Shown: one piece after another, positions 1 through 44,632 of the stretch
Layout of the letters: each line of letters begins with the position of its first letter
How positions within the stretch are numbered: position 1 is the stretch's first letter
Origin: a virus
Direction: 5' to 3' (one strand)
Length of the DNA stretch: 44,632 nucleotides
Virus genome (UHGV): UHGV-0179607
Notes under the pieces: generated by a model
Database searches by the model: none
What the model was told of the DNA's origin: nothing
The model's input: the letters and a program-made list of their open reading frames with translations, nothing else
Translations under genes and position numbers: made by a program

Positions 1-70
1 CGGGACAGGCGGGACAAAGCCCAGTCTTTCAGACTAGACGGGGGTCAATGGCCCCCCTCGTCTGAGACTG
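1..70. repeat. iterons plus conserved-stem hairpin upstream of the tape measure gene; copy 2 of the duplicated element
   Basis: Positions 1-18 carry two GCGGGACA units; 21-70 is an imperfect inverted repeat with the same arms as 28591-28640 but a different loop (TCAATGG vs TCTGGCA). Confidence 0.65.
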
Positions 71-138
71 AATAAGGTTTGTTTTAAATTCGCTGATACA
101 ATGACCGACGGCAACTGCATAAAAAGGGGGACTGCATA

Positions 139-2781
139 ATGGCAGATCAGGCAGCGGGCATCACGCTCAAGGCGGACGTCGCGCAAATTAAAACGGCTAA
201 TACTGTGCTGGACACATTTGCGCAGAAATCCGAGAACACAGAACAGAAAGTCAAAAAATTAAACGACACCCTCGGCAAGTCGAAAAAGGTCACGGGTGAC
301 GCCGCTGGCGGAATGGAAAAGTTAGCGACTGAATCTCAGCGTGCCGCCGACGGCATGACGAAACAGGAGCGACTCGCCAGCCGATTAGGCATGTCGACCA
401 AAAACCTGGGATTCGCATCGCGGAACGCCGCGTTCCAGTTACAGGATATCGCGGTTACGCTTGAGATGGGTATGCCGGTGCACCGCGTCATGCTTCAGCA
501 GCTACCACAGCTAACCGGCGCATTTGGCGGACTGGGTAACACGCTGCGTTATGTTGCAGGCTTCCTCGGCCCAGTAGGGATCGGACTTGCTGCCGTAACG
601 GCGACGTTAGGCGTGGGCGTGGCAATTACGTCACGGGCAGAGAACCAGGTAGCCGCGCTTAATAAGACGCTGGCGCTGTCCGGTAATATCTCCGGCCTCA
701 CAGCTAACCAGATCCTGGTGCTGTCCGAGAACGCCGAGCGCATGGGCGGGTCTTTTCGCAAGACGCGTGACACAATCCAGGCGCTGGCGGCGGCGGGTGT
801 GAAAGCGGGTGGTGACTTCGGCGCACTGGCGAAGGTAGTGAATGACTTCGCGAAGGTGTCCAGCCAGCCGATCGAGGATGTGGTAGCGGCGGTGGCGAAG
901 CTGTCAACCGACCCCGTTGGCGGACTGCGTGCGCTGGCGGATAAATATCACGTCGTAAACGAAGCGCAGATCCAGCAGGTACAGTCGCTCGTTGATGCGG
1001 GTCGTGAGACAGACGCAGTTGCGTTGGCTAACAAAACAGCCGCTGCGTCGTTCACCAGCATGACCAATGAGATCAAGGCGAACATGGGTACGCTTGAGCG
1101 ATCTATGAACGTCGTCACATCGGCAGCCAAATCAATGTGGGATGCCATCCTGGATGTGGGCCGCGCGCAGTCCTCCAATGAATCCGAGATGAAAGCGCGC
1201 GAATCACTGCAGCGGCTGACCACGGCTTACTATGCCGAGATGAAAGCGGTAAACGCTGCCGGTGGGGTAATGACTGAAGCGCAGAAAGCACGTATTAACA
1301 TGCTTTACAGCGAACTGGTCGCCCAGGAAAAAGTGGTGGCGTCGCTCACCCTGCGTAACCGTGCTGAGCGAGACAACGCCCGCGCCGCAGACGAATCCGC
1401 AAAGGCGAACGAGGAGGCCAACCGCACTGCCCGTGACCGCGCCGCGTTCGAGAAGGAATACGCCACCAACGCTAAGAAGCGCGCCGACGAGATCGCCCGC
1501 CTCAATTTGCTGAATAAGCGCGGCGTTATTGATGAGAAAGAACTTGCCGAGGCGGTGAAGCAGGTAAACGAGCGGTACAAAGACCCCGCCCCGAAGAAGG
1601 CTGCGGCTGTTCGCGTGGATGCCGGTATGAAAATGCTGGAAGTCGCACGGAGCGAACTGGCCCAGCTTCGAGAATCCGGCAAGCAGATCGAAGCCAACGC
1701 ATCTACGCAGACCCGCACGCAACGCGCTCAAGCGGCCTTAAACAAGCTGATTGCCGACAACGAACAGTTAATCGCGGCGAGCAAAGAAAGGGCGCTGACG
1801 GCGGCAGAGAAGCAGCAATTAGTCGAGTTCGGGCGCGTGAAGGAAGTGCGCGAGCAGATCGTCGAAGAAGCCAAATTGCTGGATGCGAAAGAGCAGCAGG
1901 TTAAGGCGCACGCGCAGATCGATGCCTTCGTTAAGAACCAGAACGCCGAACTAAAAGCCACCGCCGCGGGGTATGCGCTTTCCACTCGCGAAGCGGCAAA
2001 CCTGCGCGAAGAATTGCAGCTAATTGACCGCCTGAAGCGGGTTGGCGCTAACGATACCGATATTGACAAGGCGGTGTCTAAGCTGCGAGAAGTGCAGGAA
2101 GCACAGACCGGCGCTAACGCCTCGCTATGGGATGGATTCAGTCGCGGGCTTAAGGATAGCGTGGATGAAATGGGTAACGGATATACGCAGATGGCGACGC
2201 TAACGAAATTCACGTTCAGCGCTATGCAAGACACGATGAACGAGTTTTTCGAGACTGGCAAGCTGAACGCAAAGGATATGGTTAAGTCCATCCTTAGCGA
2301 ATTAATCAAGCTGGCTACCTCGCAGGCTTTCAAGTCGATCGTTAGCGCTTTCGGTGGCGACGGCGGCAAAAACGGATTGTTCGGCGCTATCTTCTCTGGC
2401 CTAACTAAGAATGCGGACGGCGGAGCGTACGCAGGAGGCAATCTCGCGGCCTATTCGGGGAAAGTGGTAAGCCAGCCTACCTTTTTCAGTTATGGCGTCC
2501 AGGCGTTCGCTAAGGGTGCAGGATTGATGGGCGAGGCTGGCCCCGAGGCCATCATGCCGCTGAAGCGCGGGCCGGACGGGAAACTGGGCGTTGCCGCGTC
2601 TGGCGCAGGCGGTGGTATGGTCGTGACGACTAACGTTTACACGGGGACCGGTAAGACGGATACCAGTGTTGGCGGGCCGGACCCACGTACCGCGCAGGCG
2701 TTCGGCAAGCAAATCACCGAGGCGGTGAAGGCCGAGATCGTGAAGGCGACGAAACCGGGTGGTGTACTTTACAAACGATGA
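139..2781 (+). CDS. tail tape measure protein
   Basis: 880 aa, largest ORF upstream of the L/K/I/J-like tail genes; long Ala/Gln/Lys-rich helical segments and Gly-rich C-terminal region; RBS GGGGG upstream of ATG at 139. Confidence 0.85.
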   Translation: MADQAAGITLKADVAQIKTANTVLDTFAQKSENTEQKVKKLNDTLGKSKKVTGDAAGGMEKLATESQRAADGMTKQERLASRLGMSTKNLGFASRNAAFQLQDIAVTLEMGMPVHRVMLQQLPQLTGAFGGLGNTLRYVAGFLGPVGIGLAAVTATLGVGVAITSRAENQVAALNKTLALSGNISGLTANQILVLSENAERMGGSFRKTRDTIQALAAAGVKAGGDFGALAKVVNDFAKVSSQPIEDVVAAVAKLSTDPVGGLRALADKYHVVNEAQIQQVQSLVDAGRETDAVALANKTAAASFTSMTNEIKANMGTLERSMNVVTSAAKSMWDAILDVGRAQSSNESEMKARESLQRLTTAYYAEMKAVNAAGGVMTEAQKARINMLYSELVAQEKVVASLTLRNRAERDNARAADESAKANEEANRTARDRAAFEKEYATNAKKRADEIARLNLLNKRGVIDEKELAEAVKQVNERYKDPAPKKAAAVRVDAGMKMLEVARSELAQLRESGKQIEANASTQTRTQRAQAALNKLIADNEQLIAASKERALTAAEKQQLVEFGRVKEVREQIVEEAKLLDAKEQQVKAHAQIDAFVKNQNAELKATAAGYALSTREAANLREELQLIDRLKRVGANDTDIDKAVSKLREVQEAQTGANASLWDGFSRGLKDSVDEMGNGYTQMATLTKFTFSAMQDTMNEFFETGKLNAKDMVKSILSELIKLATSQAFKSIVSAFGGDGGKNGLFGAIFSGLTKNADGGAYAGGNLAAYSGKVVSQPTFFSYGVQAFAKGAGLMGEAGPEAIMPLKRGPDGKLGVAASGAGGGMVVTTNVYTGTGKTDTSVGGPDPRTAQAFGKQITEAVKAEIVKATKPGGVLYKR

Positions 2782-2815
2782 TAAAATGGCCCTCACTACA
2801 ACGTGGGGGCTTTTT

Positions 2816-3415
2816 ATGTCACAAGGTACAATCACACTAACGAAAGGAAGTAAGACCGTTACAGGCGTGGGGACGGCGTTCCTTAGCGAGATCGGGAAGG
2901 TACTCGTATTCGCCCGCATCGACGGCAACGACTACACCGGCAAAATTGCGGCATTCAACTCGAACACGGTCATTACTCTGAAAGATAACTGGGCTGGGCC
3001 AACGAAATCCGGTGCGGCATATGAGCTAATCGAAGCACACGACCCGCGATCAAACGAATGGCCCTATTACTGGCACATGCAATTGCAGGGCGGTGGCGAC
3101 GTGCAGTTAGCTTTCCGGTCCGAGGAATTGCAATTCGGTAATGGCTACGGGCAGAACATCGCGGACGGCCCGAACGCCGAAACTAAACAGTTCCCCGTGC
3201 AATTCATAGGGCTGACTACTGACAAGTGGTGCAACCCTAAACTGGTTTACAACTTCCTTCGCGGGCACTTCGTCAAGCCGTTTGTCGTCACCGCGCCGGA
3301 TGGCGAAACAGGTTTATTCGTGGTCGATCGTTCGAGCTTGTCGTACACGGACAACGGACACCTCACGGCAACCGTATCCGCCACCCTTAAGACTGCTATT
3401 GGATTCGTAAGATGA
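2816..3415 (+). CDS. minor tail protein in the gpM position (hypothetical)
   Basis: ORF directly after the tape measure gene; start moved to ATG 2816 with GGGGGC Shine-Dalgarno. N-terminus (GTITLTKGSKTVTGVGTAF...WAGPT) resembles the N-terminus of the tail fibre at 10291. Confidence 0.5.
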   Translation: MSQGTITLTKGSKTVTGVGTAFLSEIGKVLVFARIDGNDYTGKIAAFNSNTVITLKDNWAGPTKSGAAYELIEAHDPRSNEWPYYWHMQLQGGGDVQLAFRSEELQFGNGYGQNIADGPNAETKQFPVQFIGLTTDKWCNPKLVYNFLRGHFVKPFVVTAPDGETGLFVVDRSSLSYTDNGHLTATVSATLKTAIGFVR

Positions 3416-4200
3416 ATAAACTTTATCGCGAGGCGACGCGCTTTGACCCATCGGGTCGCGTTCGCCTGATTCACATTGACGCGCAGGACGTGGAACCAGG
3501 CGACGGTGCGATCGGCGCGGGCCATCACTATTTCCACTACTGCTTTATTCCGCACACTGCCGAGGATATTGCTGCCGCCGGTGGTGACGAGGATAAGCTA
3601 AAGCCTAAATCAATCTTCTTCGGCGGGCAGGAGTTCGAATTTTGGCCCTTCGATTTATCCGGCCTTAACTTCTCCACATCGACGGCGGCAGAACCGCAAC
3701 TAACAATCGTCGATATTGGCGGCATAATCACCCGGCTGTCGCTGAATCACGACCAGCTACTTGGCGCGAAGGTTGAGATCATTGATACGTTCGCGAAGTT
3801 CCTGGACAACGGGACAGATCCAGACCCGACGCAGAAACGAGTTCAGGAGTATTACATCGACTCGCAGGTCGGGCGCAATCCGGGCAAGCAAATCACCTTC
3901 GCACTATCCTCACCTGCGGATATGGAAGGGCAGGTCGTACCCCGTCGCCAAATCATGAATATGTGCGAATGGGCGCTCAACGGGAAGTACGCCAGCGGGG
4001 ACGGGTGCACCTGGAACCTTGCGAAGCCTGGTATCAAGTATTACGACGAGCGAGGTAATGAAGTCATCGCGATGAACATGGACCGATGCGGCGGCTGTTT
4101 GTCCGACTGTTATCTTCGATTCGGGCAAGGGCTTGCGGACCCTAAAGCGGCGGTGCTGGACTTCGGCGGCTTTCCGGGGTCCAGATTAATTAAGGGGTAG
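3412..4200 (+). CDS. minor tail protein, lambda gpL-like
   Basis: Position between gpM-slot and gpK-like genes; C-terminal Cys cluster (CEW...CTW...CGGCLSDC) as in Fe-S containing gpL-type proteins; start overlaps upstream stop. Confidence 0.65.
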   Translation: MNKLYREATRFDPSGRVRLIHIDAQDVEPGDGAIGAGHHYFHYCFIPHTAEDIAAAGGDEDKLKPKSIFFGGQEFEFWPFDLSGLNFSTSTAAEPQLTIVDIGGIITRLSLNHDQLLGAKVEIIDTFAKFLDNGTDPDPTQKRVQEYYIDSQVGRNPGKQITFALSSPADMEGQVVPRRQIMNMCEWALNGKYASGDGCTWNLAKPGIKYYDERGNEVIAMNMDRCGGCLSDCYLRFGQGLADPKAAVLDFGGFPGSRLIKG

Positions 4201-4202
4201 TT

Positions 4203-4943
4203 ATGTTAACGAAGAAGGTTAAAAGCGATATCGCCGCACACGTCGCGGCCTGTCTGCCGGAAGAAGCCTGTGGCCTGGTTGTCATGGTGGGTCGTAAGCA
4301 AGTGTTCGTCCCATGTCTGAACGTATTCGAAGACCCGACCGGCGTGCGCTCACGCAAAGACGCTTTTACGATTAGTGATATGGCCTGGATGGATGCCGAG
4401 GATATGGGCGACGTCGTGCGCGTAGTCCACTCGCATCCGGGCCAGCGAGAGCTTACCCCCTCACTGGGCGACGTTAACGGATGCAACGGCAGCGGCGTAG
4501 TCTGGACCATCACTAACGAATATGGCGATTTTATCGAGATCGACCCTGAAGACCCTCCGCTGGTGGGGCGTCGATTTGTTCTCGGAATTACGGATTGTTA
4601 CGGCCTCGTCATGGACTGGCACAAAAAGCAGGGCGTAAACCTGCCAGACTTCCGCGTGCCGTATAACTGGTGGGAGACAGGCGAAAATCTGTATATGGAT
4701 AATTGGTACGGTGCTGGCTTCAGGGAATGCGAGGAGAATACGCCGGGGGCAATGGTCATCATGCAGATTAGCGCGCCAGTGCCTAACCACGCCGGGATAT
4801 TCCTTCCAGGCAACCAACTCCTGCACCATATCTACGGCAGCTTGTCGAGCGTCGTACCCTTCCGGGCAGGATTTTTCCGTGACAATGTGGTTAAATGGGT
4901 CCGTCATAAAGACCTACCGGGGAATATCACAGAATGGCAATGA
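4203..4943 (+). CDS. tail assembly protein, lambda gpK-like (MPN/JAB plus NlpC/P60-like)
   Basis: HSHPG motif typical of JAB/MPN metalloprotease domains in the N-terminal half; C-terminal half with a conserved Cys/His; synteny L-K-I-J. Confidence 0.7.
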   Translation: MLTKKVKSDIAAHVAACLPEEACGLVVMVGRKQVFVPCLNVFEDPTGVRSRKDAFTISDMAWMDAEDMGDVVRVVHSHPGQRELTPSLGDVNGCNGSGVVWTITNEYGDFIEIDPEDPPLVGRRFVLGITDCYGLVMDWHKKQGVNLPDFRVPYNWWETGENLYMDNWYGAGFRECEENTPGAMVIMQISAPVPNHAGIFLPGNQLLHHIYGSLSSVVPFRAGFFRDNVVKWVRHKDLPGNITEWQ

Positions 4944-5551
4944 CAACGTTTAAATTGTACGGCGTCTTAGGGCGTCGATTCGGTAAAGTGCATAGGCTGG
5001 ACTGTTTCACACCGGGCGAAGGAATCACCGGCTTGTGTGTGAAGTTGCCGGGGTTACAAGACTTTTTAATGTCCGCCCACCTGGATAACATGATGTTCAA
5101 GGTGCGCAAAGGCGACCACACGATGACCGGCTATGATGAGCTGGGCGAGTTCCACGGCAACCGCGTAGTTACCATCGCGCCGGTTATGACGGGCGCAAAA
5201 AGAGGGTTGGGACAATTGCTGGCGGGTGTCGCGATCGTTGTGGCGTCGTTCTATACGGGCGGACTTGCTACTGCCGCTTTCGGGGCTTCGGCTGCAACCG
5301 CTGCCGCTATCGGAACGGCGACGTTTTCGTTCGGGATGTCGATGGCGCTGGGTGGCGTTATGCAATTGCTGTCGCCACAACCGAAAGGATTGCAGACAAG
5401 GCAGGACGTGGATAACAAAGCGTCGTACGCGTTCGGCGGGCCAGTGAACACGACCGCGCAAGGTACGGCGCTTGGTGTATTATGGGGCGAGCGTGAGATC
5501 GGCGGCGCTATTATTTCAGCCGGAATCGTAACCGAGGATTTGAACGAATGA
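4934..5551 (+). CDS. tail assembly protein, lambda gpI-like
   Basis: 205 aa between the K-like and J-like genes; hydrophobic Gly/Ala-rich C-terminal segment; overlapping start/stop with both neighbours. Confidence 0.6.
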   Translation: MAMTTFKLYGVLGRRFGKVHRLDCFTPGEGITGLCVKLPGLQDFLMSAHLDNMMFKVRKGDHTMTGYDELGEFHGNRVVTIAPVMTGAKRGLGQLLAGVAIVVASFYTGGLATAAFGASAATAAAIGTATFSFGMSMALGGVMQLLSPQPKGLQTRQDVDNKASYAFGGPVNTTAQGTALGVLWGEREIGGAIISAGIVTEDLNE

Positions 5552-8500
5552 CGATTATTTACGACGTCACGGGCCATAAAGGCGGCGGTGGCAAACAGCA
5601 CACCCCACAGGAGACACCCGATAGCCTGCATTCTCTGGCTAAAATCCGCATCTTGCTTGCGCTGGGAGAAGGTGAGTTCGAAGGTATTCCAGACTCTAAC
5701 GAATTACGGCGGCGCGTATATCTGGACGGAACACCGATCCAGAATGCAGACCTGTCTGAAAACTTCCCTGGGGCGCGTGTGGAGTTCCGCCCAGGAACAC
5801 AGCACCAGGATGTGATCCACGGATTTTCAGCGGTGGAAAGTGAGCAATCTGTCGGCGTAAAACTGGAAAACGGCACGCCGTGGGTGCGCCAGATTAACGA
5901 TACCAGTCTGGACGCCGTTCGCATTCGCATCGGCATTCCGGCCCTGTACACTAACGAAGATAACGGCGACCTGGTGGGCGGGCGCATCGACTATAAGATC
6001 GTTGTGTATACGGATAACGCCGATCCGCGTGAGTTCAGATTCGCCGCCGTTGGTAAAACAATGTCGCTATATGAGCGCGACCACCGCATCGAATTACCAC
6101 CGAACGTGAATACCGGCTGGCGAGTGGAGGTGCACCGCATAACGGCAGACTCCACATCGGCGAAAGTGGTTAATGATATCCGGGTGCAATCCATCACTGA
6201 GATTATCGACGCCCGCCTGCGTTACCCGCTAACCGCGCTGTTGTTTGTGGAGTTCGACGCTAAAGCGTTCCAGAACATCCCGCGCGTGTCCATTAAGTGC
6301 AAAGGTCGCAAAGTTCTAATACCGAACAACTACGACCCGATCAATCATACCTATTCCGGGGACTGGGACGGCACGTTTAAACGCGCATGGACGGATAACC
6401 CTGCGTGGCACTGGTACGATATTTGTATTACTGAGCGCTTCGGCCTCGGTCGGCGTATCAAACCGCAAATGCTAAACCGATACGCGCTCTACCAGATTGC
6501 GCAGCGCTGCGATCAGTTGGTCAGCGACGGCAACGGTGGTCGAGAAATCCGCTTTAAGAATGATATGTACATTCAGTCACAGACGGATGCCTGGACCGTG
6601 CTTAAGGATTTAGCCGCCATCTTCGCCGGAATGACCTGGTGGGGTAACCAGATGTTGAATATCGTCAGTGACCAACCGGTCGCAGCAGTGTCGCACACTA
6701 TCACCAACGCCTCGGTAATTGATGGTCGATTCGACTACGCATCTGGCAGCCAGAAAACTCGCTATTCCACATTTGCGGTCGCATACGGCAACCCGAAGAA
6801 CCACTATGAAGATGCCATCGCAACGGGGCAGCGCGTCGAACTGGTACGCCGCCATAAGATTAACCGTCTTGATATTACGGCGATCGGCTGTACGCGTGAA
6901 TCTGAAGCGCAACGCCGCGGGCACTGGGCACTAATTTCCAACCAGCTTGACCAGCAAGTTAGTTTTAAGGTTGGCATGGAGGGGCTATTCTTTATTCCGG
7001 GTAGCGTAGTCGCGATCGCAGATACAAACATTTCTGGCGGCTTCGAGACACGCGGCGGTCGCCTGTTGTCGGACCCTGGCACGCGTACAGTGCTTAACAC
7101 GGACAGCGAAATCACGTTCCGCCCAGGTGATAAATTCCTGGTACGCACCGATAGCGGTAATGTAGAGACTCGCGAGATCGCCAGCGTCAACGGCAACAAG
7201 GTTACGCTAAAAACCGCACTGGACGCCGACCCGATTCCTGATCAGCCGTTTTGCGTCGATGGCAACGATATCCAGTTGCAGAAGTTCCGCATCACCGACC
7301 TGGAATATGACGACTCTACCAGCACTTTTTCAGTGCGCGGGATCGAGTACAACGATAGCAAATATGATGCCGTTGATAATGGCGCTCGCCTTGATCCGGG
7401 CATCTTTACTCAAGTGCCCGACGGTGTAATGAAGGGGCCAGAGTCCGTAACCATCACCCCGTCGCAGATTTCATCGCAAGGCCAGCTAATCACCAACGTG
7501 GATATTGTATTCCCTCCGGTGAAGGACGCCGTGGTGTATGAAATCCAGTGGCGACGTACCAGCTTGCAGAATATGAAAATCCAGTGGGGTAACGACTGGG
7601 TGAACATCCCCCGCACGGCCTCGAACGGCGCGCACATCCCTAACGTGTTCTCCGGTAACTACCAGGCACGCGTCCGCGCAATCGGTATGGGCGAGATTTC
7701 ATCCCCGTGGGTGTCGTCTGCCATCACGCCGATAGAAGGTCGTCTCGGCGGGCTTAACGCGCCTATCATCACCAACGCGATTTCGGGCCTCCACCAAATT
7801 TTGTGGAAGTGGAACCACAACAACGCCGCGACGGATATTTCGTACACCGAGCTTGAAGTGCGCAAGACCGGTGAAACGGAGTGGAAATTTCTTACCAACG
7901 TCCCATATCCGGGGGCGGAGTATGCGCAAACGTCACTGGAGTTCGGGATCTATCAGCAGTTGCGCGCCCGTGTAGCGGATAAAATCGGCAACCTGTCGGA
8001 CTGGTCGGCCCCGTTTGAAGGGCAGGTGAGTGACAAAGTTGACGAATACATGAAGGGGCTTGATGACGAGTTCTTGACTTCCGAGGACGGTAAACGCTTC
8101 CAGGAAGCGATCGACACCATGCCGCAAGGTATCTATGAGTCTATGCTTACGGACGCCCAGCAGCTATTCAATGCCCGCGCCGAGTATAAAGGGATTTATG
8201 CGGAAATCACGGTGGCGTATAACGTGGCGGCGGACGCGCATAAAGCCGTAGCGCAACTGGAAACGTTGATCGGCACGCGCCTTGATGACGCTGAAGCATC
8301 AATCCACACGTTGCAGACTGCGCAAAGCACACATGAACAAGCGTTCGCCCAGTACCAGCAAACTGTTGCCGCTAAGTTTTCGGAACAGGAAGCAGCCATC
8401 CAGCAGGTACAAACGGCAACGGCGGACGTGGCTGGCGCGCTGGCAGAGTATAAGACCCAGGTCGCGGCGCAGTTCGGACAGCAGTCCGCAGCTATCGAGC

Positions 8501-8994
8501 AGAAGATGACGTCTTCGTTTAACCATGCTGGTGGCAGCGCCACGTACAGTCTTAAGGCTGGCGTGACGTATAACGGGACTTACTATGACGCCGGTATGCA
8601 GCTTTCAGTTGTGACGTCTGGCAACGCAGTTAAATCGCGTATTGCGTTCAAAGCCGACCAGTTCTATATCATGCACCCATCTAATGGGTCGCTTTCGTCC
8701 GCGTTTATCGTTGACGGCGGGCAGGTGTACATCGACACGGCACGCATCAAGGATGCGTCAATCAACTTTGCACAGATCACGGACACGCTGCAATCAAATA
8801 ACTTCGCTTCAGGGTCACGCGGCTGGCGTATCCAGAAAGGCGGCGCTGCGGAGTTTAACGAAGTAACGGTCCGCGGCAACCTGTACGCCACATCCGGTAA
8901 CTTCGGATTCTCTGGTGGGACCGTGACGATTGACAAGACAGGAGTAAACGTGCCGTTACCTGGCGGGGGAAGGGTGAAAGTCGGGACGTGGTAA
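5548..8994 (+). CDS. central tail fibre / host specificity protein, lambda gpJ-like
   Basis: 1148 aa, last gene of the L-K-I-J block; followed by a rho-independent terminator. Confidence 0.8.
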   Translation: MTIIYDVTGHKGGGGKQHTPQETPDSLHSLAKIRILLALGEGEFEGIPDSNELRRRVYLDGTPIQNADLSENFPGARVEFRPGTQHQDVIHGFSAVESEQSVGVKLENGTPWVRQINDTSLDAVRIRIGIPALYTNEDNGDLVGGRIDYKIVVYTDNADPREFRFAAVGKTMSLYERDHRIELPPNVNTGWRVEVHRITADSTSAKVVNDIRVQSITEIIDARLRYPLTALLFVEFDAKAFQNIPRVSIKCKGRKVLIPNNYDPINHTYSGDWDGTFKRAWTDNPAWHWYDICITERFGLGRRIKPQMLNRYALYQIAQRCDQLVSDGNGGREIRFKNDMYIQSQTDAWTVLKDLAAIFAGMTWWGNQMLNIVSDQPVAAVSHTITNASVIDGRFDYASGSQKTRYSTFAVAYGNPKNHYEDAIATGQRVELVRRHKINRLDITAIGCTRESEAQRRGHWALISNQLDQQVSFKVGMEGLFFIPGSVVAIADTNISGGFETRGGRLLSDPGTRTVLNTDSEITFRPGDKFLVRTDSGNVETREIASVNGNKVTLKTALDADPIPDQPFCVDGNDIQLQKFRITDLEYDDSTSTFSVRGIEYNDSKYDAVDNGARLDPGIFTQVPDGVMKGPESVTITPSQISSQGQLITNVDIVFPPVKDAVVYEIQWRRTSLQNMKIQWGNDWVNIPRTASNGAHIPNVFSGNYQARVRAIGMGEISSPWVSSAITPIEGRLGGLNAPIITNAISGLHQILWKWNHNNAATDISYTELEVRKTGETEWKFLTNVPYPGAEYAQTSLEFGIYQQLRARVADKIGNLSDWSAPFEGQVSDKVDEYMKGLDDEFLTSEDGKRFQEAIDTMPQGIYESMLTDAQQLFNARAEYKGIYAEITVAYNVAADAHKAVAQLETLIGTRLDDAEASIHTLQTAQSTHEQAFAQYQQTVAAKFSEQEAAIQQVQTATADVAGALAEYKTQVAAQFGQQSAAIEQKMTSSFNHAGGSATYSLKAGVTYNGTYYDAGMQLSVVTSGNAVKSRIAFKADQFYIMHPSNGSLSSAFIVDGGQVYIDTARIKDASINFAQITDTLQSNNFASGSRGWRIQKGGAAEFNEVTVRGNLYATSGNFGFSGGTVTIDKTGVNVPLPGGGRVKVGTW

Positions 8995-9000
8995 ATGCGA

Positions 9001-9024
9001 TGGGGCCAGATGGCCCCATTTTCA
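9001..9024 (+). terminator. rho-independent terminator after the J-like gene
   Basis: Perfect 8-bp stem TGGGGCCA / TGGCCCCA followed by TTTTC; also lies at the 3' end of the convergent minus-strand gene. Confidence 0.6.
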
Positions 9025-9987
9025 ATACATATTCGGGATGACGAGTAGCGGGGTTGGTACTGCAATATTTTTACTTGGCATCTGGAATTGCTGCCGTGAG
9101 TAGTTGCCGATGACGCGGTTTTTAGCGACGCGCACATTATTACCCGCCATGCGTATGCCGTTCATGCGGACGTGGTTATAGCCACCGTTGTTCTGAATCA
9201 GTGCGCCGGTGTATGAAAGCTGGATCAGGCTGTTTCCAATATTCTGGTCGCCCGTTCCGATGTTAATAGTGCGGTCATATACGAACGGCTTGTTCACCGT
9301 CGAGAACGTAACCTGATTCTGGTTATTCGTCATGGTGATTCCGGCCCCCGGCGTGGGTGGTGTGTTGTTGAATATCACCAAATCCATGTCCACCGAAGCC
9401 GCCACATCGTCGATGCCTCCATAGGACGCGTTGCGGACGATAATACTGCCGCCATCGAAGCCTACTGATACGTTGCCATCATCCCATCGGGCGAACGGAA
9501 CACCGCCAACCGGCAAGGCCATACTACCGTTGACGCGCACGCGCTGTGCGTATCGGCAGGTCATTAGCTTAGACACGTTGGATATGGCGGTGAAGTCCGT
9601 CGAGTTAGCCACCAGTAAACCTGCGTTGCGCGAACCAACCGGCAGCACTTCCATTATGACGCCCGCCCATTGTGGTAAACCAGAGTACGCGCCATACGCA
9701 TCCTCCCCGCGCAGGGTGATACCACTATTACCGTTGCGAGTAACCGACGTAACGTAAAACGGGTCGGGAATTACCAGGGTCTGGTCAAACACCTCAATCA
9801 CTTCTACCGGGCGAGTTAGCGCGACGATGACCTGCGACCCATCCGTAAGCGGGGTGTTAATGGTTAGCGTCTTGTTGGACTGTGCCCGCTGGTTAAAGCT
9901 GGTGCAGTATGACGGCGCGCGGAGTCCCGCGGTTATCTCCATGCGCGGCCTTCCGTCGTTATAGTCGATAAGTATTCCAGCGCCCAT
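9022..9987 (-). CDS. putative receptor-binding protein (beta-helix-like, hypothetical)
   Basis: 321 aa from ATG 9987 with GGGAG SD; Asn/Gly/Thr/Ser-rich repetitive beta-strand composition; translationally coupled to the upstream lipoprotein gene; position between the J-like gene and the lateral tail fibre gene as in T5 (pb5/llp) and T1-like RBP loci. Confidence 0.35.
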   Translation of the reverse strand: MGAGILIDYNDGRPRMEITAGLRAPSYCTSFNQRAQSNKTLTINTPLTDGSQVIVALTRPVEVIEVFDQTLVIPDPFYVTSVTRNGNSGITLRGEDAYGAYSGLPQWAGVIMEVLPVGSRNAGLLVANSTDFTAISNVSKLMTCRYAQRVRVNGSMALPVGGVPFARWDDGNVSVGFDGGSIIVRNASYGGIDDVAASVDMDLVIFNNTPPTPGAGITMTNNQNQVTFSTVNKPFVYDRTINIGTGDQNIGNSLIQLSYTGALIQNNGGYNHVRMNGIRMAGNNVRVAKNRVIGNYSRQQFQMPSKNIAVPTPLLVIPNMY

Positions 9988-9989
9988 TA

Positions 9990-10211
9990 TTACCACTCCC
10001 GTGATTTAACTGATACTGTGCCTGAGAAATTGCCGTCGCTATCTGAAGACAGCCCAGTGAATCGCATGTCTACATCTCCTGCCGGTACTTTTTGCCCGTC
10101 AACGTAGCGCAACATGCAGCTACCGTAAGCAACCGTAACGCAATCGCCGTTGTTGCGTTCTACGGCGCAACCGGACAAAAGGACCGCACAAATCATAATT
10201 AAAGTTTTCAT
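9990..10211 (-). CDS. outer-membrane lipoprotein, Cor/Llp-like superinfection exclusion candidate
   Basis: 73 aa from ATG 10211; N-terminus MKTLIMICAVLLSGC has a signal peptide with lipobox LSGC; own promoter-like sequence upstream; adjacent to the receptor-binding locus. Confidence 0.5.
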   Translation of the reverse strand: MKTLIMICAVLLSGCAVERNNGDCVTVAYGSCMLRYVDGQKVPAGDVDMRFTGLSSDSDGNFSGTVSVKSREW

Positions 10212-10242
10212 GGTATCATCCCCTATATTTGGTTGAGTTTTA

Positions 10243-10270
10243 GTATTACACCGCTCAACCAGGATTGCAA
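10243..10270 (-). promoter_or_regulatory. sigma70-like promoter for the lipoprotein/RBP pair
   Basis: On the minus strand TTGCAA - 16 bp - TAATAC, about 35 nt upstream of the lipoprotein start; overlaps a copy of the TTGGTTGCA motif. Confidence 0.35.
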
Positions 10271-10290
10271 CCAATTACGAGGATTTAGCT

Positions 10291-12702
10291 ATGGCAGCGG
10301 GTACGCTATCCGTAACGAACAATAGCAAGGCGGTAGTAGGGGTCGGCACCACGTTTACCGCGTTTAAAGCTGGCGACTTCTTAACGTTGGTGGTAGGGCA
10401 AGTCCCATACACCGTGGCAATCGCGTCCATTGAAAGCGCAACCGCGCTTACGCTGGTGCTGCCGTTCGACGGCCCAACGGCAACCGGCCTTGCGTGGGAC
10501 GGCGTTAAGCGCGATACCATGTCACTGGCAACGATGGGCGTTACCGTACAGGCACAGAAAGCGTTGCGATTGATGATCGCAGATGAAAACAACTGGCGCG
10601 CTATCTTCGGCGAAGAAGAAGAAATCTCGGTCACGCTACCGAACGGTCAAGTGGTGCAGGGTATGTCGTGGGGCTACCTGTCAAAACTGCTTAAAGACGT
10701 AGATCCTGTTGAATTGCAGGCTATCGCGGACCAGACCATCACGGCTAAAAACCAGGCGCAAGGATTCCGTAACGAGGCGGAAGGCTTCAAGAACACCGCG
10801 AATACCGCGAAAGATGCCGCAGTAGCTGCGAAGACAGCGGCGGAGACAGCTAAGTCGCAGGCCGTAACCGCTAAAACGGCAGCCGAGTCCGCAAAGACTG
10901 CCGCGGAGACAGCTAAGTCGCAGGCCGTAACCGCTAAAGACCAGGCCAAAGGATTTCGCGACGAGGCTGAAGGCTTCGCCAACAGCGCGGACGCGTCAAA
11001 GAAAGTGCCGTATGCTGGCGTAACACTACCGGCACCGACTGGAGTAAGGGATATGCTCAAGCGGTTGCGCGATTCGGTTAAGGGCGGCTTCTGGCGCGTC
11101 GATGATATTGCGCAGTTTCCATCTGGCGAGATGACCCCTTTCAGATACGGACCTGGCGTATGTGGCGGCGCGGGGGATACATTCTTTGCAATCAACGTTG
11201 ACTGGCAAACCTCGCGCGTTAAAGTTTTCTCGGGAAACAACAACGCGATCAACGGTGCGTCGGGAAGTGTTAGCGCTATCGAACTGGCTAAGCTGGGGGC
11301 TAACGGGGACGTGGAGATCGGGGACGGCGGGACCGGTGCATCGAACGACCAGGGCGCGAGAAAAAACCTTCAGGCAATGCACGAGCGACAGGCATCGTTG
11401 AATACTGAAGATCTTAACGTCCTTCAGGGTGATAAGGCTGGGTTTTATTATCAGTCCATGTCGGCTAACGCCACCCCAGAGCGTAACTATCCTACTAACA
11501 TGGCGGGTTGTTTACTGGTGCAAAGATCCGGTGCTAACGACCCGAAGAGTTGCATACAGACGTACGCTACCTACGGCGACGGTCGGCGATGGATTCGATG
11601 GTTAGGCAACGCGGCTACGGGTACCTGGTCGCAGTGGTACGAGATGTTTAATGCTGGGTCATCTCCAGAATTTAACGCATACGTAAGAGCTAAAAGCGGC
11701 GATCGAATCGTCGAAATGTTTGTAGGCGGCATTGATGTTGGCGTTCGCAACCGCACGTCGCAGAAAGTGCTACAGCTTCGTGACAACGGCGAACTGGCGT
11801 ATGACAACAAGCTGATCGCATATAACGGACTTGAAGCCAGCGGCACATTTGCTATGCGAATTCCTAGTATGAAGGTAATAACAGCAAATGGTGGCTTCCG
11901 GATCGACGGAACAGTGTCAACAAACAACCAACCACTGCACGTAACAGGGTACAACTCAGCAGGCACGCGTCTTTGGTTTTTAGGGAAGGACACCGGGACG
12001 AGCGCGCTATTCCTGAACGATATAACGTCTTCTAAAGTTGAACTGATCACGGACGGCGTTGTGCTTGGTACGAAGGATTTCGCGGGAAAAGCATACGTTC
12101 AGGCCGCAAGTTTAGAGATCGACCGCCCGAGTGGCAAGTATTTCAAAATGCTGAACGACGGCAACTCGTCACACCCCGCAACCTTCAAATTATGGGGTAA
12201 CGGGTCTGATAGGGCGTCGGTTATTGAGTGGGGTTTTGATAACGGCCCTGGGTGGGTGTTTTACGCGCAATATAATAGCAACGGCACGCGCCAGATGAAC
12301 GTTAACGGAACGGTAAACTGTACGACGGTAAACCAGTCGTCTGACCGCGAGTTGAAGGATAACATCAAGCCGATCGAGAACGCCCGCGCGGGCCTTGCTA
12401 AGATGGGTGGCTATACCTACACCCTGAAGAAAGACGGTATGCCGTACGCCGGGGTGATTGCACAGGAAGTAATGGACGTTGTGCCAGAAGCGGTGAGCAC
12501 GTTTGAGGACTACGAATACCTTGCGGGTCCAACGCAAGACGGCGAGGAACTGGTAGGGCGTCAGCGCTTCTTCCAGGTGGACTACGGCGCTATTGCTGCA
12601 TACGCGGTGCAAGTGTGTAAAGAGCAGGAAGAGGAACTGGTGTCTTTGCGTAGCGAACTGGAGGAATTGAAAGCTGCCGTAGCGGCACTGACTAAAGCAT
12701 AA
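10291..12702 (+). CDS. tail fibre protein with C-terminal intramolecular chaperone (peptidase S74-like) domain
   Basis: 803 aa; C-terminal region SDRELKDNIKPIENARAGLAKMGGYTYTLKKDG...AGVIAQEVMDVVPEAV matches the self-cleaving chaperone domain of endosialidase and T5 L-shaped tail fibre type proteins; internal tandem repeats; strong RBS. Confidence 0.8.
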   Translation: MAAGTLSVTNNSKAVVGVGTTFTAFKAGDFLTLVVGQVPYTVAIASIESATALTLVLPFDGPTATGLAWDGVKRDTMSLATMGVTVQAQKALRLMIADENNWRAIFGEEEEISVTLPNGQVVQGMSWGYLSKLLKDVDPVELQAIADQTITAKNQAQGFRNEAEGFKNTANTAKDAAVAAKTAAETAKSQAVTAKTAAESAKTAAETAKSQAVTAKDQAKGFRDEAEGFANSADASKKVPYAGVTLPAPTGVRDMLKRLRDSVKGGFWRVDDIAQFPSGEMTPFRYGPGVCGGAGDTFFAINVDWQTSRVKVFSGNNNAINGASGSVSAIELAKLGANGDVEIGDGGTGASNDQGARKNLQAMHERQASLNTEDLNVLQGDKAGFYYQSMSANATPERNYPTNMAGCLLVQRSGANDPKSCIQTYATYGDGRRWIRWLGNAATGTWSQWYEMFNAGSSPEFNAYVRAKSGDRIVEMFVGGIDVGVRNRTSQKVLQLRDNGELAYDNKLIAYNGLEASGTFAMRIPSMKVITANGGFRIDGTVSTNNQPLHVTGYNSAGTRLWFLGKDTGTSALFLNDITSSKVELITDGVVLGTKDFAGKAYVQAASLEIDRPSGKYFKMLNDGNSSHPATFKLWGNGSDRASVIEWGFDNGPGWVFYAQYNSNGTRQMNVNGTVNCTTVNQSSDRELKDNIKPIENARAGLAKMGGYTYTLKKDGMPYAGVIAQEVMDVVPEAVSTFEDYEYLAGPTQDGEELVGRQRFFQVDYGAIAAYAVQVCKEQEEELVSLRSELEELKAAVAALTKA
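10840..10938 (+). repeat. 36-bp perfect tandem-type repeat inside the tail fibre gene
   Basis: GCGGAGACAGCTAAGTCGCAGGCCGTAACCGCTAAA occurs at 10840-10875 and 10903-10938, encoding repeated AETAKSQAVTAK units. Confidence 0.7.
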
Positions 12703-12706
12703 CGGA

Positions 12707-12730
12707 AAGGGGCCATACGGCCCCTTTTTC
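12707..12730 (+). terminator. bidirectional rho-independent terminator between convergent operons
   Basis: Stem AGGGGCC / GGCCCCT with loop ATAC followed by TTTTT; sits between the tail fibre stop and the stop of the last minus-strand early gene. Confidence 0.6.
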
Positions 12731-13304
12731 AGTTTGAGTTTTCCCAGTCCATTTTGCGCCTAACCAGCGGGCTTTCGTAATATTCCTTGCCTTCCACTTC
12801 CACTAAGGGCCAATCATTAACAATCACGTATGGCTCTGCGATATCCTCAATCACGCCGTGCGCGCTTTGCGGCCCTAACGATACACCCACCAGGATAACA
12901 CCGGCAACGCGACGTAACAGATACTCGCGAGCGCAACGCGCCTCAACCAGTCCGCGACGGATGCCGCTGGTAGCTTTGACCTCGTATGTCCAGACGGCGT
13001 CAATCACATGTTCGCGGAAGTCGGGGCCGGATTTTACCTTGCGCTTGCCGACCATGATAATATCGCCGCGGTCAATGGTGTTGGCGCTAAATAGGCCAGT
13101 ACGCATTAGCAAACCTTGCGGGATACAGCTACGCCCGCCAGCCTGCCCTTCGAGGTACATGCCCGCAAACATTTCACCCAGCACACCGACGAGTCTGCTT
13201 TGCTTGCAAGCGTCGGACTTGTATCGCCACTGGTCAAACTCGATGCTTGCTATCATTGCTGCAAGGTGGAATTGTTTACCTGATATTTCATATTCGCCGT
13301 ACAT
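12729..13304 (-). CDS. hypothetical protein (possible PD-(D/E)XK-like motif)
   Basis: 191 aa, ATG 13304 with GAGGG SD; segment GDIIMVGKRK...DAVWTYEVKAT loosely resembles a D...E-x-K nuclease core; assignment weak. Confidence 0.4.
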   Translation of the reverse strand: MYGEYEISGKQFHLAAMIASIEFDQWRYKSDACKQSRLVGVLGEMFAGMYLEGQAGGRSCIPQGLLMRTGLFSANTIDRGDIIMVGKRKVKSGPDFREHVIDAVWTYEVKATSGIRRGLVEARCAREYLLRRVAGVILVGVSLGPQSAHGVIEDIAEPYVIVNDWPLVEVEGKEYYESPLVRRKMDWENSN

Positions 13305-13346
13305 TGTGAATCCCTCATTGATGCGGGCAGAAGCCCGCTATTAGCA

Positions 13347-13868
13347 TTATTTAAGTGCGCTTTGTACCAGTGTTTTTTCCATGTTGCGGAAGTCTTCCGG
13401 CGTCATGAGGATTTTGGATCCGTCTTCTCCGGTGAGCACGACCATAGGCTGGACGTCATGATCTGCGATGCCAAAATTAGCGGCTTTAACCATCTTGCCC
13501 TCAGATGAAGAGGGATGCCACGTACCGGCGGAGGCGATGGGCCAGCCTTTGAGGCTTTCAAATTGCTCTGCCGTTGTATCGATCTGAATCTCGTCATGCA
13601 CGGTCATGTAAGACTCGCCCAGCAAGGCGGCATACGCAACCAGGTCCACGATGTTATCTTCCTGGTGCTTACGGCACTGTCGCACCAGCTTCAGGCAGAT
13701 CAGGAAGGTCCAGGCTTCTTGCTCGGACAGGTCGCGCCCGGTAAGCGCGTTAAACACGGCGGCGGTCTGTTTAGCGCTGCGTTCTTCTTTCGCGTTGTCA
13801 TAGCCGTTTTCTTTCCCGCGCTGTTCCATAGTGGTGGCGGCGTTTTTGCAGTATTCGTATGCTTTCAT
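13347..13868 (-). CDS. hypothetical protein
   Basis: 173 aa, ATG 13868 with AGGA SD; no recognisable motif. Confidence 0.45.
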   Translation of the reverse strand: MKAYEYCKNAATTMEQRGKENGYDNAKEERSAKQTAAVFNALTGRDLSEQEAWTFLICLKLVRQCRKHQEDNIVDLVAYAALLGESYMTVHDEIQIDTTAEQFESLKGWPIASAGTWHPSSSEGKMVKAANFGIADHDVQPMVVLTGEDGSKILMTPEDFRNMEKTLVQSALK

Positions 13869-13920
13869 TATGTTTTCCTTTTAGTGGGGGCGGTATTGCC
13901 CCCGACGTGATTAAGATACT

Positions 13921-13942
13921 GCAACCAACCTATTGGTTGCAA
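13921..13942. promoter_or_regulatory. perfect palindromic operator-like site TGCAACCAA-CCTA-TTGGTTGCA
   Basis: Both half-sites are the 9-bp motif found in most promoter regions of this genome; located upstream of the gene starting at 13868. Confidence 0.4.
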
Positions 13943-14400
13943 GTGAATTTTGCAACGTTTATCGCATAAATTTTCGGGACCAGATCGCCGCACGCCCGAC
14001 GAATTGCCGCGATGTTCTTCGGACAGTCTTCAATGATGACCAGTTCCGACACGTCCGCATAGCAGACCATTTGGAACACAGCGCACGCCTTAAACTCTGG
14101 TGGCGGGGTGTCGTCCAGCATGTGGCGCATAAACAACCGGCCTGTCGGGAAGATCTCCAATTGCTCGGCGGTAGTGTCCCAACATTCTCGCTGCCGGTTG
14201 GTCAGATACGCGATCTCGAAGCCACGCTCTTTGTACATGCGCAACAGCGGCAGCATATCCATGTTCAGGTCTTCGCGTACATGCGCTTTGTGCCACTTCG
14301 CCCAAAAGGTGGATTTAGTTTTTATGCCCGGCACCAGGTCGGCGCGCGCATCGCTTGAACCGTTAATAACTCCATCCAAATCGCAAATAAGTAATTTCAT
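13930..14400 (-). CDS. HAD-superfamily phosphatase (polynucleotide/nucleotide phosphatase-like)
   Basis: N-terminal MKLLICDLDGVING contains the HAD motif I DxDG(V/T); 156 aa; ATGA overlap with the upstream gene. Confidence 0.55.
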   Translation of the reverse strand: MKLLICDLDGVINGSSDARADLVPGIKTKSTFWAKWHKAHVREDLNMDMLPLLRMYKERGFEIAYLTNRQRECWDTTAEQLEIFPTGRLFMRHMLDDTPPPEFKACAVFQMVCYADVSELVIIEDCPKNIAAIRRACGDLVPKIYAINVAKFTCNQ

Positions 14401-14621
14401 TTTAGGCTCTCAATAAGGGTGGCTCGGGCGCTACGCGCGGTGTAAGAGTTGCACACGAAATGACAACGTCGGGTCATGACAAGCCAACCGGTGAGGTCAA
14501 GGCCCAGGATGTATTCGGGGCGAGACGCGCGCACCACACGATCGCGGCGTGGGTCGATGTTATAGTCTTTTTGCATTTGGTCTACGACCGCGTGGTTGCG
14601 GTCAACGATTAAGATATTCAC
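14397..14621 (-). CDS. hypothetical protein
   Basis: 74 aa; GTG start at 14621 preceded by AAGGAG at optimal spacing. Confidence 0.4.
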   Translation of the reverse strand: MNILIVDRNHAVVDQMQKDYNIDPRRDRVVRASRPEYILGLDLTGWLVMTRRCHFVCNSYTARSARATLIESLK

Positions 14622-15087
14622 GTAGTTCTCCTTCGCTCATTATTTCAATTTGTGCGCTGCCGACTGGCGGCGCTTCGTCAAATATTATTAATTGCTGACA
14701 CTTGTTATTGCTCGGCCCGACTTCACCGGTGACGGCGTGAATAAATCGGATACGCCAATCCAGAAGAATTATCAGGTTTGCAGTCTTCCTGGCCAGCTTC
14801 GCCCACTTCGTCGACGTGTCCTGATTCAGCAGCATGACAGTCCGGCGTCCGTGCGCTGCGCACTCGACCCACGGCAGCGGATCGGAATATGGCGGGTTGC
14901 ACCATTTCCACCCTTTCAACTCGGACCAGTCAGCATCAAGCGCGCTGTGCTCCGCAGTGAAGTAACGCGGTAGCAGGTGGTTGGTGTCGCTTGCCGCCAT
15001 ATCGTAACGGAATCGGTATTTCCGACGAAGCGGTTTAAATAAAGCTGGCGGCGTGCGCCAGCTATCTTTTTGTTCACTCTCCGTCAT
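14602..15087 (-). CDS. DNA N6-adenine methyltransferase (phage Dam-like)
   Basis: N-terminal WRTPPALF motif and catalytic CNPPYS (D/N-PPY) motif characteristic of phage Dam-type N6-adenine methyltransferases; start taken at ATG 15087 (ORF track begins at an upstream TTG). Confidence 0.7.
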   Translation of the reverse strand: MTESEQKDSWRTPPALFKPLRRKYRFRYDMAASDTNHLLPRYFTAEHSALDADWSELKGWKWCNPPYSDPLPWVECAAHGRRTVMLLNQDTSTKWAKLARKTANLIILLDWRIRFIHAVTGEVGPSNNKCQQLIIFDEAPPVGSAQIEIMSEGELREYLNR

Positions 15088-15538
15088 TCTGCGGGTCCAG
15101 TGCATACAGGGCAATTTTATCGCCGGTCTTGAGAATGCGTTGCACGCGCTTTGATTCCTCGAATCCCAGCGGTCTGTTGTCGGGGTAGTAGCTGCCGTTT
15201 GTGCCGTTACGCCACGCTATAAGCACCAAGTCTTTACGGTCGATCTTAGACTGGCGACCTTTCGGTCGTACGTACTCCTCCGCACGTTTGCAATGCTCGC
15301 GCAGACCTTCGGCAGTGATCCGGTTTAACGCCACGCTGGTGGTGTATCCGGTGCGCTGCATAATCCCCATCAACTCGAAAAGCAGTTCGAAGCGCTCCTC
15401 TAGCTCCTGGCGCACTTTCTTCTCGCCTTCATATAGCGCCTGGTTGGTGTCCGCCACCGCGTTCGCCCGTTCGGCCTGTTCACGGGCTTCGAGGCATTGC
15501 GCGGCCCAGTATGCTTTTTCTTCTTGTAAAATTTTCAT
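15074..15538 (-). CDS. hypothetical protein
   Basis: 154 aa, ATG 15538 with GGAG SD; charged, helical N-terminal half; no motif recognised. Confidence 0.45.
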   Translation of the reverse strand: MKILQEEKAYWAAQCLEAREQAERANAVADTNQALYEGEKKVRQELEERFELLFELMGIMQRTGYTTSVALNRITAEGLREHCKRAEEYVRPKGRQSKIDRKDLVLIAWRNGTNGSYYPDNRPLGFEESKRVQRILKTGDKIALYALDPQNDGE

Positions 15539-15781
15539 TTATTTAGTCTCCGTAGTGCGGATTTCATCGCGTGGAATAAATTTGCCGTCCATCTCAACCC
15601 AGCAGACACCATAGCGCCATTGGGTGTTACGACCTGTTTGCTCTGCGTACACAGTCCGGCATTCGTAGCGTTCCGAGTAGTAGACACCCGCGGCAGGTAC
15701 GAAAACACAAACTGCGATCATGAGGGTGAGGAGCACCCAAAATCGAAGGTCGCCGTCGTAGTCGAAAAATAATGATTTCAT
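15539..15781 (-). CDS. small membrane protein (hypothetical)
   Basis: 80 aa; one strongly hydrophobic segment WVLLTLMIAVCVFVPAAGVYY; GGAG SD upstream. Confidence 0.4.
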   Translation of the reverse strand: MKSLFFDYDGDLRFWVLLTLMIAVCVFVPAAGVYYSERYECRTVYAEQTGRNTQWRYGVCWVEMDGKFIPRDEIRTTETK

Positions 15782-15800
15782 CGTGTTGTCTCCAGGTATT

Positions 15801-15826
15801 AAAAAGGGCGTCCAAACCGGACACCC
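15801..15826 (-). terminator. possible minus-strand attenuator/terminator hairpin
   Basis: On the minus strand GGGUGUCC-GGUUUG-GACGCCC followed by UUUUU; lies between two copies of TGCAACCAA (15836-15861) and the gene start at 15781. Confidence 0.35.
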
Positions 15827-15862
15827 TCAATATAATGCAACCAATATGGTTATGCAACCAAT

Positions 15863-16186
15863 TTACGAATAAAAATTTGGGTCGCGCGCTACGTCTACCA
15901 GATACAGATTGCTGATTCGGTTGCCGTAGTGGCCTGGTGTGCGCTGGCGGCACACAACGGCGTAGCCTGGAGGAATTGTATTGCCAGTCTCAATAATCCA
16001 CGCCACGCGCGCGCCAGATAGCGTCTTGCCGTTGCACTCGATGCGCGTGCCACCATCGGCAGTGTTAAGGTTGCCGATCTTGCAGCCTGTGGACTTCAGG
16101 CGAATGACGCCGGTCTTGCTGTCGTAGGAAAAAAGCTGATTGGTCATTGCCACTGAAAAGTCGATGGCGTCGAATGCAGTATTCAT
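15863..16186 (-). CDS. hypothetical protein, possibly degenerate HNH-like
   Basis: 107 aa; pattern ...NGKTLSGARVAWIIETGNTIPPGYAVV...GNRISNLYLV resembles phage HNH_3-type endonuclease cores but lacks the canonical His; weak. Confidence 0.3.
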   Translation of the reverse strand: MNTAFDAIDFSVAMTNQLFSYDSKTGVIRLKSTGCKIGNLNTADGGTRIECNGKTLSGARVAWIIETGNTIPPGYAVVCRQRTPGHYGNRISNLYLVDVARDPNFYS

Positions 16187-16878
16187 TTTAAATTTTCCTC
16201 GTTAACCGCTATCGCGAAGCCGCGCGGGGTGAGCGACCTGATTAATTTTGTGCGGGCTGATTTGCCTCCGAGGCGACTATACTGCTTCGAGTACCCTTTT
16301 TCAACGAAAACAGGTTTCTTCTCTGGCATACGGAAGCCGTTGCCGGTCCATAAGCAGGTCAGCTTCGGATATGAATCGCGGGCGTTGATGTATTCCGGGA
16401 ATAACGGGTGCACGTCATCCTCCGGCAGATATCCGCCATACTCCCACGGATCAAACGAGTGGTCCGGCTTACGCCATTGAGTTGATAGCACGCTGCGCGG
16501 ATTCTCAATCATATATGGCACTTCGAAGAAGTCACCCAGGTAAGCGGCGATCTTCGCGGTGCGCACCGCCTTAAGCTGAAAGGCTGGGTCTTTTGCACGC
16601 TTGCGCGGGAAAGCTGGCGCACCGCTCACCGCCAGATCCGTACACGGCGGGAATGCGTAGATGATATCCGGCGCGCCGAAATCGCCATTCATCGCGCGGT
16701 CTACAAAGTCCAGATCGATAAACTCATTACGATAGCGGATCCCGCGACCATAAATCCGGTAGTCCAGGTAAGACCCATGATCGGCTTCGGAGTAGTTGAA
16801 GCAATAACACTTATGCCCCATCTCGGCAGCACGCTCAATCATCAAGCCGCTGCCGTCAAATAATGACCAGATAATCAT
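16183..16878 (-). CDS. putative DNA cytosine-5 methyltransferase-like protein
   Basis: LFDGSG (motif I-like), FPPCTDLAVSG (PC motif IV-like) and IENPRSV (ENV motif VI-like); only 231 aa, so a short or atypical member; ATGA overlap with helicase gene. Confidence 0.45.
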   Translation of the reverse strand: MIIWSLFDGSGLMIERAAEMGHKCYCFNYSEADHGSYLDYRIYGRGIRYRNEFIDLDFVDRAMNGDFGAPDIIYAFPPCTDLAVSGAPAFPRKRAKDPAFQLKAVRTAKIAAYLGDFFEVPYMIENPRSVLSTQWRKPDHSFDPWEYGGYLPEDDVHPLFPEYINARDSYPKLTCLWTGNGFRMPEKKPVFVEKGYSKQYSRLGGKSARTKLIRSLTPRGFAIAVNEENLK

Positions 16879-18299
16879 TTGCGCGCCTTTTTAGCTTTCA
16901 TGTATTCCATCAAATCGTCCTGAATATCCCGCTTACTGTCGCGACGCTCGGCGACCAGTTCGTCAAGTGTGCCGCGCGCCTGGATAATGTAGACGAATAC
17001 CGGACGAGGGTGTCCGGCTTGCATCTGGCGAACCGGCCCGATACGCTCCACGATCTGCGAAAAGTGCTCAAAGTTCCAGGTGTCTGAGAAGATAGCAAGG
17101 TGGTGTCCGCCATCCTGCAAGTTAAGGCCGTGACCCGCCGATGCCGGGTGTGCGAACATGATGGGGATCTCGCCCCTGTTCCACGCTTCCATATCCTTAT
17201 TGCCTTGCTTTCCCTTACCCATAGCGACGCCGTGTGGGAATTTCTTCTTAAGACGTGCCAAGTCATGCTTGTACTGGTATGCGACGAGCAACGGTGCGCC
17301 GTTCAACTCCTCCACGATACTTTCCAGCGCGTCCAGCTTAGCGTCGTGAATTTTCACCCATTCGTCGGTCCGTTCGCCGTCTTCGTCGACCTTATACACG
17401 GCCCCGGAAGCAAGCTGAAGGCACTTAATAGTCTTCGACGCAGCGTTCGCCGCCTCCACCGTTCCGCTTTCCAGTTCGGCAAATAGCTCCGCTTCGAACT
17501 GGTCATAAATCTTGCGGGCTTTCTTAGGCAGGTCCACAACAACAGGCGTATAGATTGGCTTGTCACATCCGAAGTATTCAGCCGCGTCAACGGTAAGGGA
17601 TACGTCGGACAGACGTTGTTGTATTTCTTTCTCGGAGTTTTTTAGCGGGGCGTGCTGCATAGTGAAGCTGCCAGGCTTAACAGGCTTGCTAATAAACCAG
17701 CGGTCTGTGAATGCCTTATAACTACTGCCGAGGCGTTCGCCACCGTCGACAAACCACGTCTGACCCCACAGGTCTTTCAGTCCGTTTGGCGCGGGTGTGC
17801 CGGTTAGGTTAATCCAGCGCTTGACGCGCTTATGTGCGATCGCTGCCAGCGCACGGGCGCGCTTACTCCCCTGCTTGCTTCGATAGCCTTTCAGCTTAGT
17901 CGATTCATCGGCAACCACGACCGTAAAGGGCCATTCGTCGCCGCAATACTCAACAAGCCACTCAACTACATCATAGTTGATACAAACCACGTTAGCGTCG
18001 CTCTCAAGCGCGGCGATGCGGTCCTTCTCCGACCCAGTGCCATCTACTACCAGCAAGGCGGGGAAGCGCCATTTTTCCTGTTCCGGGGGCCATGTGCCGG
18101 ATGCAACGCGCAGCGGGGCCAGCACCAATACTCGGTCCTCCTGGTTGGACAGGATACCAGTCTGGAACATTTTATTCAGCGCCCACATAGTCGCGCCGGT
18201 TTTACCCGACCCCATTGTCGCCCAAATATTGCAGCGCTTATGCTTGAGGATGAACGCGGTTATCAACTTCTGATATTCGCGACGTCGGAAACGTGCCAT
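16875..18299 (-). CDS. superfamily-2 DNA helicase
   Basis: Walker A GSGKTG and Walker B/DExx VVADESTKLK; start taken at ATG 18299 (MARFRRREYQ...), the track start being further upstream. Confidence 0.7.
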   Translation of the reverse strand: MARFRRREYQKLITAFILKHKRCNIWATMGSGKTGATMWALNKMFQTGILSNQEDRVLVLAPLRVASGTWPPEQEKWRFPALLVVDGTGSEKDRIAALESDANVVCINYDVVEWLVEYCGDEWPFTVVVADESTKLKGYRSKQGSKRARALAAIAHKRVKRWINLTGTPAPNGLKDLWGQTWFVDGGERLGSSYKAFTDRWFISKPVKPGSFTMQHAPLKNSEKEIQQRLSDVSLTVDAAEYFGCDKPIYTPVVVDLPKKARKIYDQFEAELFAELESGTVEAANAASKTIKCLQLASGAVYKVDEDGERTDEWVKIHDAKLDALESIVEELNGAPLLVAYQYKHDLARLKKKFPHGVAMGKGKQGNKDMEAWNRGEIPIMFAHPASAGHGLNLQDGGHHLAIFSDTWNFEHFSQIVERIGPVRQMQAGHPRPVFVYIIQARGTLDELVAERRDSKRDIQDDLMEYMKAKKARK

Positions 18300-18303
18300 A
18301 TCT

Positions 18304-18522
18304 TTATTCCGCCTTTTTCCAGACTTCGGTTTCACTGTTCCAATTCCTTTTTGTGGCGTCGTAGTTGGTGCGGTGCCCGATGTGCACACCCGTCGCCCGG
18401 AAGCTCTTAAATTTTTGCCAGCATACCGTCAACGGCAGCGGGTCATTCATGCCCGCGATAAACCATACGCGATCGCCCGGTTTACATTCGCCCAGCTTGG
18501 TGAGTCGGTAATGATCTTTCAT
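18304..18522 (-). CDS. hypothetical protein
   Basis: About 72 aa; GGGAG SD 9 nt upstream of ATG 18522. Confidence 0.35.
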   Translation of the reverse strand: MKDHYRLTKLGECKPGDRVWFIAGMNDPLPLTVCWQKFKSFRATGVHIGHRTNYDATKRNWNSETEVWKKAE

Positions 18523-18565
18523 CGTCATGTCTCCCAAAAATGGCGGGACAAGCCCGCCGTATTAA

Positions 18566-18739
18566 TTATTTTTGCTCTGCGCGGTAGCGGCGCTGCCGTT
18601 CGCGCTCTTTTTTATTGCGGCACGATTTGCACTCGGCACGATACCCGTCCGGGCTGCGTGCAGTCTTACCGGTGTATTTGTGGAACTGGGATAGCGGTTT
18701 AACGCAGCCGCAATTACTGCAACGTTTTTCTTCAATCAT
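18566..18739 (-). CDS. small zinc-ribbon protein
   Basis: 57 aa from ATG 18739 with GAGGA SD; CSNCG...CKSC four-Cys arrangement; preceded by promoter-like TTGCTG-17-TATAGT. Confidence 0.4.
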   Translation of the reverse strand: MIEEKRCSNCGCVKPLSQFHKYTGKTARSPDGYRAECKSCRNKKERERQRRYRAEQK

Positions 18740-18779
18740 CTCTAAAATCCTCGATATGGCTAACCGGCACACTATACCG

Positions 18780-19058
18780 CTATGCGACCAATTCAGCAAC
18801 CAATAAATCACAGTCGGCGATGTTGTCTATAACGCGAACGTCAGCACCGCGGCGGGCCATCCGCTCATGTTCACGTACCTGGTGCGGCTTCGGTTTTCCT
18901 CCGGGGCGCTTCACTTCGACGAACACTATTTTGCCGTTGATTATAATAATCAGGTCGGGCGCACCTGCGCGCCCCTCCCATGCCAGTTTGCGGCAGAATC
19001 CGCCGACCTCTTTCACCCGTCGCATCAGGTGACTTTGAATCTTGCCTTCTGGTGTCAT
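18780..19058 (-). CDS. VRR-NUC domain nuclease
   Basis: 92 aa; FVEVKRPGGKPKPHQVREHERMARRGADVRV matches the VRR-NUC signature (E-V-K core followed by Q); GGAG SD. Confidence 0.65.
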   Translation of the reverse strand: MTPEGKIQSHLMRRVKEVGGFCRKLAWEGRAGAPDLIIIINGKIVFVEVKRPGGKPKPHQVREHERMARRGADVRVIDNIADCDLLVAELVA

Positions 19059-19246
19059 TTGGTCTGCAACTCCACGTTACGCAGACGGAGGTCTACCGGT
19101 ATATCCGATCGCCCGGTTAGCGCCAGCGCCAGGTTTTCAGGCGTGACAAGTGCCGTTATGGTCTTGCCGCGTTCCAGTCTAATGACAATTCGAATCTCGT
19201 CATTGTCCGTCGCGCCAGCGCGCATTATGCTCATTTCTGCTTTCAT
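19055..19246 (-). CDS. hypothetical protein
   Basis: 63 aa from ATG 19246 with AGGAA SD placed 4 nt after the polymerase stop. Confidence 0.35.
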   Translation of the reverse strand: MKAEMSIMRAGATDNDEIRIVIRLERGKTITALVTPENLALALTGRSDIPVDLRLRNVELQTK

Positions 19247-19250
19247 AATC

Positions 19251-21542
19251 TTATTTCCTGTATCTGTACATAATGTCGCCTTCCGCGGCAAGCGGGAAGC
19301 CTTTCGCCCAAACAGGCAGGTCGCACATCAGCGCGCATAGCTCCTCGGTCGTGTAGTCGTCAGTATCCGGAACTTCGGTGATCAATTCATCGTGCACTGA
19401 CAGGACGATCTCATAGCCAGCAGCCTCAACGCCGGGCATGGACCACGCGAGGATATCGCGACACAGCGCCTGTACGATGTTTTCCGTCAGTTTGCCGCCG
19501 TAGGTATACTGGAAGCCCCACTGGCGCGTCGTCTGATTCTCGCCCTGGTATTTGATGCGGGTGCTGGTGCGCTTCTTGCCGGTGTCTTCGTCGATCTCGG
19601 TCGTGACAGACAGCGCGATGCCGGGGTAGCTCATGATGCGCCCTGACGGCAACTCAATTTTAAGCCACCACCCCGCCGCGTTCGGGTCGTCGCGCTCCTC
19701 GTCGAAGGTCGGGTCATGCTTCGCCTTCGTTCGAACAATTTTGAGCGCTTTCTTACCATCCGGGCGAACGTTCGCGCCAGCCCAGTATGCTTTGCCCGGA
19801 TTGCGGATTGCGCACAACACCGCGTCCTCAAGCTCTGCCCAAAAGGCTACCGTCTTCGGGTGGGCCTCACGCCACATACGTTTGATCGCGTCACACGTCA
19901 ACCACACGTTTTTCGGCAGTATGTAAGTTGGGCGCTCGTCTTTCTTGCCAGGCTTCGGCGGGCGCTTAGCTTCGTTAATGCGGGCGTATTCATAGCCCCG
20001 TTTCGCCGCTGCCCAAATATGATCGGGGAATGTGCCTTTCATGACGTCCGCCATCGCATACAGGTCGAGGCCCAGGTTTTTCGCGAACTGCAAGAATGCC
20101 GCCACGCCACCACCATAGCCCAGGCCCAATTCGCACGCCTTACCAATCTGGCGTAAGTCTTTGCGGTTGGCTTTGATGTATTCCGGGTCGAGGCCAAACA
20201 TCTTACCGGCAGTTTCACAATAGATATCGCGACCCGCCCTAAACACCATTAGCGCGGTTTTCTCACCAGCGATCCAGGCAAGCCCGCGACCTTCCACGTT
20301 GGAATAGTCCGCTACGACAAACTTCTTGCCCTTAGCCGGAATAATGCACCCGCGAACGGTCGAGGCCGTTAACTTCGATATGTCATACGCCCAGTGTGCG
20401 GTCCCGCGTAACAGGGAGTTGATGCCGTTGGTAAGCATGTGCGACCGCACCCAAAACGCGACGTCGCTCTCGCCTTCACGGCGCTTAATCTTCCCTTCGT
20501 GGTCGTCGCTATACTCGCCGCGTGCCAGGTTTTGCGGCTGGAAGCCTTTGCCAGCCCAGCGTAGCGTGCGTTTCGCCCCGCCATACTGGAGACACCCACG
20601 ACGGCGACCATCTGCGGATAAGCCATTAACGAGCGGATTGTACTTAGTCGATGCCGTTGATGACGCACCGAGGCGCATCTCTATAAGCACTTTGCCCTCG
20701 TCGGGGAAGTCCGGGTCTTCCAGCAGGTCGTTAAGTGTGGATTTCTGCGCGTTGTGGATTGTGAACGCAGGCGCGAGGTCGCGCAGCGCTGGCAGGAAGT
20801 CATTGCCTGTCAGCTTACCGCCGAAGCGCTCCCATGCTTCTTCCTTCAATTCTTCCTTATGCGCCTGCACCGCTTTGATCGCGGCGTTCGCCAGGTCAAC
20901 GTCCACATAGAAGCCGCGGTCGTTAATAATCTGGTCAATAAGCAGGATTTCATCTTCCTTCGGCGTGTTACCCCAGTCCGGTATGCGCCAGTAGACTTCA
21001 CGCATGGCAACAATATCCAGCGCGGCGTAGCGCAGGAATTTATCCCACTCCTCGGGGTGCGTCTCGCGCGTATAGCGGCGGATTTTGTAGGTCTTAGGGG
21101 TTGGCTTACAGAATCGTTTGATCAGCGCCTTGCCAGCCTTATCCTTCGCGTGCTCTGCATCAACACCCAACACCTGGCACTGCATATCGAGGCTACCCGG
21201 CAGCGCGTGGCGAAAGGCCATAATCATGGTATCTTCGATCTGGCCTACCGGCAGGTCAATGCCCCACTTCTCGCGAATAACCAGGCGGTCAAACAGGAGG
21301 CCGTTAGCCATAACGATTTTTGCTTTCTTGCGGGATACCCGGCGGAGCGCCTTGCGCAGTTCACGCGGCATTGTGGGGGATTCGGTGCAATCCCATGTCT
21401 GCACGCGGCCCTCGTCGATGGCGTATGTGCAAATCATAATCTCGGTAGTTGGGTGTTCCGCGTAGGCGTATGCGCCCACTTTCTTCAGATCCACCCCGCT
21501 AAATGTCTCGGTATCGAGAAAAAGTCGTTCGAAGTCTTTCAT
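19251..21542 (-). CDS. DNA polymerase, family A, with N-terminal 3'-5' exonuclease domain
   Basis: Exo I-like FLDTETFS; Pol A motif A DYSNVEGR; motif B RQIGKACELGLGYGGG; motif C LSVHDELITEV; 763 aa. Confidence 0.9.
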   Translation of the reverse strand: MKDFERLFLDTETFSGVDLKKVGAYAYAEHPTTEIMICTYAIDEGRVQTWDCTESPTMPRELRKALRRVSRKKAKIVMANGLLFDRLVIREKWGIDLPVGQIEDTMIMAFRHALPGSLDMQCQVLGVDAEHAKDKAGKALIKRFCKPTPKTYKIRRYTRETHPEEWDKFLRYAALDIVAMREVYWRIPDWGNTPKEDEILLIDQIINDRGFYVDVDLANAAIKAVQAHKEELKEEAWERFGGKLTGNDFLPALRDLAPAFTIHNAQKSTLNDLLEDPDFPDEGKVLIEMRLGASSTASTKYNPLVNGLSADGRRRGCLQYGGAKRTLRWAGKGFQPQNLARGEYSDDHEGKIKRREGESDVAFWVRSHMLTNGINSLLRGTAHWAYDISKLTASTVRGCIIPAKGKKFVVADYSNVEGRGLAWIAGEKTALMVFRAGRDIYCETAGKMFGLDPEYIKANRKDLRQIGKACELGLGYGGGVAAFLQFAKNLGLDLYAMADVMKGTFPDHIWAAAKRGYEYARINEAKRPPKPGKKDERPTYILPKNVWLTCDAIKRMWREAHPKTVAFWAELEDAVLCAIRNPGKAYWAGANVRPDGKKALKIVRTKAKHDPTFDEERDDPNAAGWWLKIELPSGRIMSYPGIALSVTTEIDEDTGKKRTSTRIKYQGENQTTRQWGFQYTYGGKLTENIVQALCRDILAWSMPGVEAAGYEIVLSVHDELITEVPDTDDYTTEELCALMCDLPVWAKGFPLAAEGDIMYRYRK

Positions 21543-21709
21543 TGCTTAATCCTCACTACGGCGTCAGCGCTGCCGATCATAGAGAAGATACCGTCGGAAA
21601 GGGTTATCTCCTCGCCGTTGTTGCGAATCTCGGCAACGGTGAAATATTCCCCCAGCAATTTGGACCATACCTGCATTCCGACTTTTACTTCGCTGGCTTT
21701 AATGCGCAT
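21539..21709 (-). CDS. small hypothetical protein (not in ORF track)
   Basis: 56-aa ORF MRIKASEVKVGMQVW...; AGGA SD; stop overlaps the polymerase ATG (ATGA). Confidence 0.3.
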   Translation of the reverse strand: MRIKASEVKVGMQVWSKLLGEYFTVAEIRNNGEEITLSDGIFSMIGSADAVVRIKQ

Positions 21710-21723
21710 TTTTCATTGTCCTA

Positions 21724-21749
21724 TTAAAAAGCCCGCATTAAGCGGGCTT
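21724..21749 (-). terminator. minus-strand rho-independent terminator/attenuator after the SSB-like gene
   Basis: Stem AAGCCCGC / GCGGGCTT (loop TTAA) followed on the minus strand by TTTTTAAT. Confidence 0.45.
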
Positions 21750-21767
21750 GAATAGTGGGCCTTGCCC

Positions 21768-22547
21768 TTAACGGCGGCGACGTTTGCGTGGCGCTTCGTC
21801 TTCGTCGTCGTCCTCATCTTCGTCATCGCGTGGCTTACGACGTTTGCGAGGTTTTTCATCTTCCTCATCGTCGTCGTCATCGCGGCGCTTGGACTTTTTG
21901 GACTTACGCGGCTTATCATCTTCATCGTCATCACGACGTTTTGACTTCTTAGCCTTGCGCGGTGCTTCGTCTTCGTCGTCGTTGTCCAGGTCTTCATCGG
22001 AGCAAGAAGACCCGCCACCGCCGAAGGCTTCACCGTCATCCCGGAAGCGTAAACCCAGCAAGCCAGCGCCGAGTCCCTTGCCGTTGGTGTTGTTCCACGC
22101 CCAAATATCCAGGGACACGTTGCAATAGCAACCGGAATAGATTTCCTGGCCTTCGATCTCGTCGCCTTCTACGGTAAGACCTTGTTCAGTCTGCTTCTCG
22201 CCGAGTGACGTTTGGATGTTTGGCTGTTTGAACGATTTGGCGTTGATGTACAACATGCCTTCGAACTCTTCGGTTACTTCATCGCGCTCGTCGCCGTCGC
22301 GAACTGCGCATTCCTTAGAATCCTGGGCGTAGTGGCGGTCCATCCACTTATCGGCATTCTTCTCGGATTTCAGCTTGTCGGTGAGCACTGCTCGCGCTGC
22401 CGCTTCCACTTTGTCCACCTGCGGATCTTCTTTATCAAGAAGAATCACGGCGCGGTATGCCGGTTTTTGTCCATCCTGTTTAGGGGTATCACGTTCCCAA
22501 ATTTTCAGGAAACATACGCGCACATTTTTCAGGTTGACTTTAGCCAT
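21768..22547 (-). CDS. single-stranded DNA-binding protein-like (T7 gp2.5-type) with long charged repeat tail
   Basis: N-terminus MAKVNLKNVRVCFLKIWE and FGGGG followed by an acidic stretch resemble gp2.5-like phage SSBs; C-terminal ~90 aa are tandem acidic/basic repeats (DDEDE.PRK.KKSKRRDDD); GAGGA SD at ATG 22547. Confidence 0.45.
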   Translation of the reverse strand: MAKVNLKNVRVCFLKIWERDTPKQDGQKPAYRAVILLDKEDPQVDKVEAAARAVLTDKLKSEKNADKWMDRHYAQDSKECAVRDGDERDEVTEEFEGMLYINAKSFKQPNIQTSLGEKQTEQGLTVEGDEIEGQEIYSGCYCNVSLDIWAWNNTNGKGLGAGLLGLRFRDDGEAFGGGGSSCSDEDLDNDDEDEAPRKAKKSKRRDDDEDDKPRKSKKSKRRDDDDDEEDEKPRKRRKPRDDEDEDDDEDEAPRKRRRR

Positions 22548-22637
22548 TTTCCAATTCCTCATTTTCACATGTATCGGGGTTATTGGAAGCCACCCCGTTC
22601 GGCTTGGTTGCTAATCTACTTGGTTGCGCCTAAGCGG

Positions 22638-22880
22638 TCAAGCATTTTCATTAAAAAGATTTCGGGTAACGTAGTTGGTGGCGTTCTCGATCCAGCTTAA
22701 CGGCGGTCGGTCGATGTTCTTCTCCACCCAGCCGACGGCAGCGTCGCTATAGCCGTCGTCAAGCCAGCGGGTCGGATGGCGAATCATCCACGCCACCATT
22801 AGCACGCCTTGCACGCAATGCAGGATAAAGCCCAGCGCGCCGAGCAAAAACATCAATAAGATTGCAAATACTTTATTCAT
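22638..22880 (-). CDS. small membrane protein (hypothetical)
   Basis: 80 aa from ATG 22880 with GAGGA SD; two hydrophobic segments (AILLMFLLGALGFIL, GVLMVAWMI). Confidence 0.4.
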   Translation of the reverse strand: MNKVFAILLMFLLGALGFILHCVQGVLMVAWMIRHPTRWLDDGYSDAAVGWVEKNIDRPPLSWIENATNYVTRNLFNENA

Positions 22881-24306
22881 CACTTAAGTCCTCGTCGGTA
22901 GCTTCGGACCACGCGGGGCGCGGGTCGTCGATTGGGGCTAATACCGGTTTAGCCGGTGCGCGCGTGATTTTATCACACAGCTTCGCCCACACTTTTGGTT
23001 TTTCGTCCTTCAATACCTTCTCGGCATCCGTAGGGCTGAGCAATGTTTCTTTGTACATCACATCGCGCTTGATCCGGGCCTTCGTGAAGATTTCAATAAC
23101 TTCGCTCTCGTCCGCCCACTTACGGATCCCTTCCTTACCGGCAACCATCTTGAGGCCCAGCGATTCACCATCACCCGCCATTACAGCCTTAAATACCGCG
23201 GACTCGATCGCTTTGATGTGCTGGCGCATTGCGTCCAGACCCTCATAAGCCTTGCGCAGTTCCGCAGCGCTCATAGCGCCAGGGGCCGCTTCTTTCTTAC
23301 CGCGCTTCGCACGTCGTGCCGCCTTCCTGGCTTCGCGGGCCATATTGCGGTCATGGTTGGCGCATTCTTCCTCTGTCGCAATACTCACGTCGTCGCCCAG
23401 GTCTTCGTCGGTTGCCGTTGGGGGTGTCATCGTGTCGATTGCGGCCTTAGCGCGGGCACTACACTGATCCGCAAATCGGCACCACTGGCACGCATCAACG
23501 CTGGGGCGGAAGTCTGCGCGGGTAAGCCCCTTCTTGCCTCGGGAATACGCCTCCAGTGCGGCAATAGCGCGCTTGGATGCAAACTTCGCGAATATCTCCA
23601 GAGCTTCTACCGAAATATCCCACTCCGACGCCCCACCGCAATACGGCTGGAAGATAACCAGGCGAACGGTCGTAATGTCGTACATAGTTTGCAGTTTGCG
23701 CAGCAGGCCGAGCGCGTACAACATAAGCTGTTTGTTCTCTTTCGCCTCGACCTTATGCCGCCCGGTCTTCAGGTCGCCAACAATCAGCATGTACGTTCCA
23801 TCGGTCTTTTTCATGACCATGACCATATCGGCAGTACCGAACGTTTTAATCCTGTTGCCGTCGATCTCGTAGCCTGAGTGAAGGACGCGGGTCAGATCGG
23901 CGCGCATCTCAAGCTGGATAAACTCCGCCACTTCGATGAGCGGTCGCCAGTGGTCGATGTACGCGTCGCACTGTTTCACCATGTCGTCGTTGACCAGTAC
24001 GCCGCCTTTCGGTGCTTTCGGGTGTGCCTTTACTGGCCCCTTGCCTTCGTTCTCGACGTAGCACCCTTTATACGTCTTCGCGGTTATCAGCTTCTCACCG
24101 GCGATAATGCGGTTTAGCACCACCTCCGATACGGTGTGCATACTCGTACCGTTAATCGCGGCTTGCCCGGATTCGTTCGGGATATCTTTTTCTACCACCA
24201 GGGCGGCGGGGCAACCCATCCATTTTTTAGCACCGGATGGCCCGAGTAATGAGTGTTCCGTATTGCTGCCGGATTGCGTCTTACGTTTTGGTTTAATCGC
24301 CATCAT
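22873..24306 (-). CDS. PD-(D/E)XK family exonuclease, Cas4/RecB-like with C-terminal Cys cluster
   Basis: Nuclease core GDLKTG...EAKENKQLMLYALGL and C-terminal CQWCRFADQC cysteine cluster typical of Cas4/RecB-type Fe-S nucleases; 477 aa. Confidence 0.6.
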   Translation of the reverse strand: MMAIKPKRKTQSGSNTEHSLLGPSGAKKWMGCPAALVVEKDIPNESGQAAINGTSMHTVSEVVLNRIIAGEKLITAKTYKGCYVENEGKGPVKAHPKAPKGGVLVNDDMVKQCDAYIDHWRPLIEVAEFIQLEMRADLTRVLHSGYEIDGNRIKTFGTADMVMVMKKTDGTYMLIVGDLKTGRHKVEAKENKQLMLYALGLLRKLQTMYDITTVRLVIFQPYCGGASEWDISVEALEIFAKFASKRAIAALEAYSRGKKGLTRADFRPSVDACQWCRFADQCSARAKAAIDTMTPPTATDEDLGDDVSIATEEECANHDRNMAREARKAARRAKRGKKEAAPGAMSAAELRKAYEGLDAMRQHIKAIESAVFKAVMAGDGESLGLKMVAGKEGIRKWADESEVIEIFTKARIKRDVMYKETLLSPTDAEKVLKDEKPKVWAKLCDKITRAPAKPVLAPIDDPRPAWSEATDEDLSDE

Positions 24307-24491
24307 TCCACCCGTGTAAATTGAGCAATGTAATAGTCATGTTCAACATTGGCCCGCTTAGCGGCATTGTTCATGGTAGCCGCCAGTCCTCGGGCTTGCA
24401 TCCAGCAGCAATTCCAGTTTTGATTCATAACAATTTCCGGTTGCTCGTCGCCGGTAATACGGCAACGAAATAAAACAAAGAATATAGCCAT
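24303..24491 (-). CDS. hypothetical protein
   Basis: 62 aa; ATG at 24491; overlaps the exonuclease start region. Confidence 0.3.
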   Translation of the reverse strand: MAIFFVLFRCRITGDEQPEIVMNQNWNCCWMQARGLAATMNNAAKRANVEHDYYIAQFTRVE

Positions 24492-24743
24492 TTATTTTGT
24501 CTCCCAGCGGTCAATTGTTTTTGCTTCGGATGCAACCGCGAAGCGAACATATTCCAGATTGGAATCCGCCCAAATATAAAAGTCGGGGTTAGTAAAGGTG
24601 GTGCGCTTAATTTGCGCGGGTGTGTTACGGCGTTTATCTATTACGGCAACGCGGGATTGAAAGCTGCCGATGCGTTCGAATAGCCAATAGTACGGGCGCT
24701 GGTCGCGGGAATCCACCGCCTCGATTAGCGTGAAGCGTGCCAT
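24492..24743 (-). CDS. hypothetical protein
   Basis: 83 aa; GAGGA SD upstream of ATG 24743. Confidence 0.4.
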   Translation of the reverse strand: MARFTLIEAVDSRDQRPYYWLFERIGSFQSRVAVIDKRRNTPAQIKRTTFTNPDFYIWADSNLEYVRFAVASEAKTIDRWETK

Positions 24744-24754
24744 TGTCTCGTCCT

Positions 24755-24783
24755 CTAAAAATAGGCCCGCAGATTAGCGGGCC
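24755..24783 (-). terminator. minus-strand attenuator/terminator after the first early gene
   Basis: Perfect 7-bp stem GGCCCGC / GCGGGCC, loop AGATTA, followed on the minus strand by TATTTTT. Confidence 0.45.
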
Positions 24784-24791
24784 GGATAATA

Positions 24792-25310
24792 TTAATCTTC
24801 CAGTTCGAAATAAGTTTCGACGATTTCTTTAAGATCTTTGTGGAAGTCTTCGACGTCGTCATCTTCCAGCTTGGCGATTGATTTGATCTCGAACGATTCC
24901 AGCAGGTCGTCGAATTCGTCGTTGGCATCGTCGTCGTCACCACCAGCGATAATAGCGGCATACTGTTTGATCTCGTCGCGCATCTCTGCCAGCGGATCGG
25001 CATCTTTCTTGCCTTTGCCTTTCGCCGGTGCTTTTTTACCCTTCGCCGGTTTTTCGTCTTCGGCTTCTTCATCGTCGTCATCTTCTACGACTTCTTTTTT
25101 GGCCTTACCTTTAGCCGGTGCTTTTTTGGTTTTCGCCGGTTTTTCGTCTTCGGTTTCATCGTCGTCATCTTCTACGACTTCTTTTTTGGCCTTAGACGGC
25201 TTCTTGTCTCCCGGCTTACCAACGGCAGCGCCAACGGTTTCATAATGCTTAGCGATGGTTTCCAGTGCTACTACGCCGCGAGTAATCAGGTTTACGATTT
25301 GTTCAAACAT
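24792..25310 (-). CDS. acidic repeat protein, first gene of the leftward early operon
   Basis: 172 aa; two tandem ~20-aa repeats KKEVVEDDDDE..EDEKPAK.KKAPAKGK and a strongly acidic C-terminus; encoded by ~60-bp DNA tandem repeats at about 25030-25200; GGAG SD. Confidence 0.5.
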   Translation of the reverse strand: MFEQIVNLITRGVVALETIAKHYETVGAAVGKPGDKKPSKAKKEVVEDDDDETEDEKPAKTKKAPAKGKAKKEVVEDDDDEEAEDEKPAKGKKAPAKGKGKKDADPLAEMRDEIKQYAAIIAGGDDDDANDEFDDLLESFEIKSIAKLEDDDVEDFHKDLKEIVETYFELED

Positions 25311-25509
25311 GTTTTATATCTCCGATTGGTTAAGTTTAGGTGTCGACAATTAACTTCGTCGGTGGCCTTAACATATTGCCTGGTTACGCGTTCTCCCGTT
25401 CGGGTAGTGGACCAGGTTATATAATCACGGTTGGGAATCCTGACACTTCGATCCGGCCCCTGCGTTGCCCCTCTCCAGTTTGCGTCCTGCATCCTGTCGA
25501 CGGAGGGAA

Positions 25510-25538
25510 TATTAGATTGGTTGCAGAAGGGAGTCAAC
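25510..25538 (-). promoter_or_regulatory. leftward early promoter (sigma70-like)
   Basis: Minus strand TTGACT - 17 bp - TAATAT; the spacer carries GCAACCAA; about 190 nt upstream of the first early gene. Confidence 0.45.
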
Positions 25539-25548
25539 AACTAATTTC

Positions 25549-25587
25549 AAAAAAAAAAAAAGCGCCGAGGCAAAATGCAACGGCGCT
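25549..25587 (-). terminator. minus-strand rho-independent terminator with 13-nt U-tract
   Basis: Stem GCGCCG / CGGCGC with 13-nt loop, followed on the minus strand by 13 T; upstream of the leftward promoter, so possibly the 3' end of a short leftward transcript. Confidence 0.4.
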
Positions 25588-25617
25588 AACCAATAAGAGA
25601 CAATGAGACGGGAATTA

Positions 25618-25645
25618 TTATTACACGCGTGCGCGCCCGTTTCAA
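25618..25645 (-). promoter_or_regulatory. candidate minus-strand promoter for a short transcript ending at the 25549-25587 terminator
   Basis: Minus strand TTGAAA - 16 bp - TAATAA; would give a ~60-nt RNA. Confidence 0.25.
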
Positions 25646-25656
25646 TATCCAAAGGA

Positions 25657-25685
25657 TTTGACACCGTGCAGTTTTGGGTGTAGTT
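25657..25685 (+). promoter_or_regulatory. rightward early promoter (sigma70-like)
   Basis: Consensus -35 TTGACA, 17-bp spacer, -10 TAGTTT, about 35 nt upstream of the HTH gene. Confidence 0.5.
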
Positions 25686-25717
25686 TCGTTGGTCATTAAC
25701 CAACTGAGGGCAGAGCA

Positions 25718-26047
25718 ATGAATGTAAACGACGCAATCGAAATGTTAACGAAGACTGTTAGCAGTGAAACAAGCCGGTCATGGGCTTATACCGATGCCGT
25801 TGGGGCGGTGCTGTTTGAGGTCGAGCGCCTGCGCAGTGTAGAAAAAGAATTACGCGCCAGGCTGGAATTGCTCAACGGTACGGCGGCGAGCAAGCTGCAA
25901 AAACACAATGAGGAAATGGAAGAATACAAAAAGCAGGTTATCCGTTTGCGCGCCGAGGGAAAGTCATGGGCGATGATCGCGGAGTTGACAGGGATTAACC
26001 AGAGCACCGTGCGCTCCTGGGTACGCAATAACAAAACTTCGAAGTAA
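25718..26047 (+). CDS. helix-turn-helix DNA-binding protein
   Basis: 109 aa; C-terminal KSWAMIAELTGINQSTVRSWV is a typical HTH; first gene of the rightward operon. Confidence 0.5.
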   Translation: MNVNDAIEMLTKTVSSETSRSWAYTDAVGAVLFEVERLRSVEKELRARLELLNGTAASKLQKHNEEMEEYKKQVIRLRAEGKSWAMIAELTGINQSTVRSWVRNNKTSK

Positions 26048-26057
26048 GGCCACGGCA

Positions 26058-28322
26058 ATGAGCTTAATTAAATTCGCTGTTACAAGACCCGCTAAAAAAG
26101 GCGAAAAAGCCAGGGCGGAAAACTTCCAGATGACCACCGATGAATTTTTCGAATTTATCAAAGATGCGAAAGAAATCTCCTCGGTGCATATCAACAAGAC
26201 GGAAGATAAAGCCGAGTATGCGCGCCGCAAGCGTAAGGCCGACGGCATCGTGGCGTATACCAGTGACGGATTGCGTCGTAAGACCAGTGCGGTGGACCGC
26301 TCGATCCTGTTCTTCGATATTGACCGTACCGACACCCGCACCCTACGCCGCTGCCGTAAGGCGTTCATTGACGCGGGGCTGGAACACGTATTTCACACCA
26401 CAACCGGCGACCGTCACCCACTGAAAGGCGGCACGCGTTGCGCTCGATTCCTGGTGCTCACTGACAAGCCTGTACCGGCTGAAGACCTGGGCCGCGTCCA
26501 GTATGCACTATTACACCAACTGGGTCTGTCAGATGTGGACTTCGACGATTGCACGAAAGACACAAACCGCCTGATGTACCTGCCACACCAGCAGTCTGTT
26601 ATTAAGTGCCACTACGGCAAGCGCGCCCGCGTCCGTCGTCTGCTTCGCCTGGCGGATAAGTTGGGCGCGGAAAAAGAGGAAGTACGCCGCGAGCTTACCC
26701 AGGGCGACGACGCAGTGGCAGACGGCATTCTGGACTGGTGCTTCCAGGCAGGATTCGAGGAGTTATCTTCCGGGCGGGGCTATGAAGTGCCGTGCCCTAA
26801 CGAACATCTACACAGCGGCGAAGGGTCCACCGCTATTATGGTTAAGGACGGCGAGATCCGTTTCAAGTGCATGCACACAGGCAACGAGTGTTGCTCGGAA
26901 CTGAATAGACACCAGCACCTGGCGCTGCGTCTTATCGGGATCCCGGACCACCTGAACGTCGAGCCACACAATATGTCCCGTAAGCAAATCGCCGCCATCC
27001 TTCCGGGGCTGGACGACGAGGAAGTCGAATCCTTATATGAACATATTGTTGATGCGGTTGGCGACGGCGAAGAATACGGCGTGTGCACCGATGCGGATCT
27101 GGATAACGAGCCGGTTGCGCTGTTCAGTAAGCACGACCCGATTATCGAGGGGTTGATTAACTTTAAATCGACCTGGTACATGGCGGGTGAGTCGAATATA
27201 GGTAAGTCTTTCTACGTGCTGGGCCAGATGGGCGCGGTTGCTGCCGGTATTCCGTTTGGCGGTGCGAAGGTCGTCCAGTCTCATTGCTTCTATTTCGACG
27301 CGGAAGGTGGCGAAGCCTCTAACCAGCGTAAAGAAGCATTGCAGATTAAATATGAGCACGACCTGGACAAGCTGCACATTATCGATCTGCAGTCACGCGG
27401 CTGGGATATCACCAGCAAATCGGGCTTGCGCGAAGTTATCAGCTTTATCAACCGCACCGCTAACGGCGAACCGGTTGGCCTGGTGGCGTTCGACTCACTC
27501 AACCAGACTGTTGCGTTGCGGTCCGCTGATGCTAAACCGTTCGACGAGAACAACGCCAGCGATATGGGTGAAGTGGTCAAAGCGCTGAAGGCCATCGCGG
27601 AAAATACAGGTGGTAGTGCGGGCGTCATCCACCACCCGGCTAAAGGTGCAAACGGCAGCAGAACGCCACGCGGGTCCGGCGCGCTGCATGGTGCTGTCGA
27701 TTCTGCGTTCTTCCTGGAACAGCCGGACGACAACCAGCCCGGACAATTGAACCTGTATCACGAAAAGTCACGTAACGGCATCAAGCAAGCGCCGCGCGGC
27801 TTCGTCCTGCTCAAGTGCAAGGTGAAGGTGGATCTCCGCAAGTCAGAAGCGTTCGAGGCGCACCAGTCCACCAGCACCGGGCCAGACTTCGGCGACGTGG
27901 TTGCCGGATGGGACGTCAAGCCGATTGCCTCCACGCCACGCGACGAGACTCTCTACCTCGTACCGGTTGCCCTGGCACCTTTCGCTATTGAACAGGCGAA
28001 GGCGGCGGGCAAGGCCGCGGTTAAGGAAGAGAACACCGCCGGACCGCGCAACGAAAAAGAGAAAGTGCTTTATGCGGCACTGGAAAAACTGATGGAAGAT
28101 AACCCGGACCATACTGGATTCAGTAAATCGGCAATCGTCCGCCAGGCGGGACTCGCAAAAGGGGGCACTTCGACGAAGGCAATCGACGATATGGTGGAGC
28201 GCGGGGTAATAGGTTTTTATACAGATCCGCACACCGGGGCCATCTATGGGTCTTCTAATTTGGTCATCAAATCGGATATCCCTATCACGCTTTCCGCGAC
28301 CGATGACGATTTAAAAGATTAA
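26058..28322 (+). CDS. primase-polymerase (AEP-like) / P-loop replicative helicase fusion protein
   Basis: N-terminal ILFFDIDRTD resembles the AEP/prim-pol DxD motif; central Cys/His cluster (CPNEHLHSG...CMHTGNECC); P-loop MAGESNIGKSF of RecA/DnaB-like (AAA_25-type) helicases; 754 aa. Confidence 0.55.
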   Translation: MSLIKFAVTRPAKKGEKARAENFQMTTDEFFEFIKDAKEISSVHINKTEDKAEYARRKRKADGIVAYTSDGLRRKTSAVDRSILFFDIDRTDTRTLRRCRKAFIDAGLEHVFHTTTGDRHPLKGGTRCARFLVLTDKPVPAEDLGRVQYALLHQLGLSDVDFDDCTKDTNRLMYLPHQQSVIKCHYGKRARVRRLLRLADKLGAEKEEVRRELTQGDDAVADGILDWCFQAGFEELSSGRGYEVPCPNEHLHSGEGSTAIMVKDGEIRFKCMHTGNECCSELNRHQHLALRLIGIPDHLNVEPHNMSRKQIAAILPGLDDEEVESLYEHIVDAVGDGEEYGVCTDADLDNEPVALFSKHDPIIEGLINFKSTWYMAGESNIGKSFYVLGQMGAVAAGIPFGGAKVVQSHCFYFDAEGGEASNQRKEALQIKYEHDLDKLHIIDLQSRGWDITSKSGLREVISFINRTANGEPVGLVAFDSLNQTVALRSADAKPFDENNASDMGEVVKALKAIAENTGGSAGVIHHPAKGANGSRTPRGSGALHGAVDSAFFLEQPDDNQPGQLNLYHEKSRNGIKQAPRGFVLLKCKVKVDLRKSEAFEAHQSTSTGPDFGDVVAGWDVKPIASTPRDETLYLVPVALAPFAIEQAKAAGKAAVKEENTAGPRNEKEKVLYAALEKLMEDNPDHTGFSKSAIVRQAGLAKGGTSTKAIDDMVERGVIGFYTDPHTGAIYGSSNLVIKSDIPITLSATDDDLKD

Positions 28323-28397
28323 ATTCTGCGCGCATTGGTTGCCGATATGGGAATTCCCATATCGGTAGATGATTAAATTCTGCGCGCATTGGTTGCC
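28317..28397. repeat. 27-bp perfect direct repeat flanking a 24-bp perfect palindrome
   Basis: GATTAAATTCTGCGCGCATTGGTTGCC at 28317-28343 and 28371-28397; between them CCGATATGGGAATTCCCATATCGG (28342-28365); copy 1 contains the primase stop codon. Confidence 0.7.
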
Positions 28398-28482
28398 ATT
28401 TTGCGTGCTTTTAGTCGGTCGTATTGGTTGCCGTGTAGTGTAAATATAGTGAATAGTTATGCAATAAAACTGCATAAAGTAA

Positions 28483-28639
28483 GCGGGACAAAAAGCGGGA
28501 CAGACCAGGGGCGGGACAAAGCGGGACAGCACCCCTGTCCCGCCCCGGATGACGCGGCCTGGCGAGGAGCGGGACAGCGGGACAGCACCCCAGTCTTTCA
28601 GACTAGACGGGGGGTCTGGCACCCCCCTCGTCTGAGACT
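28483..28639. repeat. iteron array (GCGGGACA x6-7, one inverted) plus ~48-bp conserved-stem hairpin; copy 1 of a duplicated element
   Basis: GCGGGACA at 28483, 28495, 28511, 28521, 28569, 28578 and inverted at 28536; large imperfect inverted repeat 28591-28640; same architecture at the window ends. Confidence 0.7.
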
Positions 28640-28799
28640 GCATAAAATCCAGGATTGCATAATACACGGCAACAAGATGCGAATTGCGGTCGTCGATGAA
28701 CTAGGCAACCAATGCGAGTTGCAGAATGGTGGGTGAAAAATGCAGTTTGCAGTTGCAGCAGATAGCGATCAACTTTTTCATACGCGTGATTAATATTGG

Positions 28800-28828
28800 T
28801 TGCACCCACTCCAGCACCCTGCTATATT
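28800..28828 (+). promoter_or_regulatory. sigma70-like promoter with conserved leader
   Basis: TTGCAC - 17 bp - TATATT followed by GGTTGCACACCAACA; the 22-mer 28822-28843 recurs inverted at 38936-38957. Confidence 0.4.
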
Positions 28829-28858
28829 GGTTGCACACCAACATGAGGACTGAACAAA

Positions 28859-29335
28859 ATGAAATTTCCAGTAATCATCAAAGACGGTAAATCAACTATC
28901 ACTTTCACCGGCAACGACCACGGCACTTACGAGAGCGGCGCGGCTTGCATGTCCACCCTGGAAGATATGATGATTCGTGTTAATTCCGGTAAAGCCTCAA
29001 TTATTACCCCCCTCGCGGAGAGTACCAAAATGAAAGCATTAATCTGGAATTACACAATGGCGGTGGCGAAGCTGTATGAAGCGAAGCACACAGACGGCAA
29101 CGCAGACGACGCGCGCCAGGTTGTCATCCTGGCCCAGCAGGGAATCAGGCACGCGTTCGACGATATGTTTGCCAGCCTGGACGAACTGGAACCGCTGCGC
29201 GTGGCAATCTGCGAATATGCGATGGCTTTTGCCCGCGAGCGCCTGGCGTATCGCTTCGGGATCGGCGAGACGGCAGTGACAAACGTCGCCCGGATTAAAG
29301 CCCAGCGCGAGCTATTCGACCAGCTTGCGAAATAA
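28859..29335 (+). CDS. hypothetical protein
   Basis: 158 aa; GAGGA SD; no motif recognised. Confidence 0.45.
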   Translation: MKFPVIIKDGKSTITFTGNDHGTYESGAACMSTLEDMMIRVNSGKASIITPLAESTKMKALIWNYTMAVAKLYEAKHTDGNADDARQVVILAQQGIRHAFDDMFASLDELEPLRVAICEYAMAFARERLAYRFGIGETAVTNVARIKAQRELFDQLAK

Positions 29336-29344
29336 GGGGCCAAA

Positions 29345-29614
29345 ATGGACCGCAGACGCGCGAAACAGCTTTCGTGGCATATCCCATTGCATTGCATACG
29401 AATATGGGCTAAGAATGCGAATGAGGGCGATTCTGTGTTCTGGTGCTACCGCGACGATGTGAGGCCATTAACGCAGACTCGGTACTTGCACCAGTTCGCA
29501 GCAAAGCACGGATTCTATGTGCGGACTTCCTTGCAACCAATGGGTGTTCGTATTACATTACGCCGGAAGCCTGCCATTGAGCGGGCAGGAAAACACTGGA
29601 GACTGAGCAAATGA
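29345..29614 (+). CDS. hypothetical protein
   Basis: 89 aa, basic; ATG 9 nt after the upstream stop. Confidence 0.4.
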   Translation: MDRRRAKQLSWHIPLHCIRIWAKNANEGDSVFWCYRDDVRPLTQTRYLHQFAAKHGFYVRTSLQPMGVRITLRRKPAIERAGKHWRLSK

Positions 29615-29775
29615 ACAAGCAACCTGAACGCTGGCGGAGTAAGGCCACGCGACTGACTTACTTCGTGACAGAAGAAGCAAACGGCAACGTGACTATTTCA
29701 CACCCTAAGTGTGGTACTCGCCGCACTATCTCGCGCCTCACATTAGTTCGTAACTACAGGAGATTGACAGAATGA
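29611..29775 (+). CDS. small hypothetical protein (not in ORF track)
   Basis: 54-aa ORF MNKQPERWRSKATRL... with ATGA overlaps at both ends. Confidence 0.3.
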   Translation: MNKQPERWRSKATRLTYFVTEEANGNVTISHPKCGTRRTISRLTLVRNYRRLTE

Positions 29776-30311
29776 AAATGATATTCCGCAATAAGCATAA
29801 TGGGAGATTCCTTACCCCGATTGAAGTGCTGCCGAACTATGTTCGCATGTACCATGAAGCCAGCGACCGCGTATTCTGGTACAAGAAAGCCACCCTGCAT
29901 GAGCATTTGCAGGTAGTGCACCATGACGTCCGCGTAGGTGATGTGCTGCGTGATGTGCGTGACGGGTCGCTGTTAGAGGTGCTCCGCGTGAGCACGGACG
30001 GCGTTATGCTGCGCAGTGGTAAAACACAACGCGGCGTTCTGCTCACGGGCCTGGTGAATTACGCCCGCATAGGCCGTAACTATAAACTTAAGCGCCCTGG
30101 TGTAGTGGCGAAAGAGATCACCCGTACGGAACACCCATATACCAAATACGACGAGCGCAAGGTGCGCGAGCATATCGACAACGCCAGGGCGCAAGCTGCC
30201 GCCATGATTCAGGCTGGCAACGATGCCAAACGATTTGGGATTGGTGTTATTCTGGTCTACCCCGACGGCAGCATGAAGTCTACCGATCCGCGCGGGGTCA
30301 TTCAGAAATGA
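29772..30311 (+). CDS. hypothetical protein
   Basis: 179 aa; translationally coupled to neighbours. Confidence 0.45.
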   Translation: MKMIFRNKHNGRFLTPIEVLPNYVRMYHEASDRVFWYKKATLHEHLQVVHHDVRVGDVLRDVRDGSLLEVLRVSTDGVMLRSGKTQRGVLLTGLVNYARIGRNYKLKRPGVVAKEITRTEHPYTKYDERKVREHIDNARAQAAAMIQAGNDAKRFGIGVILVYPDGSMKSTDPRGVIQK

Positions 30312-30432
30312 GTGCGACGATCCGGGATATGCTTCAGCATAACCGCTTTGAGATAGGCGGTCGGGTATTTCGCAATTACTTCGTGGCGCGTGCATGGGCG
30401 CGCCATATTGGAAAACCGGAAGGGGCAATTCG

Positions 30433-30720
30433 ATGCTACACGATTTGATATATTGGTTTGGGTTGGGGTGCGCGACACTCTTTGCTATGGTGCTGGCGCT
30501 GTTGGTGTGGGTCTTCCTGATTTGGCCCGCTGTGGAAGCTGCCAGCATTACCCGCATGACGTTCCAGATATACAAGCGCCGTGGAATCACGGAGCACCCG
30601 ACCAGGTTGCGCATGTGGTGGCTGTGGTATCGCGATATGATAGGGGGCCGGATGTTCGAGGCCGTCCGATCGGACGGGTGGGAGTGGAAAGGCGTCGGCA
30701 AGTGGTCCATTTTCGATTAA
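30433..30720 (+). CDS. small membrane protein (hypothetical)
   Basis: 95 aa from ATG 30433; hydrophobic stretch LIYWFGLGCATLFAMVLALLVWVFLIWPAV; a 46-aa ORF (30308-30448) overlaps its start. Confidence 0.35.
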   Translation: MLHDLIYWFGLGCATLFAMVLALLVWVFLIWPAVEAASITRMTFQIYKRRGITEHPTRLRMWWLWYRDMIGGRMFEAVRSDGWEWKGVGKWSIFD

Positions 30721-30738
30721 TTATGCAAGCGTGATATA

Positions 30739-30772
30739 GTCCCAGTGAGATAAAACTTACTGGGACTTTTTT
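30739..30772 (+). terminator. rho-independent terminator/attenuator abutting the holin start codon
   Basis: Stem GTCCCAGT / ACTGGGAC (loop 12 nt) followed by TTTTTT ending immediately before ATG 30773. Confidence 0.5.
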
Positions 30773-31063
30773 ATGGATAAGCTAAACGAGTGGTTATTCG
30801 CCCTTGCGTGTCTTGCTGGTGGCTTCGTAGGCGCACGCATTCATGGCGAGGCAACGAAAGGGCCGTTGAACTTCGTTTTATATATCGTGGTTGGCTTCCT
30901 GTGTGCCATATTTGGTGCGCCAGCTATTGCGGAGTGGTCTGGTTTGTCGGGTGAGCGTACTGTCGCCGGATTGGGCTTCGTAACTGCCATCTTCTGGATG
31001 CCAATAGCTGACCGGATCCGGGAGACAATTGCGACGCTACACCTTCCGGGGGGCGCAAAATGA
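30773..31063 (+). CDS. holin-like membrane protein
   Basis: 96 aa with three hydrophobic segments; immediately upstream of the endolysin gene. Confidence 0.5.
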   Translation: MDKLNEWLFALACLAGGFVGARIHGEATKGPLNFVLYIVVGFLCAIFGAPAIAEWSGLSGERTVAGLGFVTAIFWMPIADRIRETIATLHLPGGAK

Positions 31064-31305
31064 TTATCACCGTCCTGTTGTTTGTTATCATAGGGGCTTC
31101 GTCCCTGTTTAACGTGTATGCGCCGTCCGTCCAGGACGGCATCTTAGGCCGGGTGTTGTATCTGTTAACGGCAATGGTCTGTATTATCGGATTGTTGCAA
31201 ACAGGAGACGTATCAGATACCACCTGGACCGCGTTAATCTGGCTGTTTGCATTGCGCACCCTGCGTAATGCTGTTTTGAATGGGGTAAAACATGCGATTC
31301 AGTGA
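31060..31305 (+). CDS. second holin/antiholin-like membrane protein
   Basis: 81 aa, hydrophobic segments; ATGA overlap with the preceding gene; directly upstream of the endolysin. Confidence 0.4.
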   Translation: MIITVLLFVIIGASSLFNVYAPSVQDGILGRVLYLLTAMVCIIGLLQTGDVSDTTWTALIWLFALRTLRNAVLNGVKHAIQ

Positions 31306-31783
31306 CAACGGTCTACGATTTACGGCAGCCTGGGAGGCATTCAGCCCAGTGCCGTATTTCGCGACCAAGAAAGAGCAGGCCCGCGGCCTGTACACCTGGG
31401 GCTATGGTCACACCGGCACTAATCCGCCACGAAGCATTACCCGTGCGGAAGCGCTGGAACTGCTCAAGCGAGATGTGGCGTATGCCGAGGACTGGGTGAA
31501 CAAATACGCACATCCGAGCATTAACCAGGCGCAATTCGACGCGCTGGTGGATCTGGTAATCAACGCCGGTCCTGGTCCGATCGTGCCGGATGACGTCGCG
31601 AACGATTTCGATGATGCGGTGCGACTGGGCGACTGGGCGAAGGTCCGTGCTATTCTGCCGCAGTTCCGCAAGCAAGGCGGATCGGTGCTCTTAGGTCTGG
31701 TCCGTCGCGCAATCGGCAGGCAAGCACTATTCGATGGTAAGCAGTGGGACGTTGCCGAGAAAATCGGGCGTAACGCAGCATAA
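31292..31783 (+). CDS. endolysin, GH24 lysozyme (T4 lysozyme-like)
   Basis: WEAF...GLYTWGYGHT and ITRAEALELLKRDV...QFDALVDLVINAG align with the catalytic Glu/Asp/Thr region of T4-type lysozymes; no N-terminal signal-anchor. Confidence 0.8.
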   Translation: MRFSDNGLRFTAAWEAFSPVPYFATKKEQARGLYTWGYGHTGTNPPRSITRAEALELLKRDVAYAEDWVNKYAHPSINQAQFDALVDLVINAGPGPIVPDDVANDFDDAVRLGDWAKVRAILPQFRKQGGSVLLGLVRRAIGRQALFDGKQWDVAEKIGRNAA

Positions 31784-31798
31784 TACGAGGAACACAGT

Positions 31799-32212
31799 AT
31801 GTTAAAAAGCATTCTTGATCATAACGCCGACGCACTTGCTGCACTGGCTAAAACCGAAGACCCTGGCGCACGCGCTATCATCGCGGACACTATCAGCCAT
31901 GCAGGCGTCTTTGACGCGAAGCTGCCGAGTGTGCCGGAAAGAAAGCCCGTGGCAAGTGCGACCGTAACCATCACCCCAGTGTCAGCCGCAGTTGGTGCGA
32001 AGGCCACCGCTTCTGTTGCCGTCCTGCCATCTGACGCAACTAACAAGGCCGGGAAGTGGGTGTCCGCAAACCCTGACTGCGCGGCAGTCAACCAGACTAC
32101 CGGCGAAATCACAGCAAAATCGGAGGGTGGCGTCCACATCTTTTGGGTGGCATCCGATGGAGGCGGGGCGATGGCGTCCGCCATCTTCACCGTAACGGGA
32201 GCAGGAAAATAA
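31799..32212 (+). CDS. Ig-like (Big_2-type) domain protein
   Basis: 137 aa; C-terminal ATVTITP...LPSDATNK...VNQTTGEITA...VTG resembles bacterial Ig-like group 2 domains; followed by a terminator. Confidence 0.45.
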   Translation: MLKSILDHNADALAALAKTEDPGARAIIADTISHAGVFDAKLPSVPERKPVASATVTITPVSAAVGAKATASVAVLPSDATNKAGKWVSANPDCAAVNQTTGEITAKSEGGVHIFWVASDGGGAMASAIFTVTGAGK

Positions 32213-32219
32213 AACCACA

Positions 32220-32244
32220 AGCCCGGTTAATTCCGGGCTTTTTA
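32220..32244 (+). terminator. rho-independent terminator
   Basis: Stem AGCCCGG / CCGGGCT, loop TTAATT, followed by TTTTT. Confidence 0.6.
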
Positions 32245-32307
32245 TTGCTTGACTTGCAACCAACTATCAGACCATACTGCTACCAATCGACGAGAGGAGT
32301 ATTACAC

Positions 32308-32394
32308 TATGGCACGTAATGATATTTTGGTGTTGGCAATATGGTCCACTGCGGCATTCATTGGTATGGTTATTTGTGAGGTGATAAATGGCTG
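32308..32394 (+). CDS. 28-aa hydrophobic peptide (not in ORF track)
   Basis: MARNDILVLAIWSTAAFIGMVICEVING; strong GAGGAG SD; preceded by promoter-like TTGACT-18-CATACT carrying TGCAACCAA; a 24-aa ORF follows at 32386-32460. Confidence 0.3.
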
Positions 32395-32463
32395 AGTTAA
32401 TCCGCCTTATGGCGCGAGATGAACACGTAAAAGTCACATTCTACGATGGTGGGAAGTGTTGAG

Positions 32464-32676
32464 ATGATTAGACAAGTATTCATGAGCACGCAGGCCACAC
32501 GCCTGAAAGAGCTACGCAAACAACTCGAAGGCTTGCGCCGATTCGAACGAACGGCAACGGCAATAGGCATGTCTATCAGCGAACGGATTGAGATACTATC
32601 GCAAATACGCTACACAGAAGGCGCGATAAGAGAAGTACAAAGCATGTTAGCCCGATACTACGGGCGCGACGTTTAA
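32464..32676 (+). CDS. hypothetical protein
   Basis: 70 aa from ATG 32464 (MIRQVFMSTQ...); helical, charged. Confidence 0.35.
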   Translation: MIRQVFMSTQATRLKELRKQLEGLRRFERTATAIGMSISERIEILSQIRYTEGAIREVQSMLARYYGRDV

Positions 32677-32771
32677 CCGCACAGCCTGCCGATTTGGTGG
32701 GCTTTTTTGTGCCTGTTATAATCCCCCTTAGATGGCAGGGCCGTCTCCTATGTTGCCGATGGTCGGCGCAT

Positions 32772-33344
32772 ATGAACAAAAGGGCTTATATCATGGCAGA
32801 AATCAAAGTTAAGGGCCGACGCGCCAAACTGGACGGTAGAGTGGCAGTTACCCCGCGCCGTAAACCAGGCGAGCAAACAGAACATACCAATCTCGGACCT
32901 GAAATCGAGTACGGAAAGCGCCGCAAAGGCGGTAAATGTGGACGCCCTACGGACTACCGATCCGTTTACTGCGACCAGCTTCGCCGCTATTTTGCCGACG
33001 CAGACGCCTGGCAGGTCAACTACTCCGATAAAGGCGCTGCGCAAGTAATCCCTCGCAACAAAATGCCAACCTTCGGTCGATTTGCCGCGGAAATCGGTGT
33101 GGGCGTAGCTTGCCTGTATCGCTGGGCGCGCGCACATGAGGAGTTTGCCGAGGCGATGGCGGACGCAATGGAGTTGCAGAAAACTTTCCTGATGGAAGCT
33201 GGTGGCGTGACCATCGCGGCGGGCTTCGCGACCTTCCTGCTTAAAGCAAACCACGGCGTCCGCGACGATGTGCCGCTGGATGACGACGAAGATGATAACG
33301 GCGACGTCGTTGTCGAACCTACCGGCAAAGGCCAGGGCGAATAA
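32772..33344 (+). CDS. terminase small subunit
   Basis: Directly upstream of and overlapping the large terminase gene (TAATG); basic N-terminus, putative HTH PTFGRFAAEIGVGVACLYRWARAHEEF, acidic C-terminus; start could also be ATG 32793. Confidence 0.6.
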   Translation: MNKRAYIMAEIKVKGRRAKLDGRVAVTPRRKPGEQTEHTNLGPEIEYGKRRKGGKCGRPTDYRSVYCDQLRRYFADADAWQVNYSDKGAAQVIPRNKMPTFGRFAAEIGVGVACLYRWARAHEEFAEAMADAMELQKTFLMEAGGVTIAAGFATFLLKANHGVRDDVPLDDDEDDNGDVVVEPTGKGQGE

Positions 33345-34729
33345 TGCGTAACTATGCGGCGGAACACCGCGCACTTGAACGCGCGATCGCAAAGCGCAAC
33401 CGACCACCACGCCCGACACGTGTTGCACAGGCGGTGCGTCTTTACCAGCCTGATTGCTTGCCGCACCAGGTTGAACTATTGCGCGACACAAAGACTAAAA
33501 TCCTCGGCCTGTGTTCCGGCTTCGGTGGTGGAAAGTCGTGGGTAGCGGCGCGTAAGGTCATCCAGCTTCTGACACTGAACCCAGGTCATGACGGCATCGT
33601 GACCGAGCCGACTATCCCACTCCTGGTTAAAATCATGTACCCGGAATTGGAGAAGGCTTTCGACGAGGCTGGCTTCCGGTGGAAGTTCAACAAGCAGGAC
33701 AAGATCTATAGCGTTCTGGTGAAAGGCAAATTGACCCGCGTTATCTGCGAGTCAATGGAGAACTACACCCGCCTAATCGGGGTTAACGCCGCGTGGATTG
33801 TTGCCGACGAGTTCGACACCACGAAGCAAGACGTCGCAATGGCGGCTTATCACAAATTGCTCGGTCGTCTGCGTGCAGGACTTGTCCGCCAGTTCGTCAT
33901 CGTGTCCACGCCGGAAGGCTTCCGGGCGATGTATCAAATTTTCGAAGTGGAGAAGGATAGCCAAAAACGGTTGATCCGGGCGAAGACCACCGACAACCAC
34001 CATCTACCGGCAGACTTTATCGACACGCTTCGCAGCCAGTACCCGGCTAACCTGATTGATGCGTACCTGAACGGCATGTTTGTCAACCTCACATCTGGCG
34101 CGGTATACAAGATGTTCAACCGTGAGGAGAACGCCAGCACCGAGGAAGTGCAACCGGAAGACACGCTGATTATCGGTATGGACTTTAACGTCACTAAAAT
34201 GGCGGCGGTCGTGTATGTCAGACGGCAGCGCATCACAGAGAACAAGGAGTTCCGCGACGAGATTCACGCCGTGGATGAATTCGTGGACCTGTTTGATACC
34301 CCGGCTATGATTGAAGCGATCGAGGAGCGCTACCCCGATCATTGCGCTGCCGGTCGTGTTGTCGTTTACCCGGATAGCAGTGGTAAGTCTCGTAAGACTG
34401 TAAACGCTTCGTCGTCCGATATCGCGCAACTGGAAGACGCGGGCTTCGAGGTGGAATACGACAGCGTTAACCCACCTGTGAAAGACCGATTGATCGCGAT
34501 GAATACGATGATGTGCAACTCGAAGGGCGTGCGCCAGTATTTTGTCAACCTGGATAAATGCCCTACACTAGCGAAATGCCTGGAACAGCAGGTGTACGAC
34601 CTGAAGAAAGGCGAACCGGATAAAACTGCCGGTGTGGACCACATGAATGACGCAGCGGGATACCCTATTGCGCACTTGTTCCCTGTGATTCGTCCGATCG
34701 CCGTTGTTCCAACTGTAGACTTCTACTAA
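33344..34729 (+). CDS. terminase large subunit
   Basis: Walker A LCSGFGGGKSW and Walker B-like IVADEFD in the N-terminal ATPase part; 461 aa; followed by the portal gene. Confidence 0.85.
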   Translation: MRNYAAEHRALERAIAKRNRPPRPTRVAQAVRLYQPDCLPHQVELLRDTKTKILGLCSGFGGGKSWVAARKVIQLLTLNPGHDGIVTEPTIPLLVKIMYPELEKAFDEAGFRWKFNKQDKIYSVLVKGKLTRVICESMENYTRLIGVNAAWIVADEFDTTKQDVAMAAYHKLLGRLRAGLVRQFVIVSTPEGFRAMYQIFEVEKDSQKRLIRAKTTDNHHLPADFIDTLRSQYPANLIDAYLNGMFVNLTSGAVYKMFNREENASTEEVQPEDTLIIGMDFNVTKMAAVVYVRRQRITENKEFRDEIHAVDEFVDLFDTPAMIEAIEERYPDHCAAGRVVVYPDSSGKSRKTVNASSSDIAQLEDAGFEVEYDSVNPPVKDRLIAMNTMMCNSKGVRQYFVNLDKCPTLAKCLEQQVYDLKKGEPDKTAGVDHMNDAAGYPIAHLFPVIRPIAVVPTVDFY

Positions 34730-34740
34730 GGAAACCGACC

Positions 34741-36261
34741 ATGACCGTTAACGTTGACAACCAGCACCCGCTCTATGCGCGCATCGCGCCAGAGTGGAAA
34801 ATGATCCGGGATTGTGTAGCAGGTGAGCGCGCCGTGAAGGCGTGCGGCCCTTTGTATCTGCCACATCCAGCCAGCGGGGACAACACCGACCCTAAATCGC
34901 GGGCGCGGTATAAAGCATATAAGCAACGCGCTGTATTCCTGAACGCTACCGCCCGCACACTAAACGCGCTGTTAGGTGTTGCCTTTGCGAAACCGGTAAG
35001 TCTGGACCTTTCCGGGGCAATGGCTGACCTGATTGACGACGTAGACGGCAGCGGCATGCCATTACCTCAACTCCTGCGCGGTGCTATGTCGGAAGTGCTG
35101 CAATCGGGCCGCGCGGGCTTTATGGTGGACTATGACCGACAGGCGCATTTTGACGAACTGGGAAACGTAGTGCCGCAGACAGCCGCTGAGATGGCGATGC
35201 ATCGCCCGCTTATCCGCCTGTATACGGCAGAACAGATCATCAACTGGCGGCAGACCCACGGTGTCGACACGCTAATTGTGCTGAAGGAAACGGACGAAAT
35301 CAGCACCGAAGACCCGGACGACTTCGCAAACCACGAAGTAACGATTTGGACCGAGCTTCGCATGATTGACGGCAAGGCACACGCCCGCCGCTGGTTTTAC
35401 AACGCTGACACGTCCGAGGTGCAGATGGACTTGCCGCGGGGCTTCACCCGCACCGACCTTGTACCATTGGTGGATGCTGCCGGTAACGCGCTTACGCAAC
35501 TGCCCTTTTGCTGGTGTGGCGCGGTGGACAACAACGCGACACCGGACGCCGCACCGCTGGCGGATATTGCGTCCATCAACATTAAGCACTACAACGCCGA
35601 AGCGGACGTCGCCGAGATTGCGCACATCGTGGGACAGCCTACGCTCATTACAACCGGCCTGACTCAATCATGGGCGGACAAGAACCTGAAAGGAGGCATC
35701 GCGCTCGGGGCAACTAAGGGCGTTATCCTGGGCCAGAACATGGACGCTAAACTTCTTCAGGCGGAGGAGCGCAACCTGTCTGTTGCACTGTGTGAGCGCC
35801 GCGAATTGCAAATGGCTAAACTGGGCGCGGCCCTGGTCGAGAAAGGGACCGCACCTAAGACGGCAACTGAGGCGGCTTATGATGCGCAGACTGATAACAG
35901 TATCCTGTCGCTGATTGCCGGTAATGTTGAGAAGGCTTTCAACCGTGCGCTGCAAATCGTCCAGCTATTCACGGGGGACACCGCAACCCAGCGCGTAACG
36001 CTGAATAAGTTTTACACCGAGATCACGGTTGACGCGCAACTTATGACCGCGATGATGGCAGGTGTGCAGACCGGTACTGTCCGACTGGCTGACTTTATCA
36101 AGTGGATGATGGCCCAGGGCGTCATTGATGACTCGCAGACCGTCGAGCAGGTGGAAGACGAGTTGCGAAATCAGAATCCATTGCCTCAAATGTCCCCGGA
36201 TACGGTAGAATCCCCCGAAGAAGACCCGGACAAGGTAGCGGACGATGGCGAGAACAATTAA
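34741..36261 (+). CDS. portal protein
   Basis: 506 aa immediately downstream of the large terminase; acidic C-terminus. Confidence 0.65.
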   Translation: MTVNVDNQHPLYARIAPEWKMIRDCVAGERAVKACGPLYLPHPASGDNTDPKSRARYKAYKQRAVFLNATARTLNALLGVAFAKPVSLDLSGAMADLIDDVDGSGMPLPQLLRGAMSEVLQSGRAGFMVDYDRQAHFDELGNVVPQTAAEMAMHRPLIRLYTAEQIINWRQTHGVDTLIVLKETDEISTEDPDDFANHEVTIWTELRMIDGKAHARRWFYNADTSEVQMDLPRGFTRTDLVPLVDAAGNALTQLPFCWCGAVDNNATPDAAPLADIASINIKHYNAEADVAEIAHIVGQPTLITTGLTQSWADKNLKGGIALGATKGVILGQNMDAKLLQAEERNLSVALCERRELQMAKLGAALVEKGTAPKTATEAAYDAQTDNSILSLIAGNVEKAFNRALQIVQLFTGDTATQRVTLNKFYTEITVDAQLMTAMMAGVQTGTVRLADFIKWMMAQGVIDDSQTVEQVEDELRNQNPLPQMSPDTVESPEEDPDKVADDGENN

Positions 36262-37348
36262 TCAATATATGGCGGATCGCATGATTCGCCGTCACATCTT
36301 CACCCAGCGCCTGAGCAATGACCAGGCGCGGAGGGTGTTGGCTATGTGGGAGAAGTTCCGGCCAACGTTACTGGGTAAGCTGACCGAGTTACTTGATGGC
36401 AAAAAGTCCATGAACAACAAGGCACTTACCACTCTGTTAACGCAACTCGACAAGACCGTTAAAACAGAACTGCGCACCGAGTTTAAGGTACTGGCGGAAA
36501 GCCTTCAGGAGTTCGCCGACACCGAGGCTGATTATCTCGCCGACACATTAACGGCAGCGATCCAGCCTGTGGTTGCCGTACCGGCGGTCGAGGTGGTTGG
36601 CGTAGTGACCGGTGCGCAGATCGCAGCGACGGCAATGAAAAACCCGTTCCAGGGTAATACGATGATGCAATGGCCTGACTCACTTTCTGAGTGGACCAGG
36701 ACGCAGATCGGTAATCAGGTGCGGGCGGGATTCATCCAGGGCAAGCCAACGATGGAAATTATCGCGGACGTGAGGCGCGCGCTAGGCGGTCGTAGTGCGC
36801 AAGCTATCTCGAGCGTTGTTAAATCCGCAGTAAACCACTATGCGGCGACTGCCCGCGAACTAATGGTGAAAGCAAATGACGATATTCTCGAAGGTCGCCA
36901 ATGGTTATCTACATTGGACACGCATACTTCTCCCATGTGCCAGCTACGCGATCGCCTGTTTTATCCGGTTGATGTTACTCCCGACACCAAAGGAAAGCGC
37001 GGCGGGAAAGTGGTGGCTGGATCACAATATGGCGCTGGTCCGGGCAAGCTACATTATTGCTGCCGCTCGACGGAGACGTGGAAAGTCAAAGGTATGGAAG
37101 ATTGGCCCAGTGGTAAGCGTCCGGCACTGAAGGCCGACGCAGGCAGGTTGCTGAGTGAGCAGGTAGACGCGCAGACAGATTTCTTCTCATGGGTGCAGCG
37201 CCAGCCGCGCCACATCCTGGAGGAATTATATGGGGTGCAACGCGCCGACCAGATTATGCGCGGCGTGAAAGTGCCGAAGATGTTCACCGATTCAGGTGAA
37301 CTGATGACTATCGCACAGCTTAAAAACCGGGGGTTATGGCGTGATTAA
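36245..37348 (+). CDS. head morphogenesis protein (Mu F / SPP1 gp7-like)
   Basis: 367 aa directly after the portal gene with overlapping start. Confidence 0.5.
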   Translation: MARTINQYMADRMIRRHIFTQRLSNDQARRVLAMWEKFRPTLLGKLTELLDGKKSMNNKALTTLLTQLDKTVKTELRTEFKVLAESLQEFADTEADYLADTLTAAIQPVVAVPAVEVVGVVTGAQIAATAMKNPFQGNTMMQWPDSLSEWTRTQIGNQVRAGFIQGKPTMEIIADVRRALGGRSAQAISSVVKSAVNHYAATARELMVKANDDILEGRQWLSTLDTHTSPMCQLRDRLFYPVDVTPDTKGKRGGKVVAGSQYGAGPGKLHYCCRSTETWKVKGMEDWPSGKRPALKADAGRLLSEQVDAQTDFFSWVQRQPRHILEELYGVQRADQIMRGVKVPKMFTDSGELMTIAQLKNRGLWRD

Positions 37349-37670
37349 GTATGCAGCGATTGGACTGGTTATTGGTCTGGCGGTAGGATTCTGGCTAGGT
37401 GACTCCTATCGCGCTGGCGTAGTGGCGGAGGCGGCGCAAGAAGCGCAAGCACAAGCCCAACGGCAGCAAACTAAAGTTGTGGAGCGCTCCGTGCAGGCCG
37501 AACAGGCCCGCGACGTAGAATACCGGACTATCACGAAAGAGGTTGTTAAATATGTTACGCGCCCTAACCGCCCTGATTGTAGTTTTGATGCTGAGCGCGT
37601 GCGGATCAAGCAACGCGCCGTTGATGCCGCTAACGGAGTCGGCACTGCGACCGCCGTGCAAGTTCGATAG
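37341..37670 (+). CDS. i-spanin (Rz-like inner-membrane spanin component)
   Basis: GTG start with GGGGG SD; N-terminal transmembrane segment AAIGLVIGLAVGFWL followed by an Ala/Gln-rich helical periplasmic region; overlapped out of frame by a lipoprotein gene. Confidence 0.5.
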   Translation: MIKYAAIGLVIGLAVGFWLGDSYRAGVVAEAAQEAQAQAQRQQTKVVERSVQAEQARDVEYRTITKEVVKYVTRPNRPDCSFDAERVRIKQRAVDAANGVGTATAVQVR

Positions 37671-37782
37671 CCCGTCCGCAGACCCCGACGAGGATTTGAT
37701 GATTGACGTGAAAAATATGGAATGCGGGGCGAAGCTAAGGGCGCAGGTGCTGGAGTTGCAGCAAATAATTAAGGGGCCGTAA
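37552..37782 (+). CDS. o-spanin (Rz1-like outer-membrane lipoprotein)
   Basis: ATG 37552 with AAGAGG SD; signal peptide MLRALTALIVVLMLSAC with lipobox LSAC; Pro-rich mature part; overlaps the 3' part of the i-spanin gene in another frame. Confidence 0.55.
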   Translation: MLRALTALIVVLMLSACGSSNAPLMPLTESALRPPCKFDSPSADPDEDLMIDVKNMECGAKLRAQVLELQQIIKGP

Positions 37783-37794
37783 TAGCCCCTTTTT
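37772..37794 (+). terminator. rho-independent terminator between convergent genes
   Basis: Stem AGGGGC / GCCCCT, loop CGTAATA, followed by TTTT; includes the o-spanin stop codon. Confidence 0.55.
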
Positions 37795-37796
37795 CA

Positions 37797-38561
37797 TTAG
37801 CGCGGAATGCCGCAAATCTCGTTGAGTGTTTTCACGTCCAGCGCCACCGCCGTGGATTTTGGCTTGTCCGGGTATGGGATGAATTGCTCAACTTCAGGCC
37901 ATGCCTTAATCAGCTTCTTGTCAGTATTGTGCAGGTCCAGCACACCGGTAACGGTGAGTTTGAACGCGTCATACTTAGCACGCAACTCACGGCGGGCCTT
38001 ATCGTTACGGTCCAGGCGCTTGCAGAAGTCATGGTCCGCAGGGTAGACTATGCGACCGCGTGGCTTATATATCGGCAGCGCTTTCCCGTCCTCGTCCACT
38101 TCGCACACTGAAGCTAACATAATTTCCTCATACCCCGGTACGATATCGCCGAGATCGGGAGATAGCGTATTCATGTATTTATATTCCCAGTATCCTCGAT
38201 GTACTCGGTATTGGTATCCGTCGCCGCTCAATGACAAGGTGCGAACATTTCCGCCCGCGTTGATTTCGAAAGTGGCGTCGTAAACGCTGCCGATACCTTT
38301 CGGGCGGTCGGTGTTATAACTATACGTCGCCTTGTTGGTGTATACACAGACGCCGTACATCTGCGACGGGTCATCGCCGATTGCTTCAATTCGCGCGAGT
38401 AGCTCGGCGAACGTGCGAATGCCTTCCGGCATACAGTCAAGCGTAATGGCATAAGCCAGGTCGCGCGAGTCCATCATGATTTGTTTGGCTTCGGTTGCGA
38501 TTTCGTGGTCGCGCAGGATGTTAGCCAGAATCTGATTTTTAATGTCTTTAGTCAGTCTCAT
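37797..38561 (-). CDS. hypothetical protein (reverse-oriented cassette gene 2)
   Basis: 254 aa; GAGGA SD preceded by a GGGGC-GAAA-GCCCC hairpin; opposite orientation to the flanking morphogenesis genes; no motif recognised. Confidence 0.5.
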   Translation of the reverse strand: MRLTKDIKNQILANILRDHEIATEAKQIMMDSRDLAYAITLDCMPEGIRTFAELLARIEAIGDDPSQMYGVCVYTNKATYSYNTDRPKGIGSVYDATFEINAGGNVRTLSLSGDGYQYRVHRGYWEYKYMNTLSPDLGDIVPGYEEIMLASVCEVDEDGKALPIYKPRGRIVYPADHDFCKRLDRNDKARRELRAKYDAFKLTVTGVLDLHNTDKKLIKAWPEVEQFIPYPDKPKSTAVALDVKTLNEICGIPR

Positions 38562-38600
38562 TTTTGTGTCCTCGTTGTTGGGGCTTTCGCCCCGTTTGGC

Positions 38601-38915
38601 TTAGTTAAATTTGATGTTGCCATCGGTGGAAGTTAAGCGAGCGCATACAGCCTCAACGGCATCGACGCACATGAAATCGTTAAAGGCTTCTACCAGGGCG
38701 TTGATGAAAGATGCCGGAACCAGGCCGCAAGCCGGATTATCGAATGCCGCAGAGTTGATCGCCGCTTTTGCCGCTTCGGAAGCATTCATGCTCTGGCACA
38801 GATTCAGCGCTTCCGCGTTACGCATTGCGTGAAATGTAAAGGTATTCGCTACGGTAGCTTTATTGAAACGGGCCATTGCGGCGTCTACTGGAGTTGCTAC
38901 GGTCATGTTAGTCAT
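38601..38915 (-). CDS. hypothetical protein (reverse-oriented cassette gene 1)
   Basis: About 104 aa from ATG 38915 (MTNMTVATP...) with AAGGA SD; Ala-rich; track start at 38975 lies upstream of the predicted -10. Confidence 0.45.
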   Translation of the reverse strand: MTNMTVATPVDAAMARFNKATVANTFTFHAMRNAEALNLCQSMNASEAAKAAINSAAFDNPACGLVPASFINALVEAFNDFMCVDAVEAVCARLTSTDGNIKFN

Positions 38916-38950
38916 TTTGTTTTCCTTCATATCTCTGTTGGTGTGCAACC

Positions 38951-38980
38951 AATATAGTGCAACCAACATACGCAATGCAA
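38951..38980 (-). promoter_or_regulatory. sigma70-like promoter for the reverse cassette
   Basis: Minus strand TTGCAT - 18 bp - TATATT followed by GGTTGCACACCAACA, identical over 22 bp to the promoter at 28822-28843. Confidence 0.4.
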
Positions 38981-39069
38981 GCGAATTTTGCGATTATTTT
39001 TATCGCTGATAATATTAAGGCGTGAAGTCAAGCGGGTGGCCCGCTTTGCCACAATCCCAGGGGGATAGC

Positions 39070-39774
39070 ATGAAACTTACTAAAGCAGAATATGACGCGT
39101 TGCCGGAAGGTATGAAGGCGCTTTTTGTCGCCGATGGTGATGGGTATAAATCAACGTTCATGACCGCCGAAGAAGTACAGGCGGAAATCAAGGGTCTGAA
39201 AGACAACAACGCGAAGCTGGTGAGCGAGAAGAAAGCAGAAGCCGAACGTCGCGCCGAAGCTGAGCGCCTTGCGAAAGAGAAAGAGGAAGCCGCTGCGCGC
39301 AAAAATGGCGACCTCGAAGCGATCGACAAGTCCTGGAAAGATAAGTTTGCGAAACACGAAGCAGACACATCGGGAAAAATCGAAGCCTACCGCAAGCAGA
39401 TCCACGATCTAACCATCGGCAGCGCTGCCAAAGACCTGGCATCGAAGCTATTCGGTAAGAATGCAGGCATTATGCAACGCCACGTTATGGACCGCCTCAC
39501 GCTGGAAGACGGCGAAGACGGCAGCTTGAAAGTGCGTGTTTTGCAGGATGGCAAACCGTCCGCCCTTACTATGGAAGAACTGGAAAAAGAGTTCCGTAAT
39601 AACGCCGATTTCGCATCCGTCCTGGCGGGTACGCCTGCCGGTGGTGCTCCGAGTAAACCGACGCAGGTTGTCGAAGATGCGAAGCCCAAAATTACGATGG
39701 GCCATAGCTTCGGCATCACTGACCTTACGAAACAGGCCGGGGATATTATCGCTAAGATGGGCGACGACGAGTAA
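39070..39774 (+). CDS. head scaffolding protein
   Basis: 234 aa from ATG 39070 with AGGGGGA SD; highly charged Ala/Glu/Lys-rich coiled-coil-like sequence; immediately upstream of the major capsid gene. Confidence 0.55.
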   Translation: MKLTKAEYDALPEGMKALFVADGDGYKSTFMTAEEVQAEIKGLKDNNAKLVSEKKAEAERRAEAERLAKEKEEAAARKNGDLEAIDKSWKDKFAKHEADTSGKIEAYRKQIHDLTIGSAAKDLASKLFGKNAGIMQRHVMDRLTLEDGEDGSLKVRVLQDGKPSALTMEELEKEFRNNADFASVLAGTPAGGAPSKPTQVVEDAKPKITMGHSFGITDLTKQAGDIIAKMGDDE

Positions 39775-39780
39775 GCAGAC

Positions 39781-39804
39781 CGCCCGCGAAAGCGGGCGAT
39801 TTTG
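39781..39804 (+). terminator. attenuator-like hairpin between scaffold and capsid genes
   Basis: Stem CGCCCGC / GCGGGCG with GAAA loop followed by ATTTTG. Confidence 0.35.
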
Positions 39805-39871
39805 CGAGCACGTAAATCTAAGGTAACATTAACGTCACTGGGCGTATGCTCACAACTCAAAGGATTTAGAT

Positions 39872-40972
39872 ATGTCTTTAACAGTGTTCCAGCGTAAACT
39901 CGTTACCGCGGTTACGCAAATGATCCCCGATAACCTGAACGTGTTCAACGCCGCCGCTAACGGCGCTGTTGTTCTCGGTACGGGTGAAGTGCTGAAGGAC
40001 GTTGTAGAAAAAATGTCCGTAGGCTTGATCGCCAACCTCGTTACCGACCGTAACGCCTATGCCCCTGTCGGTACTCCGGCGACCGCAAAAGTGCTGGCGC
40101 GTATGCTGACCAACTCCGTTAACCTGTCTGCGAAAGTGGGTCCGGTGGCGATCACTAAGGCTATGATGGCTAAAATCGAAACCAACGTTAACAGCGTTGC
40201 GGCTGAGATTGCGGCACAGGCTACTCAAGCGATTATGCTGCATTACCTGAAGGCTGGCATCGGCGCAAGTAAAGCGGCGATCGAAAGCAACGCAGCGGCA
40301 AAATACACCCAACCGGCGCGCGTTGACGGCGTTGGCGGTCGTACCTTCCCGACCCTGGCAGACTTCCCGCTGGCGGCTTCTAAGTTCGGCGATCAGGCGT
40401 CTTTGATTAAGTCCTGGTTTATGGACGGCGTTACCTGGGCAAACTTCATTGCGTACCAGGCACTCCCTTCCGCTGAACAGGTATTCGCAATTGGCGATCT
40501 CCAGGTAATGGGTGATGGCCTGGGCCGTCGCTTCATTATCTCCGATGCCGCTGCCGATGCTATGGGCACGGGTAACATGCTGGGTCTGGTCCCTGGCGCG
40601 GTTGCAGTTACCACCAACGGTCTTGATATGCTGGCGCAGGAGAAAGGCGGTAACGAGAACATCGAACGTTGGTGGCAGGGCGAGTTCGACTTCAACGTGG
40701 CGGTTAAAGGCTATCGTCTGAAGGCGTCCGCACGTACTCCGGTCGAAGGTGTTCGCTCGTTCAAACTGTCCGACATCACCACTTCCGCTAACTGGGAACT
40801 GGACCAGGGCCAGGTAGACAACGCCCCTGCAACCGTGCAGGACGTTGGCGCTGTTGGTGATGGCGATACTAAAGGCCGTCGTAAGACCCAGGCCGCGCAG
40901 GAAGTGCCGACCCGTCACATCAAGGAAACGGCAGGCGTACTGGTTACGCTTACCCCGACCAAAGCGTCCTGA
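39872..40972 (+). CDS. major capsid protein
   Basis: 366 aa after the scaffold gene; strong RBS (AAAGGA); followed by a strong terminator; the equal-length antisense ORF is treated as a shadow. Confidence 0.7.
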   Translation: MSLTVFQRKLVTAVTQMIPDNLNVFNAAANGAVVLGTGEVLKDVVEKMSVGLIANLVTDRNAYAPVGTPATAKVLARMLTNSVNLSAKVGPVAITKAMMAKIETNVNSVAAEIAAQATQAIMLHYLKAGIGASKAAIESNAAAKYTQPARVDGVGGRTFPTLADFPLAASKFGDQASLIKSWFMDGVTWANFIAYQALPSAEQVFAIGDLQVMGDGLGRRFIISDAAADAMGTGNMLGLVPGAVAVTTNGLDMLAQEKGGNENIERWWQGEFDFNVAVKGYRLKASARTPVEGVRSFKLSDITTSANWELDQGQVDNAPATVQDVGAVGDGDTKGRRKTQAAQEVPTRHIKETAGVLVTLTPTKAS

Positions 40973-40991
40973 TCTACGCACATCCCAAATG

Positions 40992-41016
40992 GGCGGGCAT
41001 AAGCCCGCCTTTTTTA
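40992..41016 (+). terminator. rho-independent terminator after the major capsid gene
   Basis: Stem GGCGGGC / GCCCGCC, loop ATAA, followed by TTTTTT. Confidence 0.65.
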
Positions 41017-41030
41017 TAGGAGTGAATCTA

Positions 41031-41531
41031 ATGTATGGCGACCCGCAAACATTTGTTGTTTATGCCGCGGCGCGAGGCGTTGAAATTACGCAGAGCGACG
41101 CAACGCGACACCTTACCATTGTTAATGACTTCCTTAACGGCATCGACTGGATCGGCGAACAAGCGGACCCGACCGGAATTGACGCATGGCCCCGCGTCAA
41201 CTACCCGTCAGACGGTAAGCCGGTGCAAAACACGCTTACTGAAGATTTGACAGTAGTTCCGGCGGGGCAGATTGTAGACTTCGCATCAATCCCTGTTGCC
41301 GTTGAGCAAGCAGTTTACCGGCTGGCAATGTTGGTGGCGGACGATGTTGATATTTCTCCGGTCAGCGATGGAAAGGAGACTATCCGTGAAACGGTAGGCC
41401 CGATCACGATGGAGTATGACGCCGCGACGATTGGTAGCGGTGTGTCTTTCCCGTGGTGGGATGGCTTGCTGGGCTACTGGGTGAATGTAGACGGCAACGC
41501 AGCGGGTAATTTTGACGTATTCCGGGGGTGA
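41031..41531 (+). CDS. head-tail connector/adaptor protein (putative)
   Basis: 166 aa from ATG 41031 with AGGAG SD; first gene after the capsid terminator; call from synteny only. Confidence 0.4.
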   Translation: MYGDPQTFVVYAAARGVEITQSDATRHLTIVNDFLNGIDWIGEQADPTGIDAWPRVNYPSDGKPVQNTLTEDLTVVPAGQIVDFASIPVAVEQAVYRLAMLVADDVDISPVSDGKETIRETVGPITMEYDAATIGSGVSFPWWDGLLGYWVNVDGNAAGNFDVFRG

Positions 41532-41532
41532 T

Positions 41533-41649
41533 ATGAATCCTGCATTACTGGCGGCTATTATCGCCGCAAATACTAAACGCCAACCGGAACAGGAACCAGC
41601 GCCAGAACCGGAACCACCGGTACAGGAGGATGAAAATGGCGGGCTTTAA
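41533..41649 (+). CDS. small Pro/Glu-rich protein (not in ORF track)
   Basis: 38-aa ORF MNPALLAAIIAANTKRQPEQEPAPEPEPPVQEDENGGL; tightly packed between neighbours. Confidence 0.3.
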   Translation: MNPALLAAIIAANTKRQPEQEPAPEPEPPVQEDENGGL

Positions 41650-41989
41650 TTACACGGGATTAAAGCGGAAAGTCAATCCGCTGATTAAAAAGTTCGGCAT
41701 GACCGTTACGGTTACGCGTCCTGGGTCGGTTGACCGCGTAGACGGCGACGAAGTGGTCATCCCTGCGACCTCGTTTGACGTCATCGGGCTTCGCGAGGAG
41801 TACAAGCCGAGCGAGATCGACGGTACGCGTATCGTTGCCGGGGATGTGAAGTTTTTATGCCAGGCCGTCAAGGAAGTAAAGGTCGGAGATTTGGTTAGCC
41901 TGAACAATACAGACTACCGGGTTATCAACCCCAACCCCCTGCAACCGGCGGGCATTACCATGCTGTTTCAATTACAGCTAAGGGGCTAA
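41636..41989 (+). CDS. head-tail joining protein (putative)
   Basis: 117 aa from ATG 41636 with GGAGG SD; synteny. Confidence 0.4.
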   Translation: MAGFNYTGLKRKVNPLIKKFGMTVTVTRPGSVDRVDGDEVVIPATSFDVIGLREEYKPSEIDGTRIVAGDVKFLCQAVKEVKVGDLVSLNNTDYRVINPNPLQPAGITMLFQLQLRG

Positions 41990-41990
41990 C

Positions 41991-42584
41991 GTGGCTGAGG
42001 TCTACTCATTCGCGGCCACCATTGCAACATGGGTGGATAAGACGAAGGAGAACAACGATAAGGCGGTGCGGGCGTACGGTATGCAAATACTCGGACGCCT
42101 TATTGAGATCTCCCCGGTGGGCGACCCTCGCCGGTGGAAGATTAACAAGGCTTATGCGATGGCCCGCCAGCACGCGAACAAGGTGAACGCCGCACAGCGC
42201 CGCAAGAATGGCGGCAAACTGAAGCGCGGGCAGAAGAAGCACGCCAGTGTGCTCATCTCATTTAAAACTAAAAACGGCAACGTCACGTTCCGCCAACGTG
42301 GCTGGGCTGCGAAGAATTACACCGGCGGACGCTTCCGGGGGAACTGGCAGGTTACGTTCGACCGCCCGGCTGTCGGCGCTATTGACCGCGTGGACAAGGC
42401 CGGAACGGCGACATTAGCCGCGGGGCGTGAAGTGCTGGCGCATTACGATTCCGGTGAATACGGGTCTATCTGGTTTACTAACAATGTGCCGTATGCGCAG
42501 CGACTTGAGTATGGCTGGAGTAAACAAGCGCCCGCGGGGATTGTTCGCGTCGTAGCGGCTGAAATTAATTCTAAGGTGAAATAA
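41991..42584 (+). CDS. head-tail joining / tail completion protein (putative)
   Basis: 197 aa, GTG start with AGGGG SD; synteny. Confidence 0.4.
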   Translation: MAEVYSFAATIATWVDKTKENNDKAVRAYGMQILGRLIEISPVGDPRRWKINKAYAMARQHANKVNAAQRRKNGGKLKRGQKKHASVLISFKTKNGNVTFRQRGWAAKNYTGGRFRGNWQVTFDRPAVGAIDRVDKAGTATLAAGREVLAHYDSGEYGSIWFTNNVPYAQRLEYGWSKQAPAGIVRVVAAEINSKVK

Positions 42585-43006
42585 TGAGCAATACTCTAAT
42601 CCGCAAGGCGCTTAACCGCGTGGTTGAAGAATTAGCGGTTAGCCTGAGCACTAGCCAGCGTCCGATCCAGGTTAACTGGGAGAACGTGAGCGGCGACCAC
42701 GCTAACGGCAATGGTGTATACCTGGAGCCGTACTTGCTACCGGCCCCGACCCAGTTTGTTGGCTTTCAGCAGAAAGGCCGGATCTATGCAGGCGTTTATC
42801 AGGTTGCAGTAGTGTTTCCCGCGGGCACGGGGACACAGTACGCGAGCGAACTGGCGGACTCCATCGCCACGTCGGATAAGTGGCAGGCAGTCAAGATCGC
42901 TGGCGCAGCGTTCCAGCTTCAGGACGCGCCATACACCAGTTCCGTGATTGAGGATGTAGACCGCGCACGCATCGTGGTTACAGTCCCCTACACATGTTGC
43001 GCCTGA
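42584..43006 (+). CDS. tail terminator protein (putative)
   Basis: 140 aa immediately upstream of the major tail gene; synteny. Confidence 0.4.
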   Translation: MSNTLIRKALNRVVEELAVSLSTSQRPIQVNWENVSGDHANGNGVYLEPYLLPAPTQFVGFQQKGRIYAGVYQVAVVFPAGTGTQYASELADSIATSDKWQAVKIAGAAFQLQDAPYTSSVIEDVDRARIVVTVPYTCCA

Positions 43007-43067
43007 TTTGGCGCTATTCTGCGCGTGCTGTATCATTGAACCGTATATCTAAACAGGAGCGTTCATT

Positions 43068-43793
43068 ATGGGTTATCAACTTCCTAACGGGTCTAGCGTC
43101 CAGATTGGGTCCGTACTGGGCAACGGTATCGCTGTTACGGCAGCTACCAACGCCGCCGCGTCGATCTCTGATCTTACGAAAGGGTGCGTTATCACCTGCG
43201 CGGCTTCTCATGGCTTGAAAGTTGGCGACGTGGTTATGTTCACTAAAACCCCGTGGGTCCGTGCGCTGAACCGCGCGTTCATCGTGGGTAAAGTGGCGAC
43301 TAACGACGTTACACTGGCGCGCTTCGATACTCAAGACGTCACCAAATATCCTGCCGGTGCTTTTGGGGCGGGAACCCCAGGCGAAGTGGTGAAAGTGTCG
43401 AATTTTATCGACTTCCCGTATATCACTAACGTTGCCGTGTCGGGTGGCGACCAGCAGACCACCACCTTCCAGCCGTTGCAGGTGAATACCGCGATCAGTC
43501 TGAACACCACGAAAAACCCGTTGGTCCAGACCTACACTTTCACCCACGACGAAGAAGACCCGATCCGCCCGATTCTGGAAGACCTGGACGACACACAGAA
43601 AACCACTGTGATTAAGTTCACCAACCCGGCAGCGGCAAGCGGCAAAGGTGAGATCCGCATTTACCCGGCTAAGGTGTCTTTCCAGAAGATTCCATCGGCT
43701 GAAGTAAACAACGTGGAGACGGTGGAGTCCACTCTGACCATGCAATCCGATATGGTTATTTACCGTAAGGACCTGGTTGAAGCGCTGTCGTAA
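43068..43793 (+). CDS. major tail protein
   Basis: 241 aa; AGGAG SD; positioned before the G/GT chaperone and tape measure genes; followed by an attenuating terminator. Confidence 0.65.
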   Translation: MGYQLPNGSSVQIGSVLGNGIAVTAATNAAASISDLTKGCVITCAASHGLKVGDVVMFTKTPWVRALNRAFIVGKVATNDVTLARFDTQDVTKYPAGAFGAGTPGEVVKVSNFIDFPYITNVAVSGGDQQTTTFQPLQVNTAISLNTTKNPLVQTYTFTHDEEDPIRPILEDLDDTQKTTVIKFTNPAAASGKGEIRIYPAKVSFQKIPSAEVNNVETVESTLTMQSDMVIYRKDLVEALS

Positions 43794-43823
43794 TTTGGTC
43801 GCTTAAATAGCGGGTGTTAATAT

Positions 43824-43846
43824 GGGGCCAGTACGGCCCCTTTTTT
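43824..43846 (+). terminator. rho-independent terminator/attenuator after the major tail gene
   Basis: Stem GGGGCC / GGCCCC, loop AGTAC, followed by TTTTTT. Confidence 0.6.
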
Positions 43847-43862
43847 ATTGGAGAATACTACA

Positions 43863-44225
43863 ATGGCAAAAGCACCACTCTTCACACTTGACCCTAAGCC
43901 GACCTTTAAGCTGCCGATTGAGATCCCGCGCCCCGGTGAAAACGAACCGGGGAAAATGACGTTTACCGTGCGCCACCGCCCGATCGACGAATTTTCGCAG
44001 ACCATGCAGGATACTGAGCGCAAGTTGTCGGAGTATGACGACAATGACCCTGACGGCTTTAACGTTATGGTCGAGGCCATAATGCACGTCGCTGAAGGCT
44101 GGAATCTGCCGGACGAATTTAACGCGGAGAACGTCCGCCGCCTGGTGGTCAACTACCCGCGCGCGTTCGGCGTGTTCCACACGTCGTACTATCTCGAACT
44201 GATGGGGCTGCGTGAAAAAAACTAA
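43863..44225 (+). CDS. tail assembly chaperone (lambda gpG-like)
   Basis: 120 aa from ATG 43863 with GGAG SD; acidic; ends just after a slippery A7 run. Confidence 0.6.
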   Translation: MAKAPLFTLDPKPTFKLPIEIPRPGENEPGKMTFTVRHRPIDEFSQTMQDTERKLSEYDDNDPDGFNVMVEAIMHVAEGWNLPDEFNAENVRRLVVNYPRAFGVFHTSYYLELMGLREKN

Positions 44226-44539
44226 TTGAGGCGGCGCGACGCTTTTATGGCCCGCCGCCACCCTCCGAAGATTTAGCCGCAAGTTTATGGGGTGCGGCCC
44301 CCGAAGATGTTTGCCCGCCGGTTGCACTATGGCCCGACAATGCGAAGGTAGTCGCAGTCTTCACGGATTGCGCCACGCAATGGCGTACCGGATTCGGTGG
44401 CGCATACGGCATCGACTACGGCGTACTGGAATGGTTATTTAATATGCACGGCATCGAAAACGCGCAACGTGCGTTTAAAGATATCAAGCTAATGGAACGC
44501 GTTGCGCTGGATGAAATGGCGCGGCAGAACCCCGCATAA
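44216..44539 (+). CDS. tail assembly chaperone GT, -1 frameshift extension (gpT-like part)
   Basis: The -1 frame is open for 107 codons from the slippery site G_AAA_AAA_C (44214-44222) to TAA 44537-44539 and has no ATG near its 5' end. Confidence 0.55.
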   Translation, partial: KKLIEAARRFYGPPPPSEDLAASLWGAAPEDVCPPVALWPDNAKVVAVFTDCATQWRTGFGGAYGIDYGVLEWLFNMHGIENAQRAFKDIKLMERVALDEMARQNPA

Positions 44540-44542
44540 TGG

Positions 44543-44632
44543 AGCGGGACAGGCGGGGCGTCCCGTTTTGTCCCGCACCTCTAAAACTGCATATTTACTC
44601 ACCACAATTGCATAAATTAAAAGCGGGACAGG
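44543..44632. repeat. iteron-containing region at the window end, continuing at 1-70 with the conserved hairpin
   Basis: GCGGGACAG at 44543-44551 and 44623-44631, inverted copy at 44569-44576; the window then starts with CGGGACAG GCGGGACA followed by a copy of the 28591-28640 hairpin. Confidence 0.65.

Follow-up and report, generated by a model that had tools for sequence, protein, structure and literature searches.

A fibre-root-type domain on the distal tail protein of a Dhillonvirus and its homologue on the lateral tail fibre

The tail genes and the make-up of the two proteins

The window, by which we mean the whole stretch of DNA analysed here (44,632 nucleotides of the virus genome UHGV-0179607), is matched in this region by 158 phage records at 80-98% identity, nearly all of which are Escherichia coli phages of the genus Dhillonvirus (HK578/SSL-2009a group). 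The gene of interest lies between the tape measure gene and gpL-gpK-gpI-gpJ, the position occupied by lambda gpM-type proteins (Table 1). Its ATG is preceded by a Shine-Dalgarno-like GGGGG run about 7 nt upstream, and the tape measure gene stops at 2781. The hub protein gpL was matched to chain C of PDB entry 23gd, "Hub protein gp21", with an E-value of 5e-185. Two genes on the minus strand separate gpJ from the lateral tail fibre gene.

Table 1. Coordinates in the window of the tail genes and of the segments discussed in the text
Feature	Position	Strand	Basis or remark
Tape measure (TMP)	139-2781	+	
gpM-type distal tail protein, 199 aa	2816-3415	+	ATG 2816, stop 3415
gpM add-on domain, residues 1-73	2816..3034	+	fibre-root-type putative small beta-barrel; BLASTP, shuffles, HMM, profile match to 25ve_A
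Linker, residues 74-81 (AHDPRSNE)	3035..3058	+	joins add-on to core; pLDDT <50
gpM/distal tail protein core, residues 82-199, stop included	3059..3415	+	Pfam, T1 gp37, 23gd_B
Exchangeable cassette: whole gpM and first ~60 codons of gpL	2819..3594	+	blastn against L002/L003
gpL-type hub protein, 262 aa	3412-4200	+	partner of gpM; Pfam PF05100, 2.7e-36; N-terminal part within cassette
gpK	4203-4943		tail module
gpI	4934-5551		tail module
gpJ-type central fibre, 1148 aa	5548-8994	+	Pfam FNIII-A_GpJ, Phage-tail_3, Phage_Tail_Tip
Two minus-strand genes	between gpJ and lateral fibre gene	-	
Lateral tail fibre, 803 aa	10291-12702	+	Pfam Peptidase_S74; PHROG tail-fibre families
Fibre root (anchor), residues 1-73	10291..10509	+	N-domain HMM 3e-35; phrog_1980 8e-56
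Conserved stem, residues 74-140	10510..10710	+	85-100% identical across Dhillonviruses
Intramolecular chaperone Peptidase_S74, fibre residues 684-735	12340-12495	+	50.7 bits, cut-off 22

Residues 86-192 of the gpM-type protein match the Pfam family PF05939 Phage_min_tail (44.7 bits, cut-off 39), and its core is related by sequence to gp37, the distal tail protein (Dit) of T1 (9l9p_H, E = 1e-11). The closest homologues outside the genus (P0005-P0010) are only 122-125 aa long and lack the N-terminal domain, and their first residues align to residue ~80. Lambda gpM likewise aligns from near this residue, and the add-on begins 8 residues from the equivalent point. Since these shorter homologues and lambda gpM all start at about residue 80, the protein can be divided into an add-on domain (1-73), a linker (74-81) and a standard Dit core (82-199). 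Structure prediction with AF2 gave a poor model of the full-length monomer (pLDDT 57.4), whose top Foldseek match, the T1 Dit (9l9p_H, E = 1.2e-4), is informative for the core alone; the N-terminal domain modelled by itself reached a modest pLDDT of 77.6 and contained six strands.

The fold libraries predate PDB entry 23gd, which holds a near-identical protein. Its chain B, "Distal tail protein gp20", is also 199 aa long and about 95% identical to our gpM (E = 1e-130), and the same entry contains the hub protein gp21 (gpL) and "J-like tail tip protein gp24" (gpJ). Entry 23gd probably already shows the add-on domain. A literature search found no description of an add-on on the Dhillonvirus Dit and no paper for 23gd. 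Two candidates for the source of this entry, the Avs-1 "distal tail protein gp20" and the Sf11 Dit, were rejected because they are different proteins that carry helical adaptors.

The second protein of interest is the lateral tail fibre, whose orthologues in BASEL phages are annotated "lateral tail fiber protein". The far 5' end of Dhillonvirus fibre loci is conserved and the remainder is variable (PMC8594841), and this conserved end corresponds to the root domain in Table 1. The stem that follows is kept even in the 162-171 aa stub fibre of Maverick. In Dhillonviruses the lateral fibres are thought to bind O-antigen first, ahead of the binding of a porin by gpJ (PMC8594841, PMC11990801). A sequence search of the PDB returned no fibre chain from a Dhillonvirus or a T1-like phage, and the fibre is not modelled in 23gd.

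One module in two tail proteins and its relation to the F-pyocin attachment domain

An earlier reading of the sequence alone had aligned by eye the first ~70 residues of the protein after the tape measure, encoded at 2816-3040, with those of the lateral tail fibre. Both gene assignments agree with ours, the former being the gpM-type Dit and the latter the fibre as named from its BASEL orthologues, and the positions mark the start of the 199-aa reading frame, of which they encode MSQGTITLTKGSKTVTGVGTAFLSE...AYELIEAH. Compared by BLASTP with compositional adjustment, the two proteins share a single significant HSP, which joins residues 1-73 of each with one gap (27/74 identical, 36%; 57% positives; E = 6e-8). 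The pairwise comparison with significance statistics that had been proposed as a check places the alignment far above its shuffled controls. The Smith-Waterman score was 104, against 26.0 +/- 4.7 for shuffles of the N-terminal 80 residues (z = 16.4, 0/5000 reaching 104) and 38.0 +/- 5.5 for full-length shuffles (z = 11.9, 0/1000, Gumbel p ~1e-7).

The relationship was found in both directions with PHROG profiles. The gpM segment matches the N-termini of several tail-fibre families, including phrog_17834 (3e-18) and phrog_1980 (1e-15), and the fibre segment matches, besides its own phrog_1980, the gpM family phrog_9922 (4e-7). In a six-frame HMM scan of the window exactly two copies of the module were detected, in gpM (4e-39) and in the fibre. 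Residues 1-73 of gpM and of the fibre are thus copies of one widespread module, a putative beta-barrel of about 70 residues, and in gpM this module is fused through the eight-residue linker to the N-terminus of a core that is expected to form a ring.

The two copies stand on the same strand 7.5 kb apart in one genome, an arrangement that a recent duplication or gene conversion between the fibre and gpM genes could have produced. This origin is very improbable, since the gpM copy is only 36% identical to the fibre of its own genome but shares 44-47% identity with ES18/HK225-type fibre roots, no similarity between the two segments was found at the DNA level, and each copy is separately conserved across the genus. 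The closer kinship with ES18/HK225-type roots, together with the lack of DNA similarity, points instead to an old capture or shuffling of the domain. The ancestral duplication that the sequence-only reading had offered as one explanation therefore holds loosely, as common ancestry of a widespread module, and falls as an event within this genome. That two segments rich in Gly, Thr, Val and Ala resemble each other by chance or composition can be dismissed in view of the composition-preserving shuffles, the BLASTP and reciprocal profile matches, and the match of both copies to a solved domain that is described below.

The extent of the family became apparent only through an exhaustive profile search, because a homologue search with the fibre N-terminus gave 5 close matches and a tblastn search of the phage collection with the gpM N-domain, too insensitive to reach the fibres, returned 158 Dhillonvirus gpM genes only. 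A profile built from six copies was compared with 1.84 billion representative proteins and matched 5,689 clusters at E<=1e-3. In these clusters the module mostly occupies residues 1-73 of fibre-like proteins of 250-800 aa; a minority of the proteins are giants with up to 22 tandem copies, one of which (P0016) combines 13 copies with PKD domains. The BFVD matches were to fibres, among them those of Dhillonvirus, Rtp, Jk06 and phiKP26, and a single one was to a "minor tail protein". No model in Pfam or NCBIfam covers the module.

When a profile of both copies was compared with the PDB, it matched residues 5-73 of the side fibre of an F2-type pyocin (25ve_A, E = 2.4e-7); as single sequences, gpM and the fibre matched the same chain at 1.4e-4 and 0.09. 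Three cryo-EM studies of F-type pyocins showed that the domain spanning residues 2-76 fastens three trimeric side fibres to the central-fibre coiled coil (PMC13455828, PMC12874032, 10.64898/2026.02.24.707460). Only two of the three protomers in a trimer take part, building a ring of six members, while the remaining one lies at the periphery (PMC13455828; 10.64898/2026.02.24.707460). In the F7 pyocin, an acidic kink of the central fibre lies opposite Arg30, Lys80 and Arg87 (PMC13455828, PMC12874032, 10.64898/2026.02.24.707460). The pyocin domain (PyoF13 / PA0643 / PA0646; PDB 25ve, 25vj) resembles both of our copies in sequence and comprises about 70 N-terminal residues that lead into a helical stem, an arrangement shared with the phage fibre. 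Homology to the tail tip encoded here extends to the remainder of the pyocin tip, with E-values of 1e-226 for the central fibre against gpJ and 1e-29 for the hub against gpL.

The two copies differ in how far they share the context of the pyocin domain. The fibre copy lies at the extreme N-terminus and precedes a helical stem, while the gpM copy is followed by the linker and then by a core with the predicted tail-tube fold. The position aligned with Arg30 is Lys26 in the fibre, where it is K, N or T among Dhillonviruses, and Glu25 in gpM, and the kink segment is unalignable in gpJ; the basic contact residue of the pyocins is thus variable in the fibre, and it is replaced by Glu in the stemless gpM copy. 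Judged by sequence, position and stem, the fibre copy belongs to the root-domain family of the pyocin type. The gpM copy is homologous to this family but lacks two contextual features, the stem and the basic contact residue. In F-pyocins the domain is found on fibres only and docks on a kinked coiled coil, whereas in the phage the distal tail protein bears a second copy as a fusion. By the same sequence comparisons, the extreme N-terminus that is conserved in fibres of the Dhillonvirus, T1-like and ES18/HK225 types can be identified as the pyocin attachment module.

Natural exchange of the gpM cassette and the probable dock of the fibre root

The presence of the add-on was compared across some 50 loci drawn from isolates, from IMG/VR and from metagenomes. 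Two metagenomic Dhillonvirus contigs, L002 and L003, were especially informative. Aligned by blastn with the window, they are 93-96% identical up to position 2818, at the gpM start codon, show no match over 2819-3130, are 70% identical over 3131-3569 and about 89% identical from 3595. The breakpoints of the exchanged segment, at 2818/2819 and 3594/3595, are sharp. The gpM of these contigs has 123 aa, lacks the add-on and is only 67% identical to the window's protein in the core, and their gpL has a diverged N-terminus and an insertion of 150 aa. In T1, the part of gpL that corresponds to the cassette segment reaches up to contact the Dit (PMC11945409). The other tail proteins of L002 and L003 are nearly identical to those of the window (TMP 98%, gpK 98%, gpI 99%, gpJ 97%), and the fibre root (1-73) is kept at 94-96% identity (96% in L002, whose fibre is 94% identical over residues 1-50 and 100% over 51-100).

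The loci fall into three states. The gpM add-on with a short gpL is found in the large majority, including all isolates, and the add-on is present in 158/158 Dhillonvirus isolate records. A plain gpM with the gpL insertion is found in L002, L003, L016, L017 and L021, and neither decoration in L004, L018 and L020. The add-on and the insertion never occur together in the ~50 loci. The root domain is present on the fibre in every locus that reaches the fibre gene, including L002-L004, L016, L018 and L021, which lack the gpM domain. Pfam and PHROG searches gave no match for the 150-aa insertion, and its sole match was a weak one to the R4C "Megatron" protein (E = 1.7e-4). This insertion could be a substitute adaptor in the phages without the add-on rather than an unrelated decoration.

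Because the exchange affects the add-on, one in three residues of the gpM core and the N-terminus of gpL and yet leaves the fibre root and stem unchanged, the partner of the root would be expected outside the cassette, and docking on such a component is, on this comparison, most likely. By analogy with the F-pyocins, the shaft of gpJ is the leading candidate. The gpJ protein matches the F2-pyocin central fibre (25vf_A) far more strongly than lambda gpJ (8e-89), and a helical shaft of about 150 residues was read directly from its sequence at ~830-990 (window ~8035-8517). Its C-terminal 210 aa align to residues 977-1186 of the pyocin CFP, and the segment on which the pyocin fibres dock (CFP ~950-961) lies within about 100 residues that have no alignable counterpart in gpJ. 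Since gpJ has no such counterpart, docking at the tube-tip junction in the style of Ur-lambda is a further candidate. In gpJ an acidic run at ~838-860 is followed by a helix breaker, DTMPQG, whose equivalence to the pyocin kink is not demonstrable.

The evolutionary rates of the two proteins were compared in 11 Dhillonvirus genomes. The dN/dS values were 0.21 for the gpM add-on, 0.035 for the gpM core, 0.11 for the fibre root and 0.05 for the fibre stem, with dS alike for all four segments (~0.6-0.9); the add-on thus evolves at about 6 times the dN/dS of the core and twice that of the fibre root. Purifying selection on the add-on indicates that it is functional, and a relaxed rate is as expected of an exposed accessory surface. 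From these rates, the add-on is kept by selection but behaves as such a surface would. Across Dhillonviruses no co-variation of the gpM and fibre copies was found: the gpM add-on is 69% identical to the window's in both Pandora71 and bov11C2, with fibre roots that are 100% and 94% identical, respectively. A link between Lys26 of the fibre and the presence of the add-on (11/11 against 0/5) was rejected when seven further phages with the add-on were found to have Thr or Asn at this position. With this association lost in the larger sample, an apparent swap of charges between E25/K28 of gpM and K26/D29 of the fibre is not interpretable.

Possible roles of the gpM copy

The sequence-only reading had suggested a shared docking domain on the baseplate. 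For the fibre copy this is well supported by homology to the F-pyocin attachment domain, and the fibre-borne module would, like the pyocin root, anchor the fibre to the virion. With the gpM copy the suggestion does not fit, as the core is itself, by homology, an integral subunit of the ring, relatives of 122-125 aa do without the domain, and near-isogenic phages keep the fibre root. The fusion would place six copies of the module around the outside of the ring, where tube and tip meet and where K2 and W6 of lambda gpM are exposed. The exchange of the cassette and the absence of the add-on from phages that are otherwise 97-99% identical and carry the same fibre root argue that this copy is a dispensable decoration. 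With about even confidence, we propose that the gpM copy has been co-opted as an outer decoration of the distal tail ring, six-fold and dispensable, and is not the socket of the fibre.

Decorated Dits are known from T5 (the OB-fold of pb9), Chi, Sf11/Avs-1 (a helical adaptor) and Gram-positive systems ("evolved" Dits), and gpM is likewise a decorated Dit. The decorations elsewhere are C-terminal or inserted and none has been reported as homologous to the phage's own fibre root, in contrast to the N-terminal domain of gpM with its fibre-root ancestry. As for function, we tentatively favour a weak multivalent contact of the six gpM knobs with the surface-glycan layer of the host; this suggestion draws on the analogy with decorated Dits, on the higher evolutionary rate of the add-on and on the fact that the add-on and an unrelated gpL insertion at this site exclude each other. 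We place such a contact slightly above a secondary bracing of the fibres, while recognising that the sole activity known from experiment in this family is fibre attachment with ring formation, which speaks for a role of the gpM copy that has to do with fibres.

In such a bracing role the fibres would be anchored elsewhere, and the six gpM knobs would make secondary, non-essential contacts with their roots, stems or shafts, setting the number or orientation of the fibres or stowing them along the tail. We consider this doubtful. It accords with the protein-protein docking that the family performs in fibre assemblies (PMC13455828, PMC12874032, 10.64898/2026.02.24.707460), and both the dN/dS of the add-on and its dispensability in natural variants fit an accessory contact. 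However, roots bound to the gpJ shaft would lie far from the gpM ring according to the geometry inferred from the pyocin and lambda structures, the add-on does not co-vary with either the root or the stem of the fibre, and the unrelated fold at the same site in the alternative cassette suggests a function that does not need resemblance to a fibre root.

Alternatively, the six gpM domains might serve as dummy fibre roots that interleave with the real ones through lateral root-root contacts, so that the tail supplies half of the socket by mimicry; six gpM domains and two from each of three fibre trimers would then give a collar of 12. The homology of the two domains and the six-membered ring that the F2-pyocin roots form with two protomers per trimer (PMC13455828; 10.64898/2026.02.24.707460) are compatible with such an arrangement, as is the occurrence of the add-on in all isolated Dhillonviruses. 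Ur-lambda and T5/DT57C have 12-membered collars at the same level (PMC12617516, PMC10713586). In Ur-lambda, residues 1-94 of Stf are arranged in 12 copies round the gpV/gpM junction and touch the N-terminus of gpM at K2 and W6 (PMC12617516), near the point where the add-on begins in our protein. Fibres are attached there at the level of the distal tail protein, which is where the Dhillonvirus add-on emerges. The Stf domain, however, has an Ig-like fold without detectable sequence similarity to the module, lambda gpM has no add-on, and the collar consists of fibre subunits only; neither copy retrieved the Stf chain in sequence or profile searches of the PDB. In T5/DT57C a polypeptide that is not a fibre, p132/LtfC, gives beta-rich domains at the periphery of the tail tip (PMC10713586). 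It is a separate protein of 140 aa that forms a 12-mer, holds the N-terminal strands of the fibre by beta-augmentation and is essential for attachment, unlike the gpM add-on, which is a fused and naturally dispensable domain.

We regard this mixed ring as unlikely. A fibre root that depended on gpM domains in its socket would not be expected to remain as conserved as it is in L002 and L003, which have no add-on and a gpM core diverged by 33%, nor to persist on the fibres of the more distant L004 and L018, which carry neither decoration. The two copies do not co-vary, the link with K26 vanished in the larger sample, and entry 23gd models gp20 but not the fibre. A co-opted outer decoration is the reading that we carry forward.

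How lateral fibres are fastened is known for few siphophages and related particles, namely lambda, T5/DT57C, Sf11/Avs-1 and F-pyocins, and is relevant to the engineering of host range. A side-fibre collar shared with the Dit, if real, would be a mode of attachment not seen in any of these, and in that case the gpL insertion found in the alternative cassette would stand in for the gpM domain without being homologous to it. The phages described here offer a natural knock-out, in which the swap of a 0.8-kb cassette removes the module and leaves the fibre root unchanged, so that mimicry of a socket and a repurposed decoration can be told apart directly by cassette exchange. For the family, which is very large and without a Pfam or NCBIfam model, the Dhillonvirus gpM shows a fibre-root module captured by a distal tail protein.

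Start site and allelic forms of the distal tail protein gene

The gene for the distal tail protein gpM can be read from two in-frame starts. A GTG at window position 2759 leads to the longer database versions of 218 and 212 aa (P0001 and P0002). The start at ATG 2816 has a better ribosome-binding site than the GTG, and its product, at 199 aa, agrees with the deposited chain of PDB 23gd. The cassette formed by gpM and the N-terminus of the hub protein gpL exists in two alleles. In near-isogenic Dhillonviruses, the alternative allele encodes a gpM of 123–125 aa, which lacks the add-on (gpM residues 1–73, homologous to the fibre root), together with a gpL of 415 aa, whose extra length is a ~150-aa insertion past residue ~55. 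Searches of Pfam and PHROG with this insertion gave no match, and its only similarity, a weak one, was with the 'Megatron' protein of R4C (8gtc_M, E 1.7e-4). The gpL insertion and the gpM add-on were never seen together in one locus.

The G-T-x-F motif of the add-on is altered in phage WF5505 (locus L008), whereas it is invariant elsewhere. At ~10055–10075 of this locus, corresponding to gpM residues 19–24, GAGRRSWSEIG replaces GAGTAFLSEIG, a change that looks like a compensated frameshift pair or a sequencing error.

Coordinates of the tail-module features (window positions unless a related Dhillonvirus locus is named)
Feature	Position	Strand	Remarks
Upstream stretch of gpM gene with alternative start GTG	2759–2815		
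Cassette of gpM and gpL N-terminus, two alleles	2819–3594; L002 10004–11003; L003; L016 10368–11615		
gpJ	5548–8994		shaft ~8035–8517
DUF6453-type gene and small lipoprotein-type gene	9022–9996 and 9990–10274	both minus	gene types judged from synteny with L002 and Pandora71
Ala/Lys/Thr/Glu-rich repeat of fibre	~10720–10990		fibre residues ~145–235

gpJ and the interval before the fibre

gpJ resembles the F2-pyocin central fibre (E 1e-226) and T1 gp33 (1e-190) much more closely than it does lambda gpJ (8e-89). Its long helical shaft is ~100 residues shorter than that of the pyocin fibre. gpJ also carries an acidic run at residues ~838–860, followed by a DTMPQG helix breaker.

Two minus-strand genes separate gpJ from the lateral fibre in the window phage, in contrast to Welsh, SSL-2009a and the BASEL phages, in which two genes on the plus strand and one Cor-like exclusion gene occupy the corresponding place. 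For Dhillonvirus, this interval has been described as an allelic receptor-binding/exclusion locus.

The genomes of Campylobacter phage A144, an Acinetobacter phage and Sodalis phage SO-1 are 95–97% identical to the tail module of the window; these three odd host labels may reflect contaminants or host misassignments.

The lateral fibre and its root module

The Ala/Lys/Thr/Glu-rich stretch of the fibre contains AKTAAETAKSQAVTAK and similar repeats, with FRNEAEGFKN recurring as FRDEAEGFAN, a pattern typical of a coiled-coil shaft. Divergence among the fibres of different Dhillonviruses begins at this repeat. In phage Maverick (L013, 9757–10272; protein P0011), the lateral fibre is cut down in frame to a stub of 162–171 aa that keeps the root domain, stem and, from the C-terminal coiled coil, only the final ~20 residues; the gpM add-on is intact. 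The stub is either a natural fibreless variant retaining the anchor or a laboratory deletion.

The ~70-aa root module was also found in tandem, in 4–22 copies, within giant proteins of 1000–2900 aa (P0016–P0026 and P0082), one of which, P0016, combines PKD domains with 13 copies. Therefore, besides forming the fibre root, the module also serves as a repeat unit.

Follow-up and report, generated by a model that had tools for sequence, protein, structure and literature searches.

The stretch of DNA analysed here (the window, 44,632 b) is an almost complete Dhillonvirus genome. Two minus-strand genes are enclosed in it between the gene for a lambda-J-like tail tip protein (5548-8994, plus strand; FNIII-A_GpJ, Phage-tail_3 and Phage_Tail_Tip domains, with the PF09327 match at residues 982-1118 of J) and that for the lateral tail fibre (10291-12702, plus strand; C-terminal Peptidase_S74 chaperone). 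The first encodes a 321-aa DUF6453 protein (PF20051; 9022..9987), the orthologue of bas18_0025 (RBPOeko) and a distant homologue of Rtp44, which by homology would be an LptD-specific receptor-binding protein (RBP). The second encodes a putative superinfection-exclusion lipoprotein of 73 aa (PF24052; 9990..10211), orthologous to SEOeko (bas18_0026) and homologous to Rtp45. An earlier note on this DNA had described such a minus-strand pair between the J-like gene and the fibre gene, and both genes are indeed antiparallel to their neighbours. The J stop at 8994 is followed by the RBP stop at 9022, and the lipoprotein gene lies directly upstream of the RBP gene, an order also found in Oekolampad, StarDew and HK578. 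The gene junction (9985..9992, minus strand) reads TAA-TA-ATG, as the note had it: the stop TAA at 9992-9990, a 2-nt spacer TA, and the ATG at 9987-9985; the same junction is annotated in Oekolampad. Such a spacing would fit translational coupling between the two genes. An alternative RBP start, GTG at 9996, would give 324 aa. Both ORFs are real genes, since their PF20051 and PF24052 scores are far above the curated cut-offs. Over 1.5 kb around the locus, the Escherichia phage Gluttony_ev152 is 99.5% identical at the DNA level and other Dhillonvirus genomes, including Oekolampad (Bas18), are 94-97% identical.

The smaller protein had been recognised as a 73-aa lipoprotein with the lipobox LLSGC, and its ORF (10211..9990, minus strand) does begin MKTLIMICAVLLSGC15-A, with a ribosome-binding site AGGGGA 7 nt upstream of the start. 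The start and signal peptide are MKTLIMICAVLLSGC, the lipobox is L-S-G-C15, and the segment MKTLIMICAVLLSG-C15, with Ala at +2 and no Asp, is of the kind cleaved by signal peptidase II. The Lol +2 rule is the standard basis for lipoprotein sorting, and because of the Ala at +2 the protein is expected to be sorted to the outer membrane. PF24052 (Phage_lipoprotein) matches residues 3-73 with 76.6 bits against a cut-off of 27 (E 1.5e-21), and phrog_4281 matches with E 1.6e-33. Identity to Oekolampad bas18_0026 (SEOeko) is 72/73 (98.6%), the single change being V25I. In the PDB the protein matches 9RPS_D, which is Rtp45 (E 1.5e-8); Cys24 and Cys32 align with Cys30-Cys38 of Rtp45 at the same 8-residue spacing, and in Rtp45 this pair forms a disulfide (PMC12685063). 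Membership of the Cor family was considered and rejected, as similarity does not extend across the mature protein. The match to phrog_1119 ('Cor superinfection exclusion protein') is weak (E 5.4e-4) and covers residues 1-30 only, because the signal peptide is backbone shared with the Cor-type allele: in the Cor-type lipoprotein of PaulFeyerabend, MKTLIMICAVLLSGC is identical and the mature part is unrelated.

The 321-aa protein matches DUF6453 with 404.3 bits against a cut-off of 25, over profile positions 1-290 of 291. It had been called Asn/Gly/Thr-rich, which stands for Gly (10.3%) and Asn (9.7%) and fails for Thr (7.5%); with Val at 10.0%, it is Gly/Val/Asn-rich instead. A phmmer search of all PDB chains returned as sole match chain C of 9RPT/9RPW/9RQI, 'Tail fiber protein', over its full length (E 1.4e-207). 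This chain is RBPOeko, which is identical at 312 of the 321 positions (97.2%). The substitutions relative to it are D49A, I54V, E95D, S139A, Q148K, G161S, A215T, G246S and S305G; all nine lie outside the invariant and nearly invariant columns of that family's alignment, and Gln299, a named LptD contact, is kept. The structure prediction suggested in the earlier note was run with AlphaFold2 on a 38-sequence alignment of database homologues and gave a confident model (pLDDT 91.5, pTM 0.90), an all-beta soluble fold without transmembrane helices. This is the fold of the solved DUF6453 member, two lectin-like beta-sandwiches with loops at one end. The label 'beta-helix-like' therefore has to be given up, as no parallel beta-helix appears in the model. 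Two other identities were tried and discarded: that of a right-handed beta-helix tailspike or fibre, on account of the lectin-like beta-sandwiches, and membership of the T5 pb5 family, to which neither sequence nor fold similarity was detected.

Conservation in the family is highest over the first 20 residues of the RBP, with a mean entropy of 0.58 vs 1.52 overall. The unrelated 223-aa protein of the FhuA-type locus has a comparable motif at its N-terminus, G-x-L-I-D-x-N-x-G-x-P, and in Citrobacter phage HCF1 the match is limited to RBP residues 1-34, with 82% identity. Black et al. proposed a common tail-docking N-terminal end for such RBPs (PMC13035648); the conserved N-terminus, the shared motif and the HCF1 match would fit such an end. 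No match was obtained when 5,426 complete genomes of E. coli were searched by blastn with the locus, hence it is without close chromosomal copies among them; more distant chromosomal (prophage) DUF6453 genes exist, with 35-56% identity.

Much is known about near-identical proteins. In small siphoviruses, 'bona fide RBP loci' and their cognate exclusion genes stand immediately behind gpJ and can be exchanged, and the locus type found here has already been assigned to LptD specificity (Maffei et al. 2021, PMC8594841). Infection by Oekolampad depends on LptD (PMC8594841, PMC12685063); it is blocked in E. coli with lptD Delta(Y658-Y678)::H or Delta(L394-V396)::Y (Maffei et al. 2021) and with LptD D352Y or Y671N (Dunbar et al.). 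In 2025, a cryo-EM map at 2.8 A showed RBPOeko, a soluble protein, bound to LptDE from the extracellular side (Dunbar et al., PMC12685063), with an interface of ~1,700 A2 that involves extracellular loops 3-5 and 11 and a hydrogen bond from RBPOeko Gln299 to LptD Ser350; the RBPOeko-LptDE complex forms very slowly in vitro (PMC12685063). In the same work Rtp45 (9RPS) was bound at the periplasmic membrane interface of LptD, where its hairpin ascends the lumen and moves extracellular loop 4 of LptD by up to 20 A, so that Rtp45-bound LptD is sterically incompatible with RBP binding (PMC12685063). The authors named bas18_0026, 35% identical to Rtp45, as the exclusion lipoprotein of Oekolampad; its expression failed, and thus the exclusion mechanism has been demonstrated for Rtp45 only (PMC12685063). 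The locus is therefore already known, for it is the near-identical orthologue of a module whose structure and genetics have been worked out. The earlier proposal of an RBP paired with a lipoprotein that blocks its outer-membrane receptor, on the model of T5 and T1-like phages, is supported by the matches to RBPOeko, SEOeko and Rtp45. By near-identity, the roles of RBPOeko and SEOeko may be assigned to the pair in the window, and we infer from the sequence that this phage uses LptD as its receptor. The earlier note named no receptor; the one assigned here is LptD.

The closest known system, Oekolampad (Bas18), belongs to the same genus and has the same slot between J and the lateral tail fibre, the same orientation, junction and fold. 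Identities to the window are 97.2% for the RBP, 98.6% for the lipoprotein and 97.8% for J, and the differences amount to the nine RBP substitutions and the single lipoprotein substitution. The lateral tail fibre, however, is a different allele (803 aa in the window vs 606 aa in Oekolampad, 34% global identity), and thus the O-antigen or primary-receptor range of this phage probably differs from that of Oekolampad. The T1-like phage Rtp (Drexlerviridae) has a homologous pair, Rtp44/Rtp45, downstream of gpJ, with the Cys pair conserved, and HK578 carries an Rtp-type allele in a Dhillonvirus backbone; unlike Oekolampad, Rtp belongs to another phage family, its proteins are at ~33-35% identity (published for the Oekolampad proteins) and Rtp44 is without a solved structure. 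T5 pb5 (oad) and Llp follow the same logic, with a monomeric tip RBP for an outer-membrane protein and a small periplasmic lipoprotein that prevents RBP binding. However, the receptor of T5 is FhuA, and Llp acts by long-range allostery whereas Rtp45 displaces a loop sterically (PMC12685063). The slot, promoter, ribosome-binding site and signal peptide are also shared with the Cor system of T1/phi80/N15 and the FhuA-type Dhillonvirus locus (PaulFeyerabend gp25-gp27), but in PaulFeyerabend the mature lipoprotein is unrelated, and the candidates for the RBP are encoded by two genes on the plus strand, for 100 and 223 aa, neither of them DUF6453.

Comparison of these alleles places the joints of the cassette. 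On the left, DNA homology to PaulFeyerabend (Cor/FhuA-type locus) ends at window position 8806, 63 codons before the J stop, and that to HK578 (Rtp44/45-like allele) at 8888. On the right, homology to the Cor-type phage PaulFeyerabend restarts at 10168, inside the Cys15 codon. As homology stops at 8806 and restarts at 10168, the exchangeable unit would comprise about 8807-10167, that is, the J tip, the hairpin described below, the RBP gene and the mature part of the lipoprotein. The promoter, ribosome-binding site and signal peptide belong to the backbone, common to the five locus types encountered. The last 63 codons of J (8807..8994, plus strand), which lie inside the Phage_Tail_Tip domain, co-vary with the RBP allele, and the J tips of the window, PaulFeyerabend and HK578 differ in line with it. 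Of the 158 records that match 6500-10400, 45 were sampled, and a large share of these keep J and the start of the fibre with another cassette; many sister Dhillonviruses carry a Cor gene here.

The promoter-like sequence that the note had attributed to the pair was found in part. The consensus scan of 10212-10290 (minus strand) called no sigma-70-like promoter; by eye, TTGCAA (10270-10265) is followed after 17 nt by TG-n-AATACT (10250-10242), which amounts to 8/12 plus an extended -10. These -35- and -10-like elements lie in a promoter-like region (10242..10274, minus strand) that reads TTGGTTGCAA at its -35-like TTGCAA; it belongs to the conserved backbone, outside the exchangeable cassette. 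In an alignment of nine Dhillonviruses of five different locus types, the -35 element, TTGGTTGCA, the ribosome-binding site and the opening codons (MKTL) do not vary. Ioannina diverges between these elements, yet has TATATT at the same 17-nt spacing. The 9-mer TTGGTTGCA occurs 12 times in the window vs 0.34 expected, and its class also stands before non-structural minus-strand genes. An inverted repeat, GGTTGAG-N16-CTCAACC (10231..10260; one match in the window vs 0.01 expected), brackets the -10-like element and is a candidate for an operator or a 5' RNA hairpin; it is kept in eight of the nine aligned phages and lost in Ioannina.

The terminator that the pair was said to share with J fared similarly. 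A GC-rich hairpin is present between the converging J and RBP genes (8999..9020), with MFE of -18.5 (plus) and -16.5 (minus) kcal/mol and z of -2.64 and -2.53, respectively. A T-run lies beside it only on the plus (J) side, where TTTTCAAT comes after the hairpin, and the consensus scan between J and the RBP gene called no canonical terminator. The hairpin is thus a plausible intrinsic terminator for J and a weak candidate for that of the minus-strand operon.

Relatives of both proteins were found outside the siphoviruses. With the two window proteins as tblastn queries, phiEco32-like podoviruses (Gordonclarkvirinae) were matched at separate genome positions. In Bas91, gene 0013 encodes the nozzle protein (Trp839/847/857, as in SU10 gp17). 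The 322-aa product of gene 0014 is near-identical over its full length (E 1.3e-210) to a chain of PDB 7Z4B, the 'tail tip fiber' of SU10; it is without short-fibre motifs and carries Pfam Phage_Tail_Tip, as the siphoviral J tip does; it ends in ...RIRIGSW and the window J in ...RVKVGTW. Because of the near-identical 7Z4B chain and the absence of short-fibre motifs, gene 0014 is taken to encode the putative tail needle, equivalent to SU10 gp18. Gene 0015, at the position of SU10 gp19, encodes a DUF6453 protein (E 1.9e-23; E 2.8e-9 against 9RPT_C), and gene 0016 the transglycosylase ejection protein (gp20 in SU10); gp19 is never mentioned in the SU10 structure paper. The lipoprotein relative, ECBP2_0100, is a 108-aa PF24052 protein amid a run of small hypothetical genes, and it matches LptDE-bound Rtp45 (E 1.4e-15) better than the window lipoprotein does. 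At an identity of at least 60%, ~92 phage records were found for Bas91_0015 and ~73 for ECBP2_0100. No paper joining phiEco32 and LptD was found in the literature searched, and the BASEL-II paper was the one found there that names both Gordonclarkvirinae and LptD; in the available part of it, LptD is mentioned only for Dhillonviruses, and short tail fibres of the Gordonclarkvirinae podoviruses are proposed there to bind the LPS core.

On this homology and synteny, the locus could be one allele of a portable kit for host recognition with three parts: a tip domain of the J type, an RBP of the DUF6453 family and a lipoprotein of the PF24052 family. Its joints in Dhillonvirus would lie inside J and at the lipobox Cys codon, with the promoter and signal peptide as a homology arm, and in Gordonclarkvirinae its parts would be unlinked. 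It follows as a prediction that LptD or another outer-membrane protein serves these podoviruses as an unrecognised terminal receptor, reached through an RBP at the needle tip. We hold this whole proposal tentatively, at slightly less than an even chance.

If the 321-aa protein acts as proposed, it must be incorporated into virions despite the position of its gene outside the tail operon. No virion proteomics for any DUF6453 protein was found in the literature searched; the published work on cell-free lysates of Dhillonvirus EE09 did detect a 224-aa protein from the analogous locus, which there is of another type. The tail operon of an E. coli prophage contains a J gene whose tip domain is that of the window J and, 8 nt further on in the same direction, the start of a DUF6453 gene, and the order from J-tip domain to DUF6453 is kept both there and in Gordonclarkvirinae. 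Virion incorporation would thus be supported by the co-variation with the J tip, the conserved N-terminus and the synteny in prophage and podoviruses. Because the prophage DUF6453 gene follows J inside the tail operon, the reversed direction of the RBP gene in small virulent siphoviruses is a local layout by which it is linked to the gene for the lipoprotein, and no sign of a non-structural role. We infer that the RBP would be attached to the J tip and that the last 63 codons of J would form its docking site. In a 2026 preprint, the GpJ tip was associated with receptor class.

Taken together, the locus is very probably the terminal-receptor module of this Dhillonvirus, combining an RBP for LptD and a lipoprotein that blocks LptD in one minus-strand operon. 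The 321-aa DUF6453 protein would be a monomeric receptor-binding protein whose binding triggers irreversible adsorption. The 73-aa protein would be anchored in the outer membrane as a periplasmic lipoprotein, bind LptD from the periplasmic side and push its extracellular loop 4 outward, so that the RBP could no longer bind LptD on infected cells or debris. The outcome would be both superinfection exclusion and protection of progeny virions. The two genes would form a single operon, read from the conserved backbone promoter and converging on the hairpin common to J; their co-transcription and its timing are presumed from this layout.

Public annotation suggests another role for the larger protein, that of a non-structural 'membrane protein' or moron that does not enter the virion. 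The label of phrog_1265 ('membrane protein; moron, auxiliary metabolic gene and host takeover'), the RefSeq name of homologues ('membrane protein') and the location of the gene on the strand opposite to the tail operon all favour it, but it is scarcely credible given that the near-identical RBPOeko is soluble and binds extracellular LptDE in the cryo-EM map, that the model is all-beta and soluble with no transmembrane helices, and that in prophage and podoviruses the DUF6453 gene sits within the tail operon directly after the J-tip or needle gene. It is also very unlikely that the module is of the proposed kind and that its nine substitutions turn it away from E. coli LptD towards another receptor. 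RBP loops do evolve fast and nine residues differ from RBPOeko; however, all nine changes are conservative or at variable positions, with none in an invariant column, the cognate lipoprotein differs from SEOeko only by V25I, and LptD remains the receptor associated with alleles that diverge far more (Rtp44 and AugustePiccard, at 33% identity). Almost no credence can be given to the idea that the lipoprotein blocks FhuA, in the manner of Cor from T1/phi80/N15, instead of LptD. The phrog_1119 match and the Cor gene in this slot of many sister phages would point that way, but that match stays within the residues that include MKTLIMICAVLLSGC, the mature parts are unrelated, and the mature lipoprotein matches PF24052 and Rtp45.

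The purpose of the lipoprotein is where a different account deserves more weight, although we consider it somewhat doubtful. The molecules would be the same, and the lipoprotein, made together with the RBP, would mainly keep progeny off the debris and vesicles of lysed cells, providing no early exclusion of the kind given by T5 Llp, which is made shortly after infection according to the accessible portion of the T5 FhuA:Llp preprint. The 2-nt junction and the single upstream promoter speak for joint expression with the RBP. The BASEL authors, in the available excerpt of their text, hold that Cor and Llp prevent adsorption of offspring to debris, and it is also counted in favour of this account that in Gordonclarkvirinae the homologous lipoprotein gene lies apart from the gene for the RBP, surrounded by small genes without known function. 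However, the TTGGTTGCA promoter class also precedes non-structural minus-strand genes, and the operon could thus be early; moreover, progeny protection and superinfection exclusion are not mutually exclusive. The reading preferred here, an LptD RBP with a lipoprotein that blocks LptD, accommodates both roles.

For the window itself the result is one of annotation: LptD is assignable as the terminal receptor from sequence alone, and two genes carried as 'hypothetical' or 'membrane protein' can now be named. The analysis also gives grounds for regarding the 'membrane protein/moron' label that DUF6453 carries in public annotation as an error. Beyond the literature consulted go the cassette boundaries, this mis-annotation of DUF6453, the TTGGTTGCA motif and the podovirus prediction; the exact boundaries would be useful for engineering receptor swaps. 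Since LptD is essential and conserved, RBPs that bind it and lipoproteins that exclude them are relevant to phage steering and antibiotic design, as has been argued in the 2021-2025 literature.

Comparison with the sister Dhillonvirus PaulFeyerabend, which has a Cor/FhuA-type locus, showed that window positions 8807-10167 constitute an exchangeable receptor cassette with sharp edges on both sides. The left edge lies 63 codons before the stop of J, the lambda-J-like tail tip gene, and the right edge falls within the lipobox Cys15 codon of the lipoprotein. The window lipoprotein shares its signal peptide MKTLIMICAVLLSGC, ribosome-binding site and promoter with the Cor-type lipoprotein of PaulFeyerabend, to which it is otherwise unrelated. 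Within the receptor-binding protein (RBP) family, conservation is highest at the N-terminus, residues 1-20 (window 9928-9987), which is similar to the N-termini of unrelated proteins encoded at the same locus (PaulFeyerabend gp26). In Citrobacter phage HCF1 the match to the RBP is restricted to residues 1-34, with 82% identity. The N-terminus is probably the common element for docking to the J tip.

In PHROG 1265 and RefSeq the RBP (window 9022-9987) and its homologues are named "membrane protein" and classed under "moron, auxiliary metabolic gene and host takeover". This public annotation is misleading, since the homologue with a solved structure is soluble and an RBP, presumably carried on the virion. 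Some database entries with near-identical Dhillonvirus or T1-like sequences bear the names "Acinetobacter phage NJ01", "Campylobacter phage A121/A134" and "Sodalis phage SO-1"; the host labels Acinetobacter, Campylobacter and Sodalis look doubtful, because the phages carry an enterobacterial LptD module.

The lateral tail fibre (window 10291-12702) has 803 aa and a Peptidase_S74 C-terminal chaperone. The fibre of phage Oekolampad has 606 aa and is only 34% identical to it overall, although J, RBP and lipoprotein are 97-99% identical between the two phages. By sequence comparison, the module for the primary (glycan) receptor has been swapped independently of the terminal-receptor module.

The 9-mer TTGGTTGCA occurs 12 times in the window (10274, 13928/13933, 15861/15844, 25517, 28796/28827, 29540, 32263 and 38966/38952), as opposed to 0.34 expected. 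Most copies lie between genes, ahead of a gene start; they often form tandem pairs (TTGGTTGCAC-TATA-TTGGTTGCAC) and in one place a palindrome. The motif resembles a promoter element used across the genome, or the binding site of a regulator. The inverted repeat GGTTGAG-N16-CTCAACC is found a single time in the window (10231-10260), where its two arms enclose the -10-like element in front of the lipoprotein/RBP operon. It is kept in eight of the nine aligned Dhillonviruses, Ioannina being the one that lacks it, and may serve as an operator or form a hairpin in the 5' leader.

Homologues of the RBP (DUF6453) with 35-56% identity are present on contigs of Citrobacter, Salmonella, E. coli and Trabulsiella. 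In the single context examined, a prophage of E. coli GCA_003773125.1 (locus L012, 2790-8136), the DUF6453 gene lies 8 nt behind J in the same orientation, with a side tail fibre gene after it. No PF24052 lipoprotein gene was found between the DUF6453 gene and its neighbours; a 131-aa lipoprotein ORF lies upstream (L012, 995-1390).

In the phiEco32-like podoviruses (Gordonclarkvirinae), the presumed tail needle carries a J-type Phage_Tail_Tip domain. The next gene encodes a DUF6453 protein and is placed where SU10 has gp19, a product mentioned nowhere in the SU10 structure paper (both genes in Bas91, locus L003, 628-6485). Elsewhere in the genome, a PF24052 lipoprotein gene (ECBP2, locus L004, 2474-2800) encodes a product matching the LptDE-bound Rtp45 (E 1.4e-15). 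The combination of needle domain, DUF6453 neighbour and Rtp45-like lipoprotein leads us to predict that the Gordonclarkvirinae have an unrecognised outer-membrane protein as terminal receptor, probably LptD.

Follow-up and report, generated by a model that had tools for sequence, protein, structure and literature searches.

An asymmetric box at predicted promoters of a Dhillonvirus and its relatives, with a candidate phage-encoded regulator

What is a perfect inverted repeat doing inside a predicted phage promoter, and why do its arms recur, singly or in pairs, at many other places in the same genome? The repeat, TGCAACCAA-CCTA-TTGGTTGCA, is at 13920-13941 (arms 13920-28 and 13933-41) of UHGV-0179607, a stretch of viral DNA of 44,632 nt that was analysed whole and is here called the window. 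A sequence-only reading had singled it out as the palindromic member of a family of dispersed copies lying over sigma70-like promoter elements, and had proposed either half-sites for a dimeric phage regulator or a phage-specific promoter element. The copies are real, each listed place holding one within 1-2 nt, and the repeat is perfect. The explanation that we favour, with a probability of roughly 0.55, is that a sequence-specific regulator encoded by the phage recognises TTGGTTGC(A) as an asymmetric box, one that the phage clade has built into about ten promoters of the host sigma70 type. Its components differ in firmness: that the box is a protein-binding cis-regulatory site at promoters is very probable, and that its binder is encoded by the phage, as the earlier proposal had it, is probable.

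The window is the complete genome of a Dhillonvirus (HK578/SSL-2009a-like), 91-93% identical over 7 kb to SSL-2009a, StarDew, EC115 and Oekolampad in a megablast comparison that matched 162 phage records, and mapping of Oekolampad proteins onto it gives a complete, circularly permuted genome of 44.6 kb. On this homology-based gene map the tail genes run rightward (139-8994), a long block of replication and nucleotide-metabolism genes runs leftward (25696-12729), a divergent early control region lies near 25.5-25.7 kb, and a rightward block comprises an HTH gene, the primase-helicase gene, small genes, lysis genes, terminase and head genes; promoters in the window are predictions throughout. 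The phage is a strictly lytic coliphage. Dhillonviruses are common coliphages, easy to isolate, are present in the BASEL collection and are used for work on defence systems and therapy; to our knowledge their programme of gene expression is unstudied.

How exceptional is the word? Exact copies of the 9-mer TTGGTTGCA/TGCAACCAA number 12 where dinucleotide shuffles of the window lead one to expect 0.37 (none of 100 shuffles reached 12), and the 8-mer TTGGTTGC is present 20 times against an expected 1.86, with no shuffle close. The asserted concentration between genes stands when counted: non-coding DNA, 3,144 of the 44,632 nt (7%) of the window, holds 16 of the 20 exact 8-mers (Fisher OR 53, p=1.4e-15). 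Two of the four ‘coding’ copies overlap only the final codons of the upstream gene. The two truly intragenic ones, about the chance expectation, had been missed by the sequence-only reading; they are an exact 9-mer at 29532-29540 on the minus strand, without recognisable promoter context, and an 8-mer at 4810-4817. Unbiased enumeration of all 8-mers of the window puts TTGGTTGC first for non-coding enrichment and GCGGGACA, an origin-like iteron considered below, second; the commonest 9-mer of the genome is ATTGGTTGC. The word appears to be read very strictly, since its one-mismatch variants show no non-coding enrichment (3 of 45 are in non-coding DNA of the window), the exception being two that adjoin exact copies. 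With the copies aligned, information is confined to (A)TTGGTTGC(A/C): the word is asymmetric, its flanks are random and no partner is conserved.

Comparison with relatives points the same way. Across four aligned Dhillonviruses, including LM40P1 at ~81% identity, the boxes do not vary, but the sequence flanking them and the spacers between them do, and invariant columns amount to 67 of 72 within boxes versus 150 of 243 in other intergenic DNA (OR 8.3, p=8e-8; 8-16 distinct Dhillonvirus sequences); judged by these columns, the box is evidently under purifying selection. Outside the genus, Edwardsiella phage eiAU-183 (Eiauvirus), whose core proteins are 40-70% identical, has 23 copies versus 1.9 expected, and Serratia phage Smarc3 has 13 versus 1.65. 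The next relatives, the Guernseyvirinae, have polymerase, helicase, SSB and nuclease genes in common with the window and are nearly box-less (one copy in SE2, three in K1ind2), with no comparable word in its place. Individual positions are also held in common: boxes separate the VRR-NUC gene from the gene of a small zinc-ribbon protein in the window, eiAU and Smarc3, and a box precedes the SSB gene in both the window and eiAU. In the metagenomic lineages L128/L129 and L145 TTGGTTGC itself is absent and CTGGTTGC (L128/L129) or ATGGTTGC (L145) is enriched, so that the first base of the box differs by lineage, being C or A in these sister lineages versus T. Layouts recur there too, with one pair of boxes, 12 nt apart and with TTGCTG-N17-TACACT, immediately before the zinc-ribbon gene, another pair, 17 nt apart and followed by TAGTAT and a hairpin, just downstream of that gene and, in L145, a -35 box with an antisense box after the -10 hexamer. 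A scan of viral contigs for box doublets returned mostly unrelated tandem repeats, a very distant relative of the replication module, L092, being the sole credible distant kin; the doublets of L024 and L076 may be coincidental iterons.

Where exactly do the boxes sit? If the -35 hexamer is required to contain TTG and the -10 hexamer to match at 4 or more of its 6 positions, ten sigma70-type pairs are associated with boxes, all predicted only and all directed at downstream genes. A stringent consensus scan passes only four canonical promoters, and those of the box type escape it because their -35 hexamers match TTGACA at just 3-4 of 6 positions. The inverted pair with which we began falls within the predicted leftward promoter 13942-13913 (TTGCAA-N18-TATCTT), upstream of genes 13868-12729; it supplies both the -35 hexamer, TTGCAA being its own complement, and a copy in the spacer, the sense box ending 1 nt before the -10 hexamer, and all 18 of its motif columns are invariant in 12 distinct Dhillonvirus sequences. 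At 10266-10274 (minus strand) TTGGTTGCA takes the -35 position of the predicted leftward promoter 10270-10242 (TTGCAA-N17-AATACT or N16-TAATAC), which would drive Cor-like and membrane-protein genes (10211-9022). This box is invariant in four Dhillonviruses, and LM40P1 has gained a second one 17 nt downstream, recreating a 17-nt module whose type specimen is the pair of direct boxes at 15836-15861 (minus strand). There, in the predicted promoter 15857-15829, the box at 15853-61 supplies the -35 hexamer TTGCAT and that at 15836-44 takes up the spacer as far as the -10 hexamer TATATT; a hairpin and T-run follow, then gene 15781, and the same two-box module is found in LM40P1 and, at 10195/10212, in L128.

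The promoter predicted at 18799-18771 (TTGCTG-N17-TATAGT), immediately upstream of the zinc-ribbon gene, carries two boxes 12 nt apart on the minus strand at 18783-18803 (TTGGTTGCT at 18795-803 and TTGGTCGCA at 18783-91). On the plus strand two boxes 31 nt apart (28796-804 and 28827-35, within 28796-28835) belong to the predicted promoter 28800-28828 of the rightward operon that starts at 28859, the first copy being the -35 hexamer TTGCAC and the second overlapping the start site as well as the end of the -10 hexamer TATATT; the spacer between them diverges and the boxes are fixed, with the same layout at 18148/18116 of eiAU. At 38944-38966 (minus strand), boxes 14 nt apart (38944-52 and 38958-66) accompany the predicted leftward promoter 38980-38951 (TTGCAT-N18-TATATT), expected to drive an unannotated ORF (38906-38601) and the Nmad5 gene. 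In this case the -35 hexamer TTGCAT is separate, one box (at -22) ends 1 nt before the -10 hexamer and the other overlaps -10/+1.

In three predicted promoters with a canonical TTGAC -35 element the box is on the opposite strand; depending on the promoter it lies in the spacer, stands next to the -10 hexamer on either side, or comes directly after the -35. An antisense spacer box at 25517-25525 (plus strand) belongs to the strong leftward promoter 25537-25509 (TTGACT-N7-GCAACCAA-TC-TAATAT), equivalent in place to a promoter annotated in the HK578 record. In the strong leftward promoter of the SSB-PolI operon, 22641-22613 (TTGACC-N17-TAGATT), the two antisense boxes at 22604-22628 (plus strand; 22604-12 and 22620-28) respectively start 1 nt beyond the -10 hexamer and end 1 nt short of it. 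The rightward promoter 32249-32278 (TTGACT-N18-CATACT), with a terminator before it and the terminase genes after, has minus-strand boxes within 32255-32286, at 32255-63 and, after the -10 hexamer, at 32278-86. An earlier assertion that in three promoters the box occupies the spacer directly before the -10 is thus right for two of them, with N7 and not N8 in the formula for the first, and wrong for the third, whose box comes directly after the -35. The degenerate copy at 32278-86, TTGGTAGCA, had been overlooked. Promoter-like pairs without a box are predicted at 25658-25686 (rightward) and 25645-25617 (leftward) in the divergent early region and, for late expression, before the scaffold and capsid genes at 38988-39015 and 39802-39829.

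The tie to sigma70-like pairs that had been claimed by eye turns out to be one of sharply preferred distances between boxes and these predicted promoters. Pooling the window with LM40P1, eiAU, Smarc3, L128 and L129, the start of the -10-like hexamer is displaced from position 1 of the box by 27 (9 cases), 10 (7), 15 (3) or -4/-5 (6), and intermediate offsets are almost empty. An offset of 27 places the box at -39 to -31, with TTGC(A/T)N as the -35 hexamer and a 17-bp spacer to a TATAxT -10, and it is exact in nine of nine cases, that is, in nine promoters of four lineages. The recurrent module is such a box at -35 together with a second at -27 to -19, at -22 to -14 or over -10/+1: in the spacer for the pairs 15853/15836 and 18795/18783, over -10/+1 for 28796/28827. 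The position -22 to -14 is occupied in both orientations, sense at 15836, 13920 and 38958 and antisense at 25517 and 22620, which suits steric occlusion better than an oriented activating contact. Across the whole window no Rfam covariance model matched at gathering score; no known RNA element was found.

Does the palindrome then signify a dimer? The half-site proposal finds little in its favour. The box is an asymmetric word of 8-9 bp whose partner is not conserved, and of some 12 loci just one has an inverted pair; elsewhere the pairs run in direct repeat, at 12, 14, 16, 17 or 31 nt and hence without a consistent helical phase, and some boxes stand alone. Inverted pairs do turn up in related lineages (L128 and L145), with spacings that differ from that in the window and with the arms in the opposite order. 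Recognition of the monomer type fits all this better. The pattern is that of a dispersed asymmetric operator: a word without dyad symmetry, laid over the -35, spacer or +1 of many predicted promoters and conserved in relatives.

Systems in which a phage regulator has its operator or promoter box at dispersed sites are of a familiar kind. The asymmetric operators of the temperate phage P1, ~17 bp long, are dispersed over its genome and bound by the 283-aa C1 protein. The resemblance is considerable: one phage protein (a putative one here), an operator word that is not a palindrome and recurs at numerous promoters of unrelated operons, sites both alone and in pairs over core promoter elements, and a regulator gene under operator control. 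The differences are that the present phage is strictly lytic, the word is of 8-9 bp, the candidate protein is a zinc ribbon of 57 aa, and one copy forms the -35 element at a fixed distance. No homology between P1 C1 and the zinc-ribbon candidate is to be expected.

If the preferred reading of a phage-encoded regulator is right, the bound protein would cover surfaces that RNA polymerase needs, and the promoter would be occluded. Occlusion is favoured because the boxes overlap -35, spacer, -10 or +1, in either orientation, at promoters expected to be competent with sigma70. Once accumulated, the regulator would switch off, or hold back by feedback, the operons for replication, nucleotide modification, accessory functions and packaging, and the motif-free promoters, early (25658-25686 and 25645-25617) and late (38988-39015 and 39802-39829), would escape it. 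Where the box is embedded in the -35 element the same letters would act as both polymerase signal and switch, a dual-use sequence. The sign of the effect is a finely balanced matter: the positions of the boxes suggest net repression, for which we would give even odds. It has to be said against the preferred reading that repressing the promoter before the terminase genes late in infection is not obviously useful.

The exact offset of 27 is equally what one would expect of a class of promoters dependent on an activator or a modified polymerase. Might the box, then, define phage-specific ‘middle’ promoters at which a phage factor bound at -35, similar to MotA/AsiA or a class II activator, helps host RNA polymerase and turns genes on, not off, with the additional copies as auxiliary or negative sites? 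This is unlikely, although several features speak for it: the box is centred on -35 in all nine offset-27 promoters, good -10 hexamers go with -35 elements too poor for a consensus scan, and the genes behind these promoters are not early ones. Since strong canonical promoters lie upstream of the zinc-ribbon gene, its product could be made by read-through and then activate its own synthesis, and a weak PHROG match likens the zinc-ribbon module to the C-terminal end of a family of phage sigma factors. However, equally conserved copies occupy repression-type positions (spacer, -10/+1, antisense in TTGAC promoters), and TTGCAx-N17-TATAxT should function with sigma70 alone. The claim of a phage-specific promoter element is half right: it suits the nine promoters of four lineages in which TTGC forms the -35 hexamer, but a pure promoter element would leave unexplained the equally conserved copies in the spacer, over -10/+1, in antisense and in a cluster away from promoters.

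Three known activator systems bear on this. In T4 the MotA box TTTGCTTTA, always in one orientation and always centred near -30, works with AsiA in sigma appropriation; likewise, here a lytic phage without its own RNA polymerase has a 9-bp asymmetric box in place of a good -35 element, with a normal -10, at many non-early promoters. The difference is that the present box is centred at -35 and has further copies in the spacer, over +1 and on the opposite strand, four positions and both strands in all, and Pfam shows no MotA or AsiA domain in the 28 small or unassigned window proteins that were scanned with Pfam and PHROG. Lambda CII binds TTGC-N6-TTGC, two tetramers 10 bp apart straddling -35, and activates only from that position. 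Again TTGC-containing repeats coincide with the weak -35 region of phage promoters, but the unit here is TTGGTTGC, second copies are 12-31 bp away and no CII homologue was seen. P2 Ogr and P4 Delta, acting at dyads TGT-N12-ACA at about -55, outside the core promoter, resemble the present candidate in being very small four-cysteine zinc proteins of phages that serve a set of promoters with a conserved DNA element. The window boxes, by contrast, are in the core promoter, the cysteine spacing is CxxC-X26-CxxC, and the zinc-ribbon protein has no match to Pfam Ogr_Delta at E<=0.1. Among the 28 scanned proteins the only domain of any of these types (MotA, AsiA, sigma, Ogr/Delta) is a sigma-region-4-like HTH in the protein hyp50, to which we return.

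Not all copies are at promoters. A 540-bp non-coding stretch after the primase-helicase gene contains a cluster in both orientations (28331-28716), made of three direct copies of CG(C/T)ATTGGTTGCC (28331-43, 28385-97 and 28420-32) and one inverted (28704-16); the boxes themselves, 28335-43, 28389-97, 28424-32 and 28704-12, are all TTGGTTGCC. They flank an array of origin-like GCGGGACA iterons (28481-28584), a repeat family distinct from the box that varies between close relatives, as origin iterons usually do. Behind the same gene eiAU has an equivalent cluster of 10 copies within 26870-27642, Smarc3 has four copies (39411-39532) inside the annotated 3' end of that gene, and in L092 ten boxes form one cluster after it, arranged as doublets with 10-bp spacing in AT-rich DNA. 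In eiAU TTGGTTGC clusters at two places where Dhillonviruses carry GCGGGACA iterons. Such a cluster next to origin-like iterons may link the regulator to replication, or may titrate it.

Does the box then serve mainly in replication, as an iteron bound by an initiator or by the primase-helicase, with promoters regulated secondarily in the manner of DnaA boxes? The recurrence of the cluster at the primase-helicase gene (behind it in the window, eiAU and L092, over its annotated 3' end in Smarc3) and the replacement of iterons by boxes in eiAU are what this would predict. The DnaA box TTATCCACA offers a likeness, as a 9-bp asymmetric word clustered beside replication functions and dispersed over promoters in both orientations; its sequence is another, its binder is a large AAA+ host protein, and the window cluster adjoins a separate iteron family. 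We nevertheless hold this explanation improbable. Six copies of the window are within 28331-28835, but 14 of the 20 are elsewhere and locked to -10 hexamers, and the cluster already has iterons of its own in GCGGGACA. Nor is the primase-helicase supported as the binder: its type and the box do not go together, the protein of L128 being like that of box-less SE2, and its C-terminal ~100 residues are not conserved in eiAU.

Could the binder belong to the host, a conserved DNA-binding protein of Enterobacterales that these phages exploit? Phages of Escherichia, Edwardsiella and Serratia share the exact 8-mer despite proteins only 40-70% identical, and parts of it resemble half-sites of PdhR (ATTGGT, in ATTGGT-N3-ACCAAT) and CytR (GTTGCATT) and the -12 element of sigma54 promoters (TTGCA). 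Yet Guernseyvirinae on the same hosts do without the box, and its first base has become C or A in sister lineages. PdhR is a misfit to the combination of TTGG with TGC and the lack of a dyad, and CytR to the lack of conservation at positions 10-11. The 17-nt-spaced two-box module gave 54 matches in 185,579 species genomes, in unrelated taxa and some of them repeats, with none in Enterobacterales. Full-text literature searches with the word in both orientations gave no description of it or of an operator with its sequence, and those for Dhillonvirus or eiAU promoters or transcriptomes no conserved regulatory motif; what appears to be new is the word, together with its geometry embedded in the -35 element, its conservation across the clade and the candidate family of proteins. 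A host protein is thus a quite improbable binder. A sigma54 promoter (TGGCAC-N5-TTGCA) is rejected as well: allowing up to 2 mismatches there are 12 matches versus 15.3 expected, and none overlaps a box.

Which phage protein, then, might do the binding? The paper describing the eiAU genome detected no phage transcription factor. Scanning of the 28 window proteins gave one clear HTH protein, hyp50, and one zinc-ribbon protein, and it is the latter, encoded at 18565-18739 on the minus strand, that recommends itself: 57 aa with CxxC-X26-CxxC and a basic C-terminal helix. In a presence/absence table it is the sole window protein found in all five box-bearing lineages and absent from SE2 and K1ind2, where a profile search at E<=10 detects none; since eiAU, L128/L129 and L145 were retrieved through this protein, the table is an independent test only in the direction from protein present to box present. 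It is 63-70% identical to its L128/L129 counterpart, PolI there being ~26% identical. Its promoter has two boxes in the window, eiAU, L128/L129 and L145, and one, at +1, in Smarc3. An AF2 model (pLDDT 76) has two zinc knuckles and a long basic helix, and the protein has no Pfam family and no significant fold match in the PDB. These phyletic and positional associations suggest it as the binder, a possibility to which we would give somewhat less than an even chance; were it so, it would regulate its own synthesis through the two boxes of its promoter. It counts against the preferred reading that L092 has ten boxes and, in the 13.4 kb covered, no zinc-ribbon gene.

Hyp50 (25718-26047, plus strand) is a very improbable binder: as a Cro-like switch acting on all downstream promoters of Dhillonviruses this 109-aa protein has the attractions of a coiled coil followed by a C-terminal HTH (Pfam HTH_23 and Sigma70_r4_2 above cut-off), of a type that reads -35-like sequences and unmatched by any other clear HTH in the small proteins scanned, of an HTH part conserved even with a swapped N-terminus, and of being the first gene of the rightward early operon, behind its strongest early promoter, but it is confined to Dhillonviruses, and eiAU, Smarc3, L128, L129 and L145, all with the same box core, have no homologue, so that as a universal binder it is rejected. 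An unrelated XRE-type (Cro/CI-type) HTH gene is found instead in eiAU, Smarc3 and L128, adjoining the primase-helicase gene in all three, and in SE2; the possession of one by box-less SE2 rejects this early regulator too.

Returning to the phage-encoded regulator, the box provides a map of about ten predicted promoters and a candidate protein for testing. Timing classes should be predictable from sequence in more than 160 sequenced relatives, and box promoters offer compact, orthogonal promoter-operator parts. A bolder proposition, more doubtful than that of the binder alone, is that the zinc ribbon represents a new family of mini transcription factors, acting as a monomer on an 8-9-bp box whose first base has drifted, running essentially all non-early promoters of a clade of lytic siphophages that takes in Dhillonvirus, Eiauvirus, phages like Smarc3 and two or more metagenomic lineages, and having a second role beside the origin. 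If the zinc ribbon does bind the box, it would be among the smallest sequence-specific regulators of a whole phage programme. Its remote relatives in viral contigs are mostly modules within HNH-type proteins of 130-290 aa and do not extend the association, because they come without box enrichment. In public records the protein of 18565-18739 is variously labelled ‘Lar-like’, ‘kilA’ or ‘HNH’, and the present annotations of this small-protein family are probably wrong.

A second repeat family, GCGGGACA, unrelated to the box (the conserved 8-9-bp word inside the predicted sigma70-type promoters), has 12 copies in the window, all 12 of them non-coding, with two clusters, at 28470-28650 and at 44540-44632 running on into 1-70, some 16 kb apart. 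An identical hairpin (AGACGGGGGG...CCCCCCTCGTCT) follows both clusters, as do ACTGCATAA words. The repeats resemble iterons of the origin type, or else a duplicated replication/regulatory element, and the small ORFs annotated over them in the Dhillonvirus relative Oekolampad are probably spurious. The repeat unit of another relative, LM40P1, is AAACGGGAC, unlike that of the window. In Edwardsiella phage eiAU-183 it is boxes that are clustered at the two sites where Dhillonviruses have GCGGGACA iterons: ten lie in a 900-bp non-coding region 3' of the primase-helicase gene (26896-27794) and five upstream of the tape-measure gene (42720-43017 running on into 1-222).

Dense TTGGTTGC(A) arrays, each restricted to a single intergenic region, are present in three further viral contigs, L092 (6313-6633), L024 (2754-3181) and L076 (9039-9266), and those of L092 and L076 are directly 3' of a primase/helicase-type gene. 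L092 and the window have PolI, SSB, nuclease and helicase in common as distant homologues, none of which the window shares with L024 or L076. The gene for the zinc-ribbon protein, a candidate box binder, was not found in the pieces of the three contigs examined.

Within the window, one predicted two-box promoter serves both an ORF of 101 aa that has a good ribosome-binding site (38601-38906, minus strand) and, after it, the gene for Nmad5 (nucleotide-modification-associated; 37797-38561). The ORF has no counterpart in Oekolampad, whose annotation is without it, or in LM40P1. Given the shared two-box promoter, the pair has the appearance of a variable, box-controlled accessory cassette. Two promoter-like sites before the scaffold and major capsid genes (38985-39015 and 39799-39829) are box-free; their common -35 region, ATTTTGCGA, with a 16-nt spacer may be a separate late-promoter signature.

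Three 15-bp dyads, TTGGT-N5-ACCAA (25689-25703, 28827-28841 and 38938-38952), all lie closely 3' of a -10 hexamer and closely 5' of a ribosome-binding site, and two of the three contain a full box. Their role would be either binding in a second mode or formation of a hairpin in the 5' UTR. A similar element, AACCAACTGAGG, stands ahead of the first leftward gene of eiAU. Separately, a perfect 22-bp palindrome, CGATATGGGAATTCCCATATCG (28343-28364), between clustered boxes 1 and 2, is missing by deletion in HK578, also a Dhillonvirus, and is shorter in LM40P1.

Of the predicted early promoters that point leftward, the strongest (25645-25617, minus strand) reads TTGAAA-N17-AATAAT and has a TG extension. 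It is followed about 30 nt on, on the same strand, by a GC hairpin (25586-25562; fold z-score -3.7) and directly thereafter by a run of 13 T (25561-25549), an arrangement that predicts a transcript of ~60-70 nt or an attenuator. The 36-aa ‘gene’ which relatives' annotations place in this stretch may not be real. A degenerate box, TTGGTTAGC (25593-25585), overlaps the 5' side of the hairpin.

Follow-up and report, generated by a model that had tools for sequence, protein, structure and literature searches.

A repeated acidic-and-basic C-terminal tail on the gp2.5/Enc34-type single-stranded DNA-binding protein of an E. coli Dhillonvirus

Introduction

[quoted passage not shown] In phage T4, the basic N-terminal and acidic C-terminal flexible regions of gp32 serve cooperativity and partner binding, and in phage T7 the C-terminal Phe of gp2.5 is essential. 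The functions of the T7 gp2.5 tail have been described (PMC10359462). Within the Pfam family PF10991, whose hallmark is an OB barrel in which strand beta2 is followed by a long capping helix (PMC5686142), ssDNA-preferring binding has been shown solely for ORF6 of phage Enc34; the acidic tail of this protein acts in the discrimination of ssDNA from dsDNA, and its removal unmasks dsDNA binding (PMC5686142). The family is assigned to the SSB and annealing proteins, and the gene module duf2800-gp2.5-polA is already known (PMC8093625). Published work on E. coli SSB describes its linker as governing cooperativity and phase separation. Finally, the protein of phages SECphi4, SECphi6 and SECphi18 has been treated as a phage SSB and triggers Retron-Eco8; the published work on it modelled residues 1-186 only and left the tail undiscussed.

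Here we analyze an SSB whose C-terminus is a charge-blocky polyampholyte ending in poly-arginine. Its gene lies in a 44,632-nt viral genome, the whole of which is referred to as the window. A preliminary description of the window had drawn attention to the protein as a gp2.5-like SSB with an unusual repetitive tail.

Results

The window protein is a gp2.5/Enc34-type SSB

On profile and fold matches, the window protein is an SSB of the gp2.5/Enc34 type (PF10991, DUF2815), as the preliminary description had proposed for its N-terminal part. The Pfam profile Enc34_ssDNA-bd (PF10991) matched residues 10-200 of the 266-aa open reading frame over profile positions 2-173 of 176, scoring 110.2 bits where the cut-off is 26 (E = 1.2e-31), and the protein also matched phrog_112 with E = 9e-57. 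The AlphaFold model of the OB domain had a pLDDT above 90 over residues 1-170 (92-98 for the domain) and contained a strand at residues 30-38 followed by helices at 43-59 and 62-72, including the long capping helix after strand beta2 that is a hallmark of the family. The best PDB fold matches of the domain were 4klk, 5odl and 5odj (Enc34 ORF6), 4jg2, and 1je5 (T7 gp2.5), with Foldseek E values of 2e-12 for 4klk, 4e-12 for 5odl and 3e-6 for 1je5; PDB sequence matches likewise back the SSB identity. The ssDNA contacts W150, N154 and R112 of Enc34 aligned to W149, N153 and K104 of the window SSB, and Lys46 aligned to A30, with K28 two residues off; the less conserved Tyr156 and Tyr37 of Enc34 were absent from the window SSB in the alignment. 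The FGGGG sequence noted earlier before an acidic stretch proved to be the conserved end of the OB domain, with the consensus DGEAFGGG. No match to the bacterial SSB family PF00436 was found at E <= 0.01, and a DDDIPF-type tip is absent.

The open reading frame over the gene spans 21768..22568 on the minus strand (266 aa). The start codon is likely ATG 22547, judging from a GAGGA at 22556-22560, 8 nt 5' of this codon, and from the MAKVNL start common to the annotated SSBs of phages welsh, PS2, Sloth and rolling; the in-frame GTG 22568 and ATG 22562 further upstream are less likely. Downstream of the gene lies a hairpin resembling an intrinsic terminator (Table 1), and a 'terminator' feature is annotated at the matching place in vB_Eco_CS16, PTXU06 and WF5505. 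A simple terminator scan skipped this hairpin, the T-run being one T below the scan rule. The source phage is an E. coli Dhillonvirus. The SSB of SECphi18 is 99.5% identical to the window SSB over residues 1-190, and the locus matches too.

Table 1. Features of the SSB gene, its protein and the neighbouring replication genes in the window
Feature	Position	Strand	Basis or remark
SSB / ssDNA-annealing protein gene	21768..22547	(-)	259 aa + stop; PF10991 and phrog_112 matches
OB-fold ssDNA-binding domain, aa 1-175, end ...DGEAF	22023..22547	(-)	Pfam, AlphaFold, Foldseek
Gly/Ser hinge GGGGSSC, aa 176-182	22002..22022	(-)	sequence; pLDDT drops to ~72, then ~60
Proximal acidic motif SDEDL, aa 183-187	21987..22001	(-)	motif scan; AlphaFold short helix 184-187
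Tail unit 1, DNDDEDE-A-P-RKAKKSKRR, aa 188-205	21933..21986	(-)	
Tail unit 2, DDDEDD-K-P-RKSKKSKRR, aa 206-222	21882..21932	(-)	
Tail unit 3, DDDDDEEDE-K-P-RKRRKPR, aa 223-240	21828..21881	(-)	
Tail unit 4 (terminal), DDEDEDDDEDE-A-P-RKRRRR-COOH, aa 241-259	21771..21827	(-)	
Intrinsic-terminator-like hairpin AAGCCCGC-TTAAT-GCGGGCTT, then TTT	21726..21749	(-)	18 nt past SSB stop; read from sequence
Family A DNA polymerase, 763 aa	19251..21542	(-)	PF00476, phrog_17
DUF2800 PD-(D/E)XK exonuclease	22873..24306	(-)	PF10926 at 2e-66, PF12705, phrog_69
Replicative helicase-primase, 754 aa	26058..28322	(+)	phrog_3228 at E = 0, PF13481

The tail consists of four charge-segregated units and is predicted to be disordered

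The 3' part of the gene, 21771-22040, encodes DDGEAFGGGGSSCSDEDLDNDDEDEAPRKAKKSKRRDDDEDDKPRKSKKSKRRDDDDDEEDEKPRKRRKPRDDEDEDDDEDEAPRKRRRR*. After the OB domain, a hinge and the SDEDL motif, the protein runs through four units of one plan, an acidic block, any residue, Pro, Arg/Lys and a basic block (Table 1). The tail is 77 aa long when counted from SDEDL and 84 aa when counted after F175, shorter than the ~90 aa first estimated; the translation quoted for it was exact. Every unit has 8-9 Lys/Arg. The C-terminus ...APRKRRRR, whose last residues are RKRRRR, has no hydrophobic or aromatic residue at or near its end.

At the DNA level, units 1 and 2 together form a 51-bp tandem repeat. At 21865-21962, Tandem Repeats Finder (TRF) reported 1.9 copies of a period of 51 bp, with 78% matches, and a repeat search over 21784-21999 gave a pair of 51-nt copies that are 73% identical and three 45-nt copies that share 64-80%. 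The tandem DNA repeats of the preliminary description are thus real, but degenerate.

Model confidence points to an intrinsically disordered tail: AlphaFold gave a pLDDT of 48-61, and the sole secondary structure was a four-residue helix at DEDL. Over the four blocks the tail is 45% acidic and 36% Lys/Arg, with a net charge of -7; its charged fraction is 0.82 and its net charge per residue -0.09. The charges are strongly segregated, with a Das-Pappu kappa of 0.53, compared with 0.10 +/- 0.04 (maximum 0.35) in 2000 composition-preserving shuffles, so that the alternation of acidic and basic repeats seen at first sight is a genuine property of the protein. Across homologues, charge-segregation z-scores were 5-11. 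In non-redundant homologues, ~88% of 265 acid-to-base junctions had a Pro just before or just after the first basic residue, in a homologue set biased by a word-based prefilter that enriched similar tails. The junction Pro and the acid-then-base order are maintained in lineages with 24-60% OB identity.

Tail units vary in number, in frame, among Dhillonvirus isolates

The acid/base tail was present in every Dhillonvirus examined. Comparison of tail length among these related phages gave 1-4 units in sequenced isolates, with every indel in frame and whole units removed: one unit in welsh, two in EP23, three in HK578, EK99P-1 and Sloth, and four in most others. Among 59 spread-sampled records, 46 had four units, 11 had three, and one each had two and one. 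Unit 2 is missing in HK578, EK99P-1, EP23 and welsh, and unit 3 in EP23 and welsh. The APRKRRRR end, by contrast, was kept in all intact Dhillonvirus examined (a 13-gene alignment plus welsh, PS2, Sloth, rolling and LM40P1), while the acidic block before it varies slightly, being DDEDEAPRKRRRR in most Dhillonvirus and DEDKAPRKRRRR in EK99P-1. Guernseyvirinae SSBs have one- or two-unit versions, and the one-unit tail is extant in both phage welsh and Jerseyvirus. By this comparison of sequences, the tail arose through in-frame tandem duplication of an ancestral single unit (acidic block + x-P-R-R/K-R-R-R). One unit is enough for phage welsh to be viable, so the internal units are dispensable under laboratory conditions.

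The preliminary description had raised the worry that the repeat might be an assembly expansion. One IMG/VR contig (L013) does break within the repeat and terminates in adapter-derived sequence, and two database entries are frameshifted in the repeat region. However, the four-unit plan recurs in independently assembled Dhillonvirus genomes, with near-identical four-unit tails in many independent isolates from different laboratories; the 90%-identity cluster that represents it has 537 member sequences (P0001); length variants are all in frame and unit-wise; and the region spans just ~230 nt, with copies too divergent for an assembler to collapse or expand. The agreement of independent genomes together with the in-frame variants refutes the concern, and we regard an assembly or sequencing artefact as vanishingly improbable.

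The tail is under purifying selection as a protein feature

Summed over non-independent pairwise comparisons of 13 sequences, and with the tail being a low-complexity region, dN/dS was 0.080 in the tail (dS 0.40) versus 0.046 in the OB domain (dS 0.32). On these ratios the tail is under purifying selection, and synonymous change in it is not reduced. This combination argues that the tail is a protein feature, neither a DNA element nor an assembly artefact.

The same values bear on the idea that the region is selected as DNA, for instance as origin iterons, or as an overlapping gene in another frame, such as the minus-strand open reading frame 21713..22039. Degenerate direct DNA repeats do exist here, an alternative frame is open across the tail, and the database proteins P0005, a frameshifted entry of phage vB_EcoS-22664B1, and P0009 run on into that frame. 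An open alternative frame is, however, an automatic product of GAN/AAR/CGN codons; the repeat copies are just 64-80% identical, whole units are deleted in viable phages, and distant homologues keep the protein pattern on unrelated DNA. Because dS is high in the tail, at least equal to that of the OB domain, with third positions unconserved, we reject both iterons or an origin and an overlapping gene; either is highly improbable.

Alternating tails are a minority state in the family and recur on other SSB folds

Sampling of the PF10991 family via the OB domain alone gave 149 cluster representatives, of which 14 (~9%) had three or more alternating charge blocks, whereas ~91% of the clusters have a short, purely acidic tail. 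The median tail among the 149 representatives had 25 aa and was acidic, closing on a hydrophobic or aromatic residue, the commonest last residues being F, A, I, L and V. A first sample had suggested alternating tails as the family norm; this reading was rejected, since tail words had biased that sample and sampling via the OB domain gives ~9%. Many metagenomic PF10991 relatives, with identity down to 24%, also have an alternating tail, and in some distant relatives (P0091, P0095) a DDDIPF-like end follows the repeats. Thus, the earlier characterization of the tail as unusual for an SSB holds across the family, but not within the Dhillonvirus examined, where it is universal, nor for Guernseyvirinae and metagenomic relatives, where it also occurs. 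A crude tree built from 254 OB domains gave at least 19 changes of tail state.

Five proteins matched via the tail alone, all of them SSBs of other folds: two gp32-like (P0117, P0119), one of PF00436 (P0114) and two of phrog_14578 (P0111, P0118). The genes of P0117 and P0114 are located within phage replication modules. A tail-only search of a 5.8-billion-protein database returned 152 word-sharing candidates and none at E <= 0.01, and it supplied no unbiased set of tail carriers. In the open-access literature we found no description of the tail studied here.

These distributions also bear on the possibility that the tail is a tolerated low-complexity expansion, produced by slippage or unequal recombination in GA-rich codons, in which composition alone is constrained, as far as solubility and lack of toxicity demand, and the units are mere spacer. 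Direct DNA repeats favour deletion and duplication, viable isolates have anything from one to four units, and the units are missing from most of the family. Yet the tail has a dN/dS of 0.08 at a dS of 0.40, the junction Pro and block order persist at low OB identity, terminal APRKRRRR is invariant, the four-unit form dominates both the sampled records and the cluster membership, and a matching architecture occurs on other SSB folds. We consider tolerated expansion somewhat unlikely and conclude that the acidic-then-basic tail is a real, selected variant of the usual short acidic SSB tail.

An acidic-DL motif is common to three replication proteins

We scanned all six-frame open reading frames for the acidic-DL motif and obtained four matches, every one in replication proteins. 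The corresponding stretches are CSDEDLDNDDEDE in the SSB, SEATDEDLSDE in the exonuclease and LSATDDDLKD in the helicase-primase. The exonuclease ends in ...SEATDEDLSDE* and also contains an internal TATDEDLGDD, after which comes a basic stretch; the helicase-primase ends in ...LSATDDDLKD*, and its relatives carry a matching end motif. The motif was absent from the family A polymerase in the same scan. In 14 lineages the SSB motif co-varied with the exonuclease C-terminus (permutation p ~4e-4). The exonuclease gene lies upstream of the SSB gene and Pol A downstream on one strand, the duf2800-gp2.5-polA order, which was also seen in most related loci examined. The occurrence of an SDEDL-type motif on SSB, exonuclease and helicase-primase suggests a common docking site, for which the family A polymerase is, by analogy, a candidate receptor.

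Discussion

The preliminary description had suggested that the tail could mediate protein-protein or nucleic-acid interactions, and such a role is plausible. We give roughly even chances to a model in which the tail is a disordered C-terminal extension of a gp2.5/Enc34-type SSB, combining a docking motif with an electrostatic, extensible block polyampholyte that adjusts how the SSB binds DNA, self-associates and contacts its partners. SDEDL would be the docking element and would engage a site that the exonuclease and helicase-primase also use. This site would most likely lie on the DNA polymerase, given the analogy of T7, where gp2.5 and gp4 bind gp5; a groove in the OB domain of the SSB itself is the alternative. 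In the manner of a classical acidic tail, the acidic blocks may vie with ssDNA for the basic cleft of the OB domain and, as has been shown for the Enc34 tail, hold the SSB off dsDNA, while the interleaved basic blocks would partly neutralize them and could have affinity for the acidic blocks of neighbouring SSBs and for the DNA backbone. In this way a block polyampholyte whose length can be adjusted might set the degree of cooperativity, of self-association or condensation on ssDNA, and of strand annealing, with unit number acting as a fast-evolving dial and the first acidic motif and terminal APRKRRRR held fixed. Because the C-terminal aromatic or hydrophobic residue is absent, the analogy to the T7 tail may not transfer.

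Alternatively, the basic blocks could chiefly form a second nucleic-acid-binding arm that clamps DNA or RNA and drives annealing or dsDNA contact. The Lys/Arg content of each unit and the RKRRRR end speak for this, as do the classing of the family as SSB plus annealing protein (PMC8093625) and the unmasking of dsDNA binding on removal of the Enc34 ORF6 acidic tail, by which tail charge controls DNA specificity. The tail nevertheless has a net charge of -7, longer acidic blocks flank every basic block and would rival DNA for it, and Pfam detected no known DNA-binding motif. The presence of such a motif in the tail, be it an AT-hook or another, was rejected on this negative Pfam result and on the lack of a P-R-G-R-P core. 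A nucleic-acid arm as the chief role is distinctly unlikely in our judgement.

Extending the docking and polyampholyte model across folds, (acidic)n-x-Pro-(Arg/Lys)n tails might be a recurrent module, acquired independently by at least four phage SSB families (PF10991, gp32-like, PF00436 and phrog_14578), that drives self-association or condensation, dependent on charge pattern, of ssDNA coated with SSB into phage replication foci. In Dhillonvirus and Guernseyvirinae, the poly-Arg end would then have replaced the acidic/aromatic tip, with docking moved to an internal [ST]-D/E-D/E-D-L motif. We hold this broader proposal to be unlikely as it stands. If it were true, internal-motif docking would make for a differently wired replisome hub. 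The acidic-DL motif common to SSB, exonuclease and helicase-primase offers a handle on replisome wiring.

The tail variant sits in a common, easily grown genus of E. coli phages, and welsh, EP23, HK578 and most isolates form a natural allelic series of 1, 2, 3 and 4 units, which makes charge patterning testable in a tractable system with respect to SSB cooperativity, condensation, annealing and partner exchange. The tail also bears on how defence systems that sense the Dhillonvirus protein, such as Retron-Eco8, perceive it, and on how gp2.5-type annealing proteins might be designed for recombineering.

Enc34 ORF6, from an Enterobacter/Hafnia phage (5ODJ, 5ODK, 5ODL), shares with the window SSB its Pfam family, its fold and the contact residues W150/N154/R112 at ~22% OB-domain identity, and in both proteins an unstructured C-terminal segment starts with an acidic stretch. 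The Enc34 tail is, however, ~29 aa long, plainly acidic (16/29 D/E) and ends in ...WDEDEV, whereas the window tail has 77 aa and ends in RKRRRR. T7 gp2.5 and the window SSB share a T7-type OB fold and its long capping helix (match to 1je5 at E = 3e-6), and each serves a replisome of family A polymerase and helicase-primase. A similar acidic motif on helicase-primase and SSB occurs both here and in T7, whose gp4 carries such an acidic tail. In contrast, the T7 gp2.5 tail comprises 26 residues and is purely acidic, whereas the window tail has an internal acidic motif followed by polyampholyte repeats and lacks the terminal aromatic residue that is key to the T7 partner-binding paradigm. The SECphi4/SECphi6/SECphi18 SSB, also from Dhillonvirus, is an orthologue with no biological difference. 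E. coli SSB (PF00436) likewise combines an OB domain with a long disordered region, whose part in cooperativity and phase separation resembles the role suggested for the window tail, but belongs to a different OB family, and its linker is Gly/Gln/Pro-rich, nearly uncharged and ends in DDDIPF, while the window tail is 82% charged and tipless. T4 gp32 has a different fold and carries its two charge types at opposite ends of the protein, whereas in the window SSB they are interleaved within one tail; the gp32-like P0117 and P0119 bear the same acid/base repeats as the window SSB.

Results

By sequence, we assign the window to Dhillonvirus as an HK578-like E. coli siphovirus, and 155 phage records match region 21600-22700 at 84-97% identity. 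The SSB gene lies between exonuclease and polymerase genes in the order of the published duf2800-gp2.5-polA module (PMC8093625), and a hairpin lies 3' of its stop codon at a site annotated 'terminator' in three relatives. Within its ORF, ATG 22547 is the most likely start, giving a 259-aa protein, since a GAGGA sequence precedes it by 8 nt and the start annotated in welsh, PS2, Sloth and rolling is the same. Two small conserved genes of the function-unknown class also flank it; the phrog_11211 product is mislabelled 'mature oligodendrocyte transmembrane protein' by RefSeq in SECphi18. The polymerase gene is ~900 nt longer in several relatives (3189 and 3153 nt vs 2292 nt here), namely PS2 (L024), S104 (L016) and fEg-Eco19 (L017); an intein is noted in the S104 record, and the window's polymerase is without one.

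Features of the SSB region and of the acidic-DL motif
Feature	Position	Strand	Remark
Family A DNA polymerase	19251..21542		flanks SSB gene
Small conserved gene	21539..21709	-	56-aa protein, phrog_10102
Frame entered by frameshifted relatives	21713..22039	-	
Terminator-like hairpin	21726-21749		read from sequence
SSB ORF	21768..22568	-	six-frame ORF; start likely internal
SSB tail-start motif	21987-22001	-	SDEDL, within CSDEDLDND
Tail unit 1			DNDDEDE-A-P-RKAKKSKRR
Tail unit 2			DDDEDD-K-P-RKSKKSKRR
Tail unit 3			DDDDDEEDE-K-P-RKRRKPR
Tail unit 4			DDEDEDDDEDE-A-P-RKRRRR
Small conserved gene	22638..22883	-	81-aa predicted membrane protein, phrog_11211
DUF2800 PD-(D/E)XK exonuclease	22873..24306		flanks SSB gene
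Exonuclease C-terminal motif	22876-22899	-	...SEATDEDLSDE*
Exonuclease insert	23290-23440	-	aa ~296-345
Exonuclease internal motif	23386-23412	-	TATDEDLGDD
Helicase-primase	26058..28322		phrog_3228
Helicase-primase C-terminal motif	28296-28319	+	...LSATDDDLKD*

The preliminary description had likened the N-terminal part to gp2.5-type SSBs, and Pfam, phrog, PDB sequence and fold matches all bore this out. The protein matched PF10991 (Enc34_ssDNA-bd, previously DUF2815) with 110 bits (cut-off 26), phrog_112 ('Gp2.5-like ssDNA binding and annealing protein') and the PDB sequences 4klk, 4jg2 and Enc34 ORF6 5odj/5odk. In an AlphaFold model based on 77 homologues, pLDDT was 92-98 across residues 1-170, and the model's best PDB fold matches were the same DUF2815 structures and T7 gp2.5 (1je5, E = 3e-6). 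Furthermore, W149, N153 and K104 align to the Enc34 DNA-contact residues Trp150, Asn154 and Arg112. Sequence and model together identify the N-terminal domain as an SSB. Residues 1-190 are 99.5% identical to those of SECphi18, HK578 and others; the SECphi4/6/18 orthologue, a Retron-Eco8 trigger, was taken to be the phage SSB in an experimental study whose model covered residues 1-186 and left out the flexible C-terminus.

Translation of the minus-strand ORF reproduced the tail sequence quoted earlier: a hinge, GGGGSSC, is followed by SDEDL and then four units. The tail has a charged fraction of 82% and a net charge per residue of -0.09, and its charge segregation (kappa 0.53) exceeded that of every one of 2000 shuffles (0.10 +/- 0.04, maximum 0.35). 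Its pLDDT was 48-61, the sole secondary structure being a four-residue helix on DEDL in the AlphaFold model. The tandem DNA repeats that had been claimed are present but degenerate: TRF reported a repeat of period 51 bp (x1.9, 78% matches), and a repeat scan found a 51-nt repeat in two copies (73%) and a 45-nt repeat in three (64-80%).

Across 13 Dhillonvirus genes, dN/dS was 0.080 in the tail (dS 0.40) vs 0.046 in the OB domain (dS 0.32). Thus, the amino-acid sequence of the tail is conserved, and the tail is under selection as a protein feature. The free drift of its synonymous sites beside conserved residues speaks against a DNA element or overlapping gene as the reason for the tail region, and that reading is effectively excluded. 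Length differences among the Dhillonvirus genes compared were all in frame, with whole units lost: welsh has one unit (tail SDEDLDNDDEDEAPRKRRRR), EP23 two, HK578, EK99P-1 and Sloth three, and most Dhillonvirus four. Judged from coordinates, 46 records in a spread sample of 59 had the four-unit length, the others being shorter by 42-69 nt (11 records), 105 nt (one) or 171 nt (one). All intact Dhillonvirus genes examined kept both the first acidic motif and the APRKRRRR ending. The reading of the repeat region as an artefact is effectively excluded.

In the database, two versions of this SSB, P0005 (Escherichia phage vB_EcoS-22664B1) and P0009, are frameshifted directly after SDDDLGD, so that the tail region is read in a different frame as far as the terminator (…KGKAHYSSPL…GQ), the alternatives being a sequencing error within the repeat and a viable phage that lacks acid/base units altogether. 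The contig L013 (IMGVR_UViG_3300045988_003101) stops inside the SSB repeat; its last codons give AVSYTHLRAHET, recognisable as translated sequencing adapter, which suggests a short-read assembly that broke at the repeat and kept untrimmed adapter.

Our first homology search, which preselects by common 5-residue words and so favours similar tails, placed the alternating tail in nearly all relatives, a picture corrected by an unfiltered search with just the OB domain as query. At E <= 0.001 this search returned 1992 representatives, and all but one of the best 150 had an intact domain end; in these 149 the tails were acidic, with a median of 25 aa and F, A, I, L or V as the usual last residue. 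At least three alternating charge blocks occurred in 14 of these 149, and the alternating tail is thus a minority variant (~9% of clusters). The tail had been called unusual for an SSB; this holds for its frequency in the OB-only search, but the trait recurs across lineages: a crude UPGMA tree built from 254 OB domains requires at least 19 changes. Enc34 ORF6 itself has a classical short acidic tail (PMC5686142). One unit is found in Jerseyvirus and one Kagunavirus, fEg-Eco19 (e.g. ...SVDDLEDDEDETPRRERRRNR), two in Kagunavirus St162 and three in Serratia phage Scapp, while many distant relatives place 3-9 units before a kept acidic/hydrophobic end (DDDDDL, DDDVA, DDDIPF). In a tail-biased sample, Pro stood directly before or after the first basic residue at ~88% of 265 acid-to-base junctions, with the consensus DDDEDE-(A/K/R)-P-R-(K/R)-R-R-(S/R)-R. 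Tail-only matches of the query comprised five proteins, all SSBs of other folds: gp32-like P0117 and P0119 (PF08804, phrog_1192) and the PF00436 SSB P0114 carry acid/base-x-P-R-K repeats, and in the phrog_14578 SSBs P0111 and P0118 the repeats are N-terminal. Phage replication modules surround P0117 and P0114; of the loci L028, L029 and L030 drawn on here, L029, the P0111 contig, is too short to reveal its gene context.

Three replication proteins, the exonuclease, helicase-primase and SSB, have in common an acidic motif, [ST]-x-(D/E)(D/E)-D-L, which, when every six-frame ORF of at least 80 aa in the window was scanned, turned up at four places only and not in the DNA polymerase. Helicase-primases of Guernseyvirinae relatives end in TSVEDDLEN*, TVTEEDLE*, KTTEGDLE* and VASDEDLNS*. 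Furthermore, in 14 phage lineages the exonuclease ends in residues like those that open the tail of its cognate SSB (AEDEFDV* with AEDEFDI, FTDFSDEDE* with FKDFGEDDEDE, VTEEDL* with SVDDLEDD), and cognate pairs outscored shuffled pairings (permutation p ~4e-4). The motif suggests that the three proteins may use a common docking site. The DNA polymerase, itself without the motif, is the obvious candidate receptor; alternatively, the receptor could be the SSB OB-domain groove, where a neighbour's tail sits in the Enc34 crystal (PMC5686142).

The exonuclease spans 447 residues over 368 positions of its Pfam profile, and its insert, where an acidic segment gives way to a basic one (TATDEDLGDDVSIATEEE…AREARKAARRAKRGKKEAAP), recalls one SSB tail unit.

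Discussion

The SSB itself, the family it belongs to and the gene module around it are already known and annotated in many genomes. In the searchable literature we came across no account of the tail's architecture, unit structure or copy-number series, of its recurrence on SSBs with other folds or of the common acidic-DL motif. We propose that SDEDL would dock the SSB at a site common to the exonuclease and helicase-primase, and that the acidic blocks would act as a classical SSB tail, rivalling ssDNA for the basic cleft and suppressing dsDNA binding, as demonstrated for the acidic tail of Enc34 ORF6 (PMC5686142). The interleaved basic blocks and poly-Arg end would partly neutralise the tail, which could permit tail-to-tail and tail-to-DNA contacts among neighbouring SSB molecules; the net outcome would be a block polyampholyte of adjustable length tuning cooperativity, self-association and annealing. 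Rival readings would make the tail a functionally neutral spacer or a dedicated second DNA-binding arm. The tail is of moderate interest because its natural 1-4-unit alleles make its role directly testable. In T7, gp4 has a tail similar to that of gp2.5, and both dock on the polymerase gp5. The motif shared by the three proteins of the window is reminiscent of this system, in which gp2.5 makes physical contact with other replication proteins through its acidic C-terminal tail (PMC10359462).

Follow-up and report, generated by a model that had tools for sequence, protein, structure and literature searches.

In phage lambda the gene gam adjoins bet-exo, and in T7 gene 5.9 adjoins gene 6. Lambda Red-beta ends in a three-helix domain (PDB 6m9k_D) that binds both lambda Exo and SSB. 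L7/L12 and bacterial SSB, which are present in high copy, share a layout of N-terminal anchor or oligomeriser, variable low-complexity hinge and acidic C-terminal recruiting module. The early proteins T7 gp2, T7 gp5.5 and T4 AsiA bind host factors such as RNA polymerase or H-NS, and origins of replication are known within the linker-coding parts of replication genes. A preliminary description of the locus analysed here had read its 172-aa product as a candidate DNA mimic of the T7 Ocr kind that would block restriction or other defences against nucleic acids. The family to which this protein belongs is already catalogued but uncharacterised; new here are its constant DUF2800 neighbourhood and its high expression.

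Gene map and expression of the locus

The window, meaning the whole stretch of 44,632 nucleotides that was analysed (UHGV-0179607), is by its sequence a Dhillonvirus, that is, an HK578/SO-1-like virulent siphophage of E. coli. Positions 24400-25700 are 98.4% identical to Escherichia phage phiEco273, and 176 phage records match this region, nearly all of them Dhillonvirus. On the minus strand a promoter is followed by the 172-aa ORF, a hairpin, an 83-aa ORF, a 62-aa ORF, the DUF2800 nuclease, an SSB-annealase and PolA, and then by VRR-NUC, an SNF2 helicase, a C5-MTase-like protein, HNH, a 154-aa ORF and Dam. Divergent from the 172-aa ORF are the genes of an HTH protein and a primase-helicase. 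The features are:

25509..25537, minus strand: sigma-70-like promoter TTGACT-17-TAATAT with a T13 run before it; hexamers kept in welsh, PTXU06 and SM_S22
25311..25508, minus strand: 5' leader of ~190 nt; whole-leader folding ordinary (z -0.6)
24792..25310, minus strand: CDS of 172 aa, phrog_3127 (profile match; orthologue seen by MS in infected cells)
25230..25310, minus strand: predicted N-terminal amphipathic helix, residues 1-27 (AF2 model, conservation, pN/pS)
24996..25229, minus strand: predicted disordered, charge-segregated polyampholyte linker, residues 28-105 (pLDDT, charge counts)
25003..25194, no strand assigned: 90-nt in-frame tandem repeat, 2.2 copies, within the linker (Tandem Repeats Finder)
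24795..24995, minus strand: acidic C-terminal domain of three predicted helices, residues 106-172 (AF2 model, pN/pS)
24755..24783, minus strand: GC-rich hairpin and U-tract, putative attenuator or 3'-stabiliser (folding; equivalents in family loci)
24492..24743, minus strand: 83-aa ORF, phrog_4965 (profile match)
24303..24491, minus strand: 62-aa ORF, phrog_9934 (profile match)
22873..24306, minus strand: DUF2800 PD-(D/E)XK resection-type nuclease (Pfam E 2e-66)
21768..22568, minus strand: Enc34/gp2.5-like ssDNA-binding and annealing protein, SSB (Pfam E 1e-31; synteny)
19251..21542, minus strand: family A DNA polymerase, PolA (synteny scan)
16183-16878, minus strand: 231-aa C5-MTase-like protein, 98% identical to an annotated C-5 cytosine methylase (own Pfam match none)
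15074-15538, minus strand: 154-aa anti-Tmn homologue (77% identity to SM_S22 ORF35)
14602-15114, minus strand: Dam methyltransferase, same leftward gene string (Pfam E 3e-36)
25718..26047, plus strand: divergent HTH protein (domain search)
26058..28322, plus strand: primase-helicase, AAA_25 type (synteny scan)

The 172-aa ORF begins with ATG, has GGAG 10 nt 5' of it and encodes a protein with a pI of 4.47 (52 D/E vs 30 K/R). The local features given in the preliminary description are all present. The TTGACT-17-TAATAT site at 25537-25509 (minus strand) lies 198 nt before the ATG and is also present in four other Dhillonviruses, and is kept within the genus; the promoter consensus scan overall does not exceed chance (5 sites vs 3.4 ± 2.0 in shuffles). 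The terminator-like hairpin directly after the gene, GGCCCGC-UAAUCU-GCGGGCC followed by UAUUUUU (24783-24764), starts 9 nt past the stop codon and has a 7-bp all-GC stem of -17.2 kcal/mol (z -2.9). The Dam-like and C5-like methyltransferases are present in the same leftward string, the one by its Pfam match and the other by its identity to an annotated methylase. Relatives carry a compensatory swap in one leader stem, CCUGGU/ACCAGG, and an Rfam search of the leader, the hairpin and the intergenic region gave no significant match. Some Dhillonviruses have a 37-aa ORF between the gene and the hairpin.

A longer reading frame and identity with two known defence-related proteins of Dhillonviruses were rejected. 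A 2-nt indel ahead of the ATG puts the upstream extension of the 231-239 aa ORF ('MQDANWRG...') found in some annotations out of frame with the 172-aa ORF in the window, and the extension is therefore non-coding here. Anti-Tmn is SM_S22 ORF35 (CDS0035), the orthologue of the 172-aa ORF being CDS0050, and Ksap1 has 74 aa and its gene lies at another place. Studies of SECphi18 escapers showed no mutations hitting the counterpart of the 172-aa gene.

The suggestion of high, separately tuned expression is upheld by two sets of data. In cells infected with EE09, MS at 25 min detected only four phage proteins, among them the orthologue CDS56 (EE09_56) and the SSB-like protein CDS61; CDS56 was not found in virion lysates (PMC10673088). 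A GC-rich hairpin of -12 kcal/mol or lower, beginning 5-20 nt past the stop codon, follows the gene in 30 of 34 non-redundant loci; at least nine unrelated sequences form it, usually followed by 3-5 U. By the same measure a hairpin follows the SSB gene in 26 of 28 loci and the DUF2800 gene in none of 31. The 172-aa protein therefore groups by its hairpin pattern with the stoichiometric SSB, not with the enzymes.

Family and architecture of the 172-aa protein

The sole profile match of the 172-aa protein is phrog_3127, which it matches at full length (E 2.9e-53; residues 1-172 vs profile positions 1-178 of 178). It also has the features of that family, namely the order N-helix, charged linker and three-helix C-domain and the slot upstream of a DUF2800 nuclease. 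A large protein database holds 166 homologues of 115-239 aa, and 1.84 billion proteins yielded 65 representatives at 50% identity. Searches of Pfam, NCBIfam, PADLOC and the PDB gave nothing significant, only low-complexity matches below threshold such as BUD22 and DUF6669; phmmer and profile searches of all PDB chains reached at best E 0.08 (ribosome-recycling factor), and fold searches against solved proteins returned generic helical bundles only. Similarity to Ocr, ArdA, Arn, Gam, gp5.9 or Abc2 was found in neither the PDB sequence and profile searches nor the fold searches. An hhalign comparison with the C-terminal domain of lambda Red-beta, whose sequence was verified against PDB 8tfu/6m9k, gave a probability of 0.08%. 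Foldseek against viral models found relatives in Edwardsiella phage eiAU and in the Salmonella phages St162 and MB78 (Q9T1Z8, '13.88 kDa late protein'). This last label has spread over many of 484 homologue-bearing records; a literature search on 'MB78' and '13.88 kDa' found no paper explaining it, and 'late protein' is a name passed between annotations. We regard 'late protein' and the other labels given to this product ('prohead core protein', 'TolA' and 'lipoprotein') as wrong.

The preliminary description had proposed computing the pI, given above, and predicting the structure. An AlphaFold model computed from 40 diverse sequences (23 close sequences alone gave a pLDDT of 45) predicts an N-terminal helix at residues 2-27 (pLDDT 71-78), a linker that is disordered by its pLDDT of less than 50, and a C-terminal bundle of three helices at residues 106-123, 127-139 and 150-168 (pLDDT >90). 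Only the 26-aa N-terminal helix and the 65-aa acidic C-domain are conserved. Their pN/pS among five Dhillonviruses is 0 and 0.046, respectively, and helix residues L8, R11, V13, A15, E17 and A20 are nearly invariant among 40 diverse members. The C-domain carries a net charge of -19 in the window protein (-21 over the last 70 residues) and is acidic across the HMM-detectable family, with a median of -14 and a range of -4 to -20.

The locus had been described as encoding an acidic tandem-repeat protein. The low pI and the repeat stand: the array at 25003-25194 has a period of 90 nt (30 aa, in frame) and 2.2 copies with 87% matches and a score of 287, its unit reads KKEVVEDDDDE..EDEKPAK.KKAPAKGK, and it is annotated as a repeat_region in phages welsh, bob and jat. 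The emphasis, however, needs one correction. The linker (residues 28-105) contains 24 acidic and 22 basic residues, its repeat-bearing part (residues 31-102) has a net charge of 0 because 22 acidic residues face 22 basic ones, and the net negative charge of the protein is located in the last 70 residues, not in the repeats. Among 93 Dhillonvirus-type variants the linker measures 32-96 aa at a net charge near zero (median -1), its three length classes matching 0, 1 and 2 acidic repeat units; P0087 (122 aa), P0091 (124 aa) and P0098 (115 aa) lack any acidic repeat. These findings bear on the Ocr-type reading, in which the acidic protein, as the first one made, would occupy restriction enzymes (type I or other) or BREX in place of DNA. 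The pI of 4.47 and a C-domain charge of -19 to -21 agree with such a mimic, but the repeat region is neutral, predicted to be disordered and missing from natural variants of 115-124 aa, and no likeness to Ocr, ArdA or Arn was found in sequence or in fold.

The 90-bp repeats might instead act as DNA, as iterons or as an origin inside the gene in the manner of lambda O, with the protein repeat as a by-product; a tandem repeat between divergent replication operons would suit this role. However, complete-length phage contigs carry 0, 1 or 2 units and the blocky charge pattern is retained in other lineages that lack DNA repeats; we take a DNA-level function as exceedingly improbable.

That charge pattern is pronounced, with charge segregation above z 2 in 34 of 38 family linkers and at z 8.2 in the window. 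It would be consistent with an HMGA-like DNA organiser, in which basic blocks bind DNA and acidic parts modulate, or with polyampholyte phase separation that concentrates replication proteins. In the same direction, KRGRPAK, RGRGRP, TRGK and TRTRK recur and are enriched over shuffles, a basic patch beside the C-domain is retained even in the shortest, repeat-less variants (P0087, P0091 and P0098), and the protein is abundant together with SSB. K/R-G-K/R motifs number 50 in family linkers vs 8.1 expected, but these counts come from related, non-independent sequences. Canonical AT-hook cores (e.g. KRGRPAK) occur in some relatives only, namely P0106, P0119, P0178 and Sano gp74; the window protein has no RGR core of the R-G-R-P type, and the Dhillonvirus linker offers K-rich PAKGK/KKAPAKGK motifs in place of arginine-type cores. 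Linker length also goes down to 22-29 residues. We regard an organiser or condensate as unlikely.

A constant place beside the DUF2800 nuclease

An HMM scan covered 41 member-bearing sequences (40 fetched loci and the window), 39 of them with downstream DNA. A DUF2800 nuclease lies downstream on the same strand in 39 of these 39 loci, at a distance of 42 to ~1,270 bp, and SSB and then PolA usually come after it. The primase-helicase is divergent in Dhillonvirus-type genomes and co-directional and upstream in Jersey/Kagunavirus-type genomes, so that in the latter the gene is not first in the operon; at locus L009 it comes after AAA_24 and DEAD helicase genes and still adjoins DUF2800. Promoter-proximal position had been taken as a meaningful trait, and being the first gene behind the promoter in Dhillonviruses would favour an Ocr-type mimic. 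That position is lost in the Jersey-type relatives, where the gene comes after the primase-helicase, whereas the slot upstream of DUF2800 is invariant. By tblastn the gene is present in 155 Dhillonvirus records, vs 156 records whose nuclease reaches 80% identity or more, and it is a core gene of these phages. A further 484 records carry it, mostly Jersey/Kagunavirus-like Salmonella and Escherichia phages, and DUF2800 nucleases as such are found in 1,400 phage records whose hosts span many phyla. No fusion of the gene to any module enzyme was seen among the 65 cluster representatives. Bas14_0045, the orthologue of the DUF2800 nuclease, is an active AdnA/RecB-like enzyme that triggers retron type IX.

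The association extends beyond the recognisable family. Eight distant DUF2800 phages were hand-picked for host diversity before their upstream genes were viewed, and do not form a random sample; in all eight the ORF directly upstream of DUF2800 has a helix, low-complexity and helical-domain layout. When an HMM of the C-domain alone was run against the 653 ORFs of these phages, each of its top three matches was the ORF next upstream of DUF2800, in Bacillus phage Carmen17 (three tandem domains; E 2e-10), Streptococcus phage Javan29 (2e-4) and APSE-2 (8e-4). Staphylococcus and Chi-like versions are connected via phrog_408 and phrog_38276. The upstream ORFs of Sano, RcAqua and the Burkholderia phage (three of the eight) are alike in layout only, with no significant sequence score. 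The family and its wider domain superfamily are thus a constant DUF2800 neighbour across phages of different phyla, a relation recognised here for the first time. The C-domains from phages of Gram-positive hosts are not acidic (net charge about 0 to -3 by hand count), a further point against an Ocr-type mimic.

Linkage to a nuclease is, by analogy with lambda gam-bet-exo and T7 5.9-6, also typical of inhibitors of host nucleases, and this counts against a role as adaptor within the module. A Gam- or gp5.9-like protein would inhibit a host end nuclease (RecBCD/AddAB) or another host DNA-binding protein, with the acidic C-domain as a DNA-mimicking plug, so that phage ends would be processed by phage enzymes and not by host enzymes. 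Consistent with this, the gene is invariably found by a recombination nuclease, acidity of the C-domain is conserved across the HMM-detectable family (median -14), the abundance suits a stoichiometric inhibitor, and the annotations of these genomes list no further RecBCD inhibitor. However, the protein has no similarity to Gam, gp5.9 or Abc2, its most conserved part is the N-helix, which is not acidic, and the same slot is occupied in Firmicutes and aphid-symbiont phages, where the end-processing enzymes differ and the domain is near neutral. The host-nuclease model fits poorly because the slot is conserved across hosts without RecBCD; the same domain in the same slot across hosts with different end-processing enzymes argues for a phage-encoded partner. 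An inhibitor of host end nucleases appears an unlikely account of the family, though together with the organiser or condensate it forms the main competition to an adaptor.

In favour of a host-takeover or transcription factor that binds host RNA polymerase, H-NS or the like are the small size, acidity and helical make-up of the protein, the place of its gene first behind a host-type promoter in this genus, and weak, non-significant Pfam matches to Sigma70_ner in three members. Yet the gene is linked to nuclease and polymerase genes instead of promoters or regulators, its conservation spans hosts whose RNAP and nucleoid proteins differ, and no significant match to any such factor was found. We consider this quite improbable.

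Restriction data, proposed role and comparison with known systems

The BASEL Dhillonviruses Bas14, Bas15 and Bas16 all carry the gene, and their efficiencies of plating (EOP) on restricting hosts have been reported. On EcoRI (type II) the EOP was 1e-2 to 3e-2 for Bas14, 7e-5 to 3e-4 for Bas15 and 4e-4 to 2.5e-3 for Bas16; on EcoRV (type II) it was 7e-7 or lower for Bas14 and below detection for Bas15 and Bas16. The type III systems EcoCFT_II and EcoP1_I reduced Bas14 to 1e-4 to 7.5e-4 and 1e-3 to 3.5e-3, and Bas15 to about 4e-6 to 1e-5 and 5e-6 to 2e-4, respectively; Bas16 was below detection on the former and at 8e-6 to 7.5e-5 on the latter. Phages with the gene thus plate at 1e-2 to <1e-7 on these four systems. 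On the type IB system EcoCFT_I, Bas14 plated at about 0.6 to 0.9, Bas15 at 0.006 to 0.014 and Bas16 at about 0.4 to 1.25, and on EcoKI Bas15 plated at about 0.8. Bas14 has no type I sites and Bas15 a single EcoCFT_I site, and with so few sites (0-1 type I sites per genome) the type I pattern looks like site avoidance, not enzyme inhibition; the drop of Bas15 to about 1e-2 on EcoCFT_I, where it has that one site, itself counts against an Ocr-type protein. The plating data, all from phages that carry the gene, argue against a broad restriction inhibitor.

A mimic that blocks restriction is therefore not borne out: the repeats are neutral and dispensable, homology to known mimics is lacking, and the carrier phages are restricted. 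Abundance of the protein would still suit it, and we judge it very improbable. The experimentally validated anti-defence gene of this operon is another ORF, anti-Tmn (SM_S22 ORF35).

We tentatively propose that the 172-aa protein is an abundant, non-enzymatic accessory protein of a replication-recombination module, most likely a flexible adaptor. Its architecture, synteny, conservation and abundance are shown by the data, whereas we infer the mechanism and the partner. The adaptor reading also draws on the low pN/pS of helix and C-domain, the confident C-domain model next to a linker of low pLDDT, the detection by MS of both this protein and the SSB, the hairpins after their two genes, and the non-random charge layout and motif content of the linker. 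The strongest evidence for a role in the module is genomic context, read from sequence, and a replication or recombination role is likelier than a restriction-blocking mimic because the gene always lies just upstream of the end-resection nuclease. The module would comprise the primase-helicase, the 172-aa protein, the DUF2800 end-resection nuclease, a gp2.5-Enc34-type SSB-annealase and PolA. Within the protein, the 26-aa amphipathic helix is probably an oligomerisation or anchoring element, and the disordered linker, with its alternating basic (K/R-G-K/R, AT-hook-like) and acidic blocks and its free length, may serve as a flexible tether. The acidic C-domain would dock on a module partner, the first candidate being the adjacent DUF2800 nuclease, while the N-helix, possibly together with the basic linker blocks, would tether the protein to a second partner or to DNA. 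The hairpin past the stop codon would raise output of the 172-aa protein relative to the downstream enzymes. Against an adaptor in the module stand the lack of fusions to module enzymes and the three of eight remote ORFs that are alike in layout only. A broader version is improbable in our estimate: a near-universal stoichiometric subunit of DUF2800-SSB-PolA systems in phages of Gram-negative and Gram-positive hosts would act as a multivalent tether or condensate scaffold that gathers nuclease, annealase/SSB and polymerase on DNA ends, and the acidic enterobacterial version would also gate partners by DNA mimicry.

At least 1,400 sequenced phages have the module of DUF2800 nuclease, gp2.5-like SSB and PolA, and one of its most abundant products is usually set aside as a hypothetical protein of low complexity. 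Defence systems repeatedly sense parts of the module, namely the nuclease by retron IX, the SSB by Retron-Eco8 and the polymerase by Borvo. If the 172-aa protein is a module-linked adaptor, it would make the inventory of a very common phage replication system complete and be a new candidate trigger or target for such defences. For annotation, the locus warns that 'acidic, first in the operon' is insufficient for calling an Ocr-like mimic.

Compared with known systems, the protein resembles T7 Ocr (gp0.3), ArdA and Arn in being small, helical, acidic, abundant and, in this genus, first behind the promoter. It differs from them in that its acidity lies in a compact 65-aa bundle, as modelled, its gene is linked to a replication module and the phages that carry it are restriction-sensitive. 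Like lambda Gam and T7 gp5.9 it is a small acidic protein encoded directly upstream of a phage resection nuclease; unlike them it has a helix-linker-bundle layout, shares no homology with either and belongs to a family that reaches hosts without RecBCD. With HMGA it has in common basic K/R-G-K/R(-P) motifs in a disordered region and an acidic C-terminus, some members having the canonical KRGRPAK and RGRPKK. In the window protein, however, the motifs are K-only, and the structured C-domain and conserved N-helix are both absent from HMGA. The C-terminal domain of lambda Red-beta is also a three-helix domain, with no detectable sequence-profile relation to the 172-aa protein. L7/L12 and bacterial SSB are similar in layout and high copy, an analogy of architecture only and not of homology. 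The MB78 '13.88 kDa late protein' and the Jersey/Kagunavirus homologues are direct homologues of the Dhillonvirus 'hypothetical protein', and both belong to phrog_3127.

Sequence elements upstream of the acidic gene

Two elements on the leftward strand were delineated ahead of the coding region.

25549-25645 (-), promoter-like site with an intrinsic-terminator-like hairpin, from motif match, folding and conservation
25379-25415 (-), stem CCUGGU...ACCAGG in the 5' leader of the acidic gene, with a compensatory change in relatives

The first element carries TTGAAA-17-TG-AATAAT, which matches at 10 of 12 positions and scores better than the operon promoter, whose -35 directly adjoins the element on its downstream side. 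About 30 nt past this site lies a strong hairpin, GCGCCG...CGGCGC followed by a U13 run, that resembles an intrinsic terminator (fold of -16.4 kcal/mol, z -3.5). The element is kept in four Dhillonviruses, and an Rfam search with it returned no matches. It could specify a small RNA of 50-60 nt, or serve as an insulator or an UP element.

The arms of the leader stem are exchanged (CCAGG...CCTGG) in the Dhillonvirus relatives welsh, PTXU06 and SM_S22. Judged from the sequences, this exchange is a compensatory double change, with predicted pairing kept. Both arms are also Dcm (CCWGG) sites, and the local fold around the stem is unexceptional (z -1.4).

Several homologous database proteins are longer, with a length of 207-239 aa and a start at MQDANWRG... 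(P0005, P0048, P0068, P0070 and P0074). Within 25292-25540 (-) of the window, a 2-nt indel precedes the true ATG and places the MQDANWRG... ORF in another frame; we therefore rejected the upstream extension as an annotation artefact.

Hairpins, gene output and family variation

A GC-rich hairpin follows the acidic gene in 30 of 34 family loci (set L003-L040) and the SSB gene (21768-22568 (-) in the window) in 26 of 28; none was found 3' of the DUF2800 gene in 31 loci. The acidic and SSB genes, both flagged by hairpins, account for two of the four phage proteins in the infected-cell proteome of phage EE09 (PMC10673088). In several Dhillonviruses a further ORF of 37 aa separates the acidic gene from its hairpin (for instance L001 9911-10024 and L002 3919-4032); the window lacks this ORF.

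Some family members carry the C-terminal domain in two or three tandem copies per chain, including P0121, P0123 and the following protein.

L048 2064-2984, Bacillus phage Carmen17 gp29, tandem C-terminal domains

Such repetition on one chain suggests that multivalency is relevant to the function of the family. Gene order also varies, as L020 (IMGVR_UViG_3300045988_026856) is arranged differently from the window, with a co-directional primase-helicase. That this contig equals the window in size (44,632 bp) is coincidental.

Operon genes with characterized relatives

15074-15538 (-), 154-aa ORF, anti-Tmn homologue, 77% identity to SM_S22 ORF35
22873-24306 (-), DUF2800 nuclease

The anti-Tmn of phage SM_S22 (ORF35) has been validated by experiment (PMC11846954); among the operon's genes, this 154-aa ORF, rather than the acidic gene, is the one with a documented anti-defence role. 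The DUF2800 nuclease belongs, by family-level assignment, with Bas14_0045 (B14T), an AdnA/RecB-like nuclease whose activity was demonstrated recently. Escaper phages tolerate truncations of Bas14_0045, which triggers type IX retrons via msDNA cutting.

Follow-up and report, generated by a model that had tools for sequence, protein, structure and literature searches.

Does the promoter-like site that faces a nearby terminator on the minus strand of a Dhillonvirus early control region specify a small RNA, and what would such an RNA act on? Dhillonviruses are among the commonest coliphage isolates; they feature in the BASEL collection and serve in studies of defence systems and in screens for phage therapy. 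The stretch analyzed here, UHGV-0179607 (44,632 nucleotides, referred to as the window), is a Dhillonvirus, a virulent HK578-like siphophage of E. coli. The original prediction had proposed a leftward RNA of about 60 nt from this interval. Together, the promoter and the terminator suggest that the early control region of this coliphage contains a small RNA gene that has escaped annotation. We consider it probable that the unit is an independent small-RNA gene, whose product most likely represses translation of neighbouring early genes in trans through a 5' seed. This reading draws on the sequence elements, their conservation, compensation in the stem, an architecture kept in diverged relatives and covarying complementarity. 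The unit is present in 155 GenBank phage records, and no RNA gene is annotated for it in any record listed or inspected.

The promoter, hereafter P_s, had been described as TTGAAA-16-TAATAA at 25618-25645, and the elements were found there (Table 1). A second reading is also possible, in which a 17-nt spacer separates the -35 from AATAAT and the -10 is extended by TGn. Both spacings fall within the 16-18 nt of sigma-70 promoters, and the promoter scan scored the site 10/12 with the TG present. In the HK578 record, a promoter is annotated at the equivalent site, and the corresponding -10 of sister-clade contigs reads TATAAT, TATTAT or TAAGAT. The RNA start was put at 25610/25609 because of the -10 position and a conservation boundary, and the 3' end would lie within the U tract. 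An RNA-seq data set of Dhillonvirus infection exists (ENA PRJEB75248; PMC11301168). The spacer of P_s is an alternating purine-pyrimidine tract. Four of the five promoter types in the sister clade likewise have one, about 12 to 19 nt long; in the remaining type (L069) it measures only about 8 nt.

The terminator, predicted at 25549-25587 with a GCGCCG stem and 13 U residues, was located at exactly this place. Its 7-bp and 3-bp helices are followed without a gap by the U tract, which gives the GC-rich stem and the run of at least six U expected of intrinsic terminators. The 62-nt RNA folded with a minimum free energy (MFE) of -16.4 kcal/mol (z = -3.95), and none of 200 shuffled sequences folded as well. 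This terminator is the strongest in the genome; a simple terminator scan missed the hairpin solely owing to an outer loop longer than 8 nt. Both strands of the whole window hold one T-run of at least 8 nt and two promoter-like sites of at least 10/12, and one of these two sites lies 55 nt upstream of the T-run on the same strand. Because such elements are so rare in 44.6 kb, their pairing is beyond chance. The whole window gave no match to Rfam 15 at the gathering score, and permissive settings added only matches below the cut-offs (14-24 bits, where 43-72 are required), which overlap the terminator region.

Table 1. Coordinates of the putative small-RNA unit, its neighbouring control elements and its candidate targets in the window.
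Feature	Coordinates	Strand	Remarks
Predicted small RNA	25549..25610	-	about 57-62 nt
P_s -35, TTGAAA	25640..25645	-	promoter scan; invariant in 21 of 22 aligned Dhillonvirus sequences
P_s spacer tract GCGCGCACGCGTGT	25623..25636	-	14 nt, alternating purine-pyrimidine; read from sequence
P_s extended -10 TGTAATAAT	25617..25625	-	AATAAT 25622-25617 or TAATAA 25623-25618; invariant in aligned Dhillonvirus
Unpaired 5' seed GUCUCAUUGUCUCUUAUUGGUU	25588..25609	-	CUCAUUG 25607-25601; two GUCUC repeats; AUUGGUUA 25594-25587
Terminator hairpin	25561..25587	-	outer helix AGCGCCG/CGGCGCU (25587-25581 with 25567-25561); inner helix GCA/UGC
T13 (U tract)	25549..25561	-	length 8-15 in relatives
Rightward early promoter TTGACA-17-TAGTTT	25657..25685	+	-35 25657-25662; -10 25680-25685; back to back with P_s
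Palindrome GTTGGT-N5-ACCAAC	25688-25704		after the rightward promoter
Leftward early promoter TTGACT-17-TAATAT	25509..25537	-	starts 11 nt past the T-run; operator-like GCAACCAAT (25524-25516) in spacer
Candidate target 1, first rightward gene (HTH, ATG 25718), leader/Shine-Dalgarno/start	25697..25721	+	UAACCAA, AGAG and CAAUGA pair with the RNA
Candidate target 2, primase-helicase start GGCAAUGAG (ATG 26058)	26054..26062	+	9 bp including one G.U; z = -1.7 in window
Candidate target 3, Shine-Dalgarno region of first leftward gene (172-aa acidic protein, ATG 25310)	25317..25332	-	UAACCAAU-C-GGAGAUA
Candidate target 4, start of second leftward gene (83 aa, ATG 24743)	24741..24749	-	GAGACAAUG; 9-nt perfect complement

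Two early promoters flank the unit, both where they had been placed. The rightward promoter reads TTGACA-17-TATATT in relatives. It stands back to back with P_s as claimed; however, the two do not overlap, since their -35 hexamers are 11 bp apart. The terminator likewise lies just upstream of the leftward early promoter. The HK578 record lists this promoter too, and its spacer in the sister clade carries two copies of GCAACCAAT.

Conservation within the genus was concentrated on the unit. Its 100 nt formed the best-conserved bins of a 900-nt profile (0.94-0.99, compared with 0.66-0.94 in coding sequence), and the top of the profile was the bin at 25593-25612 (0.986), which covers the unpaired 5' segment. 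In aligned Dhillonvirus sequences, variation ceases at the predicted +1. The unpaired part comprises RNA nucleotides 1-23 in both the MFE and the centroid structures. Only four RNA haplotypes occurred among about 45 window-type loci compared; across these haplotypes the stem was paired in every case, and two pairs were altered on both sides (G-C to U-A and G-C to C-G). The pair counts were restricted to the genus, and a MAFFT alignment of the hairpins across clades was out of structural register. The seed element AUUGGUUA is similar to ATTGGTTGC, a DNA operator half-site found repeatedly in the genome. By this likeness, some of the leader complementarity may be a by-product of shared operator sequence.

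The unit was also found in a sister clade (contigs L023-L026, L040, L068 and L069), whose primase is about 68% identical to that of the window. Promoter, 5' CUCAUUG, CU-rich stretch, hairpin and T9-13 are retained there in the same position and orientation, and the stems are intact but unrelated in sequence to that of the window. At five sister-clade loci, the sole perfect complement of at least 10 nt to the unpaired part of the RNA, within 5-9 kb on both strands, was the start codon of the primase-helicase gene. Seed and primase start covary with compensating changes at four positions, UUGCUCAUUGUC pairing with GACAAUGAGCAA, UCUCAUUGCUU with AAGCAAUGAGA, GUUCAUUGCU with AGCAAUGAAC and UUCUCAUUGCUU with AAGCAAUGAGAA. 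Cognate pairs of RNA and primase start gave -22.9 kcal/mol compared with -17.4 kcal/mol for permuted pairs (p = 5e-5, a permutation value that overstates independence because the lineages share kinship). The mean longest perfect match was 9.9 nt for cognate and 6.7 nt for permuted pairs. In every clade, the complementarity begins at predicted RNA positions +1 to +3. Because the RNA does not vary within the genus whereas its proposed target sites do, the covariation is demonstrated mainly in the sister clade.

Among remoter relatives, Enterobacter phage phiEap-2 and metagenomic relatives have analogous units complementary to their own primase start. The phiEap-2-like unit lies within the rightward operon and not beside a leftward promoter. 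In a group with 48% identity, mirror copies of the primase start region were sought as exact inverted repeats, which revealed no RNA unit and only a shared ribosome-binding cassette of a leftward gene; thus, the unit is not universal among relatives.

Within the window, the seed pairs best with the first rightward (HTH) gene and the two leftward genes, and the primase pairing is weak, at 9 bp. A genome-wide sliding RNAduplex scan did not discriminate, as long G.U-rich duplexes dominated, and it was replaced with translation-start ranking, perfect-match searches and cognate versus non-cognate tests. The HTH start region gave RNAduplex energies of -21.9 and -21.1 kcal/mol and ranked second among the 58 translation-start regions of phiEco273; energy-based scores of this kind are inflated because a CU-rich seed will bind strong Shine-Dalgarno sequences in general. 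In phages rolling and SP1, the HTH pairing extends over 16 contiguous bp with one G.U (z = -5). Compared with shuffled seeds, window-type phages with the standard 109-aa HTH gene had z from -2.3 to -5.2, whereas those with a different first gene had z from -0.7 to -2.0. The Shine-Dalgarno region of the first leftward gene gave -18.0 to -17.2 kcal/mol (z = -3.2), with z of about -3 in window-type phages and -1.4 in the LM40P1-type. The second leftward gene was the best start-aligned match (11/13) among 57 gene starts compared, and the GAGACAAUG complement is also present in L020, L070 and L039. Four of the five genes nearest the unit were within the top 11 of 58 translation-start regions. However, the translation-start region of a structural gene surpassed every early gene by RNAduplex.

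For the primase start, perfect and covarying pairing of 10-12 bp was found in the sister clade and in the LM40P1-type, L079 and L071 lineages, and z ranged from -3.5 to -4.4 in the HK578-, L071- and LM40P1-type lineages. Another candidate interaction was pairing of the CU-rich stretch ahead of the hairpin with the Shine-Dalgarno region of the first leftward gene, with covariation in L023 and L024. It was demoted to a secondary possibility because any CU-rich RNA fits a strong Shine-Dalgarno sequence and because L040 broke the pattern.

From these elements, the following course of events can be proposed. Host sigma-70 RNA polymerase would start at P_s, a near-consensus extended -10 promoter, and halt about 60 nt further on at the strong intrinsic terminator. 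The product would consist of a 22-nt unstructured 5' seed, a single GC-rich hairpin and a long U tail. Its seed may pair with the translation-initiation regions of the first rightward gene and the first two leftward genes and with the primase-helicase start codon; such pairing would obstruct ribosome binding. As the RNA accumulates, expression of the early and replication genes would be dampened, by a logic akin to plasmid antisense control of copy number, yet in trans. Repression of the primase-helicase and early operons, if it occurs, would make the RNA a device that sets the timing or dosage of replication. More broadly, we tentatively suggest, with rather less confidence than for the small-RNA gene itself, that Dhillonvirus, the sister clade, the phiEap-2-like phages and metagenomic relatives of Salmonella Jersey-like phages might share one arrangement. 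A terminated RNA beside the primase-helicase gene, with a seed that mirrors and co-evolves with the start of this gene, could act in trans as a plasmid-like copy-control loop, holding back the replication initiator and, in Dhillonvirus, both divergent early operons too.

Other readings of the same elements were weighed against a trans-acting RNA. The promoter and terminator might act on the DNA level only and shape transcription of the control region, with the RNA as an inert by-product, through supercoiling coupling or competition with the rightward promoter, insulation from read-through, or a T tract serving as an UP or bend element. The geometry allows this, given the short distance between the two -35 hexamers, a terminator that ends 11 nt before the leftward -35, a T tract at about -47 to -59 of the leftward promoter and a conserved alternating spacer in P_s that could sense supercoiling. 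We nevertheless regard this as unlikely. The best-conserved stretch of the region is the unpaired segment of the predicted transcript, with conservation starting from +1, and a by-product would not be expected to follow the sister-clade primase start codon as this segment does. Moreover, the T-run adjoins the hairpin in every clade compared, whereas its distance to the leftward -35 varies by clade (11, 20 and 22 nt), which fits a terminator rather than a fixed UP element, and the phiEap-2-like unit does not adjoin a leftward promoter. The original prediction had itself allowed for a hairpin that merely insulates the leftward promoter and an A13/T13 tract that is a bend or UP-like element; as the sole role this is less likely, since the comparative data (conservation, double changes in the stem, the sister clade and covarying complementarity) favour the RNA gene. 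Insulation and some UP-like contribution of the T tract are compatible with the RNA gene as side effects. A genuine RNA could instead work mainly on host mRNAs or sRNA networks, by Hfq sequestration or an anti-Shine-Dalgarno-like seed, which would make the phage matches incidental. Its architecture is of the Hfq type, an RNA invariant in a genus whose phage target sites vary is what a conserved host constraint would produce, and the published phage sRNAs lambda PreS and VP882 VpdS act on host genes (PMC12197685). This we find quite improbable, as the sister-clade seeds differ from that of the window and change in step with the primase start codons of their own phages. When the unit was compared by BLAST with 5,426 complete E. 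coli genomes, no match and no extended complementarity appeared, so the unit is not a host or prophage copy, although short seed matches are invisible to BLAST.

A strong promoter followed closely by a strong terminator, with same-strand genes downstream, also recalls the leader or attenuator of an operon. The RNA would then be the terminated form of a longer leftward mRNA released later by phage antitermination, as with lambda PR'-tR'/Q or N/nut, and the conserved 5' sequence could serve as a recognition site for the factor. The leftward operon, however, owns a conserved promoter with operator-like sites right after the terminator, so that the terminated leader is not the sole route to a late operon as in lambda, and its genes are of the early replication/recombination type (nuclease, DNA polymerase I, helicase). 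Among the five adjacent proteins, Pfam and PHROG scans recognised only an HTH domain and AAA_25 and no antiterminator family. An attenuator also leaves the covarying complementarity to the primase start on the opposite strand unexplained, and we judge it very unlikely. Even less probable is a replication transcript, either a primer RNA or a transcriptional activator of an origin by the primase-helicase gene, as once proposed for lambda oop. The RNA is short, strongly terminated, beside the replication module and has a long A/T tract, but the iteron-like repeats marking the likely origin are 3 kb off, after the primase-helicase gene, and neither role predicts start-codon complementarity or covariation. 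Finally, the plus strand carries AAGAGACA-ATG at 25605 and a 26-codon ORF, MRRELLLHACAPVSISKGFDTVQFWV. The Shine-Dalgarno-like AAGAG just before its ATG is expected anyway of the mirror image of a translation start. We rejected this small protein and give it next to no probability: one-base indels at 25613-25616 in very close relatives shift the frame after codon 3, the sister-clade peptide is unrelated, and the scan found no upstream plus-strand promoter.

The preferred reading, a trans-acting small RNA, has practical weight. The unit sits in the main early control region of the 155 deposited genomes and, whatever its function, merits annotation and attention when Dhillonviruses are engineered. 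The proposed interaction is easily tested, since it can be mutated and then compensated. To our knowledge, only a small number of regulatory RNAs from strictly lytic phages have been studied in detail. A literature search returned nothing relevant on a Dhillonvirus sRNA or transcriptome, nor on sRNA control of a phage primase, and a 2025 review of phage-derived sRNAs makes no mention of primase.

Among known systems, the enterobacterial Hfq-dependent 5'-seed sRNAs (RybB, OmrA/OmrB and MicC) have the same layout and size (60-110 nt), with their own sigma-70 promoter, a conserved unstructured 5' seed, one Rho-independent terminator hairpin ending in a long U tail and, as predicted here, pairing of 9-16 bp at a ribosome-binding site or start codon. 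The Dhillonvirus RNA differs in being encoded by a virulent phage, in having no sequence or Rfam kinship with them and in its predicted targets, which are the early genes of the phage itself; Hfq binding is hypothetical in this case. Lambda OOP (77 nt, from the constitutive promoter pO, antisense to cII and beside O) is likewise a short leftward RNA with an intrinsic terminator in a siphophage early region near replication genes, and down-regulation of early genes is predicted here as well. However, OOP overlaps its target in cis and acts via RNase III, whereas the Dhillonvirus RNA is predicted to act in trans by a short seed. In the window, the RNA overlaps neither a gene nor a rightward transcript: plus-strand genes do not extend across 25549-25610, the rightward promoter is to the right of the unit, and the scan found no promoter-like site upstream on the plus strand. 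The phiEap-2-type units are nearer to the OOP layout. The plasmid antisense RNAs (R1 CopA, ColE2 RNAI and the IncB/IncI Inc RNA) are small constitutive RNAs that exert negative control at the translation start of a replication initiator, as suggested here for the primase-helicase. Unlike those fully complementary cis-antisense RNAs with kissing loops, the Dhillonvirus RNA is trans-encoded about 450 nt from the primase-helicase start, across a promoter, and offers 9-12 nt of complementarity. The c4 RNA of P1/P7 and the CI RNA of P4 are phage regulatory RNAs that reach nearby targets by short repeated complementary sequences without overlap, which is the manner proposed for the Dhillonvirus RNA. 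Those two are processed from longer transcripts and confer immunity in temperate elements, whereas the Dhillonvirus unit has its own promoter and terminator and belongs to a lytic phage.

The 1.3 kb around the predicted small-RNA gene matched 176 phage records, almost all from Escherichia phages of the genus Dhillonvirus (HK578-like siphophages), with phiEco273 as the best match (98.8% identity). This unit, composed of a minus-strand promoter (P_s), an RNA of about 60 nt and a terminator, sits within the single large divergent control region of the window genome. Rightward, the HTH gene is followed by a 754-aa primase-helicase (AAA_25), with the structural genes much further along; the later leftward genes encode a DUF2800/PD-(D/E)XK nuclease, DNA polymerase I and a helicase. 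The first leftward protein, which is highly acidic and lysine-rich, belongs to PHROG 3127 (function not known), and its homologues occupy the equivalent position in relatives of Jersey-like Salmonella phages. In the phiEco273 record (PP786691.1, our locus L072), the primase-helicase at 4370-6633 appears as two separate CDS (4370-4600 and 4600-6633) where the window has an intact ORF, which suggests either a frameshift or a split in the annotation.

The original prediction of a leftward RNA rested on a minus-strand promoter, a hairpin and a T tract, and all three were found where it had placed them. The fold of the predicted 62-nt RNA is exactly the terminator hairpin (-16.4 kcal/mol, z = -3.95), leaving the first 23 nt unpaired. 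On both strands of the 44.6-kb window, the terminator tract is the sole T-run of at least 8 nt, and one of the only two promoter-like sites scoring at least 10/12 lies 55 nt upstream of it. The HK578 GenBank record already marks both leftward promoters and the rightward promoter as consensus matches, and the CS16 record marks the terminator; no RNA gene was annotated at the unit among the matches listed (30 of 155 records) or in the records inspected. A discrete small RNA is probably made from the unit.

Coordinates of the features and predicted pairings of the sister-clade RNAs
Feature	Position	Strand	Description
P_s promoter	TTGAAA 25645-25640; AATAAT 25622-25617	minus	17-nt spacing; TGT before -10; scan score 10/12
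Terminator	25587-25549	minus	AGCGCCG/CGGCGCU helix, inner GCA/UGC helix, 13 T directly after
Leftward operon	from 25310	minus	172-aa acidic repeat protein, small proteins first
First leftward gene	24792-25310	minus	90-nt tandem duplication at 24998-25177, copies 80% identical
First rightward gene	from 25718	plus	109-aa HTH protein; HTH_23 / Sigma70_r4_2
Segment in leftward 5' UTR	25341-25501		about 155 nt; GTCGACA at both ends (25501-25495, 25347-25341)
phiEap-2-type units, L050-L053, L055, L058	~3376-3460	minus
phiEap-2-type units, L062, L063, L067	~3378-3455	minus
Pairing, L040 / L068			RNA 5' end UUGCUCAUUGUC; primase-helicase start region GACAAUGAGCAA; 12 perfect pairs
Pairing, L026			RNA 5' end UUCUCAUUGCUU; primase-helicase start region AAGCAAUGAGAA; 12 perfect pairs
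Pairing, L024			RNA 5' end UCUCAUUGCUU; primase-helicase start region AAGCAAUGAGA; 11 perfect pairs
Pairing, L023			RNA 5' end GCUCAUUGUC; primase-helicase start region GACAAUGAGC; 10 perfect pairs
Pairing, L025			RNA 5' end GUUCAUUGCU; primase-helicase start region AGCAAUGAAC; 10 perfect pairs

An alignment of 22 Dhillonvirus control regions showed almost no change in the promoter, in the hairpin or in the unpaired stretch GTCTCATTGTCTCTTA(T)TGGTTA. Variation fell in the spacers of the rightward and leftward promoters, in the rightward leader with its ribosome-binding site, and in the few bases between the P_s -10 and the predicted start. When 900 nt were profiled in 20-nt bins, the five over 25553-25652 scored 0.94-0.99 versus 0.66-0.94 for bins within genes, and the highest (0.986, 25593-25612) coincided with the unpaired part of the RNA. 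Variation, one-base indels included, ends at 25610/25609, which is the transcript start predicted from the -10.

The unit occurs in 155 GenBank phage records (145 at 95% identity or more) and in ten further metagenome contigs, and was not found in any of 5,426 complete E. coli genomes. Only four RNA haplotypes were present among the approximately 45 window-type loci then compared. In the most divergent, the LM40P1 type, the stem AGCGCCG/CGGCGCU becomes AUCCCCG/CGGGGAU through two double compensatory changes that fully keep the pairing; the stem shuffle statistic was 39/500, which is weak with four distinct rows. A 26-codon ORF (ATG 25605), the sole plus-strand frame through the region, is broken by one-base indels and no plus-strand promoter was found for it, which removes a small-protein explanation.

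Through primase-helicase homologues about 68% identical, we reached a sister clade of contigs that share the gene order of the window. Their units keep the position and orientation, with a promoter of TTGCGC or TTGTAC, 17-18 nt, then TATAAT, TATTAT or TAAGAT. The RNA begins with (C/U)UCAUUG, followed by a variable middle and CUCCUGAA or a close variant. The terminator hairpins are unrelated in sequence to that of the window (GCCUGGCC..GGUCAGGC, AUCCCCAG..CUGGGGAU or GCCCGCAAAA..UUUUGCGGGU) and lead into a T9-13 run and then the leftward promoter. The T-run touches the hairpin in every case, window type and sister clade alike, whereas its distance to the leftward -35 shifts from 11 nt in the window type to 20-22 nt in the sister clade. 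This favors a terminator and disfavors a positioned UP element.

Several side observations concern these elements. The P_s spacer holds a 14-nt alternating purine-pyrimidine tract, GCGCGCACGCGTGT (25623-25636, minus), which is Z-DNA-prone; tracts of this kind, some 12 to 19 nt long, persist through sequence change in four of five sister-clade promoter types, the fifth (L069) having about 8 nt, which hints at a supercoiling-sensitive promoter. The T tract (25549-25561 and homologues) varies from 8 to 15 among relatives, and the ZCEC10 and SECphi18 GenBank records are linearised inside or beside it; its length may partly be a sequencing or assembly artefact, which would matter for the predicted RNA 3' end. 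The GTCGACA-bounded segment of the leftward 5' UTR is missing in several Dhillonviruses (rolling, SP1, JLBYU37, CHD5UKE2 and L070). It is nearly identical in the sister-clade contig L025, though the L025 genes are only about 68% identical. Its core (25425-25476) reaches 92% identity in Escherichia/Shigella phages of 51 kb, a size suggestive of T1-like phages (JK16, tunus, ityhuna and others), and 77-86% in Enterobacter phage Arya, Salmonella phage Lumpael and Klebsiella phages. Between the window and L025 a stem pair is swapped (CCTGG..CCAGG in the window, CCAGG..CCTGG in L025), and the folding z-score is just -0.9 on either strand. A small mobile element and a structured leader are both possible readings of the segment.

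The unpaired 5' end of the RNA mirrors a translation start, its reverse complement being GAGACA-AUG-AGAC. In five sister-clade loci, the sole perfect complement of at least 10 nt to the unpaired part, over 5-9 kb and both strands, lay on the primase-helicase start codon. Upstream of the AUG, GUC versus GCU in the RNA tracks GAC versus AGC in the mRNA; at the second codon, GCU, UCU and GUU track AGC, AGA and AAC. Every lineage shows this complementarity from predicted RNA position +1 to +3 onward. Cognate RNA/primase-start pairs from 11 lineages averaged -22.9 kcal/mol versus -17.4 for permuted pairs (p = 5e-5, a generous value as the lineages are related), and the longest perfect match averaged 9.9 versus 6.7 nt.

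The window lineage is less tidy, with an invariant RNA and variable candidate target sites. The primase start of the window, GGCAAUGAGC, forms 9 bp with the RNA including one G.U (z = -1.7); LM40P1-type GAGACAAUGAGA forms 12 bp, and GACAAUGAGA and AGACAAUGAG of the compared lineages L079 and L071 form 10 bp each. The HK578 type pairs via AAUGAGACG just upstream of the primase start and also via AGACAAUGAG at the start of an alternative first gene. The second half of the seed, UGUCUCUUAUUGGUUA, complements the HTH-gene leader and Shine-Dalgarno region, with 16 contiguous bp including one G.U in rolling and SP1 (z = -5) and two 7-bp helices around a 2-nt loop in the window, within a duplex of -21 to -22 kcal/mol. 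It also complements the Shine-Dalgarno region of the first leftward gene, UAACCAAU-C-GGAGAUA (z about -3), and CAUUGUCUC matches the second leftward gene start perfectly over 9 nt in four lineages. Among 58 annotated translation-start regions of phiEco273, a structural gene ranked 1st, the HTH gene 2nd, and leftward genes 3, 2 and 1 ranked 3rd, 8th and 11th.

Part of the leader match runs through AUUGGUUA, akin to a DNA motif (ATTGGTTGC or TTGGT-N5-ACCAA) recurrent at promoters genome-wide, and may reflect a shared operator sequence, not selection for RNA pairing. The motif ATTGGTTG(C), palindromic form TTGGT-N5-ACCAA, has 14 copies in the window versus about 1.4 expected, most apparently between ORFs (sites include 25688-25704, 25516-25524 and 28331-28836). 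It lies at the rightward promoter +1 region, in the leftward promoter spacer (two copies there in the sister clade) and over TATATT-type promoters preceding other genes. A phage regulator, possibly the 109-aa HTH protein, probably uses the motif as its operator.

We propose, with moderate confidence in the model as a whole, a small-RNA gene that represses the flanking early genes by pairing. A constitutive gene would give a product with a 5' seed, a single terminator hairpin and a U tail, presumably using Hfq, which would pair with translation-initiation regions of these genes and lower their translation. The main site in the sister clade, and probably ancestrally, would be the start codon of the replicative primase-helicase; the most likely targets in the window phage are the HTH-primase operon leader and the first leftward genes. 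Rising levels of the RNA would damp expression of the early and replication genes. A purely DNA-level role (promoter coupling, insulation or an UP element) accounts for the geometry of the unit but leaves unexplained that its best-conserved sequence is a transcribed unpaired segment, and that this segment tracks the primase start codon.

It is unlikely that the RNA is a terminated leader that awaits antitermination, because a conserved promoter of its own, directly past the terminator, serves the leftward operon, whose genes are early ones. Use of the RNA as a replication primer or origin activator does not predict the complementarity, and the likely origin, with GCGGGACA iterons at 28484-28590, is 3 kb distant. 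This candidate origin holds at least six such iteron-like repeats, with inverted repeats nearby, in a 540-nt non-coding stretch immediately past the primase-helicase gene. The RNA may act on the host, either instead of or alongside its predicted phage targets.

The unit had no Rfam match, and our literature search returned no description of its RNA and no Dhillonvirus transcriptome map; a 2025 review of phage sRNAs nowhere mentions primase. The predicted RNA is a new, unannotated family, acting in a well-known way if the model holds, and the unit offers a solid lead, cheap to test, in a phage group in wide use. Enterobacter phage phiEap-2 (L062, identical across the 161 nt searched) and metagenomic phages, with primases 43-44% identical, also have a minus-strand promoter and a terminator separated by about 70 nt, at most 115 nt upstream of the primase gene and antisense within the rightward operon. 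Within each such unit lies a copy that complements the primase start of the same phage (UUGAGCGGUU with AACCGCUCAA; UUCCAUGCU plus GUUCUC with GAGAAC..AGCAUGGAA), in a layout close to that of lambda oop; no such unit was found in another related group, at 48% identity. These units and the Dhillonvirus unit may be either homologous or convergent.

The Dhillonvirus unit shares the layout of enterobacterial 5'-seed sRNAs, for example RybB and OmrA/B. Its RNA overlaps nothing on the opposite strand in the window genome and is therefore unlike the cis-antisense RNAs lambda OOP, P22 sar and plasmid CopA. It recalls P1 c4 and P4 CI, which act via short repeated complementary sequences nearby. Plasmid systems share the proposed logic, in which a small RNA targets the translation start of a replication initiator; if the model is true, this would form an appealing tie to plasmid-style replication control.
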